Program-made: the position numbers and the translations under genes
The notes under the pieces: model-generated
What the model saw: the letters and a program-made list of their open reading frames with translations, nothing else
The model's database searches: none
What the model was told of the DNA's origin: nothing
From: Candidatus Forterrea multitransposorum CG_2015-17_Forterrea_25_41
Lineage (GTDB): Archaea > Iainarchaeota > Iainarchaeia > Iainarchaeales > CSSED10-239
Reading direction: 5' to 3'
Assembly: GCA_009392915.1 (NCBI GenBank)
Contig: CP045477.1
Span: 192,001-256,000, forward strand
DNA length: 64,000 bases
Part shown: in pieces, positions 1 to 64,000 of the stretch
How positions within the stretch are numbered: the first letter of the stretch is position 1
Layout of the letters: the number at the start of each line of letters is the position of its first letter

Positions 1-142
1 CTTCTTGTTTTTCTTCTGGTAATTTAAGATATTTAGAAACTCCTTTCATTCCATAACCTACCATTAAACAATGTTCAAGGTTTGCTTTTTCTTTAATATG
101 TTTGTTTAATATTTCTATAGTTTTTTCTTTTGTATTGTTCAT
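1..142 (-). CDS. HD-superfamily hydrolase-like protein, N-terminal fragment (gene runs off the left edge)
   Basis: Not in the ORF track because it is truncated. The reverse complement from the ATG at 142..140 reads MNNTKEKTIEILNKHIKEKANLEHCLMVGYGMKGVSKYLKLPEEKQE. The opening pattern L.KH...NL..H...M resembles N-termini of small HD/HDIG phosphohydrolases. This is a short, recollection-based call. Confidence 0.4.
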   Translation of the reverse strand, partial: MNNTKEKTIEILNKHIKEKANLEHCLMVGYGMKGVSKYLKLPEEKQE

Positions 143-154
143 ATTTTAAAACCT

Positions 155-3100
155 TTAATTTTGATATTTATATCTTACAATAACAATTCCAGAACCACCA
201 TTTCCACCATTTGCTGATGAATTTGTTGCTGATCCGTTTCCACCATTTCCTGTGTTTGCAGCAGCAGAAGATGCATCTGAGTGAGCATCACCACCTTTAG
301 CATAAGTGTTTCCCCAAATGGTCATACCAGGACCTCCATTAGGTACTGTTCCAGGTCCTCCCGCTCCTCCTCCTCCACCAGCTCCAACATTAACAACAGA
401 GGTTGCACCAGGATATCCAAATCCTGTATTAGGATACCCATCATTTGTACTTGGTTGTGTTGCACTTCCACCATTTGCAGGCACTGCACTATAAAGGTTT
501 GCACCTCCACCTGAACCACCTGATGTACCATCTCTGGAAGGATTATCTCTTGATCCTCCACCACCACCACCATATGCAATTAAATTTTTAAATACAGAAT
601 TATTTCCATTATTTCCTGTAAAGTCTTGATTTGTAGAACCTGTTCCTCCTGCTCCTACAGTAACAGTAATATTTCCAGTACTTGAAAGTGTGTAGTCTTC
701 AACATATACAAGACCTCCAGCACCTCCTCCTCCAGGATTTCTTAAAGTATTTGTTCCTGCTTTTCCAGCACCTCCACCACCACCAACAACTAAAACATCT
801 ACTTTTCCCTCTCCTAATGTTGTTACATTAAATGTTCCACTTGATGTAAAAGTATGATATTTATAGTCTCCAGAAGTTGTAACTGTTCCTCCTGTTGCTT
901 CTAAATATCCTTGATTTATTGTTAAGTTTATAGATGCTCCTGCTGTTTGATATTGATCATTTACTATTAAAGTTATCTTATGTTCTCCTGATGATAGATT
1001 AGTTGTTGAAAAGTTACAAGTTGAACTTAAAGTTCCATCTATATTTGAATCCCAATAACATGAATGGCTTCCAGATGGATTTGTAATTGTTGAATTAAAA
1101 GTTAGGTTTTCGCCATAATTATGTGTTGATGAGTTTGAGGGAGTATCAATTGTAACTGATATTGGATTAGGTATGCTACGCATAAATATCCAAGATATAC
1201 CTACAATTCCAATTTCTTCAACTCTTAATAAAGGAATTGTACCATCGGGATCAAATGAAGAAATACTGACTGATGTAAAATCTCCACTTGTTCCTGTTAC
1301 AACTGTTGAATTATTAATTATTAAATTTCCTGAATTTGAAGAATAAGATGCAGCAGTAGATCCTAATCCATAATAGACTCTTAATTGGTTTATGTCACTA
1401 GGTCCATTCCATGTATTCATTGTAAGTAATCCATTATCTGCAGGTCCACTATAGAAAAATGATAAAAATTCAGGTCTTCTTGTATAACTTGCAAAATTAA
1501 CATTTACTCCATCATTATAATGTGTATAATAATCTAGATTATAACCATATGTAGATAGATCTGTAGTTAATATACGGTTACCATTCCATGCAGGATAAGA
1601 TGAGTCATAAGTATTATCTGTTGAAAATGAAGAATACAACATCCAACCTCCTCCATTATCTTCCATATTACAATAAATTTGAGTTGGAACTCCGTCTTTT
1701 AATATCCAATAAACTCCGTTTGTAGCACTTGGATTGTTATTTTTAATATACATTGCAGAAGGTGCTGCTTTTTCTGAAGAACTTCCATCTAAATCTATAA
1801 TTGTTATTGAAATATTTTTATCTATAGTTTGTTCTTGATCAGTAACAGATAATGTTATTGTATGTTCTCCAACTGTTAAACTACTTGTTGAAAAATCACA
1901 ATTACTTGATAAACTTCCATCTATAGATGATACCCAAGAACAACTATAACTTCCGTTTTCATTTTCTATTTGAGAATTAAAATCAATTGCTTCTCCAAAA
2001 CTGAATGTTTGTAAGTTTGTAGGAGAATTAATATTTATTGTAAGTTCTTCAACATATTCATTTTTAGTATTATCATAAATTGCTTTAATTTCATTTAAAT
2101 TTAAACTTCTGCCATATAGTCTATAGTCTGAAATCATTCCTTTAAAATATCTTGTATTTGTAGAATTTATTCCAAATTTAACTCCTCCACCTTGTGTTTC
2201 ATAACTATAAATTTCTTCTAATGTTTTTTCTAAGTTTCCATTAATATAACCTTTTAAAGTTTTTAATGTTTCATCATATGTAACTGTATAATTAATCCAT
2301 TTATTTTCTTCAACAGGATCTGAAAGCTCATAAGTTGAATATCCTCCATCTAAATCTCTCCATCTTATTTCCATTTTTTTATCAACAGGATTAATACTAA
2401 CTCTAAGATTATTTTTTTGAGACCAAAAGAAACTTTCATGTTCTAAACTTTGATTTTCTGTATAATATATCCATCCATTTATTGTAAATGAACTATAATC
2501 ACCTACATTTGAAACATTAATATAATCATTAGCTCCATCTAAATTTAATTTAGAACTACTATTCCAATTTGCAGTTCCAACAATACTTCCATTATTAGAA
2601 TTTCCTGAATAATCGTATACTGTGCTTCCTTCTCCTTCATCTATTTTCCAATATCCAATTATTTGATAATCAATACAGTCAAGTACATTATAGTTATTTG
2701 TTTTAATAGGTTTTACAATTTCTCTCCCTTTATCTGTATTTAATTTTAATATATAATTTTCTTCAGGAGCACATACAACATCTATTTCTTTAGTTTCTTT
2801 TTTTTCAATAGTTATTGGTTCTTCAAAAAATATATTTTTATTTAAATATTCTGTATCAACAGCATCTGATGCAATAAAATAACTAGTTAATACTAAATCT
2901 TGATTAATATTGTTGTTTGAAAGTACAATACTTTGATTTACAACTTCTTCAATTAAGATTTCATCTCCAATTCTTTGTATCTCAATTATAGGAATATTAT
3001 TATTTTTATCCACAACACTAAATCTTAATTCTTCAAGTCCAGGCATAATATCAATGTAGTTATAAAAAAGAATATTATTATTATAATCAATATTATAAAG

Positions 3101-3463
3101 TAGACTTGTTTCTTGTCTATTAATTATAAGTGATCCTATTTGGCTTTGTGTTTTTAGATTTTCAATACTTCTTTTATTTTTAATTTCTTGTCTTAAATAA
3201 AGATTACTTGAGTTATTATCAACTGTAATTGGGTCACTTAAATCTAAATAAACTTCTTTATAGCTTCCAACTTCTGAATCTTTTAAATCTGTTAAAATAT
3301 CATTAATATATGCTAAGTTATCTCTGTTGTTTTTCATTCTTTGTGAATCTTCTAGAGTTCCAAAATAATTCATTGCAAAATAAATAAATATACCTAAAAA
3401 TATAATACTTACAAAAAGAATTGCTATTCCTGAAAATAAAGATGTTACTCCTTTTTGATTCAT
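155..3463 (-). CDS. Pilin-like (class III signal peptide) multidomain adhesin: LamG + 2 PKD/Ig-like + fibrinogen-like + C-terminal Gly-rich domain
   Basis: The N-terminus MNQKG/VTSLFSGIAILFVSIIF is basic-Gly followed by a hydrophobic helix. LamG/ConA-like motif: GYWKIDEGEGSTVYDYSGNSNNGSIVG...LDGANDYINV...FTINGWIY. PKD-like modules: SYSCSWVSSIDGSL...GEHTITLSVTDQEQT and SHSCYWDSNIDGTL...GEHKITLIVNDQYQT. Fibrinogen-like motif: NGVYWILKDGVPTQIYCNMEDNGGGWMLY. C-terminal domain: FTSSGTFNVT...VDVLVVGGGGGAG... Its start overlaps the stop of the upstream gene by 1 nt (TAATG). Confidence 0.85.
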   Translation of the reverse strand: MNQKGVTSLFSGIAILFVSIIFLGIFIYFAMNYFGTLEDSQRMKNNRDNLAYINDILTDLKDSEVGSYKEVYLDLSDPITVDNNSSNLYLRQEIKNKRSIENLKTQSQIGSLIINRQETSLLYNIDYNNNILFYNYIDIMPGLEELRFSVVDKNNNIPIIEIQRIGDEILIEEVVNQSIVLSNNNINQDLVLTSYFIASDAVDTEYLNKNIFFEEPITIEKKETKEIDVVCAPEENYILKLNTDKGREIVKPIKTNNYNVLDCIDYQIIGYWKIDEGEGSTVYDYSGNSNNGSIVGTANWNSSSKLNLDGANDYINVSNVGDYSSFTINGWIYYTENQSLEHESFFWSQKNNLRVSINPVDKKMEIRWRDLDGGYSTYELSDPVEENKWINYTVTYDETLKTLKGYINGNLEKTLEEIYSYETQGGGVKFGINSTNTRYFKGMISDYRLYGRSLNLNEIKAIYDNTKNEYVEELTININSPTNLQTFSFGEAIDFNSQIENENGSYSCSWVSSIDGSLSSNCDFSTSSLTVGEHTITLSVTDQEQTIDKNISITIIDLDGSSSEKAAPSAMYIKNNNPSATNGVYWILKDGVPTQIYCNMEDNGGGWMLYSSFSTDNTYDSSYPAWNGNRILTTDLSTYGYNLDYYTHYNDGVNVNFASYTRRPEFLSFFYSGPADNGLLTMNTWNGPSDINQLRVYYGLGSTAASYSSNSGNLIINNSTVVTGTSGDFTSVSISSFDPDGTIPLLRVEEIGIVGISWIFMRSIPNPISVTIDTPSNSSTHNYGENLTFNSTITNPSGSHSCYWDSNIDGTLSSTCNFSTTNLSSGEHKITLIVNDQYQTAGASINLTINQGYLEATGGTVTTSGDYKYHTFTSSGTFNVTTLGEGKVDVLVVGGGGGAGKAGTNTLRNPGGGGAGGLVYVEDYTLSSTGNITVTVGAGGTGSTNQDFTGNNGNNSVFKNLIAYGGGGGGSRDNPSRDGTSGGSGGGANLYSAVPANGGSATQPSTNDGYPNTGFGYPGATSVVNVGAGGGGGAGGPGTVPNGGPGMTIWGNTYAKGGDAHSDASSAAANTGNGGNGSATNSSANGGNGGSGIVIVRYKYQN

Positions 3464-3993
3464 TATTCTTCACTTTTATTAAAATCTAATAATTCTATTT
3501 CTATAATTATTTTATTTTCATCAAGATTATAATCTTGATAACTAAAAACATAATTTGTTTGTCCTTGATTTAAATTAATTAAATTACAATCTATGTTTAT
3601 TTGGGAATTATTGTTTATTGTTTTTTTAAAATAGGCTCTATTTGATTCTTTACTAACTTCAATATCTTTTATTGTAACTAATTGATCATCTCTAATCTCT
3701 GAGTTAAAGATTATTTCTCCTCTGATTTCATTTTGATTACAATCAATCTCTAAGACTTCTGGATTATATATTGTAATTTCTTTTGCTGAAAATCTAGATT
3801 TTGAAATTTCTTGAAAAGTATTTGAAATTAAATCTATGTTTTCAATCATTTGATCAAAATTATATTTTTCTTGATTTTTTTCAATAGTATCTTGCACCAT
3901 ATAAAGTATGCTTGAAAGAATGGCTATACTTACAAATATATATAGAAAGTATGAAAATAAATTTGCTGCTCCTTTTTCTTTTCTTAAAAACAT
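3463..3993 (-). CDS. Small pilin-like protein (class III signal peptide)
   Basis: The N-terminus MFLRKEKG/AANLFSYFLYIFVSIAILSSILYMV is followed by a ~140-aa polar domain. It lies between two pilin-like adhesin genes and is translationally coupled to the downstream one. Confidence 0.7.
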   Translation of the reverse strand: MFLRKEKGAANLFSYFLYIFVSIAILSSILYMVQDTIEKNQEKYNFDQMIENIDLISNTFQEISKSRFSAKEITIYNPEVLEIDCNQNEIRGEIIFNSEIRDDQLVTIKDIEVSKESNRAYFKKTINNNSQINIDCNLINLNQGQTNYVFSYQDYNLDENKIIIEIELLDFNKSEE

Positions 3994-4005
3994 ATTTTAA
4001 AACCT

Positions 4006-6414
4006 TTATTCTATATTTAAATTTAAATTTTCAGTAATAGTTTGTTCTTGATCTGTCACTGATAATGTTATTGTGTGTTCTCCAACAGACAATGTTGAAA
4101 TATTAATATCACAATTATCTAAAGAATATTGATTATTATATAGTTTTGAAACATCTTCTTGATCTATTGCTTCATCAAAAATTAAAATATCATCCATTTT
4201 ACCATTAAAAAAATGATCATAAGTTCCAACAACTCCATTATAAGCTATAGCAGCACCAATTGCAACTGGCAAGCTATTTGATATTGATCCATAAGTTCCA
4301 ATAGGAACACTAGCATCAAGAATTCCATTAATATAAAAATTTAAATCTTGGTTGTCTTTATAAGACATAATAACATTATACCAATTATTTTGAGCATATA
4401 GAGAACCACAATTACTACAACTTTTATAGTTACTTTGAGCATCATCAATACCAGAATAAATATCCCAATTACTAGAAACATTATTAATCATTAATTGCCA
4501 ACCTGCATAACTTCCTCCGGCACCTCTTCCTCTAGTATTAATTATTCTTTGATATCCAGAACCAGTAGGATTTATCCATGTTGATACAGTAATTTCATCT
4601 AAATTTGAACTAATATTATTATCTAAAGTTGCATAGCTTGAAGTTCCATTAAAACTTAATGCATTATTTTCTCTTCCAAATCTGTCTGTTGTTCTAGTTA
4701 CATTAAATAAAGTTCCGTCAATATTCCCTATATTATCATAAATAGTATCTCCTGTAGTTTCTTCAAATCTATATTCTGCATATGGTTTTTGATATGTTAA
4801 ATTTCCATCAATTGATGATGCCCAAGAACAAGAATAATTTCCTACATTATTTGTAATATTTGTATCTATTTCTATATTATCTCCTAAAGTATATACATTT
4901 GAATCAATATTTATTTCTGCATTTAAAGATGGATTTTCTACAGTTATATTTTTTGTTTCAGTAATAGTTTGTTCTTGATCGGTCACTGATAAAGTTATGG
5001 TGTGTTCTCCAACAGACAATGTTGAAATATTAATATCACAATTATTTGAAGAATATTGATTATTATATAGTTTTGAAACATCAGAACTAGAAATTCCATT
5101 ATTAAAAATAATAATATCATCTAACTTTCCATTAAAAAAATGATTAAAAGTTCCATACACTCCATTATATGCAACTGATGTCCCAATTGCTGTTGGTAAG
5201 CTGTTTGTTATATTTCCATATGGATCTAAATTTACACTTTCATCTAATTGTCCATCAACATAAAAATTAAGATTATTATCTTCATCAAAAGACATAACAA
5301 AATGATACCATTTTCCAAGTGTCAAACTATTTCCACAAGTGTTACAACCAGTAAATGGACTTGTTGAAGAATCAACTCCTGAATAAAGATAAAAATTACT
5401 AGTTGTATCATTAATTAATATTTGCCATCCTTCAACATCTGAAGCTGCAGATCCTCTTGTGTTTATAATTCTCTGATATGTACTAGATCCATTTGATAAA
5501 AACCATCCTGATATTGCAAATCTATTAAGTTCTTGACTTATATTATTATCTAATAAAACATAGCTTGAAGTTCCATTAAAGCTTAAAGCCTTATTTTCTC
5601 TTCCAAATCTATCTGTAGTTCTTGTAATGTTATATCCATTACCATCAATATTACCTATTAAATCATAAATTATATTTCCTGAAGTTTCATTAAAATCCCA
5701 TCTTGCATAAGGTGTTTTACTTGGTATTAAGTTTCCATCAATTGATGATGCCCAAGAACAAGAATAACTTCCAACAGGGTTATTTACTTCTGATGTGAAA
5801 TTAATTGGTTCTGAAAATAAGAAAGAAGTTGCTTCTATTGGATTTGAAATATCTATAGTTGTCACAGTTTCTATTGGATTTAGATTTGGTCTTTCTTTTT
5901 GAAGATTTAATTTTTCAGAAGAATCAATTTCTCTTAAAAAACTTATTTTGTTTCTACTTATTTTTTTAATATAAATAATTGTTTTTGTGTTATTAAGATA
6001 TATTCCTTGTTCTATATCTATTCCATTGATGTCTAAACCAACAATTAATTTTTCAAATTCTCTAAAAGTATAAATTTCTCCTTCTCTAATTAATTGTCCT
6101 TCTTTATAATAATTTCCAGAAATATTATGAAATATTTCTATTTTATCTAAATTAGAATCTGCTTCAAAACTTAAACCATCAAGGTCTATTACAAAAGAGA
6201 CAACAGATCCATTTGAATTTTCTAAAACTTCTTGTATTTTTCCTTGAATTTCTTCAATATACATTCTAGATTCTTCAAATTTTTGTTGTGAATTATTTCT
6301 TTCAATTGCAGGAACAACTCCTTGATAAATAAGTCCTACAACAGCAACAATAATAAATATAACTAAGATATAACTTAAAATTTCAGAAGCTCCTCTCTGA
6401 TTTAGTCTTTTCAT
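4006..6414 (-). CDS. Pilin-like (class III signal peptide) adhesin with a tandemly duplicated PKD-like + LamG module
   Basis: N-terminus: MKRLNQRG/ASEILSYILVIFIIVAVVGLIY. Two LamG-type modules: ARWDFNETSGNIIYDLIGNIDG...ALSFNGTSSYVLLD...FAISGWF and AEYRFEETTGDTIYDNIGNIDG...ALSFNGTSSYATLD...ITVSTWI. Each module is preceded by SYSCSWASSIDGNL and followed by CDINISTLSVGEHTITLSVTDQEQTIT. Confidence 0.85.
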   Translation of the reverse strand: MKRLNQRGASEILSYILVIFIIVAVVGLIYQGVVPAIERNNSQQKFEESRMYIEEIQGKIQEVLENSNGSVVSFVIDLDGLSFEADSNLDKIEIFHNISGNYYKEGQLIREGEIYTFREFEKLIVGLDINGIDIEQGIYLNNTKTIIYIKKISRNKISFLREIDSSEKLNLQKERPNLNPIETVTTIDISNPIEATSFLFSEPINFTSEVNNPVGSYSCSWASSIDGNLIPSKTPYARWDFNETSGNIIYDLIGNIDGNGYNITRTTDRFGRENKALSFNGTSSYVLLDNNISQELNRFAISGWFLSNGSSTYQRIINTRGSAASDVEGWQILINDTTSNFYLYSGVDSSTSPFTGCNTCGNSLTLGKWYHFVMSFDEDNNLNFYVDGQLDESVNLDPYGNITNSLPTAIGTSVAYNGVYGTFNHFFNGKLDDIIIFNNGISSSDVSKLYNNQYSSNNCDINISTLSVGEHTITLSVTDQEQTITETKNITVENPSLNAEINIDSNVYTLGDNIEIDTNITNNVGNYSCSWASSIDGNLTYQKPYAEYRFEETTGDTIYDNIGNIDGTLFNVTRTTDRFGRENNALSFNGTSSYATLDNNISSNLDEITVSTWINPTGSGYQRIINTRGRGAGGSYAGWQLMINNVSSNWDIYSGIDDAQSNYKSCSNCGSLYAQNNWYNVIMSYKDNQDLNFYINGILDASVPIGTYGSISNSLPVAIGAAIAYNGVVGTYDHFFNGKMDDILIFDEAIDQEDVSKLYNNQYSLDNCDINISTLSVGEHTITLSVTDQEQTITENLNLNIE
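4030..4155. repeat. 126-nt near-identical intragenic repeat, copy 1 (pairs with 4957..5082)
   Basis: Manual alignment gives 121/126 identical positions to 4957..5082. It encodes ..VSKLYNNQYS..CDINISTLSVGEHTITLSVTDQEQTIT. All five differences are synonymous on the coding strand. Confidence 0.9.
4957..5082. repeat. 126-nt near-identical intragenic repeat, copy 2 (927 nt = 309 codons from copy 1)
   Basis: See copy 1. A more diverged third copy (~55 nt, tagtttgttcttgatcagtaacagataatgttattgtatgttctccaac) lies at about 1825..1880 in the neighbouring adhesin gene. Confidence 0.9.
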
Positions 6415-6513
6415 AATTATTCTTTATTTTTAAATATATTTTACTAATATATTATATATGAAATCTTTATAAACATATTTAATCTATATTATATATACAA
6501 TACAAAATATTGT

Positions 6514-6586
6514 GGTCCGAATAGTGTAGTGGTTAGCATATGGGTCTGTGGATCCCATGACTCGGGTTCGAATCCCGGTTCGGACC
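6514..6586 (+). tRNA. tRNA-His (GUG) with genome-encoded G-1
   Basis: Manual cloverleaf. Acceptor GUCCGAA/UUCGGAC, with an extra 5' G (6514) pairing with discriminator C73. Anticodon loop CUGUGGA. T-arm UCGGG-UUCGAAU-CCCGG. It is a GC-rich island in AT-rich sequence. Confidence 0.9.
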
Positions 6587-6727
6587 CTCTTTATTCTTTT
6601 AAATTGTTTTAAAAATTATTTTTTCTATTTTTTTAAAAATATTTTTATATGTTTTGCCATTCATTTGTTTTTTTAAAAAAACAATCTATTTTTAAATCAT
6701 ATGATTTACTATATTTTTAAAATATAA

Positions 6728-6734
6728 AGGTGAT
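6728..6734 (+). promoter_or_regulatory. Shine-Dalgarno-like motif (AGGTGAT) 5 nt upstream of the rbcL ATG
   Basis: It matches the GGAGGUGAUC-type anti-SD complement. Similar GGTG/GGAGG motifs precede many genes here (8956, 10176, 33111, 35364, 36374, 40842, 49474, 63925). Confidence 0.5.
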
Positions 6735-6739
6735 ATATA

Positions 6740-8188
6740 ATGCACGAAGATCTTTTTAACACCCTAAACCCACATCAAAAAGCATATATTAATTTTGAAA
6801 TTCCAAATGTTAAAAATGGAGAATATATGTTATGTGCTTTCCATTTAAGACCTGGAGGAGATTTAAATATCTTACAAGCAGCTTGTGAAACAGCAGCTGA
6901 ATCTTCAACTGGTACAAATTTTTTAGTAAACACAGAAACTCCTTTTGCAAGAGAGATGAATGCTTTAGTTTATAAATTAGATTTAGAAAAAAGTTTAGTA
7001 TGGATAGCATATCCTTGGAGACTTTTTGATAGAGGAGGAAATGTTCAAAATATCTTAACATACATTGTAGGAAATGTTTTAGGTATGAAAGAAGTTTCTG
7101 CAATTAAACTTTTAGATGTTTGGTTTCCACCAGCTATGCTTGAACAATACGATGGACCTTCCTATACTTTAGATGATATGAGAAAATATTTAGATGTTTA
7201 TGATAGACCAATTTTAGGAACAATTATAAAACCAAAAATGGGTTTAACTTCAGCAGAATATGCAGAAGCATGCTATGATTTCTGGGTTGGTGGAGGAGAT
7301 TTTGTTAAAAATGATGAACCTCAAGCAAACCAAGATTTCTGTCCATATGATAAAATGGTAAAACATGTAAAAGAAGCTATGGATAAAGCTGTAAAAGAAA
7401 CTGGTCATAAAAAAGTACATTCTTTCAATGTTTCAGCTGCAGATTATGATACAATGATTGAAAGATGTGAAATGATTGTTAATGCAGGTTTTGAAAAAGG
7501 ATCTTATGCATTTTTAATAGATGGAACTACTGCAGGTTGGATGGCAGTTCAAACTTTAAGACGTAAATATCCTGATGTTTTCCTTCATTTCCATAGAGCA
7601 GGACATGGAGCATATACAAGACCTGAAAATCCAATTGGTTTTTCTGTTTTAGTATTATCTAAATTTGCAAGACTTGCAGGAGCTTCTGGTATTCATACAG
7701 GAACTGCAGGTGTAGGAAAAATGGCAGGTACTCCAACAGAAGATATTACAGCTGCAACTGGTATTTTAAAATTAGTCTCAGAAGGACATATTTTCCATCA
7801 ATCATGGTCAACTGTTCCTGAAAAAGATTTAGATGTTGTAAAGCTTGCACAAGAGGATGAAGCTCATCATGTTATCTTAGAAGATGATAGTTGGAGAGGT
7901 CTTAAAAAATGTACTCCAATAATCTCTGGTGGTCTAAATCCAACTCTTCTTAAACCATTTATTGATTTAATGGGTGGAGTTGATTTTATAACAACTATGG
8001 GTGCTGGTTGTCATGCTCATCCAAAAGGTACACAAGCAGGCGCTAAGGCTTTAGTTCAAGCATGTGAAGCATACCAGAAAGGAATTTCTATTGAAGAATA
8101 TTCAAAAGATAGACCTGAGCTTGCAGAAGCTATTGAGTTTTTTACAAAGAAAAAGCATGTTGATAACTTAAAGAAGGAGTTTTCTTAA
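6740..8188 (+). CDS. rbcL: Ribulose-1,5-bisphosphate carboxylase/oxygenase large subunit, form II/III
   Basis: Form II-type active-site motifs: TIIKPKMGL, GGGDFVKNDEPQANQ, FHRAGHGA, SGIHTGT, TPIISGG. There is also a ~29-aa insertion (STVPEKDLDVVKLAQEDEAHHVILEDDSWRGLK) where form II has a short GGMKA-like segment. Confidence 0.95.
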   Translation: MHEDLFNTLNPHQKAYINFEIPNVKNGEYMLCAFHLRPGGDLNILQAACETAAESSTGTNFLVNTETPFAREMNALVYKLDLEKSLVWIAYPWRLFDRGGNVQNILTYIVGNVLGMKEVSAIKLLDVWFPPAMLEQYDGPSYTLDDMRKYLDVYDRPILGTIIKPKMGLTSAEYAEACYDFWVGGGDFVKNDEPQANQDFCPYDKMVKHVKEAMDKAVKETGHKKVHSFNVSAADYDTMIERCEMIVNAGFEKGSYAFLIDGTTAGWMAVQTLRRKYPDVFLHFHRAGHGAYTRPENPIGFSVLVLSKFARLAGASGIHTGTAGVGKMAGTPTEDITAATGILKLVSEGHIFHQSWSTVPEKDLDVVKLAQEDEAHHVILEDDSWRGLKKCTPIISGGLNPTLLKPFIDLMGGVDFITTMGAGCHAHPKGTQAGAKALVQACEAYQKGISIEEYSKDRPELAEAIEFFTKKKHVDNLKKEFS

Positions 8189-8247
8189 ATTAATTTTTTT
8201 AAGAAAATCTTTTTCTTTTTTTCTTTGTTTTTTGGACAAGAGGTTTT

Positions 8248-8844
8248 GTGTTTATGCAGATAGATAAAAGTAAAATTTATTTTGAAACAGATCGTTTAAT
8301 AATAAGATTATTAAAGCCATCTGATGCTTCTGATATTTTTGAAAATTATAAGGATAAAGTATATTCTAAAAATATACCTAATCTTCCTTATCCTTATACT
8401 TTAAAACATGCAAATGATTTTATTAAAAAAAATAAATCTAAAATTAATAGAAAAAAAGATCCTGGAATTGAGTTTGCAATTTTTTCAAAAGAAGAAAATC
8501 GAGTTATTGGTGGTGCTTCTTTAAACCATATTGATTTTAAAAATAAAAAATGTGAAAGCGCTTCTTGTCTTTCAAAAAAATATTGGGGTAAAAAATATAT
8601 TTATGAAGCAAAGCTTGAAATCTATAAATATGCTTTCAATATTTTAAAATTAAATAAAATTTATGCTGATGTTTTTACTTATAATTTAAGAAGTAAAAAG
8701 CATTTAGAAAAGTTAGGTTTTAAGGAAGTCGGGCTTAAAAGAAAAGATATCTTCCATAAAAATAAGTTTATAGATCTTTACAGGCTTGATCTTTTAAAAG
8801 AGGAATTTAAGTATAAAGATTTAAAGAAAAATCTTCTTTCTTAA
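8248..8844 (+). CDS. GNAT family N-acetyltransferase (RimJ/RimL-like)
   Basis: FETDRLIIRLLKPSDASDIFENY is the typical RimJ-type N-terminus. Later motifs: GGASL..IDFKNKKCE, YWGKKY, and LKLNKIYADVFTYNLRSKKHLEKLGF. The start is either GTG 8248 or ATG 8254. Confidence 0.75.
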   Translation: MFMQIDKSKIYFETDRLIIRLLKPSDASDIFENYKDKVYSKNIPNLPYPYTLKHANDFIKKNKSKINRKKDPGIEFAIFSKEENRVIGGASLNHIDFKNKKCESASCLSKKYWGKKYIYEAKLEIYKYAFNILKLNKIYADVFTYNLRSKKHLEKLGFKEVGLKRKDIFHKNKFIDLYRLDLLKEEFKYKDLKKNLLS

Positions 8845-8967
8845 TTTTTTTTTAATTTTTTAGAAAAATTTAAAAACTTTTCTAGAAAATATTTTTATTT
8901 TTTTTGTTACATTATATATTTATTAACAAAAACTATTTTTAAAAAAACAAAAAAAGGTGGTGTAACT

Positions 8968-9447
8968 ATGAAAAAATATACTATCTGGGATGAAATGAGA
9001 AGAATGCAAAGAGAGATGGATTCTTTATTTGATGACTTTGTTTATTCTCAAAAACCATATCTTCTTTCAGGTTCTAAAAAAGATGAAAATTCTTTAACTT
9101 CTTTAGAAAACTATAGAGAACCAGTTTGTGATGTTAAAGAAGATAATGATAAATATAATCTTTCTTTAGAAATTCCTGGTTCAAAAAAAGAAGATATTAA
9201 AATAAATGTAAATGATAACAACTTAGAAATAAAGGTTGAACATAAAAGTGAAGAAAAAAAAGAGGATAAAGAAAAAGGTTACTATAGCTATTCAAAAAGT
9301 TATTCTGGCTTTTATAGATCCTTCTCTCTTCCAAGAAATATAGATAAGGATAACATAGATGCAGAGTACAAGGATGGTGTCTTACATCTTAAACTTCCAA
9401 AAAAAGAAATATCTTCTTCTTTAAACAAGTTAATAGAGGTTAAATAA
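8968..9447 (+). CDS. hsp20: Small heat-shock protein, Hsp20/alpha-crystallin family
   Basis: Alpha-crystallin domain: PVCDVKEDNDKYNLSLEIPGSKKEDIKINVNDNNLEIKVEHK...FYRSFSLPRNIDKDNIDAEYKDGVLHLKLPKK. A strong SD (GGTGGTG, 8956..8962) precedes it. Confidence 0.9.
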   Translation: MKKYTIWDEMRRMQREMDSLFDDFVYSQKPYLLSGSKKDENSLTSLENYREPVCDVKEDNDKYNLSLEIPGSKKEDIKINVNDNNLEIKVEHKSEEKKEDKEKGYYSYSKSYSGFYRSFSLPRNIDKDNIDAEYKDGVLHLKLPKKEISSSLNKLIEVK

Positions 9448-9460
9448 TTTTTTTAACCTC
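9436..9460. terminator. 8-bp inverted repeat hairpin between convergent genes
   Basis: GAGGTTAA (9436..9443) and TTAACCTC (9453..9460) flank a 9-nt loop. The hairpin overlaps the hsp20 stop and is followed by a T-run. Function is inferred. Confidence 0.4.
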
Positions 9461-9462
9461 TT

Positions 9463-10002
9463 TTATTCTTTAAGTAAATAATAAATATCTTTATCTAAGA
9501 TTAAGTTATTTACTTTTCCTAATTTTTCTTTTTTAATAATACCATTTTCTTCAAGTTTTAAAATTAGTCTATGAACTTTAATCTTTGATAACCCATCAAT
9601 ATATGTAAGTTCATATTGCCTTACTTTTCCATCATTTTCTAATATCTTTTCAATAATCTTTTTTTCATCTTTAGTTAAAAGATTAAGTATGGTTTTACTC
9701 TTAACATTAATATTTTTTTCTTTTTGATTAATTTCTTCAGATAAAAGATAGTAGATAAGTAACCCTACAAACATTCCAAAGAATGCACTAATAGGTATTA
9801 GATAAAAAGAATAATTTGATTTTTCTGGTTTATTTAACATCTGTTCTTTAAGTTCATCTATAGTATAAAGATCTATTGTTGTAATATCAATAGTATTCTG
9901 ACTTCTATTTATCTTTTGTTGTGCAGATAAAAATAAAAGAGTTGAAACTATTAATAATATAAAAGATAATAAGACAGCTAAGATAATTATTTTTTTGTTC
10001 AT
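9463..10002 (-). CDS. Membrane-anchored winged-helix DNA-binding protein
   Basis: Two hydrophobic helices (IIILAVLLSFILLIVSTLLFL and ISAFFGMFVGLLIYYLL) are followed by a wHTH-like C-terminus, LTKDEKKIIEKILENDGKVRQYELTYIDGLSKIKVHRLILKLEENGIIKKEKLGK. Confidence 0.6.
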   Translation of the reverse strand: MNKKIIILAVLLSFILLIVSTLLFLSAQQKINRSQNTIDITTIDLYTIDELKEQMLNKPEKSNYSFYLIPISAFFGMFVGLLIYYLLSEEINQKEKNINVKSKTILNLLTKDEKKIIEKILENDGKVRQYELTYIDGLSKIKVHRLILKLEENGIIKKEKLGKVNNLILDKDIYYLLKE

Positions 10003-10178
10003 AATAGATATATTGTTCTTTTCTGTTTTTATTCTTTATTGTTTATATATAGTTTCAGTTAATCAAACCATAGTTTCATAAAAGAGTATATATCGTTACA
10101 CTTATAATTATCTAGTACTTTAAAGGGTTTTTTTAAAAGTTTGTTAAAAACTTTTTAAAGTAAAATTAAAAAAAAAAG

Positions 10179-10613
10179 GTGAAAAAAAATATGAATAATA
10201 AAACAAAAATAATTGCCTCTATCCTTACATTGTTTAGTTTTCTTTTAGTTTTAGGAACAGTAAGTGCATACAGAGGAGATGTAACAAAGCTAGGTCCAAA
10301 CTACGATCCTGTAGTACATGCAAATATGCAATTTGCAATTGAAGCTGGAGATTATCAAGCTTGGAATGATATTGTTTCTTTAAGAGATAATAATTCAAAG
10401 ATAACTACATATATAACAGAAGAAAACTTTGAAGAATACAGTAAAGCATACCTTTCTGCTTTATCAGGAGATTCATCTTCTTTACAAGAGTTTAGAGCTT
10501 CTTTAGGTTTAGGCCAAGGTAATCAATATAGAGGATCTAATAAAGGTTCTTTAAATGAAAACTCTAATTCTTTAGGTCAAAAGAAAATGAATAGATACAA
10601 CTCTACAAATTAG
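10179..10613 (+). CDS. Small secreted protein of unknown function
   Basis: Signal-peptide-like KTKIIASILTLFSFLLVLGTVSAYRG. The likely true start is ATG 10191, 9 nt after the SD AAGGTGA. No recognisable domain. Confidence 0.55.
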   Translation: MKKNMNNKTKIIASILTLFSFLLVLGTVSAYRGDVTKLGPNYDPVVHANMQFAIEAGDYQAWNDIVSLRDNNSKITTYITEENFEEYSKAYLSALSGDSSSLQEFRASLGLGQGNQYRGSNKGSLNENSNSLGQKKMNRYNSTN

Positions 10614-10766
10614 TTTTTTTTAATAGGTTATAAAAATTAATTAAGATTATTTATTTAATCTTTTTTTCTTTTATAAGTTCTTTTTTTAAATGTATTTATG
10701 CTTAATTATATTATTAGTTTATAATTCTATTTTTCTTTTAAGAAGAATATTTTATATGAATTTTTG

Positions 10767-10838
10767 CTTCTGTGGCTCAGTGGTAGAGCGCAACCTTGGT
10801 AAGGTTGAGGTCGCGGGTTCGACTCCCGCCAGAAGCTT
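10767..10838 (+). tRNA. tRNA-Thr (GGU)
   Basis: Canonical cloverleaf: GCUUCUG UG GCUC AGUGGUA GAGC G CAACC UUGGUAA GGUUG AGGUC GCGGG UUCGACU CCCGC CAGAAGC U. Confidence 0.92.
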
Positions 10839-10840
10839 GA

Positions 10841-10867
10841 TGCACAAAAATAACTAATTTGTGCATT
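10841..10867. repeat. Perfect 9-bp inverted repeat immediately 3' of tRNA-Thr
   Basis: ATGCACAAA (10841..10849) and TTTGTGCAT (10859..10867) flank a 9-nt loop. It could be a tRNA terminator or a recombination or binding site at a possible element boundary. Confidence 0.4.
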
Positions 10868-10995
10868 TGAAATATACTTTTTAATCTTTAATTATACCAA
10901 ATTATATGCATTTATAAATAGATTATAACGGACTTATAATCTTTTAGTAAAAGACTATATTTAAAAACATTTCTGTTATATATTATATTAGTGAT

Positions 10996-12267
10996 TTGTA
11001 TATGGATAAAGATTTTTTAAGAAATGTTATTACTGATCAATATGAAGATCTAAAAGATGTTTCTAAAACGGTTTTAAGATATGATTTAAAAGAAATAACA
11101 TCTTTTGTAGAAAATCCTGCAATTTCAATAATTTCAGGAATTAGAAGATGTGGAAAATCAACTTTTTTAGAACAAATAATTAACCTACATTATAAAGATG
11201 ATTTTTATTATTTTGATTTTTCAGATGAAAGAATTTCAAGATTTCAAACAGAAGATTTTCAAAAACTATATGAAGTATTTTTAGAAAAATTTGGAAAAAG
11301 AAAAGCATTTTTCTTTGATGAGATACAAGAAGTTCCAGATTGGAATAAATTCGTAAATAGAATGAATAAAATAGGCTATAAATGTTTTGTTACTGGTTCA
11401 AACTCAAATTTATTAAGCAAAGAATTATCCACATACCTTACAGGAAGACATATAGATAAAGTTTTATTTCCATTTTCTTTTAAAGAATATTTAGTATATA
11501 AAAATATAAATATTGACTTAGATTCTACAAAATCAAAAACCTTAATTATTAAAGAATTTAAAAATTATTTTAAATTAGGGGGTTTTCCAGAAGTTGTTTT
11601 AACAAATGACACTTCAATTTTATTAAATATTTATTCAGATATTATTTCAAAAGACATTATTGAAAGATTTAAAATAAATGATATTTCTCTATTTAAAGAA
11701 TTTTGTAATTATGTTATATCTTTATCTACAAATGAATTTACTTATAAATCATTAAAAGATAATTTTAAAATTCAAAATATAACTACTGTTTCAAATTATC
11801 TTGATTATTTAAAACTTACATATCTTGTTTATGAAGTTAAAAGATTTTCTCCTGCTTTACAGAAATTAAATAAATTTCCAAAAAAATATTATTGTATTGA
11901 TAATGGGTTATTAAATAAAGTTGGTTTTGGATATTCAATAGAAGAGAGTAGATTTTTAGAAAATCAAGTTTTTATTGAACTTTGGAGAAACAATTTAAAT
12001 TCTGAAATTTATTATTATAGAAATAAAGATAATAAAGAATGTGATTTTTTAGTATTAAATAACAGAAAAGTTGCTAAAGCTATTCAAGTTTGTTATGCTT
12101 TTAAAAAAGCAGAAACAAGAAATAGAGAAATTGAAGGTTTATTATCTGCTTTAAAAGAATTTAATTTGTCTTTTGGAGAAATTATAACCTTTGAACATAA
12201 AGAAAGATTAGAAATTGAGGGTAAAATTATAGAAATGATTCCTATCTATGAGTGGTTATTAAAATAA
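10996..12267 (+). CDS. AAA+ ATPase with C-terminal DUF4143-type domain (COG1373 family)
   Basis: Walker A: ISGIRRCGKSTFLEQ. Walker B: AFFFDEIQEVPDW. The FVTGSNSNLLSKELSTYLTGR block and the C-terminal ...ECDFLV... restriction-endonuclease-like fold motif are typical of this family. The probable start is ATG 11002. Confidence 0.85.
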   Translation: MYMDKDFLRNVITDQYEDLKDVSKTVLRYDLKEITSFVENPAISIISGIRRCGKSTFLEQIINLHYKDDFYYFDFSDERISRFQTEDFQKLYEVFLEKFGKRKAFFFDEIQEVPDWNKFVNRMNKIGYKCFVTGSNSNLLSKELSTYLTGRHIDKVLFPFSFKEYLVYKNINIDLDSTKSKTLIIKEFKNYFKLGGFPEVVLTNDTSILLNIYSDIISKDIIERFKINDISLFKEFCNYVISLSTNEFTYKSLKDNFKIQNITTVSNYLDYLKLTYLVYEVKRFSPALQKLNKFPKKYYCIDNGLLNKVGFGYSIEESRFLENQVFIELWRNNLNSEIYYYRNKDNKECDFLVLNNRKVAKAIQVCYAFKKAETRNREIEGLLSALKEFNLSFGEIITFEHKERLEIEGKIIEMIPIYEWLLK

Positions 12268-12272
12268 AAAAT

Positions 12273-12311
12273 GAGCGCTTTTAACCTAAGGTTTAGTTCC
12301 TGCCAGAAGCT
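12273..12311 (+). pseudogene. Degraded partial copy of tRNA-Thr (D-arm 3' side to acceptor 3' end)
   Basis: The fragment gagcgc-ttttaacct-aaggtt-tag-ttcctgccagaagct aligns with tRNA-Thr gagcgc-aacctt(ggt)aaggtt-gag...ctcccgccagaagct. There is an exact 11-nt match, gccagaagctt, at both sites (10829..10839 and 12302..12312). The anticodon loop and most of the T-arm are deleted. Confidence 0.55.
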
Positions 12312-12313
12312 TT

Positions 12314-12379
12314 GAACCGGTTTCGCTCGGTTCACGCGCAATCTTTAAAAGAGCTGGTTTCGATCAGTTAACACGCAAT
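12314..12379. repeat. Two tandem 29-nt GC-rich hairpin motifs (period 37 nt)
   Basis: R1 (12314..12342) is gaaccggtttcgctcggttcacgcgcaat. R2 (12351..12379) is gagctggtttcgatcagttaacacgcaat. They share 23/29 identical positions. A stem C-G pair in R1 is replaced by T-A in R2, a compensatory change. Confidence 0.6.
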
Positions 12380-12402
12380 GGTTCTTCTTTTTCTTCTAGA
12401 AA

Positions 12403-13170
12403 TTAAGCTTTTCTGAACAATAAAAATCCAATTGTAATTAAAAATAAAGCAATACAAATAGATGCAGCAGTAATTATTTCAGGATATTGATTATTAAAAC
12501 CAACAGAACTTGTATGCTTAATAATAATCCCAAAATATGCCCACGCAAAAACTAAAATATAAGCAATATCTCTATTTCTAACACTGGTTAAAATACCAAT
12601 AATAGAACCTACTAAAAGAATAGCAATTGTCCAAATACTTTCACTAATACCAAAACCATTCCATCCAACACTAACAAGAAAAGCTGTAATATTTGCAATT
12701 GTTGCAACTGTTATCCATCCAAAGTAAATACTAAATGGAAGGGATAAAAAGAAAAAATCTTTAGACTTATTTTCTCTTATTAGTAAATTAATTTTAATTA
12801 AACAAAATAATATACCTAGCATAAAGATTATAGATACCCATAATAAACCATAATGCCAAGAAAAGATCCATAATGCATTAGCTACAGAACTTATAATAAA
12901 ATAAATACTTATCTTGTTTAATAATTTATTTTCTTTTAAACTAATTTTTTTAAAAGTTTCAAATTGATATAAAACAAATAAACCTAATAACAAATAAATT
13001 ATACCCCAGATAGAAAAAGTAATTCCTGCAGGAGCAAATAAGTTAGGATATAGGTCAGAGACAGCCCCTGTATCAATGTTATTTATTGGCAGGGCATTAG
13101 CTAAATAATTAACTACAATCATTACTATATAGACTAATGCTACAAAAATTTTTCTTAATATAAAATTCAT
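12403..13170 (-). CDS. Polytopic membrane protein, TspO/MBR-related (tryptophan-rich sensory protein-like)
   Basis: The N-terminal block NYLANALPINNIDTGAVSDLYPNLFAPAGITFSIWGIIYLLLG and Trp-rich helices (WIFSWHYGLLW, YFGWITVATIAN) match my recollection of long TspO-like proteins. The family assignment is uncertain. Confidence 0.5.
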   Translation of the reverse strand: MNFILRKIFVALVYIVMIVVNYLANALPINNIDTGAVSDLYPNLFAPAGITFSIWGIIYLLLGLFVLYQFETFKKISLKENKLLNKISIYFIISSVANALWIFSWHYGLLWVSIIFMLGILFCLIKINLLIRENKSKDFFFLSLPFSIYFGWITVATIANITAFLVSVGWNGFGISESIWTIAILLVGSIIGILTSVRNRDIAYILVFAWAYFGIIIKHTSSVGFNNQYPEIITAASICIALFLITIGFLLFRKA

Positions 13171-13316
13171 AATTATTTCTTAAACCAAAACATATTTATA
13201 TGTTATTTCTTAAATATTTTTTTAAAATTAATCTACAAATATTTTTTAACTTAAGTTTTTAGCTAAAATTTTAATAATTAATATTTTTTAAAAATACATC
13301 TCTATTTATATTTTTT

Positions 13317-13784
13317 TTGTTTTATTTCTTAATTATGGCAACAAATAAAGCTGTAAAAGCAATAATCTTTAATAAAGATAATCAAATGTTAATTTTAAAA
13401 AGAACTCCTCTTTATAAAAGAAAAGGCAAAATTAATGTTTTAAAAAAATATGCACATTTAGATAAAAAAAATATATATGATCTCCCTGGTGGAAGACTTG
13501 AAATAAATGAAACTATCAAAACTGGCCTTAAAAGAGAAGTTTTTGAAGAAACAGGACTTAAAATTAAAATCTTAAAAAAAGTAAGTTCTTGGGAATTTAT
13601 TTCTTTAGATAATAAAAAAGTAGAAGTGACTAATTTTCTTTGTGAAATTAAAAAGAATACTTCAAATAAAATAATTTTAAGTCAAGAACATGATAATTAT
13701 AAATGGGTTGATCTTAAAAATATTAAAAGATATAGTTTTAAAGATAAAAGTTTTTTTGATTCTTTAAAATTTTTATCTAAATAA
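13317..13784 (+). CDS. NUDIX hydrolase
   Basis: Nudix box: GGRLEINETIKTGLKREVFEETGL (G-x5-E-x7-REUxEExGU). The likely start is ATG 13335 (MATNKAVKAIIF). Confidence 0.85.
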   Translation: MFYFLIMATNKAVKAIIFNKDNQMLILKRTPLYKRKGKINVLKKYAHLDKKNIYDLPGGRLEINETIKTGLKREVFEETGLKIKILKKVSSWEFISLDNKKVEVTNFLCEIKKNTSNKIILSQEHDNYKWVDLKNIKRYSFKDKSFFDSLKFLSK

Positions 13785-13814
13785 TTTTTTAAAGAAAAAA
13801 AAAGAAAAGAAGAA

Positions 13815-16013
13815 TTATCTATATGTTTCATCTATATAGCTAATATCTTCTCCAATAACAACTTCTGTTTCTTCTTGACTTGTAAAGTTATATGTCTTTA
13901 ATAAATTATTAGTTATAGTATACAATTCATCTCCAATATATAAACTTCTAGCAATAGATCCATAGTAATATCTATTTTTCTTTGTGTGATCAATAGTTGT
14001 TATTTTACTAATACCATCTTTATCTGCTTTTAAAACAACAAATCCAAACTCAGAAGATGATGTATTATATCTTTCAGTAATAGGAAGTACAACTAAATTA
14101 TTCTTTGAAATATATAAGAATGCTTTATGATCGTAAGATACTTGTGTATTTGAATAACTTGCACTTGAAACCCATTTTCCAACTTCTTTAGGATTTGAAA
14201 AATCACTTACATCAAACAAAGCAACCTTAACTCCAGAATTATTAGTTCCACCCCATTCATTAGCTTCAGTTTCTTGACCAATACCTAATATTAAATTTTC
14301 AGATATTGGATGAAGATAATCAGAGTAACCTGAAATTTTTAAATAACCTAGAACTTTTGGTTTTGTAGGGTTTTCTAAATCAATTACAAAGAAAGGATCA
14401 ACTTGTCTGTATGTAACTAAATAAAGTTTATCTCCCATAAATCTAGCACTATATATTCTTTCATTTGGTGCAATTTCATCAACAATTCCAACTTCATTTA
14501 AAGAACTATTTAAAACTGTAACTGCATTTTTTGAAATAGTAGAATATCCGTTGTAATCTTGATAAGTTGTTGCAACTCTTAAATAACCTTCTTCTTCATC
14601 TAATGAAAATTGATTTAAAAGTTTTCCTTTAACTTCTCCTTGTGATATACTTCCAAAGCTACCATCTAAAAGAAGTTCAATTCTGTTAATGTATGTTTTA
14701 TCATATTGATTTCTTTCTTCTTGATAATATTTATCAGATTCTTCTTGTATTAAATTATATAATTCTTCTTTTTCTTCTTTGTCAAGAGTTTGATAGTAGT
14801 TATTTAATATTTCAATTAATTTTTCAGAATCATTTAAATTACTTTCAATTTCTTTAGCTATATTTGTAGGATATACTTTTTCATAGATTGATTCAAAAAC
14901 TAAATCTTTTGAATAGTTATTCCATCCAAATCTAAAGAAAGGATAATACATATTTTTTTCAGTTACAACATATAGGTTATTATTACTCATATATATTGTA
15001 TTTGAATTATCAAGTATGATTTCTATACTATCAATAATTGAAGATTCTTTTTCTAAATAATTAAGTGAAGTTAAATTATACATTACTTTAGATTCTTCAC
15101 TAACATCTCTTGGCATAATTATTTTAGATTCAAAATTACTTACAACATCATTTTTAATTTCTTTAACAGGCATTATAAATCTATCATAATAGATGTTAGG
15201 GTTAAAATCATATAGATAATCATTAGTTATAATATATACAATTCCATCTTTCATTCTTGATTGATAGTAGTTGCCTTTAATTTCTACGCTGTTAAGTTTT
15301 GAAAGAGAATTTTCTTCTATTCTATAAGTTTCAACAACAGTAAATGGTATATAAGTCATTTGAGGATAAAGATAAGAATATTGAGTAAATTTACTTTCTA
15401 CAATATTTTTTTCAATTATTACATATAAAAGGTCTTCTGTATCTAAGAACATTCCTTTAATTGTTAAATATTCTGCATTTTGATCATTAATTTTAACAGT
15501 ATATTTTTCTTCATCAGCTATAGGAACATCAACATCATTTATTACTGTTATTGTTTTGTCTTTTGCAATAAATATTTGTTTTCCATTAGTTTTTACAATA
15601 TCTCCTTCATCTATACCAGAAACTTGTACATTAGTTTGAGAAAAATCATTTTCAGCTCCTGTTGATTGAACAGAACTATCAGTTGCCATAATAGGCATTG
15701 ATTCTTCCATGGTTTTAGACATATCTCCTACTCTAATACTATTACTTGAATTAGTGGTAGTTAAAAGAGTTAATAGTTCTTGGGAGGTAATTGTTACAAA
15801 TGGTGATTCTTCATTTGTTTTAAAATCACTATATGTTAAATTTTCATAGTTTTTTTCTGTTGATTGATCACTAAGATATTCATCTTGGTTATCATCTATT
15901 ATTTTATTTTTTAAAATATTTTGATTAATTACAAGTCCAACAACTAATAGTGCAAGAACAAGTATTATAATCCCTAAAAATAAATTTGATTTATTTTTCA
16001 TATATCTTTTCAC
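13815..16013 (-). CDS. Secreted beta-propeller domain protein (COG4880 / Beta_propel family)
   Basis: N-terminal TM/signal LFLGIIILVLALLVVGLVI. Family-typical blocks: VSGIDEGDIVKTNGKQIFIA, YQSRMKDGIVYIITN, and SARFMGDKLYLVTYRQVDPFFVIDLENPTKPKVLGYLKISGYSDYLHP. Confidence 0.85.
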   Translation of the reverse strand: MKRYMKNKSNLFLGIIILVLALLVVGLVINQNILKNKIIDDNQDEYLSDQSTEKNYENLTYSDFKTNEESPFVTITSQELLTLLTTTNSSNSIRVGDMSKTMEESMPIMATDSSVQSTGAENDFSQTNVQVSGIDEGDIVKTNGKQIFIAKDKTITVINDVDVPIADEEKYTVKINDQNAEYLTIKGMFLDTEDLLYVIIEKNIVESKFTQYSYLYPQMTYIPFTVVETYRIEENSLSKLNSVEIKGNYYQSRMKDGIVYIITNDYLYDFNPNIYYDRFIMPVKEIKNDVVSNFESKIIMPRDVSEESKVMYNLTSLNYLEKESSIIDSIEIILDNSNTIYMSNNNLYVVTEKNMYYPFFRFGWNNYSKDLVFESIYEKVYPTNIAKEIESNLNDSEKLIEILNNYYQTLDKEEKEELYNLIQEESDKYYQEERNQYDKTYINRIELLLDGSFGSISQGEVKGKLLNQFSLDEEEGYLRVATTYQDYNGYSTISKNAVTVLNSSLNEVGIVDEIAPNERIYSARFMGDKLYLVTYRQVDPFFVIDLENPTKPKVLGYLKISGYSDYLHPISENLILGIGQETEANEWGGTNNSGVKVALFDVSDFSNPKEVGKWVSSASYSNTQVSYDHKAFLYISKNNLVVLPITERYNTSSSEFGFVVLKADKDGISKITTIDHTKKNRYYYGSIARSLYIGDELYTITNNLLKTYNFTSQEETEVVIGEDISYIDETYR

Positions 16014-16180
16014 CTTTACTTTTTTATGTAAAATTATTATTAATAAGTATTCTATGCTCTAAAGTCAATATAAACCCTATTTTTTAGTTAGGTTATTTCC
16101 TTTTTATAGTTTATTTTAATTTTAAGTTATTTTTATTTGTTAAAGATTGTTTTTTAAATTATTTGTAACATTTATATTCT

Positions 16181-17008
16181 ATGCATTTTTATATTATTGA
16201 GTTTGTTATAATAATTTTATTTATACTTACTTTAATTCATTTTAGAAAAAATAAGCGATTTTTAATATTTTCATTTATTTTTGCATGTCTTTTTGAAATA
16301 TTTGGAGTCTTTATTTCAGGTTATCTTTATTCTAATGATTTTTTAATAAATATTTATGGTGTTCCAATTTTTATAATTTTATCTTGGGTTATTATTCTAA
16401 CCACATCTTATAACTTAATTTCAACTATAACAAATCATAAATTAACAAAAGCTATTTTAGTATCATTATCAGCAACTGCTTTAGACTTAGTTTTTGAAGC
16501 ATCAGCTGTTTTTCTAAATTTTTGGACTTGGAAAGTAACAGTTCCAAATATTTTAGTAAGTATTGATCCAGCTAATTTTATTGGATGGATGATTGTAAGT
16601 TTTTGTTTTGTTTACTTATATGAGCTAAATTATAAAGCAGGTATGCTTTTTTCTTTTCCTTTTTATGTTTTTTTAGGGATATCTTATAAAATAATATATG
16701 ATTTAATTTTTAAAAATAGTAATATTGATCCTTTTTTCCCTTTCTTTCTATTATTTACTTTTGTTTTTGTTTTGGCAGTTTATTTATTATATAAAAATTA
16801 TAAATTTTCTAAAAATAATCTTTGGTGGTACTCTTTTCTTTTAAGAGTGCCTTTTTTGATATTTGGAGTTTTCTTTTCAATAAAATTTAAACTATTTATT
16901 GATAATTATATTTTACTTTTTATAGTCATGGGACTTTTAATAGAAATTGTTTTCTTATATCTTAGTTTCTCTTATAAATATAATAAATTTAAAAAACATA
17001 TGAAATAA
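16181..17008 (+). CDS. Polytopic integral membrane protein (possibly DUF422/carotenoid-biosynthesis-protein-like)
   Basis: About 8 hydrophobic helices. ALDLVFEASAVFLNFWTWK is weakly reminiscent of DUF422. Coding is likely, function is uncertain. Confidence 0.5.
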   Translation: MHFYIIEFVIIILFILTLIHFRKNKRFLIFSFIFACLFEIFGVFISGYLYSNDFLINIYGVPIFIILSWVIILTTSYNLISTITNHKLTKAILVSLSATALDLVFEASAVFLNFWTWKVTVPNILVSIDPANFIGWMIVSFCFVYLYELNYKAGMLFSFPFYVFLGISYKIIYDLIFKNSNIDPFFPFFLLFTFVFVLAVYLLYKNYKFSKNNLWWYSFLLRVPFLIFGVFFSIKFKLFIDNYILLFIVMGLLIEIVFLYLSFSYKYNKFKKHMK

Positions 17009-17075
17009 AATTCATTTATAAACCTTACTTCTCATATTTATATATACAATATAATTTTGTGAGAGGTAAATTAAT

Positions 17076-17441
17076 ATGAATTCAAATAAACAAAAAAAAA
17101 TTAATTTTTTAATTAAAATTAATACTTATTTTTTAGCTGCTTTGGTGCTTTATGCAGGAATAAATAAATTATTTATAAATGGAATTGATGGTGTTATTGG
17201 TATGCTTACAGGAGCAGGTTTCTTTTTACCAGTGTTTTTAGCATGGGTTTTAGTTATTTCAGAAATCGGTTCAGGTATAATGCTTTTTACTGGTCTTTAT
17301 AAAAAGTATGTTGTTTTAGTTCCAGCATTTATAATGATTGTGATCACTTTTACAATAGCTTTTGGTAATTGGCAAAGTATGATACAACATTTATTAATAG
17401 CATCTAATTATTTACTTATAGGTTGTATTTCCTCTAAGTAA
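17076..17441 (+). CDS. DoxX-like small membrane protein
   Basis: Four predicted helices. LYAGINKLF...WVLVISEIGSGIMLFTGL resembles the DoxX family topology and motifs. Confidence 0.55.
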   Translation: MNSNKQKKINFLIKINTYFLAALVLYAGINKLFINGIDGVIGMLTGAGFFLPVFLAWVLVISEIGSGIMLFTGLYKKYVVLVPAFIMIVITFTIAFGNWQSMIQHLLIASNYLLIGCISSK

Positions 17442-17532
17442 TTTTCTTTTTTTTATTTCTTTATTTTTTGGACAGAATCTATTTAAAAACCTTTAGAAAT
17501 ATAATTATTTCATAAAACGGAGTTGATATTTT

Positions 17533-18126
17533 ATGGTTGTTAAACAAAATGATTGGATTGAAGTTGAATATACTGGAAAGCTTAAAGACGGTAATATTTT
17601 TGATACTTCAAAGGGAAGAGAAACCTTAAAATTTAAGGTTGGAACTGGTATGGTTATTCCTGGTTTTGATGCAGCTGTAATAGGTATGGATGAAAATACT
17701 GATAAAGATTTTACTATCCCTTTTGCAGAAGCTTATGGACCAAAAAACACAGAAGCAGTTGAAATCCCTAAAACATCTTTTAAAGATGTAACTAATTTAG
17801 AAAAGGGTAAAAGTTATAATTTTATGACAGATATGGGTCCTATAAAAATTGATGTTGAAGAAGTTTTAGATGAAAAAATTAAGGCAACAGTAAATCATCC
17901 TTTAGCTGGTGAAGACTTAACTTTTGAAATAAAACTTGTAAAAATTTTATCTCCAGAAGAAGCTAAATCTTATGAAGATGCATTAATTGCTCAACATCAA
18001 AATCATGAACATGCTCATTCTGATAAAGAAGGTTCTTGTGCATGTGGAGATCCTGATTGTGAATGTGATGATGATTGTGATTGTTCAGATTCAAAAGATT
18101 CATGTGGTTGTGGACACGATCATTAA
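17533..18126 (+). CDS. slyD: FKBP-type peptidyl-prolyl cis-trans isomerase, SlyD-like, with Cys/Asp/His-rich C-terminal tail
   Basis: VEYTGKLKDGNIFDTS..., VGTGMVIPGFDAAVIGM, an IF-insert region, and VNHPLAGEDLTFEIKLVKI. The tail is HQNHEHAHSDKEGSCACGDPDCECDDDCDCSDSKDSCGCGHDH. Confidence 0.9.
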   Translation: MVVKQNDWIEVEYTGKLKDGNIFDTSKGRETLKFKVGTGMVIPGFDAAVIGMDENTDKDFTIPFAEAYGPKNTEAVEIPKTSFKDVTNLEKGKSYNFMTDMGPIKIDVEEVLDEKIKATVNHPLAGEDLTFEIKLVKILSPEEAKSYEDALIAQHQNHEHAHSDKEGSCACGDPDCECDDDCDCSDSKDSCGCGHDH

Positions 18127-18153
18127 TTTTTTTAAAATAAATAGGATATATTT

Positions 18154-18684
18154 ATGAATAAGTTTCTACATTTATTTAGAAAATTTTCTGCATATATCTT
18201 ATTTATTTCTACTTTACTTTCTTTTATTTTTTCTGAAAATGAATTTTTAAGTATTTTATTTGTATCAATTGCTTTCGTTGCTTTTTTTAAAATAAATATT
18301 TTTGAATTATTTAAAAATAAAAGATATTTATCAAAATTAGAATTATTCTTCTCAATTTTATTATTTGTAAAAGTAATTTTATTATTTGATGTAAATATTT
18401 TTTATAAATATTTAAGTTATTTTTTTGGTTTTTTCTTTTTAATAGTTTATTTTTTATTTTTTTCAAATACACAAAATATTACTACAAATATCTTAGGTGT
18501 TAAGAAAGATAAGGCTTCTCAAGAAGATGATCTTGAAGATTATGACAATTATGAGGATGATTCTCAAGAAGTAGAAGAAGATTCTGATTTTGAGTTAGAA
18601 GATGATTTTGAAGAAGATGAAGATAATTTAGAAGAAGATGAAGATGATTTAGACGAAAATGAGGATATTTCTAAAAAACATTAA
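18154..18684 (+). CDS. Membrane protein with extremely acidic C-terminal tail
   Basis: Four hydrophobic segments, then QEDDLEDYDNYEDDSQEVEEDSDFELEDDFEEDEDNLEEDEDDLDENED. No family recognised. Confidence 0.5.
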   Translation: MNKFLHLFRKFSAYILFISTLLSFIFSENEFLSILFVSIAFVAFFKINIFELFKNKRYLSKLELFFSILLFVKVILLFDVNIFYKYLSYFFGFFFLIVYFLFFSNTQNITTNILGVKKDKASQEDDLEDYDNYEDDSQEVEEDSDFELEDDFEEDEDNLEEDEDDLDENEDISKKH

Positions 18685-18745
18685 AAATAATTCCTTTATA
18701 TTTTTTTTGCTTCTATATTATATTATACTTGTTATTAAAAAAAAA

Positions 18746-18827
18746 GCAGGGGTTCCCGAGTGGTCAAAGGGGCACGGCTAAGAACCGTGTGCTTAGTGCT
18801 TCGCAGGTTCGAATCCTGTCCCTTGCA
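18746..18827 (+). tRNA. tRNA-Leu, class II (long variable arm), anticodon read as AAG
   Basis: Acceptor GCAGGGG/CCCUUGC (one G-U pair). Anticodon stem CACGG/CCGUG with loop CUAAGAA, so positions 34-36 are AAG. 13-nt variable arm. T-arm GCAGG-UUCGAAU-CCUGU. Confidence 0.85.
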
Positions 18828-18843
18828 TTATATTTTTTTAAAT

Positions 18844-18917
18844 GCTCGAATAGTGTAGCCCGGTAATCATATCAGACTCTCACTCTGATGACGGGGGTTC
18901 GAATCCCCCTTCGAGCA
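18844..18917 (+). tRNA. tRNA-Glu (CUC)
   Basis: GCUCGAA UA GUGU AGCCCGGUAA UCAU A UCAGA CUCUCAC UCUGA UGAC GGGGG UUCGAAU CCCCC UUCGAGC A. Confidence 0.9.
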
Positions 18918-18972
18918 CTTATAATATTTTTTAAAAATCTATTTAATAACTTAAATTTGTAATTACTTAATT

Positions 18973-20421
18973 TTGTGTTTTATTATGATTTTCAAACAAT
19001 CAAAGAATCAAATTAAAAGAGATTTCTCTTTTTCTGTAAAAGATGGGATTTTTTGGGTACTAATGAATTCTATAGCTATAATTTTTTTAGTTCCATATTT
19101 AGTTTCTTTAGGTGCAAATTCTTTTCAAATAGGTCTTTTAAATTCATTTCCTTTATTTATAACTTCTTTTTTAGTTTTAATATCTTATAAACTTTTAAAA
19201 ATATTTAAATCTAAAAAACATGCAGTTGTAATTTTTTTAACATTACAAGCTTTAATGTGGATTCCTCTTGCAATGGCTTATTTCTTTTTTCCAAATTCAA
19301 TTACTATTTGGATTATAATTTTAATTTATACAATAATAACTGCTTTAGGAACAATTATTCATCCAATTTACATGGACTGGATAAGAAAACTTTTTCCAAC
19401 AAAACAAATGGGTTCTTATATTGCAAAAAAAAATATAATTTTAGAGTTTGTTTCAATTTTTCCAATTTTTTTAATAGGTTATATTTTAGATGTTATTTTC
19501 AAATCAAATACTTTTATTGGTTATTCAATAATTTTTGTATTTGCAGGAATATTTAGATATTTTTCAACAAGATTTTTAAATAAAATGAGTGAAACAGAAG
19601 ATAAAGAAGCTATTTTAAAACTTGTAAAAGAAAAAGAAAAAATTCCTCTTTTAAAATCTTTTAAAGATGAAGTTATAAAAGATAAGTCTTTTTTAAAGTT
19701 TTTAATTTTTATCATTCTATCATATATTGGTATTCACTTAGCAACTTCTTATGTTTCTTATTTTGTTTTAAACTTTTTAAATTATTCTTCTACTCAATAT
19801 GTTCTATGGAAAATTTCTTTTATTTTAGGAACTGTTTTAAGTTTAAGTTATTGGGGTTATATTTCAGATAAATATAGTCCTGTAAAAGTTTTACAAATAA
19901 GTACTTTATTTATGCCTTTATTTTTAATAATTCCTGCATTCTTTTATTCTAGTTATTCTTTAATGATTTTTTCAATTTTTGTTGGAGGTGTTATTTTTGG
20001 TGCTTTTAATTTAGGGGTTTTAGATTATCTTTTTAAAAATATAAAAAGAGATTTAATAGGTCATAGTTCTTATTTTTTAATAATACAAGCAAGTTCAATT
20101 TTTATTGGAACTCTTCTAGGTTCTGGAATAATTTATTTAGCAACAAAATTTTATTCTTCAGAATTCAAGGCTTTAATATTTTTATTTGTATTTACAATAT
20201 TTTTTAGATACATAGCATTTTTCTATTCTTTAAAGCTTAAAAAATTAGAAAGAAGAGATCTTAGATTTTTTAAATATGTTATTTTTCAAAGACCTGTTCT
20301 TTATGGTTTACTTCAATTTACTCATCTTTCACATGAAGAAAAAAAATTACTACTTGATTTAAAATTAAAATCTGAATTTAAAAAAATTAAATCAAAATTA
20401 TTTAATCAGAAAAAACAGTAG
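18973..20421 (+). CDS. MFS-type transporter
   Basis: About 12 hydrophobic helices with a central cytoplasmic loop (NKMSETEDKEAILKLVKEKEK), which is the major-facilitator layout. The likely start is ATG 18985. Substrate unknown. Confidence 0.6.
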   Translation: MCFIMIFKQSKNQIKRDFSFSVKDGIFWVLMNSIAIIFLVPYLVSLGANSFQIGLLNSFPLFITSFLVLISYKLLKIFKSKKHAVVIFLTLQALMWIPLAMAYFFFPNSITIWIIILIYTIITALGTIIHPIYMDWIRKLFPTKQMGSYIAKKNIILEFVSIFPIFLIGYILDVIFKSNTFIGYSIIFVFAGIFRYFSTRFLNKMSETEDKEAILKLVKEKEKIPLLKSFKDEVIKDKSFLKFLIFIILSYIGIHLATSYVSYFVLNFLNYSSTQYVLWKISFILGTVLSLSYWGYISDKYSPVKVLQISTLFMPLFLIIPAFFYSSYSLMIFSIFVGGVIFGAFNLGVLDYLFKNIKRDLIGHSSYFLIIQASSIFIGTLLGSGIIYLATKFYSSEFKALIFLFVFTIFFRYIAFFYSLKLKKLERRDLRFFKYVIFQRPVLYGLLQFTHLSHEEKKLLLDLKLKSEFKKIKSKLFNQKKQ

Positions 20422-22924
20422 CTGTTTTTCCTCCATCCCATGTAATTCTTGGTCTTATTTTTAGAAGCATTACTTTTTCGGAGTTATCATCAATCATTAT
20501 TGCATATCCTTGTTCTTTTGGCATTTGTGCATAATATTTATCCATAGGTATATTTAGATAACTAGGTCTAATTGATGAAACTGCTTGAATATCTTCTTGT
20601 GCTGTCATTCTCATACTTAAGAAAAGATCACATTGAGAGATTGTTTCAGAATGTAGTTTATTTGGTCTTTGGGTTGCAAGGATTAATGAAAGTCCTGGTT
20701 GCCTTCCAACTCTTATCCATTGCAATAAAACATCTAAAGCCATACTAGGTCTGTCTTGAGGCATAAACATGTGTGCTTCATCTATTACCATCCAGACAAT
20801 AGGCATTTCACTTGTTTTTCTTTTTCCTTCAAGAAGATTTTTTTCTTCTTCTTTTCTATAAAGCATTCTTTCTTCATATAGTCTTTTTCCTAAAAGTCCA
20901 ACTATAAGTTCTTGAACTGATTCCATTCCAATTGCTTGTTTATATGTTGAAACATCAATTGTTGTAATTGTTCCTGGCTTTGCAAATTCTTTCATAGTTG
21001 TTCCTGATTTTGAAAAAAGACCCCATGATTTTGCAATTTTCATTCTATTTATTAAAGAGTCTTTAATTTCTTTTGTTGTTTCTGAATCTGTTAAAGCTAC
21101 TTTAATAATATCATCAATATCATAAAGATTTCCAAGTTTTTGTTTTAAAATATCAATACTTCTTGACAGAAGTCCAGATTCTGGATCTCTCCAAGTTAGT
21201 CTAAAAAGACCAAGCCAGTCTTCTAAATCTACTTGTGAAGATCTTATTGAAAAAGGTGAATCAAAAGGTATTTCTTTTTCTTTATAAAAATCTTGTTTTC
21301 CTGCAGGAATCATATTTCTAATACCAATACCATCTGCCTTTAAATCCCATTTATCTAATAGTTCTTTAGGTACTTCTTTATTTGGATAGTTCATGGTCCA
21401 AAAAATACCTACAGTGTCAATAACAATTACAGAAAGTCTATCTTTAACATCAAAAGGTTGTCTTGCAAATTCTTCCATAACAACAGATAGAGTATAACTG
21501 TTGTGTATTATTATATTATTTGCAATAAAATTATGGTTTTTTAAAACTGTTATGTCATAAACTTCAAATTTTCCTTTTAAATGATTAATTTCTTTAATCT
21601 CATCCCAATAGATATCTGATGTTGCTATTTTTTCAAGTTCTTTATTATTTTCTTTTTTTGCAATAATTAATAATTTTTCTCTTGAAGGTGCATAATTTAT
21701 TGATGATCTAATTGCTTTTGGTGTTTTATAATTAAATTCTACACCAATATTTTTCCATCCGTTTAAAGGTTTAAAATTATTCCAAATTTCTTTAGGAATT
21801 GTATCAATATTTGGATTTTTAATTTTATTTTTATATTTTAATGTTTTTTTTTCTTTTTCTCCAATAAATCCAATTTCTTTAATATATTTTTCTACATCTT
21901 GTTCTAATATTTCAAGTTCATAACTATCTCTTTTTTTAGTTTTCTTTTTTCTAATTTTTGAAAGTATTTCTAGTTTTAATAAGATTCCTTGAATCTGTAG
22001 TATCATTTTTTTAGAAGAAGATGAGTAACTTATTCTACATCTTTTTTCTTTTTCAAAATAAATTGTTCCATCACAACTAAACATTCTATTTAAAAATAAA
22101 GCAAGGTTTTCTTTTTTTTGTTTAAATATAATTTCTGGAATTTCTTTTTGATATGATAATTTATTATACATTCCAATTTGTTTAATATATTCTTTTAAAC
22201 TTCCTTTCTGGTATGGATTTTCTTTTCCTTTTTTCCATATAACTTTGTAATTATATTTTCCTATTTCTTTTAAGTCTAGTTCTTTATCAAATAATTTTAT
22301 TGAAGATCTAAAATCATTTACAATTTTGTCATCACCATTACAAAAAAGTACAACTCTATTTGAAAGATGCCCTTCTGCAAGAAGATATGCAATTAATTTA
22401 ATATTTTCTTTTTTTAATTTATCTTTACCTATATTATTTAATTTTCTAGGTGTTGCAATTCTTGACTTTACTTTAAGATCTTTTGCTTCTTTCCAACCTT
22501 CTAAAGTAAGTAATGGATGTTCTAAAGTTAATTTTATTTCTTTTCCACTTCTAAGTTTAATTTCTAAAAGTTCATTTACTTTTCTTTTAAAAAAGTTTTC
22601 TTTTTTAGCTTTTTCTATTTTTAAATTATCATTAATAGACATTACTTTAAGATTTGTATTTTCTAAATCTTTTATTTCAATTTCTCTTCCATCTTCTAAA
22701 GCTATTAAAGTGTCTCCAGTTACACATTTTCCGCCGCCCCTTTTTCCGCAGATAATCATTACATGTGATCTTGAAAGATCCATTAATACTTTTTTACCTA
22801 AAACAGGGTCATCTCCTCCAGAGACAACTACTTTTCCTAAATATCCAGTTGCTTTTTCTTTGTATTTATCAAGATCGCTTTGTTTTCTTCCAACTACAAT
22901 ATTATCTGTAAAATCTAAACTCAT
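20402..22924 (-). CDS. HerA-like (DUF87/COG0433, FtsK-HerA superfamily) ATPase interrupted by an intein
   Basis: The spliced Walker A would read ICGKRGGGK-SYTLSVVMEE. Walker B: WMVIDEAHMF. HerA-typical block: LATQRPNKLHSETISQCDLFLSMRMTAQEDIQAV. C-terminus: KIRPRITWDGG. The exteins are 66 + 365 aa. Confidence 0.85.
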   Translation of the reverse strand: MSLDFTDNIVVGRKQSDLDKYKEKATGYLGKVVVSGGDDPVLGKKVLMDLSRSHVMIICGKRGGGKCVTGDTLIALEDGREIEIKDLENTNLKVMSINDNLKIEKAKKENFFKRKVNELLEIKLRSGKEIKLTLEHPLLTLEGWKEAKDLKVKSRIATPRKLNNIGKDKLKKENIKLIAYLLAEGHLSNRVVLFCNGDDKIVNDFRSSIKLFDKELDLKEIGKYNYKVIWKKGKENPYQKGSLKEYIKQIGMYNKLSYQKEIPEIIFKQKKENLALFLNRMFSCDGTIYFEKEKRCRISYSSSSKKMILQIQGILLKLEILSKIRKKKTKKRDSYELEILEQDVEKYIKEIGFIGEKEKKTLKYKNKIKNPNIDTIPKEIWNNFKPLNGWKNIGVEFNYKTPKAIRSSINYAPSREKLLIIAKKENNKELEKIATSDIYWDEIKEINHLKGKFEVYDITVLKNHNFIANNIIIHNSYTLSVVMEEFARQPFDVKDRLSVIVIDTVGIFWTMNYPNKEVPKELLDKWDLKADGIGIRNMIPAGKQDFYKEKEIPFDSPFSIRSSQVDLEDWLGLFRLTWRDPESGLLSRSIDILKQKLGNLYDIDDIIKVALTDSETTKEIKDSLINRMKIAKSWGLFSKSGTTMKEFAKPGTITTIDVSTYKQAIGMESVQELIVGLLGKRLYEERMLYRKEEEKNLLEGKRKTSEMPIVWMVIDEAHMFMPQDRPSMALDVLLQWIRVGRQPGLSLILATQRPNKLHSETISQCDLFLSMRMTAQEDIQAVSSIRPSYLNIPMDKYYAQMPKEQGYAIMIDDNSEKVMLLKIRPRITWDGGKTATVFSD
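21500..22726 (-). mobile_element. Intein (409 aa) with LAGLIDADG homing-endonuclease domain, inserted in the P-loop
   Basis: It starts at Cys67 (GGGK/CVTGDTLIAL) and has block B LTLEHPLL. LAGLIDADG motifs: LIAYLLAEGHL and FLNRMFSCDGTI. The C-terminal splicing block is VYDITVLKNHNFIANNIIIHN/S. Codon positions were checked against the DNA (TGT at 22726..22724, AAC-AGT at 21502..21497). Confidence 0.9.
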
Positions 22925-23601
22925 ATTTTTTCTTTTTTATATTTTTTTAAAAATTCTTTAATTGTTTTTATTGTTATATATCCTGATGCTAATATAATTA
23001 ATATAAATATTATAACTATTAGTACATATGCAATTGATCTTAAATTTATAAAGAAAATAAATAATATTTTAATTAAGTGTGTTTGTATAATTGCTCCTAC
23101 CATTATTGAAATTAAAGCTATGTAAAATAATTTAATATCTTGTTTTGTAAAGAAAATAGCTCTTATCTTATATTTATCTTCTTTAATGATTAAATTATTT
23201 AAAAATATTTTTACAATTAATAATAATGTTTTTATTCCAAGTGTTGAAAATATAATGTATGATATAAAAAATAAAAATTGAGGTATTAATTGAACTAATA
23301 ATTTTACTTGACCTAAAAATGAAGATGTTAATAGTTCAACATGAATATATGCATATTGTATACCTATTGTTAAATAAGCAAATGGTGTGAAAAAAAGATC
23401 TAATGAATTATTAAATATTTCATAAATTGTTTGTTTGAAATAAATTGCACTTGTAAGAGATAAATTTTGTATAAAGTTTGATCCTTCTGTAATTAGGATG
23501 TCTCCTCTTGAGGCATAGATAAAAGCAATTATAATTCCAATAATATATGAAATTCCAAAAGTTGAAGCAATTACTCTATAATAGTTATCTATCTTTACCA
23601 T
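22921..23601 (-). CDS. Polytopic membrane protein translationally coupled to the HerA-like ATPase
   Basis: About 6 hydrophobic helices. Its stop overlaps the ATPase start (ATGA, 22921..22924). No recognisable family. Confidence 0.6.
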   Translation of the reverse strand: MVKIDNYYRVIASTFGISYIIGIIIAFIYASRGDILITEGSNFIQNLSLTSAIYFKQTIYEIFNNSLDLFFTPFAYLTIGIQYAYIHVELLTSSFLGQVKLLVQLIPQFLFFISYIIFSTLGIKTLLLIVKIFLNNLIIKEDKYKIRAIFFTKQDIKLFYIALISIMVGAIIQTHLIKILFIFFINLRSIAYVLIVIIFILIILASGYITIKTIKEFLKKYKKEKI

Positions 23602-23720
23602 ATTATTAAATATATTTAAGAAAATAGTTTAAAAGACTATGGTTTTTAAGTATTATGTTGGTTTTATAAAAATATAGGTTTTTAATATATTTATTGTTTA
23701 TTTAAATGAGATAATTAGAT

Positions 23721-24161
23721 ATGAAAAGAAAAATTAAAGATTTAAGAAATAAAAAAAATACTGCAGAAAATCATTCTGGAGTTTTAAGAATAAAAAGTGA
23801 AAGATTTAAAATTGAAAGAAATTTAGCTTCTCAAAAACCTCTTGCTATGGAATATAAGTCTGAATATAAGCAAGGATGTTTATTTATTAAGAAAATTTTA
23901 GATTATAAACAAAAAAATAAATTAATATTTTTTACTGGAAAACAAGCTGGTGAGATTTTAAAAAAATATCCAAAACTAGATTCTCCAGAAGCTATAAAAA
24001 GTATATTGATTGCAAGTTCTAATCCTAATTTAAATATTAAAAAAATAAATTCTATAGTTTCTGAAATATATAGTAAAAAGATCTCTGAAAAAGAAAGAAA
24101 AGATATTATTTTTACAATGATCAGAAGTATAAAAATAGAAAACTATGAATACCTTTTATAG
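23721..24161 (+). CDS. Hypothetical basic protein
   Basis: A 146-aa ORF with no competing frame. It is Lys-rich and has no motif I recognise. Confidence 0.45.
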   Translation: MKRKIKDLRNKKNTAENHSGVLRIKSERFKIERNLASQKPLAMEYKSEYKQGCLFIKKILDYKQKNKLIFFTGKQAGEILKKYPKLDSPEAIKSILIASSNPNLNIKKINSIVSEIYSKKISEKERKDIIFTMIRSIKIENYEYLL

Positions 24162-24205
24162 TTTTTATTTTTTAAAAAAATAAGAAAAAAAAAGAGAAAG
24201 AAAAA

Positions 24206-24490
24206 CTATTCTTGTTTAATTTCAGTTTTCTTCATTCTTTTTGGTATTACAAAATAACTTTTAGCTTTACAAACTGAACATTCAGCTGTATAAACTGGTT
24301 TTTTATTTTGTTTTTTAACAGGTTTGATTAATTTTGCTTTTCCACCATAACCTGACTTATGTTTAGCTTCATTTTTTCTAGTACCAATAGACATAGCTCT
24401 TGCTTTTCTAGGTTTGAATGCTTTTAATTTTTGTTCTGTATGTTTTTTACATTTTTTACAATATCCTTTTACTGTTTTTGGAAGGTTCAT
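24206..24490 (-). CDS. rpl44e: 50S ribosomal protein L44e (eL42)
   Basis: KTVKGYCKKCKKHTEQKLKAFKPRKA...GYGGKAKLIKPVKKQNKKPVYTAECSVCKAKSYF is the CxxC...CxxC zinc ribbon and conserved core of eL42. Confidence 0.92.
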   Translation of the reverse strand: MNLPKTVKGYCKKCKKHTEQKLKAFKPRKARAMSIGTRKNEAKHKSGYGGKAKLIKPVKKQNKKPVYTAECSVCKAKSYFVIPKRMKKTEIKQE

Positions 24491-24599
24491 AATTATTCAC
24501 TCTTTTTTTATAAATTTTAATTTTTAAATAAGTTGTTCACTCTTACTCTTATATAATATATATAAGCAAGCTTTAAAAACAAATTGTTTTTTAAAGAAT

Positions 24600-26504
24600 T
24601 TAAGAAAAGAACTTTAAAATCTCTTCTTTGTATTCTTTTGTTTTTATAAATTTAATATTTTTAGGAATATGTCTCTTATAATTATCCCATTCATACCTAG
24701 AATCTAGATAAAAAACAACTCCTCTATCTTTTTCACTTCTAATTACTCTACCTGCACTTTGTATTACTTTCTGAATTGCTGGTTGAATATATGCATATTG
24801 CCATCCTTTTTTATAAAGTTTATCATAATATTCAATTCTAGCTTTAGTATAGATTTCTAATTTTGAAAGAGGTATTCCAATTATTACAGCTCCTAAAAGT
24901 AAATTCCCAGGCAGGTCAATTCCTTCTGAGGCTTTTCCACCCATTACTGCAAACAAACAAGATCCTAAAAGTCTAGATCCATCTTTAAAATCATTAATCA
25001 TTTTTTCAAAATCATCAGTTGTACTTTCTTCTAATTGATATATTTTAGGTTTATTTATTTTAATATATTTCTCAATATCTCTCATCATTTCAAAACTTGG
25101 AAAGAAAACAACTGTATTTCCTGGTATGGAGTTAACTATTTGTGAAGTAATATCTCCTATTTTTTTATATTCATCAATATTTCTATTTGTAAATTTTGTT
25201 GTAACATTATTAATTAGAATATCTAGTCTATTTTCTTTTAAAAAAGGGGAATCATATTCTTTTAAAACAGAATTATCTTTAATTCCATATATTTCTTCAT
25301 ACATAGAAAGAGGAGTTAATGTTCCTGACATTATAACAGATGAAAAGCAATTTTTAAAAACTTCTTTTGTAATTGTTGAAACATCTAAAGCATTATTTTT
25401 AAGAGTTATTACATTTTTTTCAATTTTTATATATTTTACAAAATCTTTTTCTTTTATTAAAAACCAACTTTCAAGAAAAAGAGCAACTGTTACAAGAGAA
25501 GATCTAGTTTCATTTTTCTTTTCAATATAGCTAATTCCAGCTTCTTCAATTTCTATTATTTTTTCTTCAATATCTTTTATATGTTTTTCAGAAATTATTT
25601 CATTTTCTTTTACAAATTCTTCTTTTTCATATAGACTTTTTTTATCTTTAAATTTATTGTGTGCTATTTCTTCAAGTTTTAAAACAAATTCTTTTAAGAA
25701 ACTTTCAACATTTTTTTCATCAATTTCTTCTGCTTCTTTAATAGCTCTATTTATTATATTAAGATTAATTGTTTTTGAAAGAAGTTTAATTATTCTTTCT
25801 TCTAAGTTATGTGCTTCATCAACAATAACTATACAATCTTTAATATCTACATTTATTTCTGCAAGGAAAGTTGAAGATATTTTCTTTGAAAATAAATGAT
25901 TATAATCTGCAATTATTATTTGACAAGTTCTTGCAAATATTTTTGAAAACTCATAAGGACAAAGAGGTGCTGGTTTTCCATGTAAATTTTTAAAATCATA
26001 TGAGATATTTCGTGAATTTTCTGCAGAAAGAATTGTAAGACTTCTATTTTCTCTTTCAATTAATTGTTCTGTAATTTCTCTTTCTGTTTTATTTGCAGGT
26101 CTTACATTATTATAAAAAGGACATTGTTTATTCATACATGCATTTTTACAAACTTCATAAAATCCAGCCTTTACTTGTGAAATTCCAGGTTCAATACAAA
26201 GGTTTCTTTTTCCTACAAAATCAATTGCTTTAACTCCTAAATTATACTTAAAATTTATTTCTCTAATAACTTCTAAAGCAATTTTATGTTGAGAGGTTTT
26301 TGGTGTTAGAAAAAGTATTTTTTTATCATGTTCAATTGCATAGCTAATGGCTGCTGAAAGAGAGGCATCTGTTTTCCCAGTTCCTGTTGGTGCATGTAGA
26401 ATAATGTTTTTTCTATTTTCAAAAGCTTCAAGTATGTCTATAATGATTTGTTTCTGTCCTTCTCTAAAGGATGAATGTCTAAAGTATATTTTTTTAAGCA
26501 CCAT
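24600..26504 (-). CDS. xpd: XPD/Rad3-type (DEAD_2) Fe-S DNA helicase
   Basis: Walker A: HAPTGTGKT. Fe-S cluster cysteines: NLCIEPG...VCKNACMNKQCPFY...LCPYE. DEAH box: VDEAHNLE. C-terminal motifs: SGTL, GKASEGIDL, and QSAGRVIRS. Confidence 0.9.
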   Translation of the reverse strand: MVLKKIYFRHSSFREGQKQIIIDILEAFENRKNIILHAPTGTGKTDASLSAAISYAIEHDKKILFLTPKTSQHKIALEVIREINFKYNLGVKAIDFVGKRNLCIEPGISQVKAGFYEVCKNACMNKQCPFYNNVRPANKTEREITEQLIERENRSLTILSAENSRNISYDFKNLHGKPAPLCPYEFSKIFARTCQIIIADYNHLFSKKISSTFLAEINVDIKDCIVIVDEAHNLEERIIKLLSKTINLNIINRAIKEAEEIDEKNVESFLKEFVLKLEEIAHNKFKDKKSLYEKEEFVKENEIISEKHIKDIEEKIIEIEEAGISYIEKKNETRSSLVTVALFLESWFLIKEKDFVKYIKIEKNVITLKNNALDVSTITKEVFKNCFSSVIMSGTLTPLSMYEEIYGIKDNSVLKEYDSPFLKENRLDILINNVTTKFTNRNIDEYKKIGDITSQIVNSIPGNTVVFFPSFEMMRDIEKYIKINKPKIYQLEESTTDDFEKMINDFKDGSRLLGSCLFAVMGGKASEGIDLPGNLLLGAVIIGIPLSKLEIYTKARIEYYDKLYKKGWQYAYIQPAIQKVIQSAGRVIRSEKDRGVVFYLDSRYEWDNYKRHIPKNIKFIKTKEYKEEILKFFS

Positions 26505-26795
26505 TTATTTTCTTAATTAATATTTTGTTTTCTTTATTTTAAGTAAAAGAAGATATAATATATTGTTTCTAAAAGAATATATATCTTTTGTAGGTTCTTG
26601 GCTTTTATAAAATAGTTTATAAAAGTTTCTAATGTATTAATTATCTGTAAAATATATAAATATATTTTATTTTAAGGTATGAATTAAAATGAATAATGTA
26701 AGGGAAATAATTAATTTTCATACATATTTTTTTAAGAATAAAAATTGATTTTTTCTAAACATTTGTCTGGTAAAAAGAAATAAAAAAGAAATTTT

Positions 26796-27746
26796 ATGCC
26801 AATTTTAAAAAATAAAAATAAACCTTTAAAAGGAAATTTAACACAAGGAAGATATAGAGAAAAGCTACCTTTAAAAAAACCAGTTAACTTTAAAAAAATG
26901 AAATCTCCTGGTGAGTTGTTTAAAGGTAAGTTTTCAAAATCTGTTGTAAAGTATATTTATCAACTTTATCTTGGAAAATTAAATTTAACATCTAGATCAG
27001 GGATAAAGACATATCCTTTTGCAACTAAACAAGAATTAACTAAATCTTTTGTTTTTCTTAAAAATAAACTTAAAGAAAAAAATATAGATATTTTTAATAA
27101 TTCTGGCCAGAAACTACATTTTATTTTTCCTCTTTCAGGTATGAGTCCTGTTGGTTATTTTTATAAAGGAATTATTGAACAGTTAATGCCTAAGGCAAGA
27201 ATTACTTTTTTAAAAACTATTGGAAATCGCAGAAATGTTCCTGGCTATGATTTAGTAAATCTTAAAAAGTCAATTAATAAATATGATGAATTATTTTGTG
27301 TGATTGATTATTTTGAAAAAGGTAGTACATTAAGATTAATTGAAAATAATTTAAAAGAAATTAATCCTAAGTTTGATTTAATTGGAGTTAATTCTCCAGA
27401 ATCAAGGATAGATCTTGAATCTTATAATATTATAAATAATAATAAAAATTTATTAGATATAATAGATAATGAATATAATAATAGTAATAAATTTATTAGT
27501 AAAAGTACTTTTAGAGAGAAGATGTCACCTCAAAAACCTTTAACAAGATCTTTTTATAAAGATATTGCTCAAATAAATACAAATAGATTAATAATTCCAA
27601 ACTATCAAGCTTATAAAATAGAAGCTTTAGAAAAAGGATTTTTTAATGAAAAAGTTTTTAATGCTTTAAAAGAAATGGATAAAGCACAAAAGTATACCTA
27701 TTATTATTTAGGAACTAGATTTATTAGTAATGTTTTAAAAAAATAA
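26796..27746 (+). CDS. Hypothetical protein (weak phosphoribosyltransferase-like motif)
   Basis: A 316-aa ORF. ELFCVIDYFEKGSTLRL faintly resembles a PRTase PRPP-binding loop. This is not a confident call. Confidence 0.5.
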   Translation: MPILKNKNKPLKGNLTQGRYREKLPLKKPVNFKKMKSPGELFKGKFSKSVVKYIYQLYLGKLNLTSRSGIKTYPFATKQELTKSFVFLKNKLKEKNIDIFNNSGQKLHFIFPLSGMSPVGYFYKGIIEQLMPKARITFLKTIGNRRNVPGYDLVNLKKSINKYDELFCVIDYFEKGSTLRLIENNLKEINPKFDLIGVNSPESRIDLESYNIINNNKNLLDIIDNEYNNSNKFISKSTFREKMSPQKPLTRSFYKDIAQINTNRLIIPNYQAYKIEALEKGFFNEKVFNALKEMDKAQKYTYYYLGTRFISNVLKK

Positions 27747-27761
27747 AAAAATATTTTAATT

Positions 27762-28574
27762 ATGGACTTTAAAAAAATAAAAAATATAGCAATTTATTAT
27801 TTCTCAGGAACAGGAAACACTTTGTTTATTTCTGAAACTTATAATAAATATTTTTTACTTAAAAGTAAATCTGTAGATTTAAAACCTATTGAAAATATTG
27901 AAATTGTTTCAAGTCAAGGTAAATATGATATGCTTGTAATTGCTTTTCCGGTTCATGCTTTTAAAGCTCCTAAGTTAGTTGAAAAGTTTATAAATAATCT
28001 TCCATCTTCAACAACTAAAAAACCAGTATTATTACTTGCAAGCTGTGGAGGAATGCCTGGATCTTCTTTTAGTATATTAAATAAAATTTTAATAAAAAAA
28101 GGATATTATATAGCTTCAAATTTTTATTATTCAATGCCAGATAATGTTTCTTTTATGTTTTCAAAAGACTTAATTTCAGAAAAAGAAATTATGGATAAAA
28201 TTGCTTTAGCAAAAGATAAATCTTTTAAAGATTTTACAAATCTTTATTCTGGAAAAGAAGAGGTTATTAAGTCTAATATTTTTAAAAGATTATTTTCAAA
28301 TATTGTTTTTTATTTTTTATCTAAATCTTTAAAGAAGAATAAATGGGTTGTTGATTATAATAAATGTATTTTTTGTGAAATTTGTTCTAAAAATTGCCCT
28401 ACTCAAAACATTACTGTTAAAAAACAGAAGAGAGAGGTTAAATTTTCAGATAAATGTATTATGTGTACAAGGTGTTATAATCTTTGTCCAGTAAATGCTA
28501 TTAATTATAAGTCTGAAAAGACTAAAGATTTTAAGAGATATAATATTTTTAAAAAGGAACTTATATCAAAATAA
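27762..28574 (+). CDS. EFR1-family ferredoxin (flavodoxin-like N-domain + 2x[4Fe-4S] domain)
   Basis: Flavodoxin-like loop: IAIYYFSGTGNT. Two cluster motifs: CIFCEICSKNCP and CIMCTRCYNLCP. Confidence 0.8.
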   Translation: MDFKKIKNIAIYYFSGTGNTLFISETYNKYFLLKSKSVDLKPIENIEIVSSQGKYDMLVIAFPVHAFKAPKLVEKFINNLPSSTTKKPVLLLASCGGMPGSSFSILNKILIKKGYYIASNFYYSMPDNVSFMFSKDLISEKEIMDKIALAKDKSFKDFTNLYSGKEEVIKSNIFKRLFSNIVFYFLSKSLKKNKWVVDYNKCIFCEICSKNCPTQNITVKKQKREVKFSDKCIMCTRCYNLCPVNAINYKSEKTKDFKRYNIFKKELISK

Positions 28575-28605
28575 ATTTTAATAAAATTAGTAAAGTGATT
28601 AGATT

Positions 28606-30342
28606 ATGAAAAAAATATTATTAATACTTTTAATAGTAGTTCTTTTACTACCTTCTTTTACATTTGCAAGGTCTTTATCCATAGATAATTATTCTATAGA
28701 TTATGTGATTAATACAGATGGACAAGTAAATGTTTCAGAAAAATTAACTTATACTTTAGAGAGGTGTTATACAGAGCTTTATCTTCAAAGACCAACTTCT
28801 CTACAAATACTAAATGCAAGTGGTTCTTGTGATGGAAAAGAATGTTTTTTTAGACATGACTTAAAAGATACCCCTTCAGGAGATCAAGAACTTGTTTTAA
28901 AAAGTAATTATTGTGATGAAACTGTAAATATTAATTTTGAATATTCTTTAACAAATGTTATAAATCAACTACAAGATGGTTATTTTCAATTTTATTATCA
29001 ACTTTATGGAAAAGAGACTGATTATTCTACAGATTTAAAAATATCTTTAACAATACCAAATAGTTTTGATAATACAGAATATTTTCTTCATTCAAAAGAT
29101 TATAACTTAAATGTAGTTAATAATCAATTGTTTTTTTCAAAGAAAGTTTTGCCAAAAGAACCAGTAGAGATTAATATTTTAATGCCTAGTAATTATCTTG
29201 TAAAATCTGATAAAATTAAATTAGATTCAACAACTTCTAATAATGTTAAAAATTTGGAAGAAAATTGGGAAAATGAGTATGATAAATATATAAAATCAAT
29301 AACTCCTTTATCTACATTTAATCAAATAATTATAATTTTCTTATATCTATTAATACCTTTTATTATATTTTTCTTAATTTGGAAAAAACATTCAAAAGAA
29401 TTTTCCAAAGAAGAAGTTGGTTTCTTTGAAGAATATTATAGAGAACTTCCTGATAATAAAGATCCTTTGTTTGCAAATTATTTTGTAAATGAAAAATTTT
29501 CTCAAAATTGGTTTTCATCAGGAATAATGTATCTTGTATGGAAAGAAAAATATTTGCTTGATAAGGAAGAAGATAATTATTTTTTAACAAGAACAGAAAA
29601 AGAAATTTCTCTTCCAGAATATGTTTCAAAGATTGATCAATTTATTTTTAAATATTTCAAAAATGATAAATTTAATGTTTTAGATATTTCTAAAAGTTTA
29701 AAAGGTCGTAATGTATTAAATGGAAATATTATAGATAATTATAAAAGATCTACTCAAATGTTAAATGATTTTAGAAAAATGGCAACAGAAATTGAGAAAG
29801 ATTATGATACTAAATTCTATAAGAACAAAGAAATTTATAATAGGAAAGGAAAAAAGTTTGCAAGTATTTTTTCAGGGTTTTATTTAATTGGTATTTTTAT
29901 ATATACTATGATAATTATAAATAGAATGCCACTTTTATTTATTTTTCTTATGTTAGTATTTGTAGCTACTTTATTTTTAATTAATTCAAGAGTATTTGGT
30001 AGATTTACAAAAGAAGGAAGAATAATTAATCTTAAATGGACTGGTTTTAAAAAATATATTACTGATTTTTCAGATATTAAAAACCATCCTCCAAAGCATG
30101 TTATTCTTTGGGAAGAATATTTAGTTTATGCAACTTCTTTTGGTATTGCAAGAACAGTTTTAAAAAATATTAAATCTTTAAATTTAGAAACTTTTAATAA
30201 TAATTCAAGACTTGGTGTCTATTCTTCATTTATTGTTTCAAATAGTTTTTCAAATTTAAATACTCTTTCATCAACTTCTTCTTCAGGTTCAGGAGGAGGT
30301 TTTGGTGGAGGTGGTGGTGGCGGCGGTGCCGGTGGAAGATAA
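28606..30342 (+). CDS. DUF2207 domain membrane protein
   Basis: Signal peptide, then an N-terminal extracellular domain beginning SIDNYSIDYVINTDGQVNVSEKLTYTL. TM helices follow, and the family-typical Gly tail is SSSGSGGGFGGGGGGGGAGGR. Confidence 0.8.
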   Translation: MKKILLILLIVVLLLPSFTFARSLSIDNYSIDYVINTDGQVNVSEKLTYTLERCYTELYLQRPTSLQILNASGSCDGKECFFRHDLKDTPSGDQELVLKSNYCDETVNINFEYSLTNVINQLQDGYFQFYYQLYGKETDYSTDLKISLTIPNSFDNTEYFLHSKDYNLNVVNNQLFFSKKVLPKEPVEINILMPSNYLVKSDKIKLDSTTSNNVKNLEENWENEYDKYIKSITPLSTFNQIIIIFLYLLIPFIIFFLIWKKHSKEFSKEEVGFFEEYYRELPDNKDPLFANYFVNEKFSQNWFSSGIMYLVWKEKYLLDKEEDNYFLTRTEKEISLPEYVSKIDQFIFKYFKNDKFNVLDISKSLKGRNVLNGNIIDNYKRSTQMLNDFRKMATEIEKDYDTKFYKNKEIYNRKGKKFASIFSGFYLIGIFIYTMIIINRMPLLFIFLMLVFVATLFLINSRVFGRFTKEGRIINLKWTGFKKYITDFSDIKNHPPKHVILWEEYLVYATSFGIARTVLKNIKSLNLETFNNNSRLGVYSSFIVSNSFSNLNTLSSTSSSGSGGGFGGGGGGGGAGGR

Positions 30343-30388
30343 ACCTTTTAAAATAGAAGGTATATATTATTATTAAAAATAAATGTAG

Positions 30389-32806
30389 GTGTATGAAAAT
30401 ATGAATAAAGACAAATATATTTTATGGTTTAAAGAAATTTCAATTGAAGATGTTCCTATTGTTGGAGGAAAAAATGCATCTTTAGGAGAAATGTATAGAA
30501 ATTTAACTAAAAAAGGAGTTTCAATTCCTAATGGTTTTGCAATAACTGCTGATGCTTATAGATATTTACTTGAAAAAGATAAAATTTCACAAGAGATAAA
30601 ATCAACTTTAAAAGATTTAGATGTAAATAATTTAAAACAACTTTCAGAAAAAGGTTCTAAAATAAGAAAAATGATTAGAACTGCAGAAATTCCTCAAGAT
30701 CTTGAAAAACAAATTATTGATTCTTATTATACTTTATCAAAACAAGAGAAAACAAAAGAACTTGATGTTGCTGTAAGATCTTCTGCAACTGCTGAAGATT
30801 TGCCTGATGCTTCATTTGCTGGACAACAAGAAACTTATTTAAACATTAGAGGCCCTGAAGAGCTTTTAGATGCTTGTAAAAAATGTTTTGCTTCACTTTT
30901 CACAAATAGAGCAATAGCTTACAGAGTAGAAAAGAAATTTGATCACACAAAAGTTGCTCTTTCAATAACTGTTCAAAAAATGGTAAGAAGTGATTTAGCA
31001 TCTTCAGGTGTAATGTTTTCAATAGATACAGAAACTGGTTTTAGAGATGCTGTAGTTATTAATGGTGCTTATGGTCTTGGAGAAAATGTTGTTCAAGGTG
31101 CTGTTAATCCTGATGAATTTATGGTTTTTAAACCTACATTAAAACAAGGAAAGAATGCTATAATTTCAAAAAGACTTGGTGAAAAAGCAATTAAAATGGT
31201 TTATGATACTCAAGGTAATAAACCTGTTAAAAATATAAATGTTGATATTAATCATAGAAATCAATTTTGTATAACTGATAAAGATGTTATTACTTTAGCA
31301 AAATGGGCTTGTATTATTGAAGATTATTATTCTCAAAAAGCAGGACACTATAAACCAATGGATATGGAATGGGCAATTGATGGTGTTACTAAAAAAGTAT
31401 ATATTGTTCAAGCAAGACCAGAAACTGTTCAATCAAATAAAAATTTAAGTCAAATTGAAACCTATTCTATTTTAGAAGAGAAAGAAGCAATAGTTACAGG
31501 TATTTCAATTGGTCAAAAAATAGCAACAGGAAATGCTTCAATTATTAAAGATGTAAAAGATATTAATAAATTTAAAAAAGGAGATATCTTAATTACAGAA
31601 ATGACAGATCCTGATTGGGTACCTATTATGAAAATTGCTTCAGGTATTGTTACAAACAAAGGAGGAAAAACTTGTCATGCTGCAATTATTGCAAGAGAAC
31701 TTGGAATACCTTGTATTGTTGGAACAATAGATGCTACTTTAAAAATAAAAGATAAGTCTCCAATAACAATTGATTGTTCATCAGGAGATTATGGTTTTGT
31801 GTATGAAGGAACTTTAAAGTTTAAAAAAGATGTTCAAGATATTAAAAAAATACCTATAACAAAAACAAAAATAATGTTAAATGTTGGAAATCCAGAACAA
31901 GCTTTAGAACAATCTTTCCTTCCAGCAGATGGTGTAGGTCTTGCAAGAGAAGAATTTATTATTAATTCTTGGATAAAAATACATCCTTTAGCTTTAATTA
32001 ACTATAATAAAATAAAAGATAAAAAAGTAAAAGAAGAAATAGATAAGTTAACAATAGGGTATAGTAATAAAGTAGATTATTTTGTAGATAAATTATCTCA
32101 AGGTATTGCAAGAATAGCTGCTGCTTTTTATCCTAAAAAAGTTATCTTAAGAACTTCTGATTTTAAGACAGATGAGTATGCAAATTTAATTGGTGGAAAA
32201 GAATATGAACCAATTGAATCTAATCCAATGCTTGGATGGAGAGGTGCTTCAAGATATTATCAAGGAAACTATAGAGAAGGTTTTGCTTTAGAGTGTAAGG
32301 CTATTAAAAGAGTTAGAGAAGATATGGGTCTTACAAATTTAGAAGTAATGATACCTTTTTGTAGAACACTTGATGAAGCTAAAAAAGTAATTGCTGAACT
32401 TAAGAAAAATGGTTTAGAACAAGGTAAAAATGGTCTTAAAGTTATTGGTATGTGTGAGATTCCTTCAAATGTAATTTTAGCTGAAGAATTTTTAAATATC
32501 TTTGATGGTTTTTCAATAGGTTCAAATGACTTAACACAATTAACTTTAGGTCTTGATAGAAATTCAGAAATTGTTGCAAGTATTTATGATGAAAGAAATC
32601 CTGCAGTAAAGGAACTTATTACAAATGTTGTAAAGATTGCAAAAAAGAAAAAGAAATACATAGGTATCTGTGGACAAGCACCTTCTGATTATCCTGACTT
32701 TGCTGAGTTTTTAGTATCTATTGGTATTGATTCTATGAGTTTAAATCCAGATACTTTAATTAAGACAAAAATATTAGTTGCAAACAAAGAAAAATCTAAA
32801 AAATAG
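30389..32806 (+). CDS. ppsA: Phosphoenolpyruvate synthase (pyruvate, water dikinase)
   Basis: ILWFKEISIEDVPIVGGKNASLGEM, RSSATAEDLPDASFAGQQETYLN, the phosphohistidine region GGKTCHAAIIARELGIP, and the C-terminal PEP-utilising domain GFSIGSNDLTQLTLG. The start is GTG 30389 or ATG 30401. Confidence 0.95.
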   Translation: MYENMNKDKYILWFKEISIEDVPIVGGKNASLGEMYRNLTKKGVSIPNGFAITADAYRYLLEKDKISQEIKSTLKDLDVNNLKQLSEKGSKIRKMIRTAEIPQDLEKQIIDSYYTLSKQEKTKELDVAVRSSATAEDLPDASFAGQQETYLNIRGPEELLDACKKCFASLFTNRAIAYRVEKKFDHTKVALSITVQKMVRSDLASSGVMFSIDTETGFRDAVVINGAYGLGENVVQGAVNPDEFMVFKPTLKQGKNAIISKRLGEKAIKMVYDTQGNKPVKNINVDINHRNQFCITDKDVITLAKWACIIEDYYSQKAGHYKPMDMEWAIDGVTKKVYIVQARPETVQSNKNLSQIETYSILEEKEAIVTGISIGQKIATGNASIIKDVKDINKFKKGDILITEMTDPDWVPIMKIASGIVTNKGGKTCHAAIIARELGIPCIVGTIDATLKIKDKSPITIDCSSGDYGFVYEGTLKFKKDVQDIKKIPITKTKIMLNVGNPEQALEQSFLPADGVGLAREEFIINSWIKIHPLALINYNKIKDKKVKEEIDKLTIGYSNKVDYFVDKLSQGIARIAAAFYPKKVILRTSDFKTDEYANLIGGKEYEPIESNPMLGWRGASRYYQGNYREGFALECKAIKRVREDMGLTNLEVMIPFCRTLDEAKKVIAELKKNGLEQGKNGLKVIGMCEIPSNVILAEEFLNIFDGFSIGSNDLTQLTLGLDRNSEIVASIYDERNPAVKELITNVVKIAKKKKKYIGICGQAPSDYPDFAEFLVSIGIDSMSLNPDTLIKTKILVANKEKSKK

Positions 32807-32807
32807 A

Positions 32808-32833
32808 TTTTTTTCTTTTTTTCTTTTTTTTTT
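32808..32833 (+). terminator. Oligo-T tract after ppsA (archaeal-type terminator candidate)
   Basis: tttttttctttttttctttttttttt lies directly after the TAG stop. Similar T-tracts follow rbcL (8190-8230), lemA (34042-34070), 38192..39550, and the first giant gene (49379-49400). Confidence 0.4.
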
Positions 32834-33121
32834 ATAATATAAAATTATTTTTTAAAAATAAAAATAACTACTTAATTTTCAATAATTTATCTTTACATAA
32901 TTATTTTTTGATTTGTAAACCATTATTAGAATATGGTTTGAAATACAAAAACATTCTTTTTAAATTATATTTGATTTACTCTATAATTCCTAAAAAAGAC
33001 TTTTTTTAGAAAACCAAATTAGATTGTAAAAGTAACTGTCAAACAGTCATTTTTTTTCTTTACAATTTAATAAAAACAAGTACTTTCAAACTAGTAAGAT
33101 TCATACAGTGGAGGAATAACT

Positions 33122-33367
33122 ATGCCTAGTAAAAGACAGAAAGGAATGGTTTTAATATCCGTAATTGCAACAGCTTTGTTTGTTTTATCAAATATTTTCT
33201 TTATTACTTTAAGTAGTAATGATTTAAAACAAACAGATATAAGCTATCAAGATAGAATTTCACAATATAAGATGCCTTTTTCAACAGCTCCTTATTGTGG
33301 AGATTTAACTTGTAATTATTCTTACGGAGAAAATCCATTAAATTGTCCTCAAGATTGTTATATGTAG
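33122..33367 (+). CDS. Small pilin-like/secreted protein with Cys motif
   Basis: The N-terminus MPSKRQKG/MVLISVIATALFVLSNIFFITL is class III signal-like. The C-terminus is CGDLTCNYSYGENPLNCPQDC. The SD GGAGG lies 7 nt upstream. Confidence 0.5.
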   Translation: MPSKRQKGMVLISVIATALFVLSNIFFITLSSNDLKQTDISYQDRISQYKMPFSTAPYCGDLTCNYSYGENPLNCPQDCYM

Positions 33368-33489
33368 GATGATTTTTCTTTTTCTTTTTTTTTTATTAAA
33401 AACATTTGTTTTTATTCTTTTTTATTCATAATATAATATACTATTTATTTTAATATTAAATAGATTTCACAAAAAAGGGGGAATTAATT

Positions 33490-34041
33490 ATGGCAGTTTG
33501 GTTAATTATTTTGATCATAGTTGGTGTACTTCTTTTAATTGTGTTTGGTATCTATAATAGTTTAATAAGATTAAGAAACAGAGTTAAAAATTCTTGGAGT
33601 CAAATCGATGTTCAATTAAAGAAAAGATTTGATTTAGTTCCAAACTTAATTGAAACTGTTAAAGGATATATGACACATGAAAAAGAGACTTTAACTAAGA
33701 TTACTCAACTAAGATCTCAAGCAATGAGTGCAACTGATATGAGTATGAAAGCAAAAGCTAATAATCAACTTTCAAAAGCTTTATCAGGTTTAAATATTGC
33801 TGTTGAAAGTTATCCTGATTTAAAAGCAAGTCAGAATTTTTTAATGCTTCAAGAAGAACTTTCAGGTATTGAAAATAAAATTGCATATGCAAGACAATTC
33901 TATAATGATTCAGTAATGATTTATAACAATAAAATAGAAATGTTTCCATCAAACATCTTTGCAAGCATGTTTAATTTTAAGAAAGAACAATTTTTCGAAG
34001 CACCAGAAGAAGAAAGAAAGAATGTTAAGGTTTCTTTCTAA
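33490..34041 (+). CDS. lemA: LemA family protein
   Basis: N-terminal TM, then [39 protein letters not shown]...[39 protein letters not shown], the textbook LemA pattern. Confidence 0.92.
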   Translation: [183 protein letters not shown]

Positions 34042-34108
34042 TTCTTTTTTTTCTTTTTTTTTACAAACATATAAATACTTTATTGTGTATATTTATTTAT
34101 AAGATAAA

Positions 34109-34301
34109 GGGGACATGGGGTAGCCAGGTTAACCTTACAGGCTCCAGATATTTTTTAAATTAGAAAGTAATCTGGAACGCAGGATGTTTTTTTTTAAAAA
34201 AAACAGATGATTGATATTATACAGGTTTGTTTAATTTTATATTTATATAAAATTGAAATAGGAGAAACCTGTAGACCCGGGTTCGAATCCCGGTGTCCCC
34301 A
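34109..34301 (+). tRNA. tRNA-Trp (CCA) interrupted by a ~119-nt intron at the canonical 37/38 position
   Basis: The 5' exon is GGGGACA UG GGGU AGCCAGGUUA ACCU U ACAGG CUCCAG(A). The 3' exon is (A) CCUGU AGAC CCGGG UUCGAAU CCCGG UGUCCCC A. The two halves are separated by AT-rich sequence. Confidence 0.85.
34148..34266 (+). other. tRNA-Trp intron (boundaries ambiguous by 1 nt: 34148..34266 or 34149..34267)
   Basis: The exon halves only form an anticodon stem (ACAGG/CCUGU) after this segment is removed. The intron segment aatctgga is complementary to the anticodon-loop region tccagat, as expected for helix formation around a bulge-helix-bulge site. Confidence 0.75.
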
Positions 34302-34340
34302 TATCTTTCTTTTTTTATAAATTTTAAATTTTGATTATAA

Positions 34341-35324
34341 ATGATTTTTAGCTATTCTTCTTTTTTTAGTATTAAGCATGAAGATTTAAAAATAAATTTT
34401 GATCAAAATAAAGCTTGTTCTTTAGATGAATATCTTTTTTTAACACATGCACATACAGATCATGTTTGTAATACTTCTCAAAAGACTTTTGCAACTAAAG
34501 AAACTATTTCTCTTTTAGAGAATAGATATGATAATAATAAATTTAATTTTATAGAACTTGAATATAATAAACCATATTTTCTTAAAGCCGATTTTAAAGT
34601 TACTGCTTTAAATGCTGGACATATTTTAGGCAGTTCAATGTTTTTATTTGAAACTAATGATACATCTTTACTTTACACTGGAGATTTTAACACTAAAGAT
34701 TCTATTCTTTTAAAAGGTGCAAAACCAGTTATTGCAGATTATTTAGTTATTGATTCAACTTTTGGAAGAGAAGAGTTTTATTTTAAAGAAAGAAGTTTAG
34801 TTTATGATGATTTATTAAAAAAAATAAAACAAGATCTTTTTGAAAATAAATTTATAATTCTTGCAGGATATTCTTTAGGTAAAAATCAAGAAATAATTGC
34901 TTTTTTAAATAAATATCTAAATATAACTCCTTTAGTTGATAAAGAAACATATAGGTATTCTAAAATATATAACACCCATAATAATAATTTAAATTTTATT
35001 CTTTTAGATCATAATATTTATTCTTCAAATGTTTTAGTTATGCCTTTATCTTTAATGAATAGAAATTTAATTAAAAGTTTAGAACATCAAATCTATAAAA
35101 AAATATCTCCTTATGTTCTAACAGGTTGGAAATATTCAAGAGGAGCAAATCTTGTAAATGTTTCTGATCATTGTGATTTTAATTCTTTATTAGATTTTAT
35201 AAATGTTGTAAATCCTAAAAAAGTATTTACAATTCATGGTTTTACTAAAGATTTTGCAGATAGTATTAATTATAAGTTAGGAATTGAGGCTCAATGTGTT
35301 TCTTCCTTAAATAAAAAACTTTAA
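34341..35324 (+). CDS. Metallo-beta-lactamase-fold hydrolase (beta-CASP-like nuclease candidate)
   Basis: HxHxDH motif: LTHAHTDHV. Also NAGHILGS, YTGDF, and the late motif VSDHCDFNSLLDFI...VFTIHG, which resembles beta-CASP motif C. Substrate unknown. Confidence 0.7.
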   Translation: MIFSYSSFFSIKHEDLKINFDQNKACSLDEYLFLTHAHTDHVCNTSQKTFATKETISLLENRYDNNKFNFIELEYNKPYFLKADFKVTALNAGHILGSSMFLFETNDTSLLYTGDFNTKDSILLKGAKPVIADYLVIDSTFGREEFYFKERSLVYDDLLKKIKQDLFENKFIILAGYSLGKNQEIIAFLNKYLNITPLVDKETYRYSKIYNTHNNNLNFILLDHNIYSSNVLVMPLSLMNRNLIKSLEHQIYKKISPYVLTGWKYSRGANLVNVSDHCDFNSLLDFINVVNPKKVFTIHGFTKDFADSINYKLGIEAQCVSSLNKKL

Positions 35325-35370
35325 ATAAATCTTTTTATATTTCTTTAGATATATATTTATATTAGGTGAA

Positions 35371-36285
35371 ATGATTATGGATTCTTATAAAACAGATTTT
35401 TATAGAGAAGTTAGAGTTAATAATTTGAAGACATATATGTTATTTTTCTTTTTTTTTATATTTATAGGGCTTATAGGTGTTGCTTTATATTTTATATTTT
35501 CTGACTTAGGTGTTGGTATTTTATTTTTTGCAGGGCTATTTGCTATAATATATGCTTTAGTTGGATATTTTGCAGGAGATAAAATTGTACTTTCAACCTC
35601 AAGAGCAAAACCAATAGATCCAAATAATAATCCAAAACATAAGCAATTAGATAATTTAGTTGAAGGTCTTTCTATGGCTGCAGGAATTCCAAAACCAAAA
35701 GTATATATTATTCAAGATAAATCTCCAAATGCTTTTGCAACTGGAAGAAATCCTGAAAATTCATCAGTTGCAGTAACCTCTGGGCTTTTAGAAGTTTTAA
35801 ATAGAGAAGAGCTTGAGGGTGTAATTGCTCATGAACTTTCTCATATTAAAAACAGAGATATAAAAGTTATGACAATGGCAACTGTTCTTTTTGGTCTTGT
35901 TATGATGGTTTCAGATATTGCTTTAAGAGGAATTATTTTTGGAGGTGCTTCTGGAGGAGGAAATGATAATAAAAGTCCTGTTCTTTTAATTATTGCTATA
36001 ATTTTTGTAATTCTTTCTCCTATTATTGCTGCAATGATACAAATGTCAATTTCAAGAAAAAGAGAATATTTAGCAGATGCATCAGGTGCACAAATTACAA
36101 GATATCCTAAAGGACTTTCAAATGCTTTAAGAAAAATTTCTGGAGTTAATATTCCTGTTTCAGGTGCTTCAAGAGGGAGTGCTCATCTTTATATTGCAAA
36201 TCCTTTTAGAGGTAAAAGTTTTTCTGGAATGTTTGCAACACATCCTCCTATTGAAGAAAGAATAAAAAGACTTGATGCAATGTAA
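35371..36285 (+). CDS. htpX: HtpX-like M48 zinc metalloprotease
   Basis: PNAFATGRNPENSSVAVTSGLL, HELSHIKNRD (HExxH), REYLADASGA, and THPPIEERIKRL. The likely start is ATG 35377, 8 nt after the SD AGGTGA. Confidence 0.9.
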   Translation: MIMDSYKTDFYREVRVNNLKTYMLFFFFFIFIGLIGVALYFIFSDLGVGILFFAGLFAIIYALVGYFAGDKIVLSTSRAKPIDPNNNPKHKQLDNLVEGLSMAAGIPKPKVYIIQDKSPNAFATGRNPENSSVAVTSGLLEVLNREELEGVIAHELSHIKNRDIKVMTMATVLFGLVMMVSDIALRGIIFGGASGGGNDNKSPVLLIIAIIFVILSPIIAAMIQMSISRKREYLADASGAQITRYPKGLSNALRKISGVNIPVSGASRGSAHLYIANPFRGKSFSGMFATHPPIEERIKRLDAM

Positions 36286-36384
36286 TTTTTTTAAAGGAAA
36301 TATATTTTCTTAAATTATGTGTGGGCATATACTCCACATTACTTTTTAAATTATTCTTAACTAAATATATTTGGTGATTATTAA

Positions 36385-36606
36385 ATGGCTAATATGACTT
36401 TAAGTATACCTGATGATCTTTTAAAAGAATTAAAAAAACACTCTTATATTAAATGGAGTGAAGTTGCAAGAATTGCTTTTGAAGAAAAGGTAAGTGCTTT
36501 AGAAAGAATAGATGTTTTTAAAGAATTTCAAGAAGCTGAAAGAGATTTTAAAGATGGAAAAAGTATTTCTTTAGAACAATTAAAAAAGGAACTTGGTAAA
36601 AAATGA
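36385..36606 (+). CDS. Ribbon-helix-helix (CopG-like) small protein
   Basis: MANMTLSIPDDLLKELKKH... is a typical RHH beta-strand plus helix start. Its stop overlaps the next gene's start (ATGA, 36603..36606). Confidence 0.5.
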   Translation: MANMTLSIPDDLLKELKKHSYIKWSEVARIAFEEKVSALERIDVFKEFQEAERDFKDGKSISLEQLKKELGKK

Positions 36607-37673
36607 TTGAAGAAGAAATTGTAAATTTAATTTCAAAGATTTATGAAAAAAACCAAAGTGTTGTATCTATTTTTAAAGAAAATAATTTTTCTTTACAAAA
36701 GTCATTTTATAATCCTGAAGAAAATATAATTAATCCTATTGTTATTGAAAAAAATCAAAATTTATCATTTTTAGGAGTTGATTCTGGTTTTGTAAATAAA
36801 CAATTTAATTTTGCAAATTTAATTATTATTAAAGAAGCAGGAGCTTTATTTAATTATAAAGATTCAAAACTTTCTTCTGTTAAATATTTTCCAAAAATAT
36901 ATAATATTGCAAAACCATATCTTACAACTTCTTCTTTAGAAATTGAAGAAATTATTTGGAATACTTCTATTCTAAGGCTTAAAAAAGAACTTTCTCTTTC
37001 AAAAAAAATTATGGAATCTGAAAAAGTAAATTTTTCTTTAATAGATGGTTCTATTATTCCTCAATATTTATCTAAACCTTCAAAAGATTCAAAATATTAT
37101 AAAGATTATTCTTTTCTTTTATCCTTATTTTTTTCACTTTATGAAATTTCTAAAAATAAAAAAATATTTTTAGTAGGGTGTGTTGAAGATTCTAGAGCTG
37201 ATAGATTTTTTAATATTTTAAAAAATAATTATTTTAAAGATAAAATAAATTTTGATCTTTCAGATTCTTTTTTAGTATTTTCTCTTCTTTCAAAAAATCA
37301 AAGAACTTGTGTTTTTAGATATACTGATGATTTAAGAGAGCATCCTATCTTAAAAGATTTTCCAAAAGAAATTGTTGATAATTTATATGTTTGTTATTTA
37401 AAGCTTTCAGAAGAGGATTATCCTTTAAGAATAGAATTTATTTATTTTAAAGAATTTGGAATGTCTTTAAAAGAATATACAGATTATATAATTTCAAATA
37501 TTGCGTCTATCTCTTCTTTTAATAAAAGATATATATATCCTGCACCATTAATTGAAGCTGATTTACAGAGTAGACTAAAAATACAAGAAATTGATTTATT
37601 GGTTAGAAATTTTCTTGAAAAAACTAAAAAGTTTGGTCTTAAAGTGCCAAGAAGAGAAGCAAGGTCTTTTTGA
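36603..37673 (+). CDS. nurA: NurA-domain nuclease-like protein
   Basis: The N-terminal catalytic-type motif FLGVDSGF and the second motif FSLIDGSIIPQY resemble the NurA DGS motifs. Size (356 aa) fits. This is a motif-level call only. Confidence 0.6.
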   Translation: MIEEEIVNLISKIYEKNQSVVSIFKENNFSLQKSFYNPEENIINPIVIEKNQNLSFLGVDSGFVNKQFNFANLIIIKEAGALFNYKDSKLSSVKYFPKIYNIAKPYLTTSSLEIEEIIWNTSILRLKKELSLSKKIMESEKVNFSLIDGSIIPQYLSKPSKDSKYYKDYSFLLSLFFSLYEISKNKKIFLVGCVEDSRADRFFNILKNNYFKDKINFDLSDSFLVFSLLSKNQRTCVFRYTDDLREHPILKDFPKEIVDNLYVCYLKLSEEDYPLRIEFIYFKEFGMSLKEYTDYIISNIASISSFNKRYIYPAPLIEADLQSRLKIQEIDLLVRNFLEKTKKFGLKVPRREARSF

Positions 37674-37754
37674 TTAATATATTTTAAATTTTCTAAACAT
37701 TTATAAACTTAATGTGTTACTATTTTATTATATTTTAATAATTATTAAAAATAG

Positions 37755-38174
37755 GTGATTAAATTGAAATTAAAAAAATTAAGTTTTATATTTATTTTAT
37801 TTGCTTTTTTAGTTTTTTCTGCAATTAATGTTTCTGCAGATATAACTACTAGAAGTCTTCCAACAATATATAAAGTTACAGGAGATATTGATATTCCTTC
37901 TCCAGGAACTAATTATTATTTTTTAGTAACATCTGTTAAAAACGGAACTACTTTATATCCTGTTTCAAAAACTCAATGTGCACAATATACTGTTTTGAAA
38001 GATCAATTAACTCAAGGTATGTTTATTGGTCCAATATCTTCAGAAGTTACAGGTTATAATAATAAAAGTTTTACTTTAAGATTAATGATACAAAAGTATA
38101 GTAGTCAAAGTTTATGTCAAACTGGAAATAATTCTATTAGTATGACAGGCAATTTAGGAGAACTTTATAGTTAG
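37755..38174 (+). CDS. Small secreted protein, unknown function
   Basis: Signal peptide: KLSFIFILFAFLVFSAINVSA/D. There is no ATG start. The candidates are GTG 37755 or TTG 37764, after the SD AGGTGA at 37753..37758. Confidence 0.5.
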   Translation: MIKLKLKKLSFIFILFAFLVFSAINVSADITTRSLPTIYKVTGDIDIPSPGTNYYFLVTSVKNGTTLYPVSKTQCAQYTVLKDQLTQGMFIGPISSEVTGYNNKSFTLRLMIQKYSSQSLCQTGNNSISMTGNLGELYS

Positions 38175-38191
38175 AGGGGGTTAGTTTATTT

Positions 38192-39550
38192 ATGAAGTCA
38201 AAATTTATATTTTTAATATTTTCTTTAGTTTTATTATCTGGATTTATTTTTTCTGCAACTCCTGCAGATCCACCAGTAAGCAATACAGTTTTTAGTGTTG
38301 ATATCGTGCTTCCAAATCCATATTATGGATTAATTGTTGCAGATGCATCTAATCTTGCAAATCCAGATTCTGTTTCAACTCAATCAATACTTAATAATGC
38401 TGTTGTATTAAGTAAGATTGGGGCTAGTAATCCTGGTGCAAACAAATTTTTAAAAATTAATTCTACTGGAAATTCTCTTGAATGGGCAACTGTTGAAGGT
38501 GGTTCTAGTTCAGGAGATGGTGTAGTTTATACTGCAACAAACCCTATAAGTATTTCAAATAATGTTATAAGTTTAAATGATTCTGGAATAACTACTTTAA
38601 AATTAGCAAATAGTGCTGTTACTTCTGATAAATTATCAGAAAATTCAGTTACAACTACTAAATTAAATAATTCTGCAGTAACTAATACTAAAATTGCAGA
38701 TGGTGCAGTTAATAAAGATAAAATTGCAGTTAAATCTGTAGATCATGCAAGACTTGAAGTTTATCCTTTAGATAAATGTCCTGCTAATAATGCAACTATA
38801 ATTTATAGAAATAATAGATTAGAATGGTCAAATTCTATTGAATGTGGATCTGACATGTTTATTACAGGGGATATTTCTTCTACAAGAACACAAACTTATT
38901 ATCCAGCTCCATTTAATCAATGTGTAAAAGATGTAACTCACACTGTATCAGGAACTTCTTGTACAGGTGCATCTTGTCTTGAAGAATGGAGTCTTTTTAG
39001 AAGTGGAGGAAGTAATGCTGTTAATAATACTGTAAACAATATTAATGGTACAAGATCTGTTACTTTTAATGCTTCTGAAAATAATTTATATGCTTCAAGT
39101 TATGATATAAGATATAATTTATCTCAACCATCAACAGGGAAATCTGCAACTAGAATTAGAAATAGTAGTTATAATGGTTTTAATGCAATTTCTAATGAAG
39201 AAAATACTTGTGCTCCAGTAGTTCCAAGTTCTTTAAATGTTTTAAGATTTCCATCTGATGGATGTATTGATTATTTTGAAGTTAAAGCATTAGTTAGTTG
39301 TGTTGGTTCTTGTAATTATGTAATGTATGTAGATAATCTTCCTCATTCAGAAGGTTCATTTACTGGTACTCAAACAATTACTGAGAATGTATATGTTTCA
39401 GACATAATACATAATAATCCTAAAGTGAAATTTAAGATTACAAATACAGGCCCTGCTGGACTTGTAGGTCTTGAAAGAATTACACCTGAGGGTACACTTC
39501 AAATTACACTTCCACAAATGGTTGATGGACTTCTTTGTTCACAAAATTAA
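38192..39550 (+). CDS. Secreted protein with tail-fibre-like short tandem repeats and a Cys-rich C-terminal domain
   Basis: Signal peptide: MKSKFIFLIFSLVLLSGFIFSA. Five consecutive ~10-aa repeats: SGITTLKLANSAVTSDKLSENSVTTTKLNNSAVTNTKIADGAVNKDKIAVKSV. About 12 Cys residues follow downstream. Confidence 0.65.
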   Translation: MKSKFIFLIFSLVLLSGFIFSATPADPPVSNTVFSVDIVLPNPYYGLIVADASNLANPDSVSTQSILNNAVVLSKIGASNPGANKFLKINSTGNSLEWATVEGGSSSGDGVVYTATNPISISNNVISLNDSGITTLKLANSAVTSDKLSENSVTTTKLNNSAVTNTKIADGAVNKDKIAVKSVDHARLEVYPLDKCPANNATIIYRNNRLEWSNSIECGSDMFITGDISSTRTQTYYPAPFNQCVKDVTHTVSGTSCTGASCLEEWSLFRSGGSNAVNNTVNNINGTRSVTFNASENNLYASSYDIRYNLSQPSTGKSATRIRNSSYNGFNAISNEENTCAPVVPSSLNVLRFPSDGCIDYFEVKALVSCVGSCNYVMYVDNLPHSEGSFTGTQTITENVYVSDIIHNNPKVKFKITNTGPAGLVGLERITPEGTLQITLPQMVDGLLCSQN

Positions 39551-39852
39551 GATTAATTTCTTAATTTCTTTTTCTTTTTTTTATTTTTTTTTCTTAATTA
39601 AATACCTTTTTAAATAGTTAGGTGTATATTATATCTAAATAATATATTTATTTTTAAGGTTATTAAGATATAAAAAGATCTAATCTCTTTAATAACAAAT
39701 TTTTATATCTTTTTTAAAAAAATATATTACTTTCATGTAGTTGTTTAAAAACTACATAACTTGGTTTGATTTTCAAACCAAAAAAACTATTTCTTATGGG
39801 AAATTTAAACCGAAGCTCTTTTAATACTTTCATGACATTATCATGATATATT

Positions 39853-40317
39853 ATGACACAAAATGACAATATCACAAAACAGATATTTTTAGAAAAGTTA
39901 TTAAAACAAGATACCAAAGAGCTGGGTTTGAATGATCTTATTCAGATCCAAGAGAAGTTTAACGATCCGTTGATACTTTCTGTAATATTACATCAACTTT
40001 TAGAAGAAAGAAAAAGAACAAACGAGATATTAAAAGATCTTTATGAAAAGTATGACTCTTTACAATTTTCTATTAAGAATAGTAAAGAATCTAGTAATTT
40101 AAATCAAGATCAAGATACAATTAATATCTTACCAGAAATAGATGATAAGATAATTTCTTTTATAAGAGCAAATCAAAAAGTTGATGCAGAACAAGTACAG
40201 GAAGCATTTAATTATAAAGGATCAAATGCAGCTTCTCAAAGACTTAATAGACTAGTAAAAGAAGGATACTTACGAAAAGTTCAAGCAGGAAGAAAGGTAT
40301 ACTTTATTGTAAAATGA
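39853..40317 (+). CDS. Winged-helix DNA-binding protein with N-terminal helical region
   Basis: C-terminal wHTH-like KIISFIRANQKVDAEQVQEAFNYKGSNAASQRLNRLVKEGYLRKVQAGRKVYFIV. It sits immediately upstream of a repeat-rich 540-nt intergenic region. Confidence 0.6.
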   Translation: MTQNDNITKQIFLEKLLKQDTKELGLNDLIQIQEKFNDPLILSVILHQLLEERKRTNEILKDLYEKYDSLQFSIKNSKESSNLNQDQDTINILPEIDDKIISFIRANQKVDAEQVQEAFNYKGSNAASQRLNRLVKEGYLRKVQAGRKVYFIVK

Positions 40318-40483
40318 TTTTTCCCCTTAAAAATCATTTCCTTTAAAAAACCCCTTTAATATAGAAAAACTGTAAAAAACCCCTTTTTTACATTTTTTCA
40401 AAATTTATACCTTTTTTCCTTCTTTTAAAAATAAGTTTTTGTCTTTTATTTTAGTCATTTAATTTCCCTCTAAAAAACTTTAA

Positions 40484-40690
40484 AAAAGATTGTAAGGAAA
40501 ACTTTTTTGTTTCTTTCCTTCTTCTTTTCTGCCCTTTAATTATAAAAATACTTATTAAAAAAAAGATTGTAAGGAAAACTTTTTTGTTTCTTTCCTTCTT
40601 CTTTTCTGCCCTTTATTAAAAAATACTTATTAAAAAAAAGATTGTAAGGAAAACTTTTTTGTTTCTTTCCTTCTTCTTTTCTGCCCTTTA
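40484..40690. repeat. Three tandem direct repeats (period 77/75 nt) with an identical 55-nt core
   Basis: The core aaaagattgtaaggaaaacttttttgtttctttccttcttcttttctgcccttta occurs at 40484, 40561 and 40636. The linkers are attataaaaatacttattaaaa and ttaaaaaatacttattaaaa. The core contains the imperfect inverted repeat AAGGAAA...TTTCCTT. Confidence 0.9.
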
Positions 40691-40857
40691 TTTTTAACTT
40701 AAAAAACTAAAAAAACTATTTTTTTTAATTTTACAACTCTTTTTAAATATTTTGTATATATAGATTTAATACTAATGAAATTGCTTTTTAACCTATTAAG
40801 CAATCAATTTAGCTACATTATAATTTTATATTAAAAAGAAGGAGTTGACTTAAAAAT

Positions 40858-41193
40858 ATGAAACTAGAAAAAATTGGTGCATTTGCTTTTCTTGGTGGTA
40901 TCTTAATTTCAATTATTTTTGGACTTATTTACAATATTAACCATCCAGTATGGCTTTCAACTGTTTTAATTATTTTAGGATTAGTTGTTGGTCTTTTAAA
41001 CATTGAAGATAAAAACATATCTCTTTTCTTAATTGCATCCATTACATTTATTGCAACTAGTAACTCAATAAATGCAATACCTGTTATAGGAGATGTATTA
41101 AGAGGAGTTTTAGTTAATTTAGTATACTTTGTAGCTCCAGCTGCATTAGTAGTTTCAATTGTTGCAATTATTAGAGTTTCAAACTCTAAATAA
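40858..41193 (+). CDS. Small 3-TM membrane protein
   Basis: Good SD (AAGGAG, 40842..40847). Three hydrophobic helices. Preferred over the antisense ORF 40929..41228. Confidence 0.55.
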   Translation: MKLEKIGAFAFLGGILISIIFGLIYNINHPVWLSTVLIILGLVVGLLNIEDKNISLFLIASITFIATSNSINAIPVIGDVLRGVLVNLVYFVAPAALVVSIVAIIRVSNSK

Positions 41194-41362
41194 TTCTTTT
41201 TTTTTCTTTTTTTTAAATAAAAATACATTTTTTATCTATAAATAATGAATATTTAAATATTTCTATTTATAGTATATTTAAAGTATATATAAAAAACTTT
41301 ATATAGTAATAAATATATAATATTTATATAATATTTATAAATTTATAAATAAAGAAATAAAT

Positions 41363-44300
41363 ATGGTTAAAGATAAAAATAATTTAGGCTCAAATGAAAA
41401 CAATGAAAATAAACAAAATATTTTTTCAAGATTTTATAATTATCTTGAAGATAAATATTCTTCTTTATCAAACTGGCTTACAGAAAAAGGAATACCATTA
41501 AATAATTTAAATAATTATTTAGAGGAAAAAGGACTTCCTGCTTTTGCAATAGTTGCATCTATTTTATTATTATTAATCTTTATAATTGTTTTCTTAATTA
41601 TCTTTTCTTTTTCCAGTCAATCAACATTAATTTTTTCTGTTAAAGATTATTCTGGACTTTCAATCAATGATGCTTTTTTAAAAATTACAAATAGTTCAGG
41701 TAAGGAAATCTTTTCAGGAACTGTAAATGATACTGATGTTAAAAAATTAAAATTAAAATTAGGAGAATTATATTCTTTTAAATCAACTAAAGATGGATAT
41801 CCTGATTTTTCAAAATCAATAACTATTACTGATAAAGATCAAAAAGTACAAATTACTTTTTCAGAATCAATTGAGTATGGTATATTAAGAATAAAATTAA
41901 TAGATAGAGATAATAAAGGAATAATTACTTCAGGAACTGCGATCGCAAGATATTCAATTAATAATGCTCCTGAGTCTACAGAAAACATTGTAAATATTGC
42001 AAATGAACATTTTATTACTTTAGAAGTTCCAATGAATAAAGATATTGAACTTTTAGTTAGTGCAGATGGTTATGAAGATTTTAAAGAAACAAATTTTAGA
42101 ATAACTTTAGAAAATCAAGAAAAAGTAATTGAAATGGATATTTCTTCTTTATCTTTTGAAGGTAAAAGTCAAGTTACTTTTGTTGTTTTAGATACAGAAC
42201 AAAATCCAATTGATGGTGCTTTAGTAAGCATATATAATCTTGGAGATGAATTATTAGATTCAAAAAATACAATTGATGGAAGAGCTTTATCTTTTATTGA
42301 TAGTGGTTCTACAATATCTTATAAAGTTGAAAAAGAAGGTTATAGAACATTTGTAAGTGATCCTGAAGTTTCTTTTAGAATTACAAAATCTGAAATAACT
42401 TATAATGTTACTTTAGAAGAGGGTGGAAATTTTTTAGATGTGTTTGTAAAATCTGGTTCTAATTTTTTAGCTCTTGGAGATGTTGCAATTACTGTTTATG
42501 ATTTAAATAATAATATTATTAATTCTGGAAATACAGATGATTTAGGAAATTTAAAATTAACTGGTCTTTCTGATAAAGCACCAATTGTTGTAACTGCTTG
42601 TAAAGAAGATTTCCTTTGTGAAAATTTAACAGTAGATCTTTTAGAAAAAAGTTCAGTTGAGTTTACTTTAGAAAGAATAGATGTAACAAATAGTGCTATT
42701 CTGTCTGTTTTTGTTGTTGATGAAAAAAATTTACCGATCTCAAAAGCTTTTATAAAAATCTATCAATTACTTGAAGATGATAAAGAAGTTCCATACAACA
42801 CATCTCTTCAAACTGATCTTACAGGTTCTCTTTCAATACCTCTAAGAGTTGGAGATTCTTTTATAGTTTATTCATTAGTTGGAGAAGTTCAATATTTTGA
42901 AGAAATTACAATTGATGCTTTAAGAGAAAATAAAATAATTTTTGTAATGGATAATGCTTCTAAAATAATTAAATTAGATCTTTATGATGAAAATGGTTTT
43001 AAACTTACTTCAGGTTCTTTACTTGTAAAAACAAAAGATGGAACTGTTCTTTTTGATGGTAATTTATCTGAAACTGATCAAATAAGTTTTATTTCAGAAG
43101 GCTATAAAGATTTATATGCTGAATACACAGATGTTAATGGTAATAAATCTTCAATTAATTTTAATGCTGATGAATCTGAGTCAGATGGATATATAAGACT
43201 TGATTTTAATAAAGAAGTTAATTTAACAGATTATCCTGTAATTGAGTTTTCAGGAATTGTAGATTCTAAAGGAGTTAAATCAAATTTTGTAACAATAGGT
43301 AAAGAATATTATTTAATTTTTGATGTTTTATTCCCAGAAAATACTTATAAAGGACAAGTACATATTAGAGCTGGTGATGATACTCAAGTTGATGTTGAAG
43401 AAATGAGTTATGGTATAACTGGTTTTTCTGCAATGGATATTTATGATTTTAAATATGGTACAACATATAATAGTTCTCCTCTTCCAGGTTTAATGAATAT
43501 TGATCTTTTAAATGAAGGTTCTTCTCAAGTTTTAAATAAATGGCTTGAACTTAAATGGAATAGTGATCTTCCTTTAGGTAATAAACAAATCAAAGTAAAA
43601 ATAAATGTTATAGATGATTCTTATTCAAAATTAACTTTTAAATATAGAACTTTATTTGAAGAAAATAAATTATACTATAGAGATCCAGTTGACTCTTTAT
43701 TAAACCAAAGTTATTCTTCATCTCAAAAAGGTGCTTTATATGCAGATACAAAAGAAGTAAATATTGATGTTTATAATGTTCCTTTAGATTGTGAAGGTTC
43801 TCAATGTTTGTCATATACTTTTATTGATTCAAAAGGAAATGAATTTTCAAAAAATGATTTCTATGCTGTAAGAGATGAAACTTATTTTTTAAAAGTTAGT
43901 CTTTATTCTTTAGATAATAAACAATTAGATCTTTTAGCAGAAACTTCAAAAAGTTTCCCTTTAATTTCATTTGGTTCTTTTTCAGATAATCTTTATCAAA
44001 ATGAAATAATAAATGATAATTCTTTATTTGAAATTTCAAGAGATGGTTTTTTACTTTCTGAAAATTCTTTAAAAAATATTTATCTTTCATTTATCTCAAA
44101 AGATATTGGTGCTGCATATATTGATCTTAAAGCAACAGATGTTATTTTAGGAAATGAAATTTTAAACAATAGATTAAGTTTTAATGTTTATGATAAAAAA
44201 GAAATGAATGTTTTAGTTTCTCCAAGTAATTATGTTGATTATGGATCAAATTTTACTGTTGATGTTTTAGATTCAGTTTCTCTTGAACCTATTACAGATG

Positions 44301-47300
44301 CTTTTATTTCTTTTTATGATGTTAGAGATACTTTTATTTCTTCTTTAAAACCAAGTAATTCAAATGGAAGGAATGGAAAATATACTATTACAAATAATTT
44401 TAATACTTCAACTGTTAAAATGGTAGTTGAAAGATATGGTTATCTTCCTTATGAAACTGAAATTTATATTATTGATAATACTTTATTAAATGCAATTCCT
44501 TCAGAAATAATTTTTAATTTAGGTCTTGACCAAACAGCATCAACTTCAAATTTTAGTTTAGAAAACTTAGGTAATTATCAAGCAACAAATGTAAGGTTTG
44601 GAGAACCTATTTGGATTGAAGGTAGTGCTGGTATTTATCTTGAAGGAAGAGGTAATCCAATAATTAATAAAAACTCAACTCAAAATTATCAATTGTTACT
44701 TACAACAGAAAATGATGTTGAACTTAAAACAGCATATGCACATCTTCCAGTATATGCATCTGTAGGTCCTAGAGAAGTTACAAAAATATTAAATGTTAGA
44801 ATAAATAAAGGTTTAATGTTAAATGAATGTGTTGAAATTACTCCTTCTGAAGTTTCTTCTTTTGTTGGACTAAATGTTTCTTCAAATTATGCAGATCCTT
44901 TTAATACTCCTTTTGCAGATTATGATTATACTTCAAATACTTCAAATAATCCTATGCTTGCACCTTCTCAAAGTTATTCTAATTATGAAGAATATTTAAA
45001 TTCAAGTGGATATAACATTACTGATTCAACAGATAATGGTTATACTTACACAGATTCTAAAAATTATACTTATCATGCAACTTCTCCTGCTCTTAATTCT
45101 CAAATTACTGAAAACACAACTTATTTTACAATTAAAAATAATTGTTCTCAAGCTATAACTTTTAATCCTCAAGCAGTTTTAACTTCTTCATCATCAAATA
45201 ATAATTTAGAAGTTTCTCTTGCAAACATAACTGTTCTTCCAGGAGAAGAAAAAGTTTATGATGTTATTTTAAAAAATTCATCTGAACTTAAAAGAAAAAC
45301 AACATATACCTATAATGTTTTATGGCATAATAATTATTATTCAATAGCTCCTTCAGTTTTAAATGTTGATCTTTTAGATTTAAGTAGAGCTTTATGGGTT
45401 ATGCCACAACAAATAAATATTCCAATCTCTCAAGTACATCCTCAACAAGCTGCTGAAAATTATACTAGATTTTTTATTAAAAATATAGGTGCTGTTCCAA
45501 TAACTGATATACAAATAAGTCAGTATCCAAAAATGGTGTCTTCTAATATTAAAATAACTGAATATCCAAGACAAGTATCTGTTTTAGAACCAGGAAAAAC
45601 AATTCCTGTTGATTTAAAATTTTCAGTAAATATTAATAAATCTACATTAGATAATGCCTTTATACAAGTAACTGGTAAAGCTGTTGGTATTAGTGAACCA
45701 ATTACTTCAACAACACAATTAGTGTTTTCAATTTCTTCTCCAAATTGCTTAAAAGTAAGTAATAAAAATATTAATTTTGATTTAGAAGTTGGGGAAACAA
45801 GAGCAAGAAATATTACAATTACAAATCAATGTTCTGAACCTGTTACAATAGTTGGAATTGATAAAAAACAACAAGGATATTATCAAGCATATGGGGATAA
45901 TTCTTTTAGAATAACTCCTGCTTCTGGTAATCCAATAATTCCTGTTAACATGTCAAATTCTTATAGAATAGAGTTTACTGCAAATTCTTTAGGTGGTTCT
46001 CCAAAAACACCAATGATACTTCAAGGTAGATTAATGAATTCAGGTAATCCTGTAACTTCAGAAGAGGTTTTAGTTTCAATAACTATAGATGATATAATGG
46101 TTGGAGAAGAAGCTGAAAGAAATATTTCTATTTTATCTTCTCTTCCTTCTTGTGAAGATCCACAAAATATTAATTCATATAATAGACCATTAATTTCAAT
46201 TAAAGATTGTTCTGAAACTTCAGGATATTGTGATGGAGAATCTTCAGCTGAATTAATTTTAAAAAAAGTAAATGAACTTCAAAATGAAATTAAACAATTT
46301 TCTGCACAAACACAATCAAAAGTAATTGATACTGGTTGTACTCTTCAAGATGCATATAGTGGTTTTTGTAAAATATCTGAACTTGGTGGAGGAATTGATC
46401 CTGTTGAGTTTTCTTTCTTTATGCAAAATGATAATGTTACACCTGATTTAATTAAATCTATTTTAACAAAATCAAATTATTCTTTTAAAAATTATTTTGT
46501 TGAAACAAATATTTTTAATAAAGAAATTAAAACTATAAATCAATATTCTTCTTATGGGGTATATGCTGGTGGAAATAAAATATTTGTATCTCCTCACCTA
46601 TCAGGTTGTGGAAAATATACAGTAGAGATTGATGGTTATGTTGCTGCAAGTCCAGATTATATTTATCCTGAAAGAGCATATTATTATATTAATGTTGTAG
46701 AAAAAGATACTAACACTATTCATTGTGAGAAAAATATTGTAAATTATTTAAATTATCTTCCATGGGATCTTTCTTTTAATAAAAACCAAAGAGCAGGAAC
46801 TTGGCTTACTTTATTTACTGGTGATGAAAATTTATCAAAAGCTTTAATTAAAAGTGTGGGTAAGTTTAAGTCAGATGAAATTGATTTAAGATATGTTTAT
46901 AATAAAGATGTTTTATCTACAAGAAATAGTACTTTAAATGTTTCAACTGGAGAGATTTCTGAAAATAAAGAAGCTCTTGCAAAAATTTCTTTTAATGATA
47001 CTTCTTTAAGAAAAAGCTCTTCTCCAGAACAAATAGATATTACTTTAAATTCTCTTTATAATTCTCCTGAAGGTAAAACTTCTGAGTATGCTGTTAAAGA
47101 TTTTTCAAAAGTAATTTCTTCAATGATTTCAGATAATGATTATTCTGCAAAAGTTTGTATTTCTGAAGATAAAACATATATGCTTGTTTTAGATGTTATT
47201 TCAGCAGGAGATTTAACTTTTGTTGATAAAGAAGTAAGTCTTCCTTTAAAGGATGGAGCTTCATGTTCTTTATTAAAAGTTAAATCATCAGTTCCTGAAA

Positions 47301-49378
47301 CTTTAAAGATTACTTCTGATTCTTTAGAGTTTGCAAATATTGGTTTTAAGAAAAATAAAGATGATACTCTTCAAGAGTCATTAGATATTAGTGTTATTGC
47401 AAATAAAGATTCTAACTTTTATATGTGTGTAACTCCAAATTCAGAGACTGCTATCTCAAGTCTTGTTGATAAAAAAATAACTGTAACAGCAACAAGTATT
47501 TATTCTGCAAGTGGTAGTATTGGAAATAGAAGCACAACTTCAGAAGTAGCTTTCTCTTCATGTGCAATCACACCTGAAGATTATCTTTTAGGTATTTATT
47601 CAAATATTTTAACTGAAAATAATAAAGCTGAAGATGATAGAATCTTACCTCAAAATTATACAGCTATTGTAGATTGGGATAAACAATATAATCCTGAAGA
47701 AAAAGAAAAATTATGTTCAACTTTACAAAAGATTGTAAATAGTAAAAAGTATAATGGAGAACTTTTCTTTGATTATGAAGTTTTAGGTTGTGAGATTGAA
47801 GATTCTTCACAAGAAAGAGATTCAAGAATAAGTAAAGGATTACATAATGCTGGACAATATTTCTTTTCTTGTTCAGGAGCTTGTGGACTTTGTTATGGTC
47901 TTTCAGGACTTATAATGCCTACACAATTTGTAGGTGCAATTGTTGATTGTTTAGGTTTCTCTTGTTTATTACCTTCATTAAATATATTTGCATCAAATCT
48001 ATCTAATGGAGAAGGTGGAATATCTTGGCTTTTAGATGAATTTTTTGGATTATTATTAAATGATGATGTTAGTTTCTTTTCAAATATTACAAGTGAGATT
48101 GAAACATGGGTAAGTGGTGTTTTAGGTGTTGGAGGAGCTGCAACAAGTGGAGCTTTAAAAGCTAATGCTGCTTCTGCTGCTGTACCTTTAGATCAAGTTA
48201 CTCAAGACTTAGTTTCACAATCTAGTTATGATCCTACAACACAACAAATATTAGATGATTTAGCAAATCCATCAACAACACCTGCTCCTGTAAATCCATC
48301 AACAACTTCTGGTGTAATTAATGGTTCTACTGAATTAAAAAATTTAAATAGTCAATTAAATAATTTAAATAGATATTTAAGTGGTAATGACAATATTAAA
48401 TTACAAACATTTTCAAACCCACAAGAAGCAGGTAGATTTAGTGATATCCTTAGAAAAATGAATCAAACATCTGGATCTAACTTTGATAAATTGAGATCTT
48501 TATCTACTCAAGAGTTTGATGATTTTGTAAATATTCTTGAAAAACAAAATTTTACAGGTAAAAATAGTCATTTATTCAAAAAAGACTTACTTATTAAAAG
48601 ATTAAAAGATGCTAAAGTAAATGATTTCAAATCAGTTTCAGCTGCAACTTCTTCAAGTGCAGCAGCTACATCTAGTAGTGCAGCTTCAGTTGCTGATGAT
48701 TTCTATGATTACCCTAAAGCAGATTATGATCAAGCAATTAAAAATTTTGATAATGATATTAAAATGCTTGATGATTCAATAAGTAATCTTGAAAATCAAA
48801 AAGCAGCAATTGAAACTAATGCAAAAAGATCATCTGCAAATCCTAAAAAAGCACTTCGTTATAAATCAAAAGTTGATGCTCAAATAAAAGCAATAGATAG
48901 TCAACTTGATGAACTTAAAAAAAGTAAAGATGCTCTTTCAAGTGTTAAATCTAAATTTGCTTCAGCTAAAAATGTAAATGGTACTTATAAAGTTCCAACT
49001 TCTGCAATTGATGATTTATCAAATAATATTCCAAAACAAGCAAAACTTAGCAAATTATCTAAATTTGCAAAAATTAAAGGTGTTGCAAAAAGCTTTGGAA
49101 GAGGCCTTCTTTGTGGTGCTACAGGAAATGCTGCAGGAATATATTCTTTAAAAGAAGAAGGTAAAACAGGACTTAATAAATCAATAGAGTTTTTAAGTAA
49201 AAATGATTTTGAGAAAAATATATTCTATGTTTCAGAAGTTGATATGTTATCTCCAGAAAATGATCAAGAATACGAAACAAGATATACAATTAATATAAAA
49301 CCTTATATCTCTCAAGATCAAAGTATTATTTCTTCAATTCCTACAAAAAGAATTGATTCTTGTACTATAGAAGAATAA
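41363..49378 (+). CDS. Giant surface protein A (2671 aa): N-terminal cytoplasmic motif + TM anchor, CarboxypepD_reg/PEGA-like beta-sandwich array, Cys-rich hydrophobic hairpin and coiled-coil C-terminal region
   Basis: An uninterrupted 8016-nt ORF. N-terminus: FSRFYNYLEDKYSSLSNWLTEKGIPLNNLNNYLEEKGLPAFAIVASILLLLIFIIVFLIIF. At least 6 repeats end in ..K(D/E)GY..F.. (KDGYPDFSKSITI, ADGYEDFKETNFRI, KEGYRTFVSDPEV, RYGYLPYETEIYI). Later IKNNCSQAITF and TNQCSEPVTIVGI sandwich starts. C-terminal FFSCSGACGLCYGLSGLIM...FVGAIVDCLGFSCLLPSL, followed by heptad-like segments. Confidence 0.9.
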   Translation: MVKDKNNLGSNENNENKQNIFSRFYNYLEDKYSSLSNWLTEKGIPLNNLNNYLEEKGLPAFAIVASILLLLIFIIVFLIIFSFSSQSTLIFSVKDYSGLSINDAFLKITNSSGKEIFSGTVNDTDVKKLKLKLGELYSFKSTKDGYPDFSKSITITDKDQKVQITFSESIEYGILRIKLIDRDNKGIITSGTAIARYSINNAPESTENIVNIANEHFITLEVPMNKDIELLVSADGYEDFKETNFRITLENQEKVIEMDISSLSFEGKSQVTFVVLDTEQNPIDGALVSIYNLGDELLDSKNTIDGRALSFIDSGSTISYKVEKEGYRTFVSDPEVSFRITKSEITYNVTLEEGGNFLDVFVKSGSNFLALGDVAITVYDLNNNIINSGNTDDLGNLKLTGLSDKAPIVVTACKEDFLCENLTVDLLEKSSVEFTLERIDVTNSAILSVFVVDEKNLPISKAFIKIYQLLEDDKEVPYNTSLQTDLTGSLSIPLRVGDSFIVYSLVGEVQYFEEITIDALRENKIIFVMDNASKIIKLDLYDENGFKLTSGSLLVKTKDGTVLFDGNLSETDQISFISEGYKDLYAEYTDVNGNKSSINFNADESESDGYIRLDFNKEVNLTDYPVIEFSGIVDSKGVKSNFVTIGKEYYLIFDVLFPENTYKGQVHIRAGDDTQVDVEEMSYGITGFSAMDIYDFKYGTTYNSSPLPGLMNIDLLNEGSSQVLNKWLELKWNSDLPLGNKQIKVKINVIDDSYSKLTFKYRTLFEENKLYYRDPVDSLLNQSYSSSQKGALYADTKEVNIDVYNVPLDCEGSQCLSYTFIDSKGNEFSKNDFYAVRDETYFLKVSLYSLDNKQLDLLAETSKSFPLISFGSFSDNLYQNEIINDNSLFEISRDGFLLSENSLKNIYLSFISKDIGAAYIDLKATDVILGNEILNNRLSFNVYDKKEMNVLVSPSNYVDYGSNFTVDVLDSVSLEPITDAFISFYDVRDTFISSLKPSNSNGRNGKYTITNNFNTSTVKMVVERYGYLPYETEIYIIDNTLLNAIPSEIIFNLGLDQTASTSNFSLENLGNYQATNVRFGEPIWIEGSAGIYLEGRGNPIINKNSTQNYQLLLTTENDVELKTAYAHLPVYASVGPREVTKILNVRINKGLMLNECVEITPSEVSSFVGLNVSSNYADPFNTPFADYDYTSNTSNNPMLAPSQSYSNYEEYLNSSGYNITDSTDNGYTYTDSKNYTYHATSPALNSQITENTTYFTIKNNCSQAITFNPQAVLTSSSSNNNLEVSLANITVLPGEEKVYDVILKNSSELKRKTTYTYNVLWHNNYYSIAPSVLNVDLLDLSRALWVMPQQINIPISQVHPQQAAENYTRFFIKNIGAVPITDIQISQYPKMVSSNIKITEYPRQVSVLEPGKTIPVDLKFSVNINKSTLDNAFIQVTGKAVGISEPITSTTQLVFSISSPNCLKVSNKNINFDLEVGETRARNITITNQCSEPVTIVGIDKKQQGYYQAYGDNSFRITPASGNPIIPVNMSNSYRIEFTANSLGGSPKTPMILQGRLMNSGNPVTSEEVLVSITIDDIMVGEEAERNISILSSLPSCEDPQNINSYNRPLISIKDCSETSGYCDGESSAELILKKVNELQNEIKQFSAQTQSKVIDTGCTLQDAYSGFCKISELGGGIDPVEFSFFMQNDNVTPDLIKSILTKSNYSFKNYFVETNIFNKEIKTINQYSSYGVYAGGNKIFVSPHLSGCGKYTVEIDGYVAASPDYIYPERAYYYINVVEKDTNTIHCEKNIVNYLNYLPWDLSFNKNQRAGTWLTLFTGDENLSKALIKSVGKFKSDEIDLRYVYNKDVLSTRNSTLNVSTGEISENKEALAKISFNDTSLRKSSSPEQIDITLNSLYNSPEGKTSEYAVKDFSKVISSMISDNDYSAKVCISEDKTYMLVLDVISAGDLTFVDKEVSLPLKDGASCSLLKVKSSVPETLKITSDSLEFANIGFKKNKDDTLQESLDISVIANKDSNFYMCVTPNSETAISSLVDKKITVTATSIYSASGSIGNRSTTSEVAFSSCAITPEDYLLGIYSNILTENNKAEDDRILPQNYTAIVDWDKQYNPEEKEKLCSTLQKIVNSKKYNGELFFDYEVLGCEIEDSSQERDSRISKGLHNAGQYFFSCSGACGLCYGLSGLIMPTQFVGAIVDCLGFSCLLPSLNIFASNLSNGEGGISWLLDEFFGLLLNDDVSFFSNITSEIETWVSGVLGVGGAATSGALKANAASAAVPLDQVTQDLVSQSSYDPTTQQILDDLANPSTTPAPVNPSTTSGVINGSTELKNLNSQLNNLNRYLSGNDNIKLQTFSNPQEAGRFSDILRKMNQTSGSNFDKLRSLSTQEFDDFVNILEKQNFTGKNSHLFKKDLLIKRLKDAKVNDFKSVSAATSSSAAATSSSAASVADDFYDYPKADYDQAIKNFDNDIKMLDDSISNLENQKAAIETNAKRSSANPKKALRYKSKVDAQIKAIDSQLDELKKSKDALSSVKSKFASAKNVNGTYKVPTSAIDDLSNNIPKQAKLSKLSKFAKIKGVAKSFGRGLLCGATGNAAGIYSLKEEGKTGLNKSIEFLSKNDFEKNIFYVSEVDMLSPENDQEYETRYTINIKPYISQDQSIISSIPTKRIDSCTIEE

Positions 49379-49487
49379 TTCTTTTCTTTTTTTATTTTTT
49401 TAGTAAAAAGAAATATATAAAAATATAAACATCTTATTTATATTAGTTAATATAATATATTAAAGATATAATTGGTGTTATCTAATC

Positions 49488-51167
49488 ATGTTAAGAAATA
49501 AAAAAGGATTTAATTTATTTACTGCTTTAATCTCATTGATGCTTTTATCAATAACTCTAGTTTTTATTTTTAATATGGTTCAAACTGAAGAAAATTATTT
49601 AGAATTAATAAATAATCAATCTCAAGCTTCTGACCTCTTAACAATTGCAGATATTTCAAGAGCTGATGCTTTTAATAATTTTGTTGTTTCTTTTAGAGAA
49701 CAATGGATGTCTTTTAGAAGTGATCCTCGTTCTGAAATCATACTTAAAAGAAAAGATATTATGCTTGATTGGGATGGTTTTGTAGATTATTTTGCAGATT
49801 ATATTTTCTTTGATAATAGTTTTGAAAATTATTTTGCAGATAATATGGTTAGATCTTTAAATTATACAAATCCACCAACAGGTTATGCAATAAATGTTCC
49901 TAATTATTCTCGTGATGATTTATCTAGTATTATTAAAACAGCTTTTCTTGAAGCTGGAGATGATAAAATAAAAGTTGTAAGTTGTGAAAGAGAAGATGAG
50001 GTTTGTTTAGGTACACTTTATTTTACAATTGATACTAGAAAACTTTCTGCACAAGAATATGAAAAACTTCCAATGATAACTGTTAAAAGAAATGTTGATG
50101 ATGAAGTTATTCAAAGACCAGTTTTTGCAAAAAGAGCATACAGGATATATATTCCCTGGAGAGGTTTTCAAGCTTTAAGGACTGTTAGAAATTTTGCACT
50201 TGATGCTGATCTTGAAAAAGGAGAAACAACAGCTCAAATTATTGAATATTCAAAAGATTCAAGAGGTTTTTTAAACCCCTATATTCATTATACTCTCAAT
50301 AGTGCAAAACTTGGTGTTTGTGATATTGATAGTTGTGCTCTAAGAAAAGATTTATTTAAAACTGTTGAGTTTAATGGGTTTACTGGAGATGCATGTTCTA
50401 ATCCGCCTGGAGTTAGTAATGTTTCTGACAATGGAGGAATTACTGGATCTTTTACTGGAGAAGTTTCTCTTTCTAATAATCATAGTTACAATATTCAAGA
50501 TATAGATGGAACTGTAAAACCTATATATAATGATTTAGTTAAAACAACTATAGAAAACAATTTAGAATATAGAACTGATATAATACATGCAGGAAATAAT
50601 TTGCCATCAATCTCTTCTTCTTCAATTTTAGATGATGAATGTCAAATGTCTTTAACAACTGGAAATTTTTCAATATGTGATATACGTGTAAGACTTCCTT
50701 CTCCAAAAGTTACAAAAGAAGTTATTTCTGTAGGAACTGTTTCAGAATCTTTAAGTAGTTTATCTCAAGTTTCATTCAATCCTTCTGGTAGTTTTAATAA
50801 AGCTTCAAACTTAAGTCTCTCTATTGATGATGATTTAAATATTAATGTTTTTGATCAAGAAAGTACTATTCCTAATGAAACTGATAATCAATATCTATCA
50901 TGTACAACAATTGACTATATTGATTTATTATTTAAATTTGAAGAACAAGATGAAAAGTATATTTTTTCTCAAGATTCTAAAAATATTTATATTTTAATTC
51001 AAGATAGATTTTCAGATTATACTTTCTTTAATTCATTTGGAAGCGTTCCTAACTTTAGTGGAGGATATTTTCAAAAAAGAGAACTTCCTTCATTTACAGG
51101 AGGACAAGGTTGGACTTGTAAAAGTTATGAAGCAAATGAAGATGATGCAGCATGTGTTGCAGGTTAA
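49488..51167 (+). CDS. Large pilin-like protein (class III signal peptide), 559 aa
   Basis: N-terminus MLRNKKG/FNLFTALISLMLLSITLVFIFNMV. The rest is polar with scattered Cys residues. It is embedded between giant genes A and C. The SD GGTG is at 49474..49477. Confidence 0.75.
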   Translation: MLRNKKGFNLFTALISLMLLSITLVFIFNMVQTEENYLELINNQSQASDLLTIADISRADAFNNFVVSFREQWMSFRSDPRSEIILKRKDIMLDWDGFVDYFADYIFFDNSFENYFADNMVRSLNYTNPPTGYAINVPNYSRDDLSSIIKTAFLEAGDDKIKVVSCEREDEVCLGTLYFTIDTRKLSAQEYEKLPMITVKRNVDDEVIQRPVFAKRAYRIYIPWRGFQALRTVRNFALDADLEKGETTAQIIEYSKDSRGFLNPYIHYTLNSAKLGVCDIDSCALRKDLFKTVEFNGFTGDACSNPPGVSNVSDNGGITGSFTGEVSLSNNHSYNIQDIDGTVKPIYNDLVKTTIENNLEYRTDIIHAGNNLPSISSSSILDDECQMSLTTGNFSICDIRVRLPSPKVTKEVISVGTVSESLSSLSQVSFNPSGSFNKASNLSLSIDDDLNINVFDQESTIPNETDNQYLSCTTIDYIDLLFKFEEQDEKYIFSQDSKNIYILIQDRFSDYTFFNSFGSVPNFSGGYFQKRELPSFTGGQGWTCKSYEANEDDAACVAG

Positions 51168-51297
51168 ATTCACTTTTTAATGTTAATAAAAAGGTATTTA
51201 AATGTATAAGCACTATAATTATATAACAAATAACATAGTTTTTAAAAGATTATGTTATAAAAATATAATATATTATAATATATACGAGAGATGATTT

Positions 51298-54200
51298 ATG
51301 GGTCTTAGATCTTTTTACTTTAAACAAGAAGAAAAATATTTTAATTTTCTAGACAGGATGGAGAAAAAAGGAATTAATCTATACAAAATAATAGATCCTT
51401 TAGAAAAGAATGGTATACCTACTTTTTTAGTATTTAATATATTTATTCTACTTTTAATTTTATTTTTAGTTTATTTATTTGTTGGACAAACTCCATTAAC
51501 TGATGAAAACTACACTTTAACTTTTGTAAATTCTCAAGACCAGCCAATCTCAAATCAAGCAATTGAAATTCTTCTTAATAACAATAGAAAGATTTTAACA
51601 ACTAATGAATTTGGAATTTCAGAAATTACTGATGTTGAAATTAAATCTTATGATTTAGAAATAAGTAGTGAAAAGTATACTCTTGAAAATCCATTAACTT
51701 TAGATTTTAAAGAAAACACTTCTCATAAAATATTTTTAAAATCAAAAACTTCTGTTTTATCAAAAACTATATATTTTAAAACAAATAATGAATTATATAA
51801 TTCTCCATTAACAATTTCAAATATTTCTTGTTCAAATAATTCTCTTTATACAAAAAATAATCTTCAAACAAATGATGGTTCTTTAACTTTAGATGATATT
51901 CCTACAGATTGTGGATATTTAGAAGTTGCTATTGAATCTTCAACAATTAATGCTGTTGGTTCTTTAGAAGTTTCAGAAGACTCTCCTTCTGGAGATATTG
52001 ATTTAAGTTTTGAAGGTGTTGAAACTGGAAGTGCAAAAATAATTATTCTTGATAAAGATTTAAAAGTGCCTATTCAAAACATAAGTATTTCTATTCTTAA
52101 TAATCAAAGTCAAATTGTAACTTCTTCAATAACAAATGCAAATGGTATAGCATCTTTTGAAGAAATAAATGTTGGAACATATAATCTTTTAATCTATGAT
52201 GAAGAAGAAAGATACAAGCCAGTAACTGAAAATGAAAGTTTAGAACTTGTAGTATATGATTCTGTTTTAGAAGAAAAAGAAGTTCTTTTAGAAAAAGCAT
52301 TCATTGGTAAATTAAATTATAAAATTATTGATACTCAAAGTAAAGAAGCTATTGAAAATGTAGCTGTAACAATATACAAAGGAAATGATATTTTAAAAAC
52401 AATTAATTCAAATAAAGAAGGCGATGTTTCTTTTGGTGTTGAAGAAAATATTTCTTATAAAGTTTTATTTAATCATCCTAATTATATAATAAGAACTGAA
52501 AATAATCAAAGAATAAGTGAATCTATTAAACAAATTGCCTTAACTCCAATAACAAATGAAAATTTAAGAAGTTTAGTTATTACTGTTGTTGATGATTTTG
52601 CAAAACCTGTTGATTTTGCAACCATAAGATTATGGGATGATACTGAAGATATTATTCTTAGAACAATAACAGCTGATATTTATGGTAAAGCTGTTTTTAC
52701 AAATTTAGATTTAGGTAAAGAATATAGACTTGATGCAACTAAAGATCAATTTACTTCAAATCCTACAAATCCTTTTAGAATCTCAGAACAAGAAATAACT
52801 GAAGAAACTATAAAGATGAGTATAGGTGAAGGAACTTTTAATATTAATTTAGTTTCTGAGTATGGAGAGTTCTATCAAGGAAATGTATATGTTTATGATG
52901 CAACAAATGATACTTTAATGCAAGATAAAACCACAACAACAAACCAAGATGGTTTTACAATAATAAAGATTAGAGCTGATAAACAAATTTATTTTGTTAT
53001 TGATAATTTAGATTCTAAATTTATAACTCCAAAGTATTCAACAAATGCAAATGAAATAAATACTTTAAATTTTACAATTCCAGGAACTGTTGGGCAAACA
53101 TCTGGTATTGAATTTTTAGGTTTTTATAATGCTGAAGGAGAAAAAATAAATTCAGTGGCTGCAGGTATGCAAGTTACTGCTAAATATTTATTAAATGTTA
53201 CAAAAGAATATTCTAAAGCAGTTGCACATATAAGAACTGGAGAAGTTCCAAGTCCTTTATGTTCTTCAAACACATATAATGTTTTAGAAGATTTAATTTT
53301 TATAAAAGATGTACGTTATGCAAAATCTGATAAGATCGGTTCATTAACTTTTACTCCATGTAATGGAGAAGGTATTGATTTTTCAAATAAAACTTTAAGA
53401 AATGCAAAATGGTTTAATTTAACTTTAAATAATCCAATGCAAGGAAGTTATTTAATTGAAGCAGATGTTGTTGTTTTAGATACAGCTTTTGCAAATCAAG
53501 CTTTAAACTATAGAGCAGAGTTTTATCAAGGTTCAAGTATTATAAGATCACCTGTTGATTCTTCTTATAGTTCTTCAACAAGTAAACAAAATTTATATGC
53601 TCAAGCAAAACAAGTTCAATTATTTTTAGGAACTCAAAATCAATGTACTTCACTTATGTGTTATGCATTTATTATGACAAATACACAAAATAATTTATCT
53701 AGAAATATAATTGATAGTTATAAAGCTAAATTAAATAATGATTATAGACTTTCATTTAGTTTAAATGTTTTAGATGGAAAAATTGCACCAAACTCAATGC
53801 TTGTAATCTCTTCAGGTAGTTCTGTTGATTTAGATGGTTATTCTATTACTTCAGGAACTGGTTCTCTTTTAGTTGGAGAGGATTATGATGGAATTGATTT
53901 AGGTTCTTTAGTTTCAAATGATTTAATAACTGGAGAGCTTGCTTTTAAAGTAATAGATGATGTTTCTGATGTTTTAGACTTTTCAATAGTTTCTAATGGA
54001 GAAGTTGTATTCTCTAAAAAAATATATCTTGAAATTGATCCTGCAAAAGAAATGTTTGTAGAGTTTGTTCCAAGAAAAATTGTTCCTTTTGTTTCAAATG
54101 ATTTACTTGTTGTTGTAACTGATGATTCTAATAATTTTATTTCAAATGCAATTGTTGAACTTTCAATTAATGATAGAAGTTTAACTGTAGGTTCAACTAA

Positions 54201-57200
54201 TCAAGAAGGATTATTTGGTCATGTAATTCCAGCAACTGATCTTGGAGATGTTTTAAAGATTGTTGTAAAGAAAGATGATTATAAAACAGTTAAAACAGAA
54301 ATTGTAATTGATGATAAATTAATCACAACAATTCCTGAAAAAATTGATTTAACAATTGATTCTTCAAAATCAATAAGAGAAGTTTATAATTTTAGTTTAT
54401 ATAATGAATCTTATGTTCCTTTAACAATTGTTTCTGCATCAGCATTTACTGATAATGAATTTGTTGATCTTGATTTAGGTATTGAAGAAAATATCATAAA
54501 TGGTGTTTCTCAAAATGATATTTCTCTAACAGCAACATTAACAGATAAAGGTATTAATCTTTATAATCAACAAACAATTAATACAGAAGTTGCAATTAAA
54601 ATTAAAAGTGAAGAAATGAATAAAACTTGGGTTATTACAGTTCCATTAACTGTTAGAATAGTTTTAGGAAATTCTCTTGATTCTCTTGAATGTTTAAAAG
54701 TTCTACCTCTTGAAGGAACAATTAGAGCTAAATCTCAAGAAACAAAAACTTTAGATTTTACTTTAGAAAACACTTGTACTTCAAAGAATGTTTCTGTTGA
54801 TTTAGGAACTATTAATGCAATGGTTGATTGGGGTAATGAATCTGAAACTGGACTTTTATCAATTGTTGTTTCTGGTAAAGAATATATTTTAGAAAACTTA
54901 ACTGAAACTGAAATATTATCAACTCTTTTAAAGAAATCAAAAACAACTTTACAATTAAAGTTTAAAGCGCATAAAATAGTTTCAGATGTTAAAATACCAA
55001 TTATTTATTTTACTTCAAAGAAAGGAAATATTAATGGTGTTGATGAAGTTAAAACAAGACTTCCCTTAAAAACAATTATTAATGATTATTCAGAATGTAT
55101 TGAGATCCCAAGAGAGACAATTCCTGCTCTTGCATGTAATTGGTATTCTGGACTTAATAACTATGGTAATTATTATGGTGGAGTAAACCAAGGAGGAGCT
55201 TTCAATAATCCTTATTATGGTGGAAATAATTTTAATGCAACATATAATCCTAATAACCAATTTAATTCTAGAAATTACTATCAACAAGGTTCTGGTTATG
55301 TTACACAACAACAAGGTGTTTTTAATCCAAATTATAATTTAGTGGGACAAACAAATTATACAGGAAATCAAAATTCTGTGTTTAACCCTTATAATTTCCC
55401 TTCCTCACAATATCAAAATACTTTTGGAAATTATGATAGTTATAATTTTACATCAGGTTATCCTCAAGGTAACTATGGAAACATGGGTTTTACAAATAAC
55501 ATGAATTGTCCAACAAGACCATTTTATATTAAAAATAATTGTTCTGAAGCTGTTGATATTAAACTTGATTCAATATATGGTTTAACAATTGCAACAGATA
55601 AAGAATTTACAATAGAACCTGGAGATACAGAAGAGATTAGTGTTTTAGGTGGAGAGTCTATGGGTACTTTTAAAATACCTGTAAATGCAAAAGCATCTCT
55701 TGCATCTAATGAAAATTATTCAACAATTGGAGATGTTTTATTTTCTTTAACATTACCAATTAGTTTTATGTCTTCAAATTGTATACAAGTAACTCCTCAA
55801 AAATTAGATTTTTCAAATATTATTGATCCTAACTATCAACTTGTAAAAGTAATTAATACTTGCTTTGCACAAGGATACAGAATAGTTGAAGTTAATTATC
55901 TTGATTTAATTTCACTTGACTTTGATGGTGTATCTTTCTTAAATGTAGGAGATATGCAAGGAAGAATTCAACCAATTAAAGTTGATACTTTAACAAATAC
56001 AACTACAAATGAACCAATGGAAGTTTGGGAAATTGCATTAAGAAGAAATCCTGAAATTGAAAATACTAAGTCTGTAAAAGAGTATATGAATAAATATTCT
56101 GATTATTCTTTAGCTGCTGGTGTTATTTCTTCATTTAGAAAAATATTAATTGATGTTGAAGACGCAGTTAACTTAAAGTTTTCTTTACAAGTTGGACTTC
56201 AACCACCAACAGGACAAGCTTCACTTATCTATAATAATATAGGTATGGAACTTAAGGATAATTTCCAATGGTTAATTTTAGATAATCCTGATAATATAGG
56301 TCTTTTAAAAGATTTATTTGGTGATGAAGCTATTAGTGATGAAGAAATTTCATTTATTGATACTTCTGTAAAATTAACATATACCCTTGATCCTAATAAC
56401 AATGCAGTTATTATTAATGTTCCTGAAGGAGAACTTGCTGCAGATAAATTCACACAAATTGATCAAGACCCTACAAGTAAAAGATGTTTCTATGGATATG
56501 TTAAAGATTTCCCTATAACTGGTATTGTAGATACTTCATATATACAAAACTCTGGTAAATATTATTTAAATAATAAATATGATCCATTAGATGTAAGTCT
56601 TGAATTTATTACTAGAAATAAAAATATCTTTAAATTATGTTTTGAAAGACCAGTTGAATCATTTGATAATATTTTAGCTACAAATGATAATTACAATATC
56701 TTAGATTTATTTAAAACAAGTAAAGATTCTCTTACAAACCAAAACTTTGAGATTTGGAGAATTTTAGATACTACAAATAAAGGTAAATACCAAGGTAGTA
56801 CTTTAATTGGTGTAAAAGCTGATGTTTCAACAAAAGAAGTTGGCTCTAAAGAAGAGGGTGACTCTGGAAAAACTGATCCTTCTCAAACAACAGATGATTC
56901 TTTAGTTTGTCTTGCTCCTGACCTTTCAACAAATCTTGGACATACAGGTTCTAATGTTTATTCTCAATATGGATTTGATAAAATATTACTTGATTACTTA
57001 CCAGAAGATATTACAGATTCTTCTTGTGAAGATTATTTCTGTGATCAAGAACAATTCTATAATTTCTTAACAAAGAAAGCAGATAAATTAAAAGAAGTTA
57101 CTTCAAATAGTAATTATATAAATATTAATGGTATTTATTTTGAAAAAGAAAATAATACTATTAAAGAATCAAAAGTAAAAGTAGATCTTTGTGCAAACGG

Positions 57201-58269
57201 CGTTTGTGATGGCTTTGATGTTTCTGGTAAAGAAACTTTAAATGATTATATAAATCAAGCAAATAAAGTTTTAAATGCTGTTCCAGCAGACTTAAAGAAA
57301 ATAACAATCATTAAGACTAAAGGTTTAACTACTAATGGAAATAAAATTGTAACAATTGGTGATTATCAATATACAACTGTTGATTATTTCTTAGAAAATT
57401 ATGATTCTTTTGAGAACAAAGCAATAGTTTATGCAAACATGGATGTATACTTTGGATCTTCTCCTCAAGTATTCAGTTCTAACCTTAAGAAATTTTCTGG
57501 TAGTTCTGAAGATTTAAATAAAAAAATCTTAGCAAACTTTAATAATACTTTAACAAGTAACTATACAATTGAGTATGCTGAGGCTGTAAATATTTCAAAA
57601 CCAGGAACTTATACAACAGTTATTTCTCTTGAAAATATAGATTCTCAAAATAAAAGAAAAATAAATTTAACAATAGGTTCTAAAGTTTCTGAGATTAGTG
57701 AAGAATATAGTAAAAATATTTTATTTACATATCCAATTAATCCTGAATATACAATGAAAGAAAAGAGTGATAAATATAATGCTCCTTTCATTAAGAATAA
57801 AAATTATACTTTAATTGATTATCCTTCAGAAATTATACAAGATGGATATATCTTTAAGTTTGAGGATATGGCAAATTATGATTTTATTGATTCAAGACCA
57901 TTTTATTTCAATAAACCATATAGTTTTAAGATTATTGAAACTAATGAAAATAATACAGAGCTTGATTTAATAGAAAATAAAGCAAGTTTATTCTTACTTA
58001 AAGATAGAACAAATAAAAAGATTAGTTTGTATTCAAAACCACAAATTACAAGTCAAGATACAAAGAATAACACTGTCTTTTTAAAAACAACTACTAATAA
58101 TAATTATATGATATATAATTTACAAATGAATAATGTTTTACCAAAATTAACATATTCATCAATGAAAGATGTATTTAATGAAATTAAAAACGAGAATGTA
58201 TGTTTCAATATAACTGAAGGAACAACTCCTGAACTTATGTTGTGGCATAATCCTGAAAAATTTAAATGA
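51298..58269 (+). CDS. Giant surface protein C (2323 aa), paralog of A and D
   Basis: An uninterrupted 6972-nt ORF. N-terminus: MGLRSFYFKQEEKYFNFLDRMEKKGINLYKIIDPLEKNGIPTFLVFNIFILLLILFLVYLF. It has a beta-sandwich array (KDDYKTVKTEIVI and others), an N/Q/Y/G-rich low-complexity segment, and IKNNCSEAVDIKLD, ENTCTSKNVSVDLG and INTCFAQGYRIVEV module starts. Confidence 0.9.
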   Translation: MGLRSFYFKQEEKYFNFLDRMEKKGINLYKIIDPLEKNGIPTFLVFNIFILLLILFLVYLFVGQTPLTDENYTLTFVNSQDQPISNQAIEILLNNNRKILTTNEFGISEITDVEIKSYDLEISSEKYTLENPLTLDFKENTSHKIFLKSKTSVLSKTIYFKTNNELYNSPLTISNISCSNNSLYTKNNLQTNDGSLTLDDIPTDCGYLEVAIESSTINAVGSLEVSEDSPSGDIDLSFEGVETGSAKIIILDKDLKVPIQNISISILNNQSQIVTSSITNANGIASFEEINVGTYNLLIYDEEERYKPVTENESLELVVYDSVLEEKEVLLEKAFIGKLNYKIIDTQSKEAIENVAVTIYKGNDILKTINSNKEGDVSFGVEENISYKVLFNHPNYIIRTENNQRISESIKQIALTPITNENLRSLVITVVDDFAKPVDFATIRLWDDTEDIILRTITADIYGKAVFTNLDLGKEYRLDATKDQFTSNPTNPFRISEQEITEETIKMSIGEGTFNINLVSEYGEFYQGNVYVYDATNDTLMQDKTTTTNQDGFTIIKIRADKQIYFVIDNLDSKFITPKYSTNANEINTLNFTIPGTVGQTSGIEFLGFYNAEGEKINSVAAGMQVTAKYLLNVTKEYSKAVAHIRTGEVPSPLCSSNTYNVLEDLIFIKDVRYAKSDKIGSLTFTPCNGEGIDFSNKTLRNAKWFNLTLNNPMQGSYLIEADVVVLDTAFANQALNYRAEFYQGSSIIRSPVDSSYSSSTSKQNLYAQAKQVQLFLGTQNQCTSLMCYAFIMTNTQNNLSRNIIDSYKAKLNNDYRLSFSLNVLDGKIAPNSMLVISSGSSVDLDGYSITSGTGSLLVGEDYDGIDLGSLVSNDLITGELAFKVIDDVSDVLDFSIVSNGEVVFSKKIYLEIDPAKEMFVEFVPRKIVPFVSNDLLVVVTDDSNNFISNAIVELSINDRSLTVGSTNQEGLFGHVIPATDLGDVLKIVVKKDDYKTVKTEIVIDDKLITTIPEKIDLTIDSSKSIREVYNFSLYNESYVPLTIVSASAFTDNEFVDLDLGIEENIINGVSQNDISLTATLTDKGINLYNQQTINTEVAIKIKSEEMNKTWVITVPLTVRIVLGNSLDSLECLKVLPLEGTIRAKSQETKTLDFTLENTCTSKNVSVDLGTINAMVDWGNESETGLLSIVVSGKEYILENLTETEILSTLLKKSKTTLQLKFKAHKIVSDVKIPIIYFTSKKGNINGVDEVKTRLPLKTIINDYSECIEIPRETIPALACNWYSGLNNYGNYYGGVNQGGAFNNPYYGGNNFNATYNPNNQFNSRNYYQQGSGYVTQQQGVFNPNYNLVGQTNYTGNQNSVFNPYNFPSSQYQNTFGNYDSYNFTSGYPQGNYGNMGFTNNMNCPTRPFYIKNNCSEAVDIKLDSIYGLTIATDKEFTIEPGDTEEISVLGGESMGTFKIPVNAKASLASNENYSTIGDVLFSLTLPISFMSSNCIQVTPQKLDFSNIIDPNYQLVKVINTCFAQGYRIVEVNYLDLISLDFDGVSFLNVGDMQGRIQPIKVDTLTNTTTNEPMEVWEIALRRNPEIENTKSVKEYMNKYSDYSLAAGVISSFRKILIDVEDAVNLKFSLQVGLQPPTGQASLIYNNIGMELKDNFQWLILDNPDNIGLLKDLFGDEAISDEEISFIDTSVKLTYTLDPNNNAVIINVPEGELAADKFTQIDQDPTSKRCFYGYVKDFPITGIVDTSYIQNSGKYYLNNKYDPLDVSLEFITRNKNIFKLCFERPVESFDNILATNDNYNILDLFKTSKDSLTNQNFEIWRILDTTNKGKYQGSTLIGVKADVSTKEVGSKEEGDSGKTDPSQTTDDSLVCLAPDLSTNLGHTGSNVYSQYGFDKILLDYLPEDITDSSCEDYFCDQEQFYNFLTKKADKLKEVTSNSNYININGIYFEKENNTIKESKVKVDLCANGVCDGFDVSGKETLNDYINQANKVLNAVPADLKKITIIKTKGLTTNGNKIVTIGDYQYTTVDYFLENYDSFENKAIVYANMDVYFGSSPQVFSSNLKKFSGSSEDLNKKILANFNNTLTSNYTIEYAEAVNISKPGTYTTVISLENIDSQNKRKINLTIGSKVSEISEEYSKNILFTYPINPEYTMKEKSDKYNAPFIKNKNYTLIDYPSEIIQDGYIFKFEDMANYDFIDSRPFYFNKPYSFKIIETNENNTELDLIENKASLFLLKDRTNKKISLYSKPQITSQDTKNNTVFLKTTTNNNYMIYNLQMNNVLPKLTYSSMKDVFNEIKNENVCFNITEGTTPELMLWHNPEKFK

Positions 58270-58281
58270 TTTTTATAAACT

Positions 58282-58288
58282 AAGAGGT
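58282..58288 (+). promoter_or_regulatory. Shine-Dalgarno-like AAGAGGT 8 nt upstream of the giant gene D start
   Basis: There is only a 27-nt gap between the stop of C (58269) and the start of D (58297), which implies co-transcription. Confidence 0.45.
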
Positions 58289-58296
58289 TATGAAAT

Positions 58297-61200
58297 ATGG
58301 GACTTAAAAAGTTATACTATAATTTAGAAGATAAATATTACAGTTTTGTTGAAAGAACAGGACTTTATAAGGTTACTGATAAAATAGATAAGGTTATGCC
58401 TTCTTTTATTTTATTTATTCTTTTAATTGTAATATTAATATCTGGACTTGTCTTTTTACTACTTCCTTCTTCTCAAGTAAAAGACGGTGTTGATATTCAG
58501 TTTGAAGTGATTGATGCTGAGTCTGGTGCTCTTCTAGAGGATGTAACTTTAATGCTTACAACAAGTAAAGATATTTCTTCTATAACAACTTCTTCTGAAG
58601 GACTTACAGATTATATTAAAATTCCTAAAAATACCTCTTATCAAATAGATATTGTTGAAGATTCTTATGAAAATTTCAATGATATTTTTTCAACAAAAGA
58701 GTCTTCTGAAACTATAACTATAGCTTTAGAACCTTCTGGTGTTGAACCATTAACTGTTTCATATTCTTTTGATGTTGTTGATTCTAAAACTACTTTAATT
58801 GTAAATTCTACTGGTGCAATTTCTTTTAAATGTATGAACGGATCTTTAGCACCTAATCCAGTTAGAGTTTTAAATGGTAATGTTTCAGTTGAGGCATCTC
58901 CTGAATGTAATCTTGCAATTGATTCAATTTCATTTAATGGTTATTTATCAAAAGATAATATTCCAATAAATGCAATGACTGGAACAATTTCTTTAGAACC
59001 AACAGAAATTAATTTCCAAGATGATACTTATAAAGTTGTAATAAATGTTAAAAATTCATCTAATGAAGCTTTATCAAATATTAAGGTAACTTTTACAAAT
59101 GATTATGGTATAATTGATTCTAAAACAACTTCAAGTAATGGAAATGTAACTTTTGAAGATTTAGATTCTGGAGAATATATTGTAAATTTTTCTGATCAAA
59201 GAGCAACTCCTATATACAGTACTCTTTCAAGAACATATTATATTTCATCTGATATTACAAAATCAGAAACTTTATCTTCTGATGTTTCTGGATATATTTT
59301 TGTAAGAATAATTGGTGAAAATTCAGGTGTTTTAGAAGGAGCTGAAGTAAATTTAAAAACTTCAGAAAATAATACTATTGAAACTAAATTATCTGATGTT
59401 GATGGTGAAGTAATTTTTACAGTTTCTGAAATTAAAGATTATAATGTAGTTGTTGATGCTGAAGGTTATTTAATAACTAGAAAACTTGTTGAAGCAAAAG
59501 AAGTAATGCCAACAAACCCTATTGTTATTCCTTTACCTTTAATAACACCTGCAACTTTAGCTTCTTTAAAGGTACAAGTTACAACTTGGGAAGGAAAGCC
59601 TTTTAAGTTTGCAAAAGTTGTTTTGTATGATGCAGAAACTGGTTTTTTAACAGACTATAAACCAGTTTTAACAAACTATGATGGAAATGCTACAATAAAT
59701 ATTACTTCTGGAAAATATATTGCAAAAGCTATTAAAGGAAGTGTTACTGGTGAGTCATCAGAGTTTGAGTTTAATGTTAAATATCCTGAACTTTCTGGTA
59801 CTGTAACTATTCCAATGGGAATTAGTGAAGGTGTATTGAATGTTTCAGTTGTTGATAATGATGGTAATCCTGTTCCATATGCCATAATAGATTTATATGA
59901 TAGATATAGTTACTATAATTTCACACCAGCAGTTCCTTTAAAAAAGACAACTACAGATTCACAAGGAAATATTGAAATGGTTGTGGATGCTGATATTGAA
60001 TATTATGTTGTTGCAACTGATTTAGATGATGTTTATGGAAAAACACAATCTAGATTTGTTTATGTTGGTGCAGATTCTCAAGAGTCTCTAGAAGTTACTC
60101 TTTATCCAAGAAATAGTTCTACAACAAAACCAAGAATGGTATTTAATGGAATATATAAAGATGACTTAAAAGTTGAAGATAACTTAAAGGCTGGAGAAGA
60201 TTACAAAATCAGATATAATCTTTTAGTTCCTCAAAATAGAACTGGAGATGATGTTTTTGAAGAAATTGGTTTAATGTTAAGAACTGGTTCAACTTCAATG
60301 ATTGAAAATGATTCTTTATTTATTAAATATCTAGATGTTCCATATTTAGATAGTATACAAAAATATACACAATTTAATCTTAATGCACCTCATGAAAATG
60401 AAGGTTATTATGATGAAGATAGTTTAACTGAAGGAAACTTTAAATGGGCAAAAGCAACATTAAAAGAAGGTCCTATTAATTATAATGGTTCTTTTGGTTT
60501 CTATAATGCTTATGAAATTGAAGCAATAATTTCTGTTAAAGACACAGCTGTCTTTGGAGAAGAACTTAAAATATTTAGTTTAGGTTATGGTCTTAATGAA
60601 GATGATGAATATGAAACATATAATTCATATTTAGGACCTAATGAAGAAATTGAATATTATGATGTTTATGATCAAATAACATTTGGTGTTGGAAATGAAC
60701 TTTTCTGTTCTGATGAGTTTTGTTTCTCTTCAACAATTGTTGATGTTTCAGAAGACTTAAGATATGATGTTACAAATAATTTTGCAGCTATGCCAAATAA
60801 AGATTATAAGTATAGTTTTACATTAATTAATAATTCTCTTGAAACTAAATATTTATCTTCTAGATTTATTTTAGAAAATATTGATGAAGGTTTAGATTTT
60901 AAAAATATAAAAATCTATAAACCAGATGGAGAAGTATACACCCAAACAAATACTAATGAAAATGAATTTGATATACCAATAACTTCTTTAGTTTCAAAAC
61001 AAAAAGTAACTGGAGAAATTATTTTTATGCCTAAACTTAAAGGTACAAGAGAGTTATCTATTAAATTTATTTCTGATCAAAAAATAAAATTCATTAATCA
61101 ATTATTCATAGATGTTCTTTCAGATAAAACATTTGAAGTAGAGATTGAACCTTCAATAATTCCTTCTGCAAAGAGTTTCTCACTTGTGATTAATGCTGTT

Positions 61201-63900
61201 GATTCTAAAACAAAAATACCTGTTGAAAATAGAACAATAACAATTAAAGATAAATTTAAAGATACTATTAAAGGACCAATTTCAGTATCTGATTCAGTTG
61301 ATGAAATTGAAATAGGTAATATTCCTGCTCAAGGACCTGGAGATACAATCTATGTTTATATAACAGCTCCTGAGTATGAAACTGTTGTTGAAGAATTAAA
61401 AGCAACTGATAAATTATATAATATTATTCCAAGAAATTTAGCATATTCATTAAATATATTTGATGAAAAACAAAAAACTGAAAACTTTACAATTAATAAT
61501 TTATCTCCAATTGATTTAACTATTGATGAAATGGTTGTAAAAGGAAATGGTCTTGAAGTTGTTGATCTTCACAGAATAAATAATACTTTACTTAATAGTG
61601 TTGGTGTTATTATAAAAGGATTTGATTCAGTTTCAGATCTGCCAGATAACACAGACGCTTCAAAAGAGATTCCATTAACTATTAGTTTAAATCCAAGAGC
61701 TGAAACAATTAGAGAAGTTGTAGATTTATCTTCAACACTTCATATTGTTCTTTCAAATGGAGAAAATCAATGGAAGAGTGAGATTCCAATTAAAATAAAT
61801 ATTGGCTTTGATGGTATGATTGATAATTCTAATTGTTTAACTTTATCTCAAGATCAATGGAATGCTGTTGCTTTAAATAAAGCTGTTGATACAACATTTA
61901 TGGTTTCAAATAAATGTTCTGTAAATGGAACAAATATGCCTCTTTCAAATGGTCTTGAAGCAAGAGTATTATTTGAATCTAATCCTCAAGGTAAATTTAT
62001 TATAAGTCTTGATAATAGATCAATTGAACTTACTCATGGTAACTATAGAAGATTACTTGATACTTTTGATAGAGATAGATCACTTCCAGTAATTTTAAAA
62101 TATGAACCTGCTGGAAGAATGAAAGGAACTGTTAAAGGTACAATTGAGTTTAGATCTGTAAATAACACTGGAAGTGGAGAACAAGAATTAGTTTCATCAA
62201 TTGCATTTGAAATTGATGTTACAAATTTAAAAGATTGTGTTGTGTTTTCAAAGAGTTCTTTAAATGTTGGACAAGTTGATGACGAATTCACAATTGAAAA
62301 TGTTGCTTGTCCTGCAGACATGACTTACAGACTTTCATGTGACAATTGTCAAGGTTTAGTTGTTGAACCAAGAAATAATATTGATGTTCCTGCAAGTGGA
62401 AGTAGTGAAAATATTGTTGTAAGAAACATGGGAGCTACACCTGGTGCTTATGTTTTAAATGTATTTTCAAGTATGAAAGAATTTAGAGGTTCTGAAGAAC
62501 TTATAAAAAGAATAAAAGTATATGTAAGACCAACAGATTATTGTGTTGATCTTGAAAGATATGAGTTTGATCTTTATAGATCTGAATATTCTGAAAGTAC
62601 TGGTCTTGAACTTAATGCAACTTCATATGATACAACAAATTTAATTAATCTTTGTTATGGTCAAGAAGTTGAAGGTACTTTTAGTGTTAAAGAAGATGCT
62701 AAATGGAAGATGGCTTTAACTTCATTTTTAAGAGAAGGTTTGTATACTGGTGGTATTTCTGCTATCTTGCAAGGAAAGTTATTTGCATCAGCTGAAGATA
62801 AGGCAAATAAATTACTTGAAAGTGATGCTATAAAGAATAGCACTGATGAAAATGTAAAATCAGCTGCTGCTGCATTAGCTGCTGCTGTTGCTACTGGTAA
62901 TAAGAAAGATATTAAAGAGAAGACAACTGCTCTTGAGAATGCTGTGAATGATTCTGTTAATCCAACTTCTTCAGAAGCTACACCTGGGGAAACTTCTACT
63001 GGAAATCAAACTTCTTTGATTGATAAATCTAACCAATTAGTTACTGATGTTGAAAAATATTTAGAAGATTACAAGGTTTCTGGAAAAAATATTTATCAAG
63101 AAGTTGGTGACACAAATATAAAAAAATTAATCAATGATTTAAAAGATGCAATAAAAACTAATAAAATTGAAAAAATAGAACCTGCTTATAATGAGCTAAA
63201 ATATGTTTTTGAAGAATTTAAAAATACAAATTCTCCTGTTACTACTCCATCTGCTGGAAGTACTCCACCCGCTCAAACTACTTCCCCCGCTCAAACTTCT
63301 GATACTGATAGTTTAACTGTAAATGATGATGTTGATAATACTTGGAAAAATAGTGTTAATTTAGATATATATAGAGAGTTTGTTTTAGATAATCCTAATA
63401 AACTTGATTTTGAATCTAAATCCTATAAAGCAGAAGATTATTCTAATTGGGATACTTTCAGAGAAAAATACGATAAAAGTGTTATTACACTTAATAAAAA
63501 AATAGAAGATGAATTATTAGTGTCTGCAACAAGTCAAAATGATTTTTCTGAAAAAATAAGAACTGCAAAAGATGAATGGAAAAAAAATGTTAGAATTTTA
63601 ATTGAAGATTTAAAAGCAAAGGAGGAGACATTAACTCCTAATTTAGATGTTCAACAACAAAGACTTCAAATTGCAAGTCAAGCACAAACAGGTGCTAGTT
63701 GTAGTAAAGACGAATTAATCCCTGGAACACAAGAAAATTTATTTAATATTATTGAACCTAATGATAATGGATTTGTATATGTTTGTACAGGAAATGGTCA
63801 TTATAGAGCTTGTGATTTAAATACAAATAAATGGACTCCAATAGCAACTAATTACCCAATTTATGATCATGCAGTAGATACATGTATTGAAATAAATTAA
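58297..63900 (+). CDS. Giant surface protein D (1867 aa), paralog of A and C
   Basis: An uninterrupted 5604-nt ORF. N-terminus: MGLKKLYYNLEDKYYSFVERTGLYKVTDKIDKVMPSFILFILLIVILISGLVFLL. It has a beta-sandwich array (AEGYLITRKLVE, APEYETVVEEL) and VSNKCSVNGTNMPL and ENVACPADMTYRLSCDNC modules. The C-terminal region is Ala/Ser/Thr/Pro-rich and coiled-coil-like. Confidence 0.9.
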   Translation: MGLKKLYYNLEDKYYSFVERTGLYKVTDKIDKVMPSFILFILLIVILISGLVFLLLPSSQVKDGVDIQFEVIDAESGALLEDVTLMLTTSKDISSITTSSEGLTDYIKIPKNTSYQIDIVEDSYENFNDIFSTKESSETITIALEPSGVEPLTVSYSFDVVDSKTTLIVNSTGAISFKCMNGSLAPNPVRVLNGNVSVEASPECNLAIDSISFNGYLSKDNIPINAMTGTISLEPTEINFQDDTYKVVINVKNSSNEALSNIKVTFTNDYGIIDSKTTSSNGNVTFEDLDSGEYIVNFSDQRATPIYSTLSRTYYISSDITKSETLSSDVSGYIFVRIIGENSGVLEGAEVNLKTSENNTIETKLSDVDGEVIFTVSEIKDYNVVVDAEGYLITRKLVEAKEVMPTNPIVIPLPLITPATLASLKVQVTTWEGKPFKFAKVVLYDAETGFLTDYKPVLTNYDGNATINITSGKYIAKAIKGSVTGESSEFEFNVKYPELSGTVTIPMGISEGVLNVSVVDNDGNPVPYAIIDLYDRYSYYNFTPAVPLKKTTTDSQGNIEMVVDADIEYYVVATDLDDVYGKTQSRFVYVGADSQESLEVTLYPRNSSTTKPRMVFNGIYKDDLKVEDNLKAGEDYKIRYNLLVPQNRTGDDVFEEIGLMLRTGSTSMIENDSLFIKYLDVPYLDSIQKYTQFNLNAPHENEGYYDEDSLTEGNFKWAKATLKEGPINYNGSFGFYNAYEIEAIISVKDTAVFGEELKIFSLGYGLNEDDEYETYNSYLGPNEEIEYYDVYDQITFGVGNELFCSDEFCFSSTIVDVSEDLRYDVTNNFAAMPNKDYKYSFTLINNSLETKYLSSRFILENIDEGLDFKNIKIYKPDGEVYTQTNTNENEFDIPITSLVSKQKVTGEIIFMPKLKGTRELSIKFISDQKIKFINQLFIDVLSDKTFEVEIEPSIIPSAKSFSLVINAVDSKTKIPVENRTITIKDKFKDTIKGPISVSDSVDEIEIGNIPAQGPGDTIYVYITAPEYETVVEELKATDKLYNIIPRNLAYSLNIFDEKQKTENFTINNLSPIDLTIDEMVVKGNGLEVVDLHRINNTLLNSVGVIIKGFDSVSDLPDNTDASKEIPLTISLNPRAETIREVVDLSSTLHIVLSNGENQWKSEIPIKINIGFDGMIDNSNCLTLSQDQWNAVALNKAVDTTFMVSNKCSVNGTNMPLSNGLEARVLFESNPQGKFIISLDNRSIELTHGNYRRLLDTFDRDRSLPVILKYEPAGRMKGTVKGTIEFRSVNNTGSGEQELVSSIAFEIDVTNLKDCVVFSKSSLNVGQVDDEFTIENVACPADMTYRLSCDNCQGLVVEPRNNIDVPASGSSENIVVRNMGATPGAYVLNVFSSMKEFRGSEELIKRIKVYVRPTDYCVDLERYEFDLYRSEYSESTGLELNATSYDTTNLINLCYGQEVEGTFSVKEDAKWKMALTSFLREGLYTGGISAILQGKLFASAEDKANKLLESDAIKNSTDENVKSAAAALAAAVATGNKKDIKEKTTALENAVNDSVNPTSSEATPGETSTGNQTSLIDKSNQLVTDVEKYLEDYKVSGKNIYQEVGDTNIKKLINDLKDAIKTNKIEKIEPAYNELKYVFEEFKNTNSPVTTPSAGSTPPAQTTSPAQTSDTDSLTVNDDVDNTWKNSVNLDIYREFVLDNPNKLDFESKSYKAEDYSNWDTFREKYDKSVITLNKKIEDELLVSATSQNDFSEKIRTAKDEWKKNVRILIEDLKAKEETLTPNLDVQQQRLQIASQAQTGASCSKDELIPGTQENLFNIIEPNDNGFVYVCTGNGHYRACDLNTNKWTPIATNYPIYDHAVDTCIEIN

Positions 63901-63937
63901 TTAATTTTTATATTAAAAATAAAAGGTGTAAAAAAAT

Positions 63938-64000
63938 ATGGAAAAAATAAAAAAAAATATTAAATTTTTAGGAATTTTTTTAATAATGGCGCTTATGCTT
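63938..64000 (+). CDS. N-terminus of a further secreted/membrane protein (runs off the right edge)
   Basis: The SD AAGGTG (63924..63929) is followed by ATG 63938, reading MEKIKKNIKFLGIFLIMALML (basic then hydrophobic). Only 21 codons are visible. Confidence 0.45.
   Translation, partial: MEKIKKNIKFLGIFLIMALML

Follow-up and report, generated by a model that had tools for sequence, protein, structure and literature searches.

A conserved N-terminal module of giant surface proteins in DPANN archaea

Introduction

DPANN archaea live as episymbionts, are very small and have mostly not been cultivated. Among the molecules that may attach them to a host, giant surface proteins are the prime candidates and, to our knowledge, the export and anchoring of these proteins are almost undescribed. 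The 64,000 nt stretch of the Candidatus Forterrea multitransposorum contig CP045477.1 that was analysed here (positions 192,001 to 256,000; the window) carries three giant genes, A, C and D, whose products had been predicted to begin with a common motif. This raises the questions of whether the similarity is genuine, what kind of element the motif represents and what it may do for the giants. The motif would also help to decide whether the routing of very large surface proteins by family-specific N-terminal extensions, as known from bacteria, has a parallel in archaea.

Three giants share an N-terminal module

The N-termini on which the original prediction was based translate exactly at 41363-41611, 51298-51483 and 58297-58464. 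In local alignments against 2000 shuffles, A and C (z = 9.3) and C and D (z = 12.7) gave scores that no shuffle reached, and the A-D pair is weak by itself (z = 3.2, reached by 20 of 2000). A leave-out HMM, built from 56 members of the family that share no more than 50% motif identity with A, C or D, recovered all three, always at the N-terminus (bit scores in Table 1), and the best of the remaining six-frame segments of the window scored 5.5 bits. As judged by these comparisons, one and the same module recurs at the N-termini of A, C and D. Each giant contains exactly one 19-mer with a KD of ≥1.8. It is strongly hydrophobic and directly follows the motif, which is as predicted for an element placed before the only N-terminal transmembrane (TM) helix.

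CarboxypepD_reg (PF13620) exceeds its gathering cut-off of 32.3 bits in both C (73.9 bits) and D (62.8 bits), and D is collinear with C across residues 1-1323. The A ectodomain has only a sub-threshold match to bMG3 but is nevertheless homologous to C at the profile level, the C-orthologue profile being collinear with A residues 23-1068 (E = 2.6e-33). Orthologues of A are 25-96% identical. A fourth giant, F, lies just past the right end of the window and carries a degenerate copy of the module.

Table 1. Coordinates of the giant genes, the modules and the adjacent segments in the window.
Feature	Position	Strand	Sequence	Remarks
Gene A, giant surface protein, 2671 aa	41363..49378	+		ORF; most divergent paralogue
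A residues 1-18, charged low-complexity N-terminal extension	41363..41416	+		Predicted disordered, poorly conserved
A residues 19-61, module	41417..41545	+	NIFSRFYNYLEDKYSSLSNWLTEKGIPLNNLNNYLEEKGLPAF	62 bits motif HMM, 33 bits leave-out HMM
A residues 62-83, predicted single TM helix (signal-anchor)	41546..41611	+		19-mer at 63-81, mean KD 3.59
Gene B, 559 aa, class III/pilin-like N-terminus, without module	49488..51167	+	MLRNKKGFNLFTALISL...	Conserved neighbour of giants
Gene C, giant surface protein, 2323 aa	51298..58269	+		ORF; 17 homologues
C residues 1-43, module	51298..51426	+	MGLRSFYFKQEEKYFNFLDRMEKKGINLYKIIDPLEKNGIPTF	68 bits leave-out HMM
C residues 44-62, predicted single TM helix	51427..51483	+		KD 19-mer at 44-62, mean 3.11
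Gene D, giant surface protein, 1867 aa	58297..63900	+		ORF
D residues 1-37, module, shortened; first GIP unit degenerate	58297..58407	+	MGLKKLYYNLEDKYYSFVERTGLYKVTDKIDKVMPSF	47 bits motif HMM, 31 bits leave-out HMM
D residues 38-56, predicted single TM helix	58408..58464	+		KD 19-mer at 38-56, mean 3.46

Composition of the module

The module is approximately 43 residues long. Its first part, helix 1, has the consensus MGLKDFYYxLEDKYYxFLDWLD and forms an amphipathic heptad helix of three heptads with an L-x-D-x-Y-Y-x pattern. A 12-residue unit, phi-D-x-phi-[DE]-x-x-G-I-P-x-[YF], comes next and is present twice in tandem, its second copy adjoining the membrane helix. The duplication is also seen in the best internal self-match of the module, which is at offset 14, and helix 1 has its own self-match at offset 7. 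The shortened form found in D is kept in the L001/L002 orthologue, and the module variants specific to each paralogue are conserved between genomes.

AF2 models of the A and C N-termini predict a helix-turn-helix-turn-TM fold, although with a pTM of only 0.46-0.49 the packing of the helices is uncertain. For C, helices were predicted at residues 2-23 and 29-37 with the TM helix at 42-62 (pLDDT 82 overall, about 85 in the module). For A, a helix at 20-41 is followed by the turn KGIP, a helix at 46-55, the turn KGLP and the TM helix at 60-82 (pLDDT 79). Sequence and models together define the module as a predicted two-helix unit with an internal duplication. The extension that precedes the module in A has no secondary structure in the model (pLDDT 52-61), and among A orthologues it varies in length from about 10 to 50 aa and has a mean pairwise identity of 0.16. 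Tolerance of a disordered extension of this size argues for a folded domain rather than a signal that requires a free N-terminus.

Distribution of the module

The search of other proteomes that had been suggested for the motif was performed with a profile against 1.84 billion proteins, and returned 1082 cluster representatives at E ≤1e-3, of which 504 reached E ≤1e-10, with HMMER E-values down to 1e-27. The top match (P0019), a low-complexity sequence with 21 stretches, was discarded as a false positive. Details of the carriers rest on the best 150 of the 1082 matches. The match to the motif-only HMM begins at residues 1-7 in 149 of the 163 proteins examined, and 105 of the 163 are ≥1000 aa long. 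Matches are thus massively concentrated at the N-termini of other proteins, contrary to one outcome envisaged beforehand, and an effect of AT-rich composition, the other, fails since the motif is present in Ala/Gly/Val-rich proteomes too. All of the taxonomic labels recovered are DPANN (Iainarchaeota and Micrarchaeota). A consensus-peptide scan of GTDB genomes detected only 3 loci, its matches being dominated by a low-complexity TM pattern.

Most carriers are 1000-3000 aa long and rich in CarboxypepD_reg domains, and PF13620 scores 47-86 bits in four carriers that otherwise look unrelated. This bears out the suspected likeness to archaeal CarboxypepD_reg proteins, many DPANN carriers being named 'carboxypeptidase-like regulatory domain-containing protein' by NCBI. 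The domains found beyond the TM helix, namely CarboxypepD_reg, Big_1, SpaA and bMG3, are all of extracytoplasmic types. In 23 of the 87 long carriers, similarity to C is undetectable past residue 75 and the modules still score ∼70 bits, indicating that the module is independent of the ectodomain.

No family for the module was found in Pfam, scanned at E ≤10 with the three N-termini and at E ≤0.1 with 95 from the family, or in NCBIfam (E ≤10), and no PDB or fold match was obtained. Likewise, literature on the motif or on DPANN giant and CarboxypepD_reg proteins yielded no earlier description. A survey of S-layers assigned MSTP-like proteins, not these giants, as the S-layer proteins of Micrarchaeota (10.1101/2024.05.28.596244). 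The module is a previously undescribed, family-specific N-terminal domain family, and a candidate for a Pfam or NCBIfam entry. It could be used as a sequence tag to find and count such giants in metagenomes.

Conservation of the protein sequence

Among C orthologues, no other 43-aa window of the 2323-residue protein is as conserved as the module, which ranks first of 2281 windows with a conservation of 0.76 compared with 0.375 overall. The predicted retention of the motif while the rest of the proteins diverge is therefore upheld, and points to strong purifying selection. Selection acts on the protein and not on the DNA, as 12 of 31 identical residues are encoded by different codons, and identity at third codon positions (0.56) is well below that at the first and second (0.85). 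Gene conversion and conservation at the DNA level were ruled out, since the paralogues share DNA identities of only 0.57-0.70 and synonymous sites have diverged.

Comparison with known N-terminal motifs

In function, the closest analogy is with ESPR (PF13018) of type V secreted proteins, a proteobacterial extension of about 25 aa that is restricted to large autotransporters. Like the module, ESPR is conserved from Met1, precedes a hydrophobic export segment, is limited to unusually large surface proteins and is conserved beyond a normal n-region. However, the module is archaeal, measures about 43 aa and is both helical and acidic; it contains an internal repeat and leads into a TM-grade helix with no evident cleavage site. 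The ESPR profile did not match in the Pfam scans of the three N-termini (E ≤10) or of the 95 family N-termini (E ≤0.1), and the carriers have no autotransporter or TpsA domains.

YSIRK-G/S (PF04650, TIGR01168) and KxYKxGKxW (TIGR03715) are also family-specific N-terminal export motifs on large adhesins. They are found in Gram-positive surface proteins, which they direct to a particular secretion route or site. Unlike the module they are short, basic, bacterial and located within cleavable signal peptides, and none of the three profiles matched it (Pfam and NCBIfam, E ≤10). A Tat twin-arginine was not seen among the top residues of the 46 motif columns, nor in A, C or D.

Archaeal class III signal peptides resemble the module in having a conserved Gly-containing junction N-terminal to a hydrophobic helix. 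In their pattern, Gly/Ala at -1 is invariant, position -2 is charged and positions from +1 are hydrophobic, directly before the helix, and the leader is short and poorly conserved. In the module, the leader is 37-61 aa long and highly conserved, and across 95 members the class III pattern does not hold, as Gly/Ala is not invariant and a Pro is found at +2.

The HeH, SAP, LEM and Ish1 motifs share with the module a size of ∼35-40 aa, a helix-turn-helix layout and a signature like L-x-x-W-L-x-x-x-G-I-x-V-P. Eukaryotic LEM/HeH proteins likewise carry the motif N-terminally on a membrane protein. In Pfam, Ish1 gave sub-threshold matches in 6 of 95 members (best E = 0.006, about 15 bits against a cut-off of 26.6), and SAP, LEM, HeH and Rho_N gave no matches in the scans of the module N-termini. 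Membership in HeH/Ish1 was rejected on account of the sub-threshold score, the acidic module and the lack of support from the fold.

Generic type II (N-in) signal-anchors have the same architecture as the giants, in which one TM helix near the N-terminus separates a short leading segment from a large exoplasmic domain on the C-terminal side. However, ordinary signal-anchors have no conserved cytoplasmic domain, whereas in the giants this segment is the most conserved part.

Membrane segment and possible role of the module

The module is probably the anchoring and sorting handle of DPANN giants. A single hydrophobic segment is present in 86 of 93 long carriers and a C-terminal anchor in none of them, such that the one TM-grade N-terminal helix has the features of a type II signal-anchor. 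The hydrophobic segments of the giants have a KD of 3.1-3.6, compared with 2.5-2.6 in the signal peptides that B and E carry at the same locus. The high KD and the absence of any other anchor argue for an anchor rather than a signal peptide. The 15 residues preceding the TM helix include a mean of 1.9 K/R, compared with 0.7 after it, which is consistent with an N-in orientation, as are the extracytoplasmic domain types beyond the helix. The positive-inside signal is nevertheless weak, given the acidic module (mean net charge -1.9).

We infer that the module is on the cytoplasmic side, that it is not cleaved off and that it binds a partner. The roles originally put forward for it, a targeting or insertion signal or a docking site for a cytoplasmic partner, are still the leading hypotheses. 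The explanation that we tentatively prefer is a signal-anchor with a cytoplasmic module that presents the binding face for a shared factor. The hydrophobic helix would act as an uncleaved signal-anchor that threads the 200-300 kDa ectodomain through Sec in an N-in/C-out topology, and the same helix would afterwards keep the giant in the membrane. The module itself, small, folded, acidic and aromatic, would remain in the cytoplasm, where a conserved face made up of Y7, E11, Y14/15, L18, D19, Y29 and D33 (C numbering) may bind a factor common to all paralogues. That factor could serve either in the targeting or insertion of very long chains, or in positioning or assembly at the membrane. The module would then be a small, tractable bait for finding the cellular machinery that handles giants.

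It is conceivable, though unlikely, that a dedicated archaeal pathway recognises the module as its tag and exports, positions and assembles the giant adhesin fibres of DPANN cells. If so, archaea would have a parallel to accessory-Sec, ESPR or YSIRK routing, a cytoplasmic receptor for the module would arrange the host-attachment apparatus in Iainarchaeota and Micrarchaeota, and B, the conserved pilin-like neighbour, would belong to the same machinery.

An extended, cleavable signal resembling ESPR is an unlikely alternative to the signal-anchor. Here the module would enlarge the n-region so as to set the pace or the route of Sec export of very long chains and would be discarded after a cut by signal peptidase I, and the giants would be released or held non-covalently. 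The position at the extreme N-terminus in most members and the confinement to very large exported proteins fit such a signal, and the G/A/S-rich stretches that often come after the hydrophobic segment are compatible with cleavage behind the TM helix. However, the alignments show no conserved A-x-A-like site, long extensions precede the module in A-type members, and the KD values and lack of other anchors described above also argue against cleavage.

Somewhat less likely again is that the giants are bundled as homo- or hetero-oligomers of A, C, D and F by a cytoplasmic coiled coil of helix 1, with no separate partner, to give one membrane-anchored fibre or complex. The heptad periodicity of helix 1, its hydrophobic moment (0.41, compared with 0.21±0.10 for shuffles) and the persistence of paralogue-specific variants across genomes are consistent with this, as is the conserved order A-B-C-D-E-F in which the paralogues are co-encoded. 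However, there are only about three heptads, conserved acidic residues sit on or beside the hydrophobic seam of helix 1, and at least one carrier stands alone among housekeeping genes.

A purely mechanical role is improbable. Helix 1 would lie in the plane of the inner leaflet and, with the GIP turns, form a stopper against the TM helix being pulled out under adhesin load. Helix 1 is amphipathic and rich in aromatic residues (17% F/W/Y), Tyr and Trp are typical interfacial residues, and a lone TM helix holds the 200-300 kDa ectodomain. Against this, helix 1 has a net charge of -2.2 and a mean hydrophobicity of about 0, which are unfavourable on an anionic membrane surface, and the near-invariance of E11 (94 of 95 members), D19 (90 of 95) and D33 (86 of 95) exceeds the needs of generic membrane binding.

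There is very little likelihood that the module is a long leader, cut at the cytoplasmic face in G-I-P-S-F-P by a prepilin-peptidase-like or novel protease. A conserved G-I-P-[ST]-F-P does stand immediately before the hydrophobic segment, and class III-type proteins are encoded nearby, B being a conserved neighbour. However, only 55 of 95 members keep G39; in 21 the position is a gap, D-type members have lost it, and the Pro at +2 of this junction (92 of 95) is outside the archaeal class III pattern (FlaFind). A GIP unit is also found 14 residues upstream, away from the membrane, suggesting that the unit serves structure or binding rather than marking a cleavage site beside the membrane, and, unlike class III leaders, the module is the best conserved part of the giant. 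Canonical prepilin-type cleavage was rejected given the dispensable Gly, the +2 Pro and the GIP unit duplicated away from the membrane.

Chance or compositional similarity, as might arise in an AT-rich proteome with much Lys, Asn and Tyr, and conservation of the DNA itself, whether by gene conversion or as a regulatory element, can be dismissed, for although the window is 25% GC and the A-D score is weak alone, the E-values with matches pinned to residue 1, the many carriers from Ala/Gly/Val-rich proteomes, the exclusive recovery of A, C and D by the leave-out HMM and the diverged paralogue DNA all oppose them.

Genetic context

Proteins of class III type are abundant in the window, including B and products of the 155-6414 operon. 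The other exported proteins of the window have ordinary Sec or class III signals, and the module is thus specific to the giant family. A conserved cytoplasmic neighbour was sought in four independent loci and none was found, which counts against the partner-binding model; the only conserved neighbour is B, which is itself exported. B had no match in Pfam or NCBIfam. In tblastn searches, homologues of B were located directly upstream of module-bearing giants in three loci (L001, L005 and L007).

A shared N-terminal module in the giant proteins

The giant surface proteins A, C and D were originally noted to share an N-terminal motif placed immediately before their only TM helix, and the three peptides quoted translate exactly as written. 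Smith-Waterman comparisons against 2000 shuffles give strong pairwise evidence for A-C (z=9.3) and C-D (z=12.7) and weak evidence for A-D (z=3.2). At the level of sequence profiles the evidence for a shared N-terminal motif is decisive. An HMM trained only on members whose motif identity to A, C and D is ≤50% scores 68 bits for C, 33 for A and 31 for D, each located at the N-terminus; of the 340 six-frame segments of the AT-rich window (25% GC), the next in rank reaches 5.5 bits. Each of the three proteins includes just one strongly hydrophobic 19-mer, directly after the motif.

The motif (the module; residues 1-43 of C, 19-61 of A and 1-37 of D) is genuine and statistically robust, and forms an N-terminal domain not described before. 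Pfam contains no match to the three peptides at E≤10 or to 95 members at E≤0.1, and there is none in NCBIfam, in the PDB by profile search (best E 0.27) or Foldseek (0 matches), or in full-text literature searched with motif strings and for DPANN giant or CarboxypepD_reg proteins. The sole recurrent weak signal, an Ish1 HeH-type motif well below threshold in 6/95 members, is taken as a likeness of layout only, because the module is acidic and lacks fold support. Giant adhesins whose N-termini carry an export or anchor module specific to the family are, as a general kind, already known. The closest functional analogues, ESPR, YSIRK and KxYKxGKxW, likewise lie in the export region of very large surface proteins, but are bacterial and unrelated in sequence.

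Conservation

All 17 homologues of C (22-63% overall identity) start with the same N-terminal sequence. Across 14 aligned C orthologues, no 43-residue window is more conserved than residues 1-43 (rank 1 of 2281), whose mean pairwise identity is 0.76 versus 0.375 for the whole 2323-residue protein; this bears out the claim that the motif was kept while the remainder diverged. Paralogy of that remainder is still detectable by profile. The C-orthologue profile is collinear with residues 23-1068 of A (E 2.6e-33), 1-1323 of D and 7-1301 of F, a fourth giant encoded beyond the right end, so the four giants are paralogous over their full length; BLASTP of A against the other giants found no similarity.

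Between C and its L001 orthologue, 31/43 module residues are identical. The codon differs for 12 of these, and identity at third positions is 0.56 versus 0.85 at positions 1+2. DNA identity between paralogues in the window is only 0.57-0.70. Selection therefore acts on the peptide, and the low DNA identity and diverged third positions exclude recent gene conversion as the source of the likeness.

Structure of the module

The module has the consensus M-G-L-K-[DE]-F-Y-Y-x-L-E-D-K-Y-Y-x-F-L-D-x-L-D-x-K-G-I-P-V-Y-K-V-V-D-P-I-E-K-x-G-I-P-S-F-P, after which comes the TM helix. Residues that hardly vary across 95 members are Y7 (93), E11 (94), D19 (90), Y29 (91), D33 (86) and P41 (92). AlphaFold2 models C (95-sequence alignment; pLDDT 82, pTM 0.49) as helices 2-23 and 29-37 and TM helix 42-62, with turns at K-G-I-N between the helices and N-G-I-P before the membrane. 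In the model of A (pLDDT 79), a disordered segment (1-19) precedes helices 20-41 and 46-55 and TM helix 60-82, the corresponding turns being KGIP and KGLP.

The first helix is amphipathic, its hydrophobic moment being 0.41 versus 0.21±0.10 in shuffles, and has a mean hydrophobicity of ∼0 and a net charge of −2.2; an in-plane mechanical anchor is one rival reading of the module. The helix also has a heptad periodicity (L-x-D-x-Y-Y-x), and coiled-coil self-association is another. Profile self-similarity peaks at offset 14 (score 24.2, next best 14.1), and a unit phi-D-x-phi-[DE]-x-x-G-I-P-x-[YF] occurs twice, at 18-29 and 32-43. The first GIP unit is degenerate in D-type and some Micrarchaeota proteins, and a giant from locus L007 has only the first unit, placed right at the membrane. 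In F the first nine residues are missing, and A-type proteins carry a poorly conserved (identity 0.16) charged extension of 10-50 residues ahead of the module.

Distribution

A 62-position profile (motif and TM) searched exhaustively with HMMER against 1.84 billion cluster representatives retrieved 1082 proteins at E≤1e-3, of which 504 reach E≤1e-10. One of the top matches, P0019, is a low-complexity artefact. A 43-position motif-only HMM finds the module again in 163/163 proteins examined, starting at residue 1-7 in 149, so the motif is enriched at N-termini elsewhere. Many carriers come from Ala/Gly/Val-rich proteomes, which rules out AT-rich composition as its cause. The 163 proteins have a median length of 1751 aa (105 are ≥1000 aa), and one short carrier that was checked lies on a 629-bp contig. 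In two rare cases the module is not N-terminal: in P0073 (1290 aa) it follows an additional multi-helix hydrophobic region and begins at residue 120, and in P0103 (413 aa) a long charged extension puts its start at residue 63. Mis-called starts, fusions or extreme A-type extensions may account for these two.

The taxonomic labels recovered all belong to DPANN (Candidatus Micrarchaeota, Candidatus Iainarchaeum/'ainarchaeum', 'DPANN group archaeon' or plain 'archaeon'), and the module defines a large family of giant surface proteins restricted to DPANN. The usual NCBI product name, 'carboxypeptidase-like regulatory domain-containing protein', agrees with the similar N-termini originally mentioned for large archaeal CarboxypepD_reg-annotated proteins. 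With the first 75 residues removed, 64/87 long carriers are still similar to C and 23 are not. Four sampled from the 23 have CarboxypepD_reg, SpaA or MG-type beta-sandwich domains adjoining the membrane, so the module, conserved far above the ectodomains, marks one broad superfamily of giant surface proteins.

Probable membrane topology and possible role

The segment after the module is more hydrophobic (KD 3.1-3.6) than the signal peptides of the neighbouring exported proteins B and E (2.5-2.6), and is the only such segment in 86/93 long carriers; none of the 93 has a C-terminal anchor. K/R are enriched on its N-terminal side (1.9 before and 0.7 after the TM), and the domains beyond it are of extracytoplasmic types. 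The remaining exported proteins in and beside the window have either an ordinary Sec signal peptide (E, DUF2207 and the ORFs of 452 and 139 aa) or a class III signal (B and the three-protein operon at the left end). Together these features suggest an uncleaved N-in signal-anchor, and the module would stay cytoplasmic on the mature protein; an ESPR-like extended, cleavable signal is a rival reading.

The near-invariant acidic and aromatic residues share one helical face, A-type proteins tolerate N-terminal extensions, and one copy of the duplicated GIP unit lies away from the membrane. All three speak for a binding domain that is small and folded, and fit a free-N-terminus signal, a protease site or a generic membrane-binding helix less well; a leader cut off at the GIPSF junction is a further rival. 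Such a binding domain would recognise a factor common to all paralogues, acting either in targeting/insertion or in positioning/assembly. The roles originally proposed, a targeting or insertion signal or a docking site for a cytoplasmic partner, are the best hypotheses for its function.

Gene context

No conserved cytoplasmic neighbour of module-bearing giants was found in the loci compared. The only conserved neighbour is B, an exported protein whose N-terminus is class III/pilin-like and which belongs to no Pfam or NCBIfam family; it adjoins a module-bearing giant in four independent loci (homologues 27-41% identical). B and the giant thus form a conserved gene pair. The A-B-C-D-E-F order recurs in a distant relative whose C is ∼33% identical. 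C itself matches NCBI 'hypothetical protein GW835_02520 [archaeon]' exactly, its nearest labelled relatives being 'Candidatus ainarchaeum sp.' Together with the archaeal housekeeping genes, these labels assign the window to a DPANN archaeon, probably an Iainarchaeota-like one. Residues 2069-2342 of F and 540-813 of E share 32.5% identity.

Locations of the genes described (window positions unless a locus is named; L008 is the source contig)
Feature	Coordinates	Length (aa)	Remarks
A	41363-49378	2671	Co-directional cluster, right third of window
B	49488-51167	559	Same cluster; directly upstream of giant
C	51298-58269	2323	Same cluster
D	58297-63900	1867	Same cluster
E	L008 15642-18536	964	Just past right end; canonical Sec signal peptide
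F	L008 18552-25604	2466	Just past right end; fourth giant, degenerate module
B homologue	L001 8014-9132		Directly upstream of giant
B homologue	L007 3895-4881		Directly upstream of giant
B homologue	L005 39-662		Directly upstream of giant
Three-protein operon	155-6414 (−)	1102, 176, 802	Class III-like N-termini
RuBisCO	6740-8188		Form II/III-type; flanking tRNA-His
HerA-like ATPase	20402-22924 (−)		Intein-interrupted
NurA	36603-37673		Apart from HerA-like ATPase
Small exported/membrane proteins	37755-39550 and 40858-41193	139, 452, 111	Just upstream of A

The small proteins upstream of A have Sec signal peptides (139 and 452 aa) or several hydrophobic helices (111 aa); they were assigned to no family, and homologues were not found beside giants at other loci. 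Archaeal housekeeping genes in the window also include an XPD/Rad3 helicase and PEP synthase. Both N- and C-terminal splicing regions of the HerA intein were detected. The RuBisCO (633 bits to PRK13475) is of a form typical of DPANN and CPR nucleotide-salvage pathways. The three-protein operon (..KG|V.., ..KG|A.. and ..RG|A.. N-termini) probably encodes an adhesion system resembling type IV pili; its 802-aa product has a sub-threshold TafC-family fimbrial match and its 1102-aa product a fibrinogen-like YCDxxxxGGGW domain.

Follow-up and report, generated by a model that had tools for sequence, protein, structure and literature searches.

A conserved Cys-studded helix pair in the strain-variable tail of a giant archaeal surface protein

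Gene A and its neighbours

The window, the whole 64,000-nucleotide stretch of DNA that was analysed, comes from an Iainarchaeota-like DPANN archaeon. It carries a cluster in which a giant gene, A, is followed by a pilin-like gene, B, and by two further giants, C and D. This order is kept in 9 loci. Gene B is found downstream of A in 10 related loci, directly in 9 of them and after two extra genes in L010. Its N-terminus weakly matches the ComGF pilin model (E 0.0085, far under the family cut-off).

41363..49378, + strand: gene A, giant surface protein of 2,671 aa (ORF and translation)
49488..51167, + strand: gene B, 559 aa, class III (type IV pilin-like) N-terminus KKG/FNLFTALISLMLL (translation)
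62674..63897, + strand: tail of D, D residues about 1460-1867, helical and low-complexity, C-terminal end with 4 Cys

Protein A consists of an N-terminal cytoplasmic motif, a signal-anchor TM helix (residues about 61-83), an ectodomain and a tail. The ectodomain, of roughly 2,000 aa, contains many β-sandwich domains in which Cys pairs are invariant, and gives a weak match to the bMG3 Pfam family. Its last Ig-like domain (1927-2065) was modelled with a pLDDT of about 90, and the model resembles β-sandwich folds of the macroglobulin (MG) and PapD-like types. Among 1.84 billion representative proteins, 14 relatives of A were found, in addition to 17 loci. The 17 orthologs measure 2,362-3,182 aa; those of full length align end to end with almost every Cys invariant. 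A contains 28 Cys, nearly all of them invariant, which form closely spaced pairs along the ectodomain, a pattern expected of extracytoplasmic disulfides.

The original prediction treated A, C and D as three paralogs whose roles are set apart by their tails, that of D being comparable to that of A and C having none. We found that C and D align with a further paralog, F, over about 1,300 aa and that A stands outside this group: no paralogy of A with C or D was detectable over the ectodomain, and A has only a roughly 45-aa N-terminal motif and the anchor in common with C, D and F. The anchor is the sole hydrophobic segment of C, in line with the original remark that C lacks such a tail. The idea that the tails differentiate the giants was right in spirit, as C, D and F have a common stalk and differing distal parts, but the A-D resemblance did not hold. 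BLAST detected no similarity between the tails of D and A (best E 0.084, low-complexity text). The D tail shows neither a hydrophobic segment (Kyte-Doolittle (KD) maximum 0.90) nor a Cys cluster, its heptad score is not above that of shuffles, and it is 98-100% conserved between D alleles, with no strain polymorphism. On these comparisons, the two tails are not homologous. In F, a Gly-rich two-helix segment, more hydrophobic than the hairpin of A, is located between stalk and head (Hessa-scale sums -0.8 and +2.0, borderline to TM-grade).

The helix pair and the rest of the tail

The tail of A is located where it had been placed, at residues 2164-2671 (window positions 47852-49378). Starting with the segment that precedes it, its features are as follows.

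47645..47827, + strand: pre-hairpin segment, residues 2095-2155, A-x-V-x-W-D-x-x-Y-N ... E-x-x-C2118 ... C2143
47852..47995, + strand: Cys-studded, mildly hydrophobic helix-loop-helix (the hairpin), residues 2164-2211, Y-F-x-x-C2170-x3-C2174-x2-C2177 ... D-C2196-x4-C2201-x-x-P
47996..48187, + strand: amphipathic and Gly/Ala-rich helices, residues 2212-2275, including ISWLLDEFFGLL and GVLGVGGAATSGALKANAASAA
48188..48328, + strand: disordered Pro/Thr/Ser/Asn-rich linker, residues 2276-2322, pLDDT <50 in both models
48329..48610, + strand: small helical domain, residues 2323-2416, pLDDT 70-84, exchanged independently between strains
48611..48715, + strand: Ser/Ala-rich low-complexity linker, residues 2417-2451, AATSSSAAATSSSAAS, seen in sequence, pLDDT <50
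48716..48961, + strand: heptad-periodic helix-loop-helix, residues 2452-2533, the text originally called coiled-coil-like
49061..49159, + strand: predicted helix with G-x-x-C2584-G-x-x-G-N-x-x-G, residues 2567-2599
49160..49375, + strand: conserved C-terminal β-rich domain, residues 2600-2671, ending R-I-D-x-C2667

The tail is a module not described before, organised around a conserved, Cys-studded and mildly hydrophobic pair of helices. Seven Cys had been announced in the hydrophobic stretch; we counted five (2170, 2174, 2177, 2196 and 2201). This density is above chance, since only 21 of 5,000 shuffles of A reach 5 Cys in 32 residues. The family motif reads C-x3-C ... C-x3/4-C-G-[IL]-P. C2170, C2174, C2196 and C2201 are invariant in 17/17 orthologs, and so is the Pro after the hairpin Cys. 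C2177 is confined to the 12 clade-1 sequences and missing from the other 5 of the 17; it co-occurs with two C-terminal Cys, that of the C2584 motif and C2667, all of which are absent from clade 2. With four Cys invariant and a fifth kept in one clade, as a check of Cys conservation in homologs established, the element is real and under selection. Clade-1 tails carry 9 Cys, an odd number, and therefore at least one Cys is unexplained by pairing inside the tail. In the pre-hairpin segment, W2105, Y2109, E2115, C2118 and C2143 are likewise invariant in the 17 orthologs.

The hairpin had been described as two hydrophobic stretches of about 20 residues. They are the most hydrophobic part of A beyond the anchor, but measure about 13 and 25 residues and are marginal. 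Residues 2166-2211 form the only stretch of A beyond the N-terminal anchor with Kyte-Doolittle(19) >=1.5 (maximum 1.68; ectodomain maximum 1.27), and their Hessa-scale sum is +2.9. In all 17 hairpins this sum lies between +2.4 and +5.4, whereas the A-D anchors score -3.6 to -7.6; the corresponding KD values are 1.3-2.0 and 2.6-3.6. Clade-2 hairpins are less hydrophobic still (KD 1.3-1.45). Mean hydrophobicity is 0.47-0.50 with a hydrophobic moment of about 0.05, showing that the helices are uniformly apolar. Across orthologs the apolar runs mostly span 15-20 residues, and in most orthologs D or N occurs midway along helix 1, with K and D where helix 2 begins. In the window's strain, helix 1 contains 22 consecutive residues without a charged or amide side chain. 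This TM-like appearance arises because a deletion of roughly 10 residues removed the polar centre found in most orthologs. AlphaFold predicted helices at 2149-2178 and 2187-2211 with a low-confidence loop, at a moderate pLDDT (57-78) and from a shallow alignment of 12 sequences.

After the hairpin, helices are predicted at 2220-2231 (hydrophobic moment 0.43), 2240-2255 and 2260-2271, and a helix of the I-D-x-F type is kept in orthologs. The linker at 2276-2322 varies in length and sequence among them. No DNA tandem repeat was reported in the Ser/Ala-rich linker. The heptad-like text proved genuine: residues 2456-2493 and 2498-2531 score 0.70, the 95th percentile of shuffles being 0.54, and both models predict helices at 2452-2490 and 2497-2533 (AlphaFold pLDDT about 60-74). 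Most simply, this region would be a short antiparallel hairpin of ~2 x 35 residues. Clade-2 orthologs have several more heptad helical repeats. Every clade-1 sequence has the C2584 motif, as do three C-terminal fragments. In the C-terminal β domain, strands are predicted with pLDDT of about 61-84 in blocks covering 2610-2659, and 7 full-length orthologs all share F2616, Y2622 and Y2641. Searches of Pfam, NCBIfam, PHROG and PDB gave no match over the tail; a Foldseek search of the PDB with the tail-only model gave only matches with E > 0.4, and a profile search of the tail against PDB sequences gave no significant match.

Exchange of a cassette between strains

47828..49150, + strand: strain-level polymorphic cassette, residues 2156-2596, a 32-42% identical protein version of which is present in the L006 allele

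A and its L006 allele are 96.7% identical over residues 1-2089, 32-42% over 2156-2596 and 100% over 2597-2671. By blocks, identity is 88-100% (mostly 96-100%) to residue 2100, then 78, 32, 30, 27 and 34%, then 100%. In the hairpin segment, identity between strains goes down to 41.7%. The pre-hairpin segment is 95-98% identical between strain alleles and thus sits just outside the variable cassette. At the nucleotide level, A and L006 have no similarity over the cassette core, 48080-49093. The blastn flanks of this gap are 92.7% identical in a comparison of window positions 46500-51200, and 96.4% and 93.8% identical in the whole-locus comparison. Breakpoints are visible in the A/L006 alignment, and all Cys are kept. 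Alleles P0018 and P0019, about 97% identical to A elsewhere, drop to 29.9% over 2304-2427 and swap that part only. Among the three strain alleles, the C-terminal β domain is 100% identical in spite of the exchange of the 440 aa before it. Nothing of the kind was seen in the available alleles of C, D and B. The polymorphism of the A tail is proof of exchange, not of function.

Read from these mosaic alleles, the event is a cassette exchange by recombination involving at least two separable sub-cassettes. It points to an exposed tip that acts in recognition, and not to a second anchor in the membrane.

Location and possible role of the tail

Two orthologs, P0006 and P0009, have a C-terminal NLPC_P60 domain that passes the Pfam cut-off (E 2e-11 and 2.4e-25). 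Since some orthologs end in such hydrolase domains, the tail of A is probably extracellular, and hydrolase domains located outside would require an even number of membrane passes, or none. NlpC/P60-fold enzymes can be intracellular too. The domains occur in orthologs and are absent from the window's protein. Clade-2 orthologs have added another, papain-like-looking Cys/His domain.

We consider with moderate confidence that the tail of A is the distal tip of a fibre for cell contact, polymorphic and probably stapled by disulfides, and not a second anchor. A would be a giant fibre-like surface protein held by its signal-anchor helix near the N-terminus, which itself would lie inside the cell and everything beyond the helix outside it. 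The hairpin would most likely be a cystine-stapled α-hairpin, each helix bearing a C-x3-C or C-x4-C pair, placed in the apolar core of the subdomain that opens the tail, the amphipathic helices packing round it. Beyond it would follow flexible linkers, the small helical domain, the antiparallel heptad hairpin and the strictly conserved C-terminal β domain. Recombination of the module from hairpin to last helix (2156-2596) between near-identical strains is how an exposed surface under diversifying selection would be expected to behave, whether it serves to recognise a partner cell or is itself the target of viral recognition. The source habitats are apparently largely anoxic engineered or subsurface sites, although this is explicit in one record only, an activated-sludge assembly. 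In apparently anoxic habitats, formation of the hairpin disulfides is not assured.

Colicin pore domains and diphtheria toxin TH8-TH9 contain hydrophobic helical hairpins, and disulfide-bounded internal fusion loops are also known. The hairpin of A may be a latent element of this kind, soluble in a helical bundle at the fibre tip and inserting into a target membrane on contact, where it would help to open a bridge or pore while the hydrolase domains of orthologs would breach the wall. Like those toxin hairpins, it is a marginally hydrophobic helix-loop-helix amid amphipathic helices of a secreted protein. It is distal to the anchor, uniformly apolar, and too weakly hydrophobic to stop translocation, as a secreted membrane-active element requires; the more hydrophobic segment at the stalk/head junction of F and the C-terminal NlpC/P60 domains are also consistent with this. 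We nevertheless hold such insertion to be unlikely: neither the Foldseek nor the PDB profile search matched a known pore-former or fusogen, clade-2 hairpins are even less hydrophobic, the helices of the family contain conserved charged residues, and two disulfide staples, set inside the helices unlike those of fusion loops, would hinder typical hairpin opening. We know of no demonstrated host for Iainarchaeota, which weakens this idea as well as that of a cell-contact tip. Insertion into the archaeon's own membrane, which together with insertion into a host membrane made up one of the two original proposals, would make the hairpin a re-entrant TM element; the ectodomain would become a loop held at its two ends, and the rest of the tail would be displayed by the cell surface. 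Two adjacent apolar helices with a short loop, the 22-residue run of the window's strain and the borderline F hairpin agree with this; an even pass number still leaves hydrolase domains outside, and the SPEARE giants of Nanohaloarchaeota have a TM domain after their Ig-like array (PMC10266531). It fared poorly: the insertion score is positive in 17/17 orthologs, the TM-like helix 1 stems from the deletion, polar residues interrupt most hairpins, invariant Cys pairs are unusual in lipid-embedded helices and the segment is hypervariable between strains. We therefore judge it quite improbable.

The other original proposal, an oligomerisation stalk in which the Ala/Ser-rich and heptad region zips copies of A together, or A with C or D, draws on the significant heptad signal, the further repeats of clade 2 and the co-encoding of several giants. 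With about 35 residues per helix and an 8-residue loop, an intramolecular antiparallel hairpin is simplest, and the location of this region inside the strain-variable cassette would be unusual for an obligate assembly interface; we regard a stalk as very unlikely. Even less can be said for a Zn site or Fe-S cluster, structural or redox-sensing, bound by C-x3-C-x2-C and C-x3/4-C. The triad does have radical-SAM motif spacing alongside the invariant Cys, and anoxic habitats would favour thiolate ligands over disulfides. The profile match to the Atx1 metallochaperone (E 0.29) is weak and not significant, no radical-SAM or ferredoxin fold or Pfam match was found, and 5/17 orthologs lack the third Cys of the triad. 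Hydrophobic helices with i/i+4 spacing suit helix-helix staples better than metal knuckles.

The presumed stapled tip has partial counterparts in known systems. Small Tim proteins carry twin-CX3C motifs. In plant α-hairpinins (C1-X3-C2-Xn-C3-X3-C4), C1-C4 and C2-C3 disulfides staple an antiparallel helix pair (PMC7191063). The A hairpin shares with both two CX3C-type pairs on consecutive helices joined by a loop. It differs from them in being embedded in a 2,671-aa protein, in its apolar and longer helices (21-33 residues between inner Cys), in the CX4C second pair of 8/17 sequences and in the fifth Cys of one clade. The likeness is a structural analogy, not a homology. In DPANN archaea, giant surface proteins made of Ig-like arrays are well established and have been linked to host interaction (PMC10266531), and SPEARE proteins are described as having a Sec signal at the N-terminus, a TM domain that follows the Ig array and a VirB4/TraG-like ATPase in the cytosol (PMC10266531, PMC6642349). 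Like these proteins of Nanohaloarchaeota, A is very large, encoded in a small DPANN genome, mostly made of tandem Ig-like β-sandwich domains, membrane-tethered, presumed to act in cell contact and provided with a coiled-coil element near its C-terminus. It departs from them by its N-terminal signal anchor, the lack of an ATPase and the probably Cys-stapled hairpin tail exchanged between strains, and we detected no sequence similarity between A and SPEARE proteins.

The receptor-binding and C-terminal regions of CdiA and the tips of phage tail fibres are polymorphic tips of contact-dependent fibres. A resembles them in its long conserved stalk and in a distal module that closely related strains exchange by recombination, the breakpoints being sharp and the flanks conserved. 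In A the variable part lies within the protein and not at its C-terminus, and the organism is an archaeon. A toxin domain and a co-varying immunity gene are both lacking downstream, where B and the final 75 aa of A are conserved. Hydrophobic segments and coiled coils also occur together with a C-terminal wall hydrolase in phage tape-measure and tail-tip proteins. P0006 and P0009 follow the same order, with apolar helices, helical repeats and then NlpC/P60; the match of one ortholog to the minor tail protein family phrog_329 covers only its NlpC/P60 domain. A itself differs in having no hydrolase and in being a cellular gene in a conserved chromosomal cluster.

The tail of A and its conserved cysteines

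The sequence quoted in the original prediction was found at residues 2164-2671 of the giant protein A (2,671 aa), a tail encoded at window positions 47852-49378. It opens with an apolar, Cys-studded hairpin (residues 2164-2211), to which seven cysteines had been attributed. We count five (2170, 2174, 2177, 2196 and 2201); five cysteines within 32 residues were matched by 21 of 5,000 shuffles of A. Outside the N-terminal anchor, the hairpin is the sole segment of A with a 19-residue Kyte-Doolittle value of at least 1.5, the ectodomain maximum being 1.27. No antisense ORF of at least 80 aa was found under the tail region and no DNA tandem repeat beneath its Ser/Ala run.

AlphaFold prediction of A 1880-2671, as a monomer and from a shallow alignment of 12 rows, gave a mean pLDDT of 64.7. 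Single-sequence prediction of the tail was poor (pLDDT 48.5). The longer model comprises the following elements.

Predicted structural elements of the C-terminal part of A (residue numbers)
1927-2065: Ig-like domain, pLDDT ~90
2149-2178 and 2187-2211: helices of the hairpin, with a low-confidence loop between them, pLDDT 57-78
after the hairpin, up to 2271: short helices
2275-2322: disorder
2323-2416: small helical domain, pLDDT 70-84
2421-2445: disorder
2452-2490 and 2497-2533: helix-loop-helix
2567-2599: helix
2607-2663: β-rich end

When this model was compared with the PDB using Foldseek, only β-sandwich folds were returned, matching the Ig-like domain; the tail-only model gave no match with E < 0.4. 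The heptad-like text that had been noticed was recovered at residues 2456-2493 and 2498-2531, which score 0.70 as compared to a 95th-percentile shuffle value of 0.54, on a crude, home-made score that is neither MARCOIL nor DeepCoil. The tail of the giant D, which had been likened to that of A, shows no BLAST similarity to it, has a Kyte-Doolittle peak of 0.90 and carries neither a Cys cluster nor a significant heptad signal. As the two tails are not similar on any measure, their homology was dropped.

When 1.84 billion representative proteins were scanned in full with HMMER, using A 2101-2671 as the query, 14 relatives came out, several of them full-length (2,362-3,182 aa); pattern scans added one genome locus and 16 metagenome loci. 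The orthologs align end to end with A and almost every cysteine of A is invariant. Aligning the hairpin region of 17 sequences showed these residues to be invariant: W2105, Y2109, E2115, C2118, C2143, Y2166, C2170, C2174, C2196, C2201 and P2204. Four of the five hairpin cysteines are thus conserved in all 17 sequences, and the objection that their positions might vary therefore falls. Twelve sequences (clade 1) have C2177 and five (clade 2) lack it. The same pattern of presence and absence is followed by C2584, within a G-x-x-C-G-x-x-G-N motif, and by C2667, near the C-terminus. Their co-occurrence goes back to a single phylogenetic split and is a hint of, rather than strong evidence for, a physical link. 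The signature of the module reads W-D-x-x-Y ... C-x3-C ... C-x3/4-C-G-I-P ... G-x-x-C-G-x-x-G-N ... D-x-C.

Pfam, NCBIfam and PHROGs gave no match to the tail; searching PDB sequences with its profile gave only a non-significant one, to Atx1. Giant surface proteins rich in Ig-like domains are established in DPANN archaea, and those of the SPEARE-like type have a C-terminal transmembrane domain followed by a cytosolic VirB4/TraG-like ATPase (PMC10266531). A is likewise giant, membrane-tethered, built with β-sandwich domains and encoded in a DPANN-type genome. It differs from SPEARE-like proteins (PMC10266531) in topology and domain content; no VirB4/TraG-like ATPase or other Pfam domain was detected in its tail. 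The kind of protein is already known. What appears not to have been described, in the literature that we searched, is the tail module with its Cys signature and polymorphic cassette, and the conserved gene cluster that includes a pilin-like member.

The gene cluster and the position of the tail

The window has a GC content of about 25%, and genes for NurA, an XPD-type helicase, a RuBisCO large-subunit homolog, PEP synthase/PPDK, an intein-bearing P-loop protein and LemA/M48 neighbour the giant genes, a gene set that is archaeal and DPANN-type. L007, a related locus, has one gene here that the window lacks: a 257-aa gene (3394-4167) placed between those for the M48 peptidase and NurA. Protein A itself, unchanged, is found in many samples, on contigs of up to 0.66-0.84 Mb. 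Among species-representative genomes, a close relative was found only in a 'Candidatus ainarchaeum sp.' MAG (86% in the best aligned segment), which we read as Iainarchaeota. The giant genes occupy the 3' third of the window and continue beyond its end on the parent contig, the positions of E and F being given in locus L004.

Genes of the cluster
A, window 41363-49378 (+): giant protein, 2,671 aa
B, window 49488-51167: 559 aa, class III (type IV pilin-like) N-terminus, KKG followed by FNLFTALISLMLL
C: giant protein, 2,323 aa
D: giant protein, 1,867 aa
E, then F, L004 15642-25604, beyond window end 64000: E, 964 aa, with a signal peptide; F, giant protein, 2,466 aa as far as covered

The order A, pilin-like B (KGF[NT]LFTAL...), C, D is kept in nine loci whose identity to A ranges from 27 to 96%. 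B lies 3' of A in ten related loci: it is the next gene in nine, and in L010 two extra genes intervene. L005 has B broken up as two ORFs, of 154 and 364 aa. Neither a pilus-assembly ATPase nor a prepilin peptidase was found among the window ORFs scanned. The work defines a conserved cluster made of the giant A, the pilin-like B, the giants C, D and F and the secreted protein E.

A had been taken for a paralog of C and D. Over the ectodomain, A is not detectably a paralog of either; an alignment, of about 1,300-1,390 residues, is obtained only among C, D and F. What the four giants have in common is a cytoplasmic motif of ~45 residues directly before the anchor helix, Y..LEDKY..F...KGI.L.K..D.LEKKGIP.F, which is also kept in distant orthologs. 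It might serve all of them as a signal for export, assembly or docking.

Shared N-terminal motif
A: window 41417-41611
C: window 51298-51500
D: window 58297-58480
F: L004 18552-18720

Two further large proteins of the window, encoded at 155-3463 (-) and 4006-6414 (-), contain Laminin_G_3 (concanavalin-like) domains, one of them also having a glycine-rich C-terminal domain; both are likely additional surface proteins. The window also encodes an 840-aa protein (20402-22924, -) in which a large intein, with splicing and LAGLIDADG domains, lies inside a P-loop protein with a weak Zot-like match.

The position of the tail with respect to the membrane was approached through its orthologs. In two of them (P0006 and P0009), the tail is extended by NLPC_P60 domains (E 2e-11 and 2.4e-25). 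In clade 2, the tail finishes with a conserved domain of ~200 aa, carried by L012, L015, L021, L022, P0009 and P0011, with the motifs C-A-x-F and H-V-(V/I)-L-Y-(V/I)-G. This domain has no Pfam match; to the eye, its Cys...His pattern resembles that of a papain- or CHAP-like hydrolase. Wall hydrolases of the NLPC_P60 sort normally act outside the cell, which makes it more likely that the chain crosses the membrane twice, or not at all, on its way from the N-terminal anchor to the tail.

The hairpin: membrane segment or staple

Hydrophobicity was compared between the hairpins and the N-terminal anchors, the figures being hydropathy values rather than the output of a dedicated topology predictor. 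On the insertion scale of Hessa 2005, the best 19-residue window of the hairpin sums to +2.4 to +5.4 in the 17 orthologs, as compared to -3.6 to -7.6 for the anchors of A to D. Kyte-Doolittle values are 1.3-2.0 for the hairpins versus 2.6-3.6 for the anchors. The apolar runs, mostly of 15-20 residues, have a high content of Gly, Ala, Ser, Thr and Cys. Most orthologs have a D or N in the middle of helix 1, a K and a D where helix 2 begins, and a D ahead of the third invariant cysteine. Two features expected of a transmembrane helical hairpin that acts as a second anchor are thus lacking: a pair of segments of at least ~19 residues hydrophobic enough for membrane integration, and helices free of conserved charged or strongly polar residues. 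The hairpin of the window's protein looks more transmembrane-like than that of the family because a deletion of ~10 residues has taken out the polar centre of helix 1. A better candidate for a transmembrane hairpin is the strongly apolar, Gly-rich two-helix segment of F (residues ~1517-1590, L004 ~23100-23321), which lies between a C/D-like stalk and an E-homologous head and is clearly more hydrophobic than the hairpin of A.

Hairpins of the α-hairpinin-like or twin-CX3C kind are held by two inter-helix disulfides, C1-C4 and C2-C3. The C-X3-C ... C-X3-C motif on consecutive helices that this class requires is found in the family of A, on a helix-loop-helix predicted in A with pLDDT 57-78. The first pair is CX3C in 17 of 17 sequences; the second is CX3C in nine and CX4C in eight. 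This is the Cys layout of cystine-stapled α-hairpins such as α-hairpinins (PMC7191063), with CX3C on helix 1 and CX3C or CX4C on helix 2. The distances from cysteine to turn, read by eye from the alignment, are not symmetric in all orthologs.

Several roles for this segment were weighed. Insertion of the hairpin in a target membrane fits its marginal hydrophobicity, its amphipathic neighbours, its distal position and the existence of hydrolase-bearing orthologs, but the tail has no homology to any known membrane-active domain; the hairpin may have this role in addition. Both hairpin helices are evenly and moderately apolar (mean hydrophobicity 0.47-0.50, moment ~0.05), and the helix that follows (2220-2231) is amphipathic, with a moment of 0.43. 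A re-entrant anchor in the cell's own membrane is less well supported. So is a metal site at the hairpin cysteines; a radical-SAM-like cluster there was rejected, as there is no matching fold and the third cysteine is not universal. An oligomerisation stalk, for which the heptads would speak, is also less well supported: by our own crude score, heptad periodicity is significant only over two helices of ~35 residues with a short loop between them. Should the hairpin be only a structural staple, the result would still be a clear annotation of a new domain family.

Cassette exchange between strains and a proposed reading of the tail

A was compared with its ortholog in the related locus L006, the evidence on alleles coming from assemblies rather than reads. 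Identity is 96.7% over residues 1-2089 and 100% over 2597-2671, and only 32-42% over 2156-2596 (the cassette). In nucleotide sequence, flank identity is 92.7% over window 46500-51200, or 96.4% and 93.8% in a whole-locus comparison; in neither comparison does window 48080-49093 have any detectable nucleotide similarity to the L006 locus, and it is the sole non-homologous block of that 13.8-kb locus. The flagged region thus corresponds almost exactly to a modular, recombining, strain-variable block with strictly conserved sequence on either side. A third allele is found within the 90% cluster of A. Its representatives, P0018 and P0019 (2,681 aa), match A throughout apart from the small helical domain (2304-2427). 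In that stretch, identity to A drops to 29.9% and they are somewhat nearer to the L006 version (43.2%). All cysteines are kept in every allele of A.

Milder variable patches between strain alleles, 81-89% identical as compared to 95-100% elsewhere, lie in A, C and D.

Milder variable patches
A 101-200: window 41663-41962
C 2001-2200: window 57298-57897
D 1-300: window 58297-59196

The available D alleles vary at 1-300 only, C varies mildly at 2001-2200 and B hardly at all. No silent copy of an alternative cassette was found either in the window or in L004 and L005, two loci that reach ~10 kb past the window end.

Two known sources of variability were considered. Polymorphic toxin/CDI systems have a variable C-terminal toxin domain and a co-varying immunity gene directly downstream. 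In A the variable block is internal, and both its last 75 aa and the gene B that follows are kept from allele to allele, with nucleotide identities of 92.7% over window 46500-51200 and 93.8% in the whole-locus comparison; this candidate was rejected. The tail matches no toxin family in Pfam or PHROGs. Targets of diversity-generating retroelements are of ~100-150 bp, with adenine-templated positions and no indels. Such an element was rejected also, the ~1.3 kb that differs, with indels, being too long for such a target; no reverse transcriptase was found among the window ORFs scanned.

On the most economical reading, A would be an N-terminally anchored, fibre-like surface protein whose distal tip is the tail. 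The tip would start with a cystine-stapled apolar helical hairpin, continue with linkers and small helical modules and finish with a conserved terminal β domain; it would evolve under diversifying selection, which is what one expects where a surface recognises a partner or is itself recognised. To our knowledge, the molecular basis of DPANN attachment to and feeding on other cells is largely unknown, and we know of no demonstrated host for Iainarchaeota. A bolder version, which we consider rather unlikely, would make the tail the business end of a contact fibre: the stapled hairpin would be exported in soluble form and insert in the envelope or membrane of a partner, the cassettes would set specificity, and in some lineages the hydrolases would open the partner's wall. 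The allelic units would then be 2156-2596, with 2304-2427 as a separate unit. If penetration did take place, this would be a new archaeal modular attachment and penetration device without homolog among known fusogens, toxins and secretion systems.

Returning to the distal-tip reading, A carries a discrete module of ~500 residues with its own signature, additions of wall hydrolases in some lineages and cassette exchange between co-occurring strains. At the population level, exchange of this kind marks out molecules that work at a recognition interface, be it with host, kin or virus, and this makes the tail a concrete target for experiments. The tail can also serve as a marker for following strain-level specificity in metagenomes.

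A secreted protein of 452 aa encoded 5' of the cluster (window 38192-39550) is strain-variable as well: window 38486-39565 has no nucleotide similarity to L007, a locus that is otherwise 95-97% identical.

Follow-up and report, generated by a model that had tools for sequence, protein, structure and literature searches.

Several described systems resemble the protein reported here. Modular type IV pilins, such as PilB and PilC of Streptococcus sanguinis, are widespread in bacteria (including CPR) and reach up to 860 aa; a location at the pilus tip has been deduced for them. CofB/TcpB adaptor minor pilins and the minor pilins that present PilY1 are pilin-type proteins that display a non-pilin protein at the surface. 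GspK/XcpX and PilX-type minor pseudopilins/pilins also count among the closest known systems. In archaea, the sugar-binding proteins of the Sulfolobus bindosome are processed by PibD. A life dependent on other cells is assumed for DPANN archaea such as Ca. Forterrea. The giant surface proteins of DPANN archaea have been highlighted as probable agents of cell-cell contact (PMC5905446).

The window is the whole stretch of Ca. Forterrea DNA that was analysed, 64,000 nucleotides long. Within it, the gene of a pilin-like protein is located between two giant genes, in the following arrangement.

41363..49378, + strand: giant A, 2671 aa, upstream partner, with an N-terminal cytoplasmic motif, one transmembrane anchor and a predicted extracellular remainder
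49474..49477, + strand: GGTG Shine-Dalgarno-like element, 10 nt before the ATG, read from the sequence
49488..51167, + strand: gene of the pilin-like protein with a predicted class III signal (NCBI NCP72245.1, annotated only as 'hypothetical protein')
51298..58269, + strand: giant C, 2323 aa, downstream partner, with an N-terminal motif of the same type and a transmembrane anchor
58297..63900, + strand: giant D, 1867 aa, next gene of the cluster, distantly paralogous to giant C (23% identity over ~1370 aa)

The ORF at 49488-51167 is genuine, starts with ATG and encodes 559 aa. No further in-frame start lies upstream, because the ORF list uses the first start after a stop. The preceding sequence reads as the stop codon of giant A followed by a T-rich tract, and the GGTG element is complementary to CACC at the 3' end of archaeal 16S rRNA. 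The preliminary description of this DNA had assigned the gene its own Shine-Dalgarno element and a position between giants A and C; the position was confirmed, and the GGTG is a candidate for the element. It had also called the protein unusually large. The length of 559 aa stood; the exceptional size did not, since other class III-like proteins of this window reach 802 and 1102 aa, and 559 aa falls within the known size range of proteins with class III signals. Giant C contained CarboxypepD_reg, SdrD_B, SpaA-type prealbumin-like and Ig-like (Big_1) domains. NCBIfam gave no match for the three giants. Outside the window, the cluster goes on with the genes of a secreted protein (964 aa) and of another giant of at least 2351 aa.

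We found the family gene in 74 species-representative genomes, almost all from Iainarchaeota, including AR10 and Ca. Iainarchaeum andersonii. A flanking giant, defined as a same-strand ORF of ≥ 1000 aa, was present upstream in 47 of the 54 evaluable loci among the species representatives (median gap 94 nt) and downstream in 50 of them (median gap 166 nt). The flanking giants at species-representative loci were 2,200-3,100 aa long, and a third large ORF came next in most loci. Moreover, five further metagenomic contexts (32-57% identity) had the gene between giants in every case. All three genes of the arrangement occur together in roughly 45 genomes. The synteny with the giants is therefore conserved across genomes, and the phylum-wide gene order supports the earlier proposal that the protein functions with them. 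As the gene sits between two giants in dozens of genomes, the protein is very probably a dedicated part of the giants' cell-surface, possibly host-contact, apparatus; gene order alone cannot tell a structural partner from, for example, an assembly factor. The family comprises ~217 sequence clusters and occurs essentially only in Iainarchaeota (Diapherotrites, DPANN archaea). Both the protein family and the giant / pilin-like / giant arrangement are new.

The 559-aa protein was divided into the following parts.

49488..49508, + strand: predicted leader MLRNKKG (7 residues), with K at -2, G at -1 and a putative cleavage site after G7
49509..49577, + strand: hydrophobic alpha1-N segment F8-M30 (FNLFTALISLMLLSITLVFIFNM), the sole membrane-spanning stretch by Kyte-Doolittle
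49515..50207, + strand: pilin-like N-terminal module, residues ~10-240
50208..51032, + strand: variable C-terminal module, residues ~241-515, helical and then beta-rich
51111..51155, + strand: C-terminal motif W542-x-C544 ... C556, with W542, C544 and C556 invariant in 21 homologues

The N-terminus, MLRNKKG-FNLFTALISLMLLSITLVFIFNMV-QTEE, shows the features of a class III signal, that is, a basic -2 position, Gly/Ala at -1 and a hydrophobic stretch right after the predicted site, and our home-made class III rule scan was positive. The basic-Gly-hydrophobic layout recognised earlier (MLRNKKG/FNLFTAL) thus holds, and its motif is kept family-wide. In the Kyte-Doolittle scan, residues 7-33 held the only hydrophobic segment, and the remainder was polar, in line with the more than 500 polar residues described before. 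Site conservation was scored over 122 diverse family members (22-93% identity). Position -2 was basic in 118 of them (K in 70, R in 48), position -1 was G in 85 and A in 37 with nothing else, and position +1 was F in all 122. L at +3 (114 members), F at +4 (120) and A at +6 (118) were almost as constant; position +5 was occupied by T in 112 members and S in 10, with Glu in none. In the numbering of the 559-aa protein, F8 is invariant, and L10, F11, T12 and A13 are kept in ≥ 90% of members. The leader is short, usually 3-10 aa across 70+ homologues. The N-terminus is the best-conserved part of the family, with an entropy of 0.81 bits at positions 5-14 vs 2.5 bits in the globular part. The pattern is not due to chance, because it is kept across the whole family. 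Judged from the sequences, the [KR][GA]/F motif is characteristic of a site for prepilin peptidase (class III), and the leader would be removed after Gly7.

The genome also encodes a candidate enzyme for this step. The preliminary description had named its absence as what would refute the reading, and the gene had escaped it. The contig carries a Peptidase_A24 gene 7.5 kb to the left of the window (positions 20981-21832 of our locus L010; PF01478 41.3 bits, cut-off 26.5, E 2.3e-10). Its product, of 283 aa, carries both catalytic Asp motifs, WTDYK and GGGDVK. A tblastn search with this peptidase against all loci matched the source contig alone.

The family-wide conserved core spans residues ~5-240. 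In the models, a helix is followed by an alpha/beta domain; pLDDT was 92.2 over residues 1-300 and dropped to 74.7 over the whole protein. AlphaFold predicted a single unbroken helix from residue 10 to 78, with pLDDT of 94-97 over residues 11-50. Within the N-terminal module, this helix is followed by an inserted helical region (88-155), five main beta-strands (within 161-222), a short strand (133-136) and a C166-C173 pair. The pilin-like head had fold neighbours of the GspK, PilX and PilE type; the similarity was weak, and Foldseek returned no match against the PDB at E ≤ 0.001. A PDB sequence-profile search gave a chance match alone (E 1.8). The length of the C-terminal module differs between lineages, with whole proteins of ~350-670 aa, and neither Pfam nor Foldseek recognised a domain or fold in it. 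The tail (residues 516-559) had pLDDT below 50, and the motif located there may form a disulfide loop. The protein has 10 Cys, of which 8 are invariant among 21 close homologues; these invariant Cys, together with the single hydrophobic segment, point to an extracellular character. N-glycosylation sequons were not enriched (9 observed vs 6.8 ± 2.3 in shuffles).

Searches with family models pointed in the same direction, at scores below threshold. The ComGF minor-pilin model (NCBIfam NF041002) matched 53 of the 94 members searched, within the N-terminal 50 residues, and further sub-threshold matches were to the pilin models ComGE (8 members), ComGD (4) and ComGC (2); no unrelated family recurred. 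The score of the 559-aa protein against ComGF was 16.3 bits, below the cut-off of 80, and the best E among the 94 members was 5.7e-5. Pfam gave no consistent family for the protein and the 94 members. None of the 94 matched the Pfam N_methyl motif, as G/F[NT]LF is present and Glu at +5 is absent. Pilin-model scores so far below the curated cut-offs, the missing N_methyl match and Thr/Ser instead of Glu at +5 all count against the reading that we favour below.

Compared with the modular pilins, the protein shares a short leader ending in Gly, a hydrophobic stretch (~21 residues in the known proteins) and a small pilin module joined to a bulky extra module; in the full-length model, these correspond to the N-terminal module and a second region at 240-515. 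The modular pilins, however, belong to IPR012902/N_methyl with Glu at +5, they are encoded together with pilus machinery and not between giants, and the extra module here is without a recognisable fold. ComGF is the only recurrently matched family, through the leader and alpha1 region, but it is a bacterial protein of ~140 aa, and the resemblance (~16 vs 80 bits) ends after the first 50 residues. By analogy, the presentation of non-pilin proteins by CofB/TcpB or by the PilY1-presenting pilins is the closest functional parallel for a pilin-like protein tied to adhesin-like giants. The 559-aa protein has no sequence or significant fold similarity to them, and its putative partners are membrane-anchored proteins of 2,000-3,000 aa, whereas theirs are secreted or form a beta-propeller.

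Pilus machinery was searched for in the window and around the homologues. Pfam scans of the 34 window ORFs agreed with the preliminary description in finding no pilus assembly ATPase, platform protein or prepilin peptidase in the window, and a six-frame scan of the window revealed no T2SSE Walker A motif. Neither an assembly ATPase gene nor a platform gene was present within 10 kb of the family gene at 85 loci (1.37 Mb). The six-frame search of the same 1.37 Mb for a T2SSE/FlaI Walker A motif gave SRP54 as the sole match. We observed four other class III-like N-termini in the window, which had escaped the first inspection.

155-3463, - strand: class III-like N-terminus
3463-3993, - strand: class III-like N-terminus
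4006-6414, - strand: class III-like N-terminus
33122-33367: 81-aa ORF with a class III-like N-terminus

The 81-aa ORF was considered as the major pilin of the cluster and rejected, as no comparable small class III ORF occurred in 70+ other loci. With hhalign, the family profile proved unrelated to two of the class III-like window proteins, those of 176 and 802 aa, which also counts against our favoured reading, as do the absence of linked pilus machinery and of an accompanying small major-pilin gene elsewhere.

These observations bear on whether the protein is a true filament subunit, that is, a minor, tip-located modular pilin whose ATPase, platform and major pilin are encoded elsewhere. We regard this as possible, though only tentatively so. 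The class III signature and the pilin-like head with its GspK-, PilX- and PilE-type neighbours agree with it, models place bulky modular pilins at the tips of filaments, and CofB is a precedent for a pilin that serves another protein as adaptor. The other class III proteins of the window could be co-subunits, and ultrasmall groundwater cells bear pili-like appendages. On the other hand, in the 10-kb neighbourhoods, no ATPase, platform or major pilin was linked to the gene in any genome, and no sequence kinship to the other pilin-like proteins of the window was detected. Under this explanation, the giants might be neighbours presented by the pilus or merely co-regulated with it, a relationship that is likewise conceivable without being the likelier one.

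A somewhat doubtful explanation is that the protein is processed by PibD without being a pilus component, as has been proposed for the bindosome, so that its N-terminal helix would stay in the envelope and an oligomeric assembly would form with the giants. Non-pilin proteins of 500-600 aa are among the substrates of archaeal A24 peptidases, and the gene occurs in single copy and lacks a neighbouring major pilin. Its retention throughout the phylum, also in members that are putatively free-living, suggests that the structure belongs to the core of the envelope. The Sulfolobus sugar-binding proteins resemble the 559-aa protein in being archaeal, in their [KR][GA] site, in their size of 500-600 aa and in being held at the surface by the N-terminal helix; cleavage is known there and predicted here. 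They differ in being solute-binding proteins of ABC transporters, whereas the present protein has no such fold and is linked to giants, not transporters.

The protein might instead be an uncleaved type II signal-anchor that has no part in prepilin processing and serves the giants as accessory subunit or assembly factor. The loci without pilus machinery, the plain N-terminal anchors of the giants themselves, the sub-threshold pilin-model matches and the weak fold similarity are all compatible with such an anchor. Nevertheless, a plain anchor demands hydrophobicity and not a particular sequence, and here positions -2, -1 and +1 to +7 are nearly invariant. The alternatives seen at -1 (G/A) and -2 (K/R) are exactly those tolerated by prepilin peptidase. 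In the same 44 genomes, the entropy of positions +1 to +8 was 0.30 bits per site vs 2.36 in the transmembrane anchors of the neighbouring giants, which are thus ~8 times more variable per site. With an A24 peptidase retained in the genome as well, we consider an uncleaved anchor unlikely. The preliminary description had named an ordinary Sec signal or an uncleaved anchor as what would overturn its reading; judged by rules and conservation, the N-terminus resembles neither, with its 23-residue hydrophobic stretch, nearly invariant site and low entropy. The peptidase gene and the conserved synteny speak against the other two refutations named there, and the preliminary reading is supported. We regard an ordinary secretory protein of the Sec type (class I), cut after the hydrophobic region (e.g., after the small residue 23), as highly improbable. 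Although the N-region is basic and column 23 is always small (T in 45, A in 30 and S in 28 members), the rule-based inspection found neither a polar c-region nor a helix breaker, the hydrophobic run is longer than the 7-15 residues of a Sec h-region and extends to residue 30, the confidently predicted helix passes through the site uninterrupted, and conservation is highest at the start of the hydrophobic region, not at its end.

The explanation that we favour, and consider probable, assigns the protein to a new family of modular, type IV pilin-like proteins and makes it the dedicated partner of the flanking giants. It would be inserted into the membrane N-in/C-out, and the PibD/FlaK-type A24 aspartic peptidase of the genome would cut off the 7-residue leader after Gly7. 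Phe8 would then head a helix of ~70 residues, with the first 23 residues in the membrane or packed against other helices. At the cell surface, the remainder of the helix would bear the disulfide-stabilised pilin-like head and the C-terminal module, which varies between lineages. There the protein would work with the two giants of the neighbouring genes, surface proteins anchored by their N-termini. It would most likely act as a membrane-proximal anchor/adaptor, or as the unit that primes or tips a short stalk resembling a pilus. In either role it would organise the giants, or present them, within a structure of the cell surface or for cell contact. Cleavage, location at the surface, binding to the giants and the formation of any filament are what we infer from these data.

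That a prepilin-type protein accompanies the giants across a phylum offers a testable handle on how these giants are organised. A small and conserved subunit, probably processed by a peptidase, is suited to tagging, expression, complex modelling and searches of cryo-ET maps. The defined family of ~217 clusters, whose members are now only 'hypothetical', could enter domain databases. The modular-pilin idea would be extended from bacteria to DPANN archaea. As a more speculative thought, and a doubtful one, the triad may be the core of an unrecognised surface organelle of Iainarchaeota that lacks a conventional pilus operon. It is similarly questionable, if conceivable, that in such an organelle one prepilin-processed protein acts as nucleus or anchor for a stalk- or fibre-like structure built from two membrane-rooted proteins of 2,000-3,000 aa. 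If this were true, the organelle would serve envelope architecture or host contact, and the type IV pilin module would have a new use, not as a subunit of filaments but as the keystone in assemblies of giant proteins.

The pilin-like gene lies exactly where the preliminary description had placed it, and a T-rich tract was found 3′ of the stop codon of the gene upstream. The identical protein is listed at NCBI as NCP72245.1, "hypothetical protein [archaeon]", and the gene goes unmentioned in the published description of Ca. Forterrea multitransposorum. The window has a G+C content of ~ 25% and contains archaeal markers: the RuBisCO large subunit and a ribosomal protein L44e-like ORF, the latter picked by eye in the translation. 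The cluster, as read from the sequence, comprises:

41363-49378, 2671-aa ORF (giant A), upstream of the pilin-like gene; N-terminal motif region 41363-41600
49474-49477, + strand, GGTG element, 10 nt 5′ of the pilin-like ATG
49488-51167, + strand, pilin-like ORF, ATG start, 559 aa
51298-58269, 2323-aa ORF (giant C), downstream of the pilin-like gene; N-terminal motif region 51298-51490
58297-63900, 1867-aa ORF (giant D), next after giant C; N-terminal motif region 58297-58470

The protein begins with MLRNKKG-FNLFTALISLMLLSITLVFIFNMV-QTEE and has a sole hydrophobic segment (residues 7-33), the rest being polar. According to reviews, archaeal prepilin peptidases chiefly recognise a basic residue at -2 and Gly or Ala at -1, before a hydrophobic domain. 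Among 122 diverse family members, position -2 was Lys in 70 and Arg in 48, position -1 was Gly (85) or Ala (37) and no other residue, and +1 was Phe in every one. Leu occupied +3 in 114 members, Phe +4 in 120, Thr or Ser +5 in 112 and 10, respectively, and Ala +6 in 118. The mean entropy at positions 5-14 was 0.81 bits, compared with 2.5 bits in the globular part. A Pfam scan of 94 members turned up no recurring family; the ComGF minor-pilin model produced sub-threshold matches in 53 of the 94, each independent and within the first 50 residues, and the only other recurrent model families were further ComG and Gsp pilin models.

A word-indexed search returned 22 homologues (32-100% identity, 529-606 aa), none with a Pfam domain, from MAGs labelled "Candidatus Iainarchaeum", "Diapherotrites" or "ainarchaeum". 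The profile search of 1.84 billion representatives yielded 217 cluster representatives at E ≤ 0.001, of which 102 were at ≤ 1e-30. The common core spans profile positions ~ 5-240, followed by a variable C-terminal part, in full proteins of ~ 350-670 aa. Scanning one genome per species gave 74 loci, nearly all in Iainarchaeota, among them one in the closed AR10 genome and one in Ca. Iainarchaeum andersonii. Four contigs (L035, L036, L039, L040) labelled Falkowbacteria, Chloroflexota/Chloroflexi or Thaumarchaeota bear the same giant/pilin-like/giant arrangement and motifs as Iainarchaeota and are probably binning errors.

The full-length structural model, built from 21 sequences, had pLDDT 74.7 and pTM 0.74, whereas residues 1-300 modelled with 122 sequences reached pLDDT 92.2. 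The predicted elements were:

residues 10-78, helix
residues 88-155, helical insertion
residues 133-136, 161-164, 176-182, 196-201, 207-211 and 217-222, strands
residues 226-271, helices

Type IV pilins and pseudopilins (PilE, Shewanella pilin, EpsI/GspI, PilA5, ComP, TTHA1218, TTHA1222, GspK/XcpX, PilV, PilX) recurred among the low-rmsd fold neighbours, accounting for 16 of the 60 best hits with the full model and 9 of 60 with the truncated one. This is weak but consistent support, and no proof, for a head of pilin type that insertions have enlarged. The C-terminal module (~ 241-515) had no recognisable fold. The tail (516-559) was modelled poorly, yet holds the invariant W542, C544 and C556; eight of the ten cysteines in the protein are invariant in 21 close homologues.

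Conserved gene order is the best argument for a joint function of the pilin-like protein and the giants. In all contexts examined at 33-57% identity, the gene was flanked by giants of 2,645-3,096 aa and 2,307-2,470 aa, with a third large gene after the downstream one. Among evaluable species-representative loci, 47/54 had an upstream ORF of ≥ 1000 aa on the same strand, no more than 4.5 kb away, and 50/54 had one downstream; giants occurred on both sides in 32/40, and some of the exceptions can be put down to ORF calling or to short contigs. Median intergenic distances were 94 nt upstream and 166 nt downstream. The synteny holds phylum-wide.

Giants A, C and D each have a cytoplasmic N-terminal segment of ~ 45-65 residues, then a single transmembrane helix, and contain CarboxypepD_reg, prealbumin-like (SpaA, SdrD_B), Ig-like (Big_1) and macroglobulin-type domains. 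Just before the anchor, the giants on either side carry a common motif found throughout the phylum, Y..LEDKYY..D.L..KGIPVY...D..E...IPSFP (also in relatives' loci L013-L085), which had no family match in Pfam or NCBIfam scans and might serve for docking or targeting. Giant A orthologues (window 49300-49378; L012-L084) finish in conserved short tails, R[IVL]D.C plus a few residues in close relatives and W..[FY]..[AS][ST] in distant ones; possibly these make contact with the product of the gene directly downstream. In a distant relative (L004 648-9938), the 3096-aa orthologue carries an NLPC_P60 cell-wall peptidase domain, a hint that the wall of another cell is a substrate of at least some giants. 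To the right of the window (L011), the cluster goes on with a 964-aa Sec-signal protein (15642-18536) and giant F of at least 2351 aa (18552-25604), whose C-terminal part is 33% identical to residues 540-813 of the former. Distant paralogy links giants C, D and F (22-23% identity); giant A had no similarity to them detectable by BLAST.

In L004 and L007, the gene immediately upstream of giant A encodes LemA (Pfam), and many other genomes (L015, L018, others) have an ORF of similar size (~ 180-195 aa) at this place. In the window, LemA (33490-34041, +) is 7 kb from giant A, separated by genes for a metallo-beta-lactamase-fold protein, an M48 peptidase, NurA (36603-37673), two secreted proteins, a 111-aa membrane protein and a possible weak HTH-like protein (all matches sub-threshold). 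Apart from NurA lie a HerA/DUF87-type ATPase gene (20402-22924, -; weak Zot match), split by an intein with a LAGLIDADG endonuclease, and, upstream and overlapping, a 226-aa membrane-protein gene (22921-23601, -). In at least three genomes, giant A is separated from the pilin-like gene by an AAA_14/DUF4143 ATPase gene, possibly mobile or selfish, with 25-42% identity to the copy at window 10996-12267:

L006 8545-9912, AAA_14/DUF4143
L079 2331-3632, AAA_14/DUF4143
L083 8651-9922, AAA_14/DUF4143

As previously described, the window contains no prepilin peptidase. One is encoded on the same contig:

L010 (left extension) 20981-21832, Peptidase_A24, 283 aa, 7.5 kb left of the window edge, PF01478 E 2.3e-10

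It scored 41.3 bits (cut-off 26.5), has both aspartate motifs (WTDYK and GGGDVK) and sits between the MFS transporter and SRP54 genes, outside any pilus operon. When the window and 85 loci (1.37 Mb) were translated in six frames, no T2SSE/FlaI-type Walker A motif was seen, the sole match being SRP54, in line with the assembly ATPase reported missing from the window. No A24 peptidase was linked to the giant cluster in other genomes and no small class III ORF accompanied it; the pilin-like gene is therefore an "orphan" in a giant-protein cluster, not a pilus-operon member. The window has other class III-like genes:

155-6414, - strand, gene 1, 802 aa, RG/ASEILSY, two Laminin_G_3, weak DUF7289 match
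155-6414, - strand, gene 2, 176 aa, KG/AANLFSY
155-6414, - strand, gene 3, 1102 aa, KG/VTSLFSG, Laminin_G_3, PKD, Gly_rich_2
33122-33367, + strand, 81-aa ORF, MPSKRQKG/MVLISVIATALF..., C-terminal C-x5-C

The three successive genes look like lectin-type modular pilins, the commonest architecture among bacterial modular pilins, and no ATPase or platform gene adjoins them. Beside the first and third products, 559 aa is not exceptional, contrary to the "unusually large" of the preliminary description. The 81-aa ORF is a possible mini-pilin gene; in other genomes, the surroundings of the giant cluster yielded no counterpart.

It is possible, if unlikely, that the protein serves as tip pilin in a pilus whose other genes lie elsewhere, and a bindosome-like assembly is rather doubtful. 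An uncleaved anchor is improbable, because positions +1 to +8 are far more constrained (0.30 bits per site) than the downstream giants' transmembrane anchors (2.36 bits), both taken from one set of 44 genomes. A Sec protein is highly improbable, since the hydrophobic run covers 23 residues without a polar c-region and the model helix is unbroken. The [KR][GA]/F conservation and this entropy control support the class III layout, with its predicted cleavage site.

Class III signal proteins are already known, as are modular pilins. New are the unannotated family, its extremely conserved N-terminal motif, and its location, without adjacent pilus machinery, between giant surface proteins across Iainarchaeota (47/54 upstream, 50/54 downstream). 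The reading of a pilin-like protein tied to the giants is supported; its processing, assembly and binding we infer. In the best-supported picture, it would insert into the membrane, the A24 peptidase would remove the leader after G7, and the alpha1-N segment would be retained or packed helix-helix, as is established for proteins with class III signals, among them substrates other than pilins (the Sulfolobus binding proteins, for example). Useful parallels are the modular pilins of bacteria, CofB as an adaptor pilin, and complexes of minor pilins presenting PilY1. In a last step, proposed solely from synteny, a disulfide-stabilised head and variable module would be displayed, cooperating with the two flanking giants.
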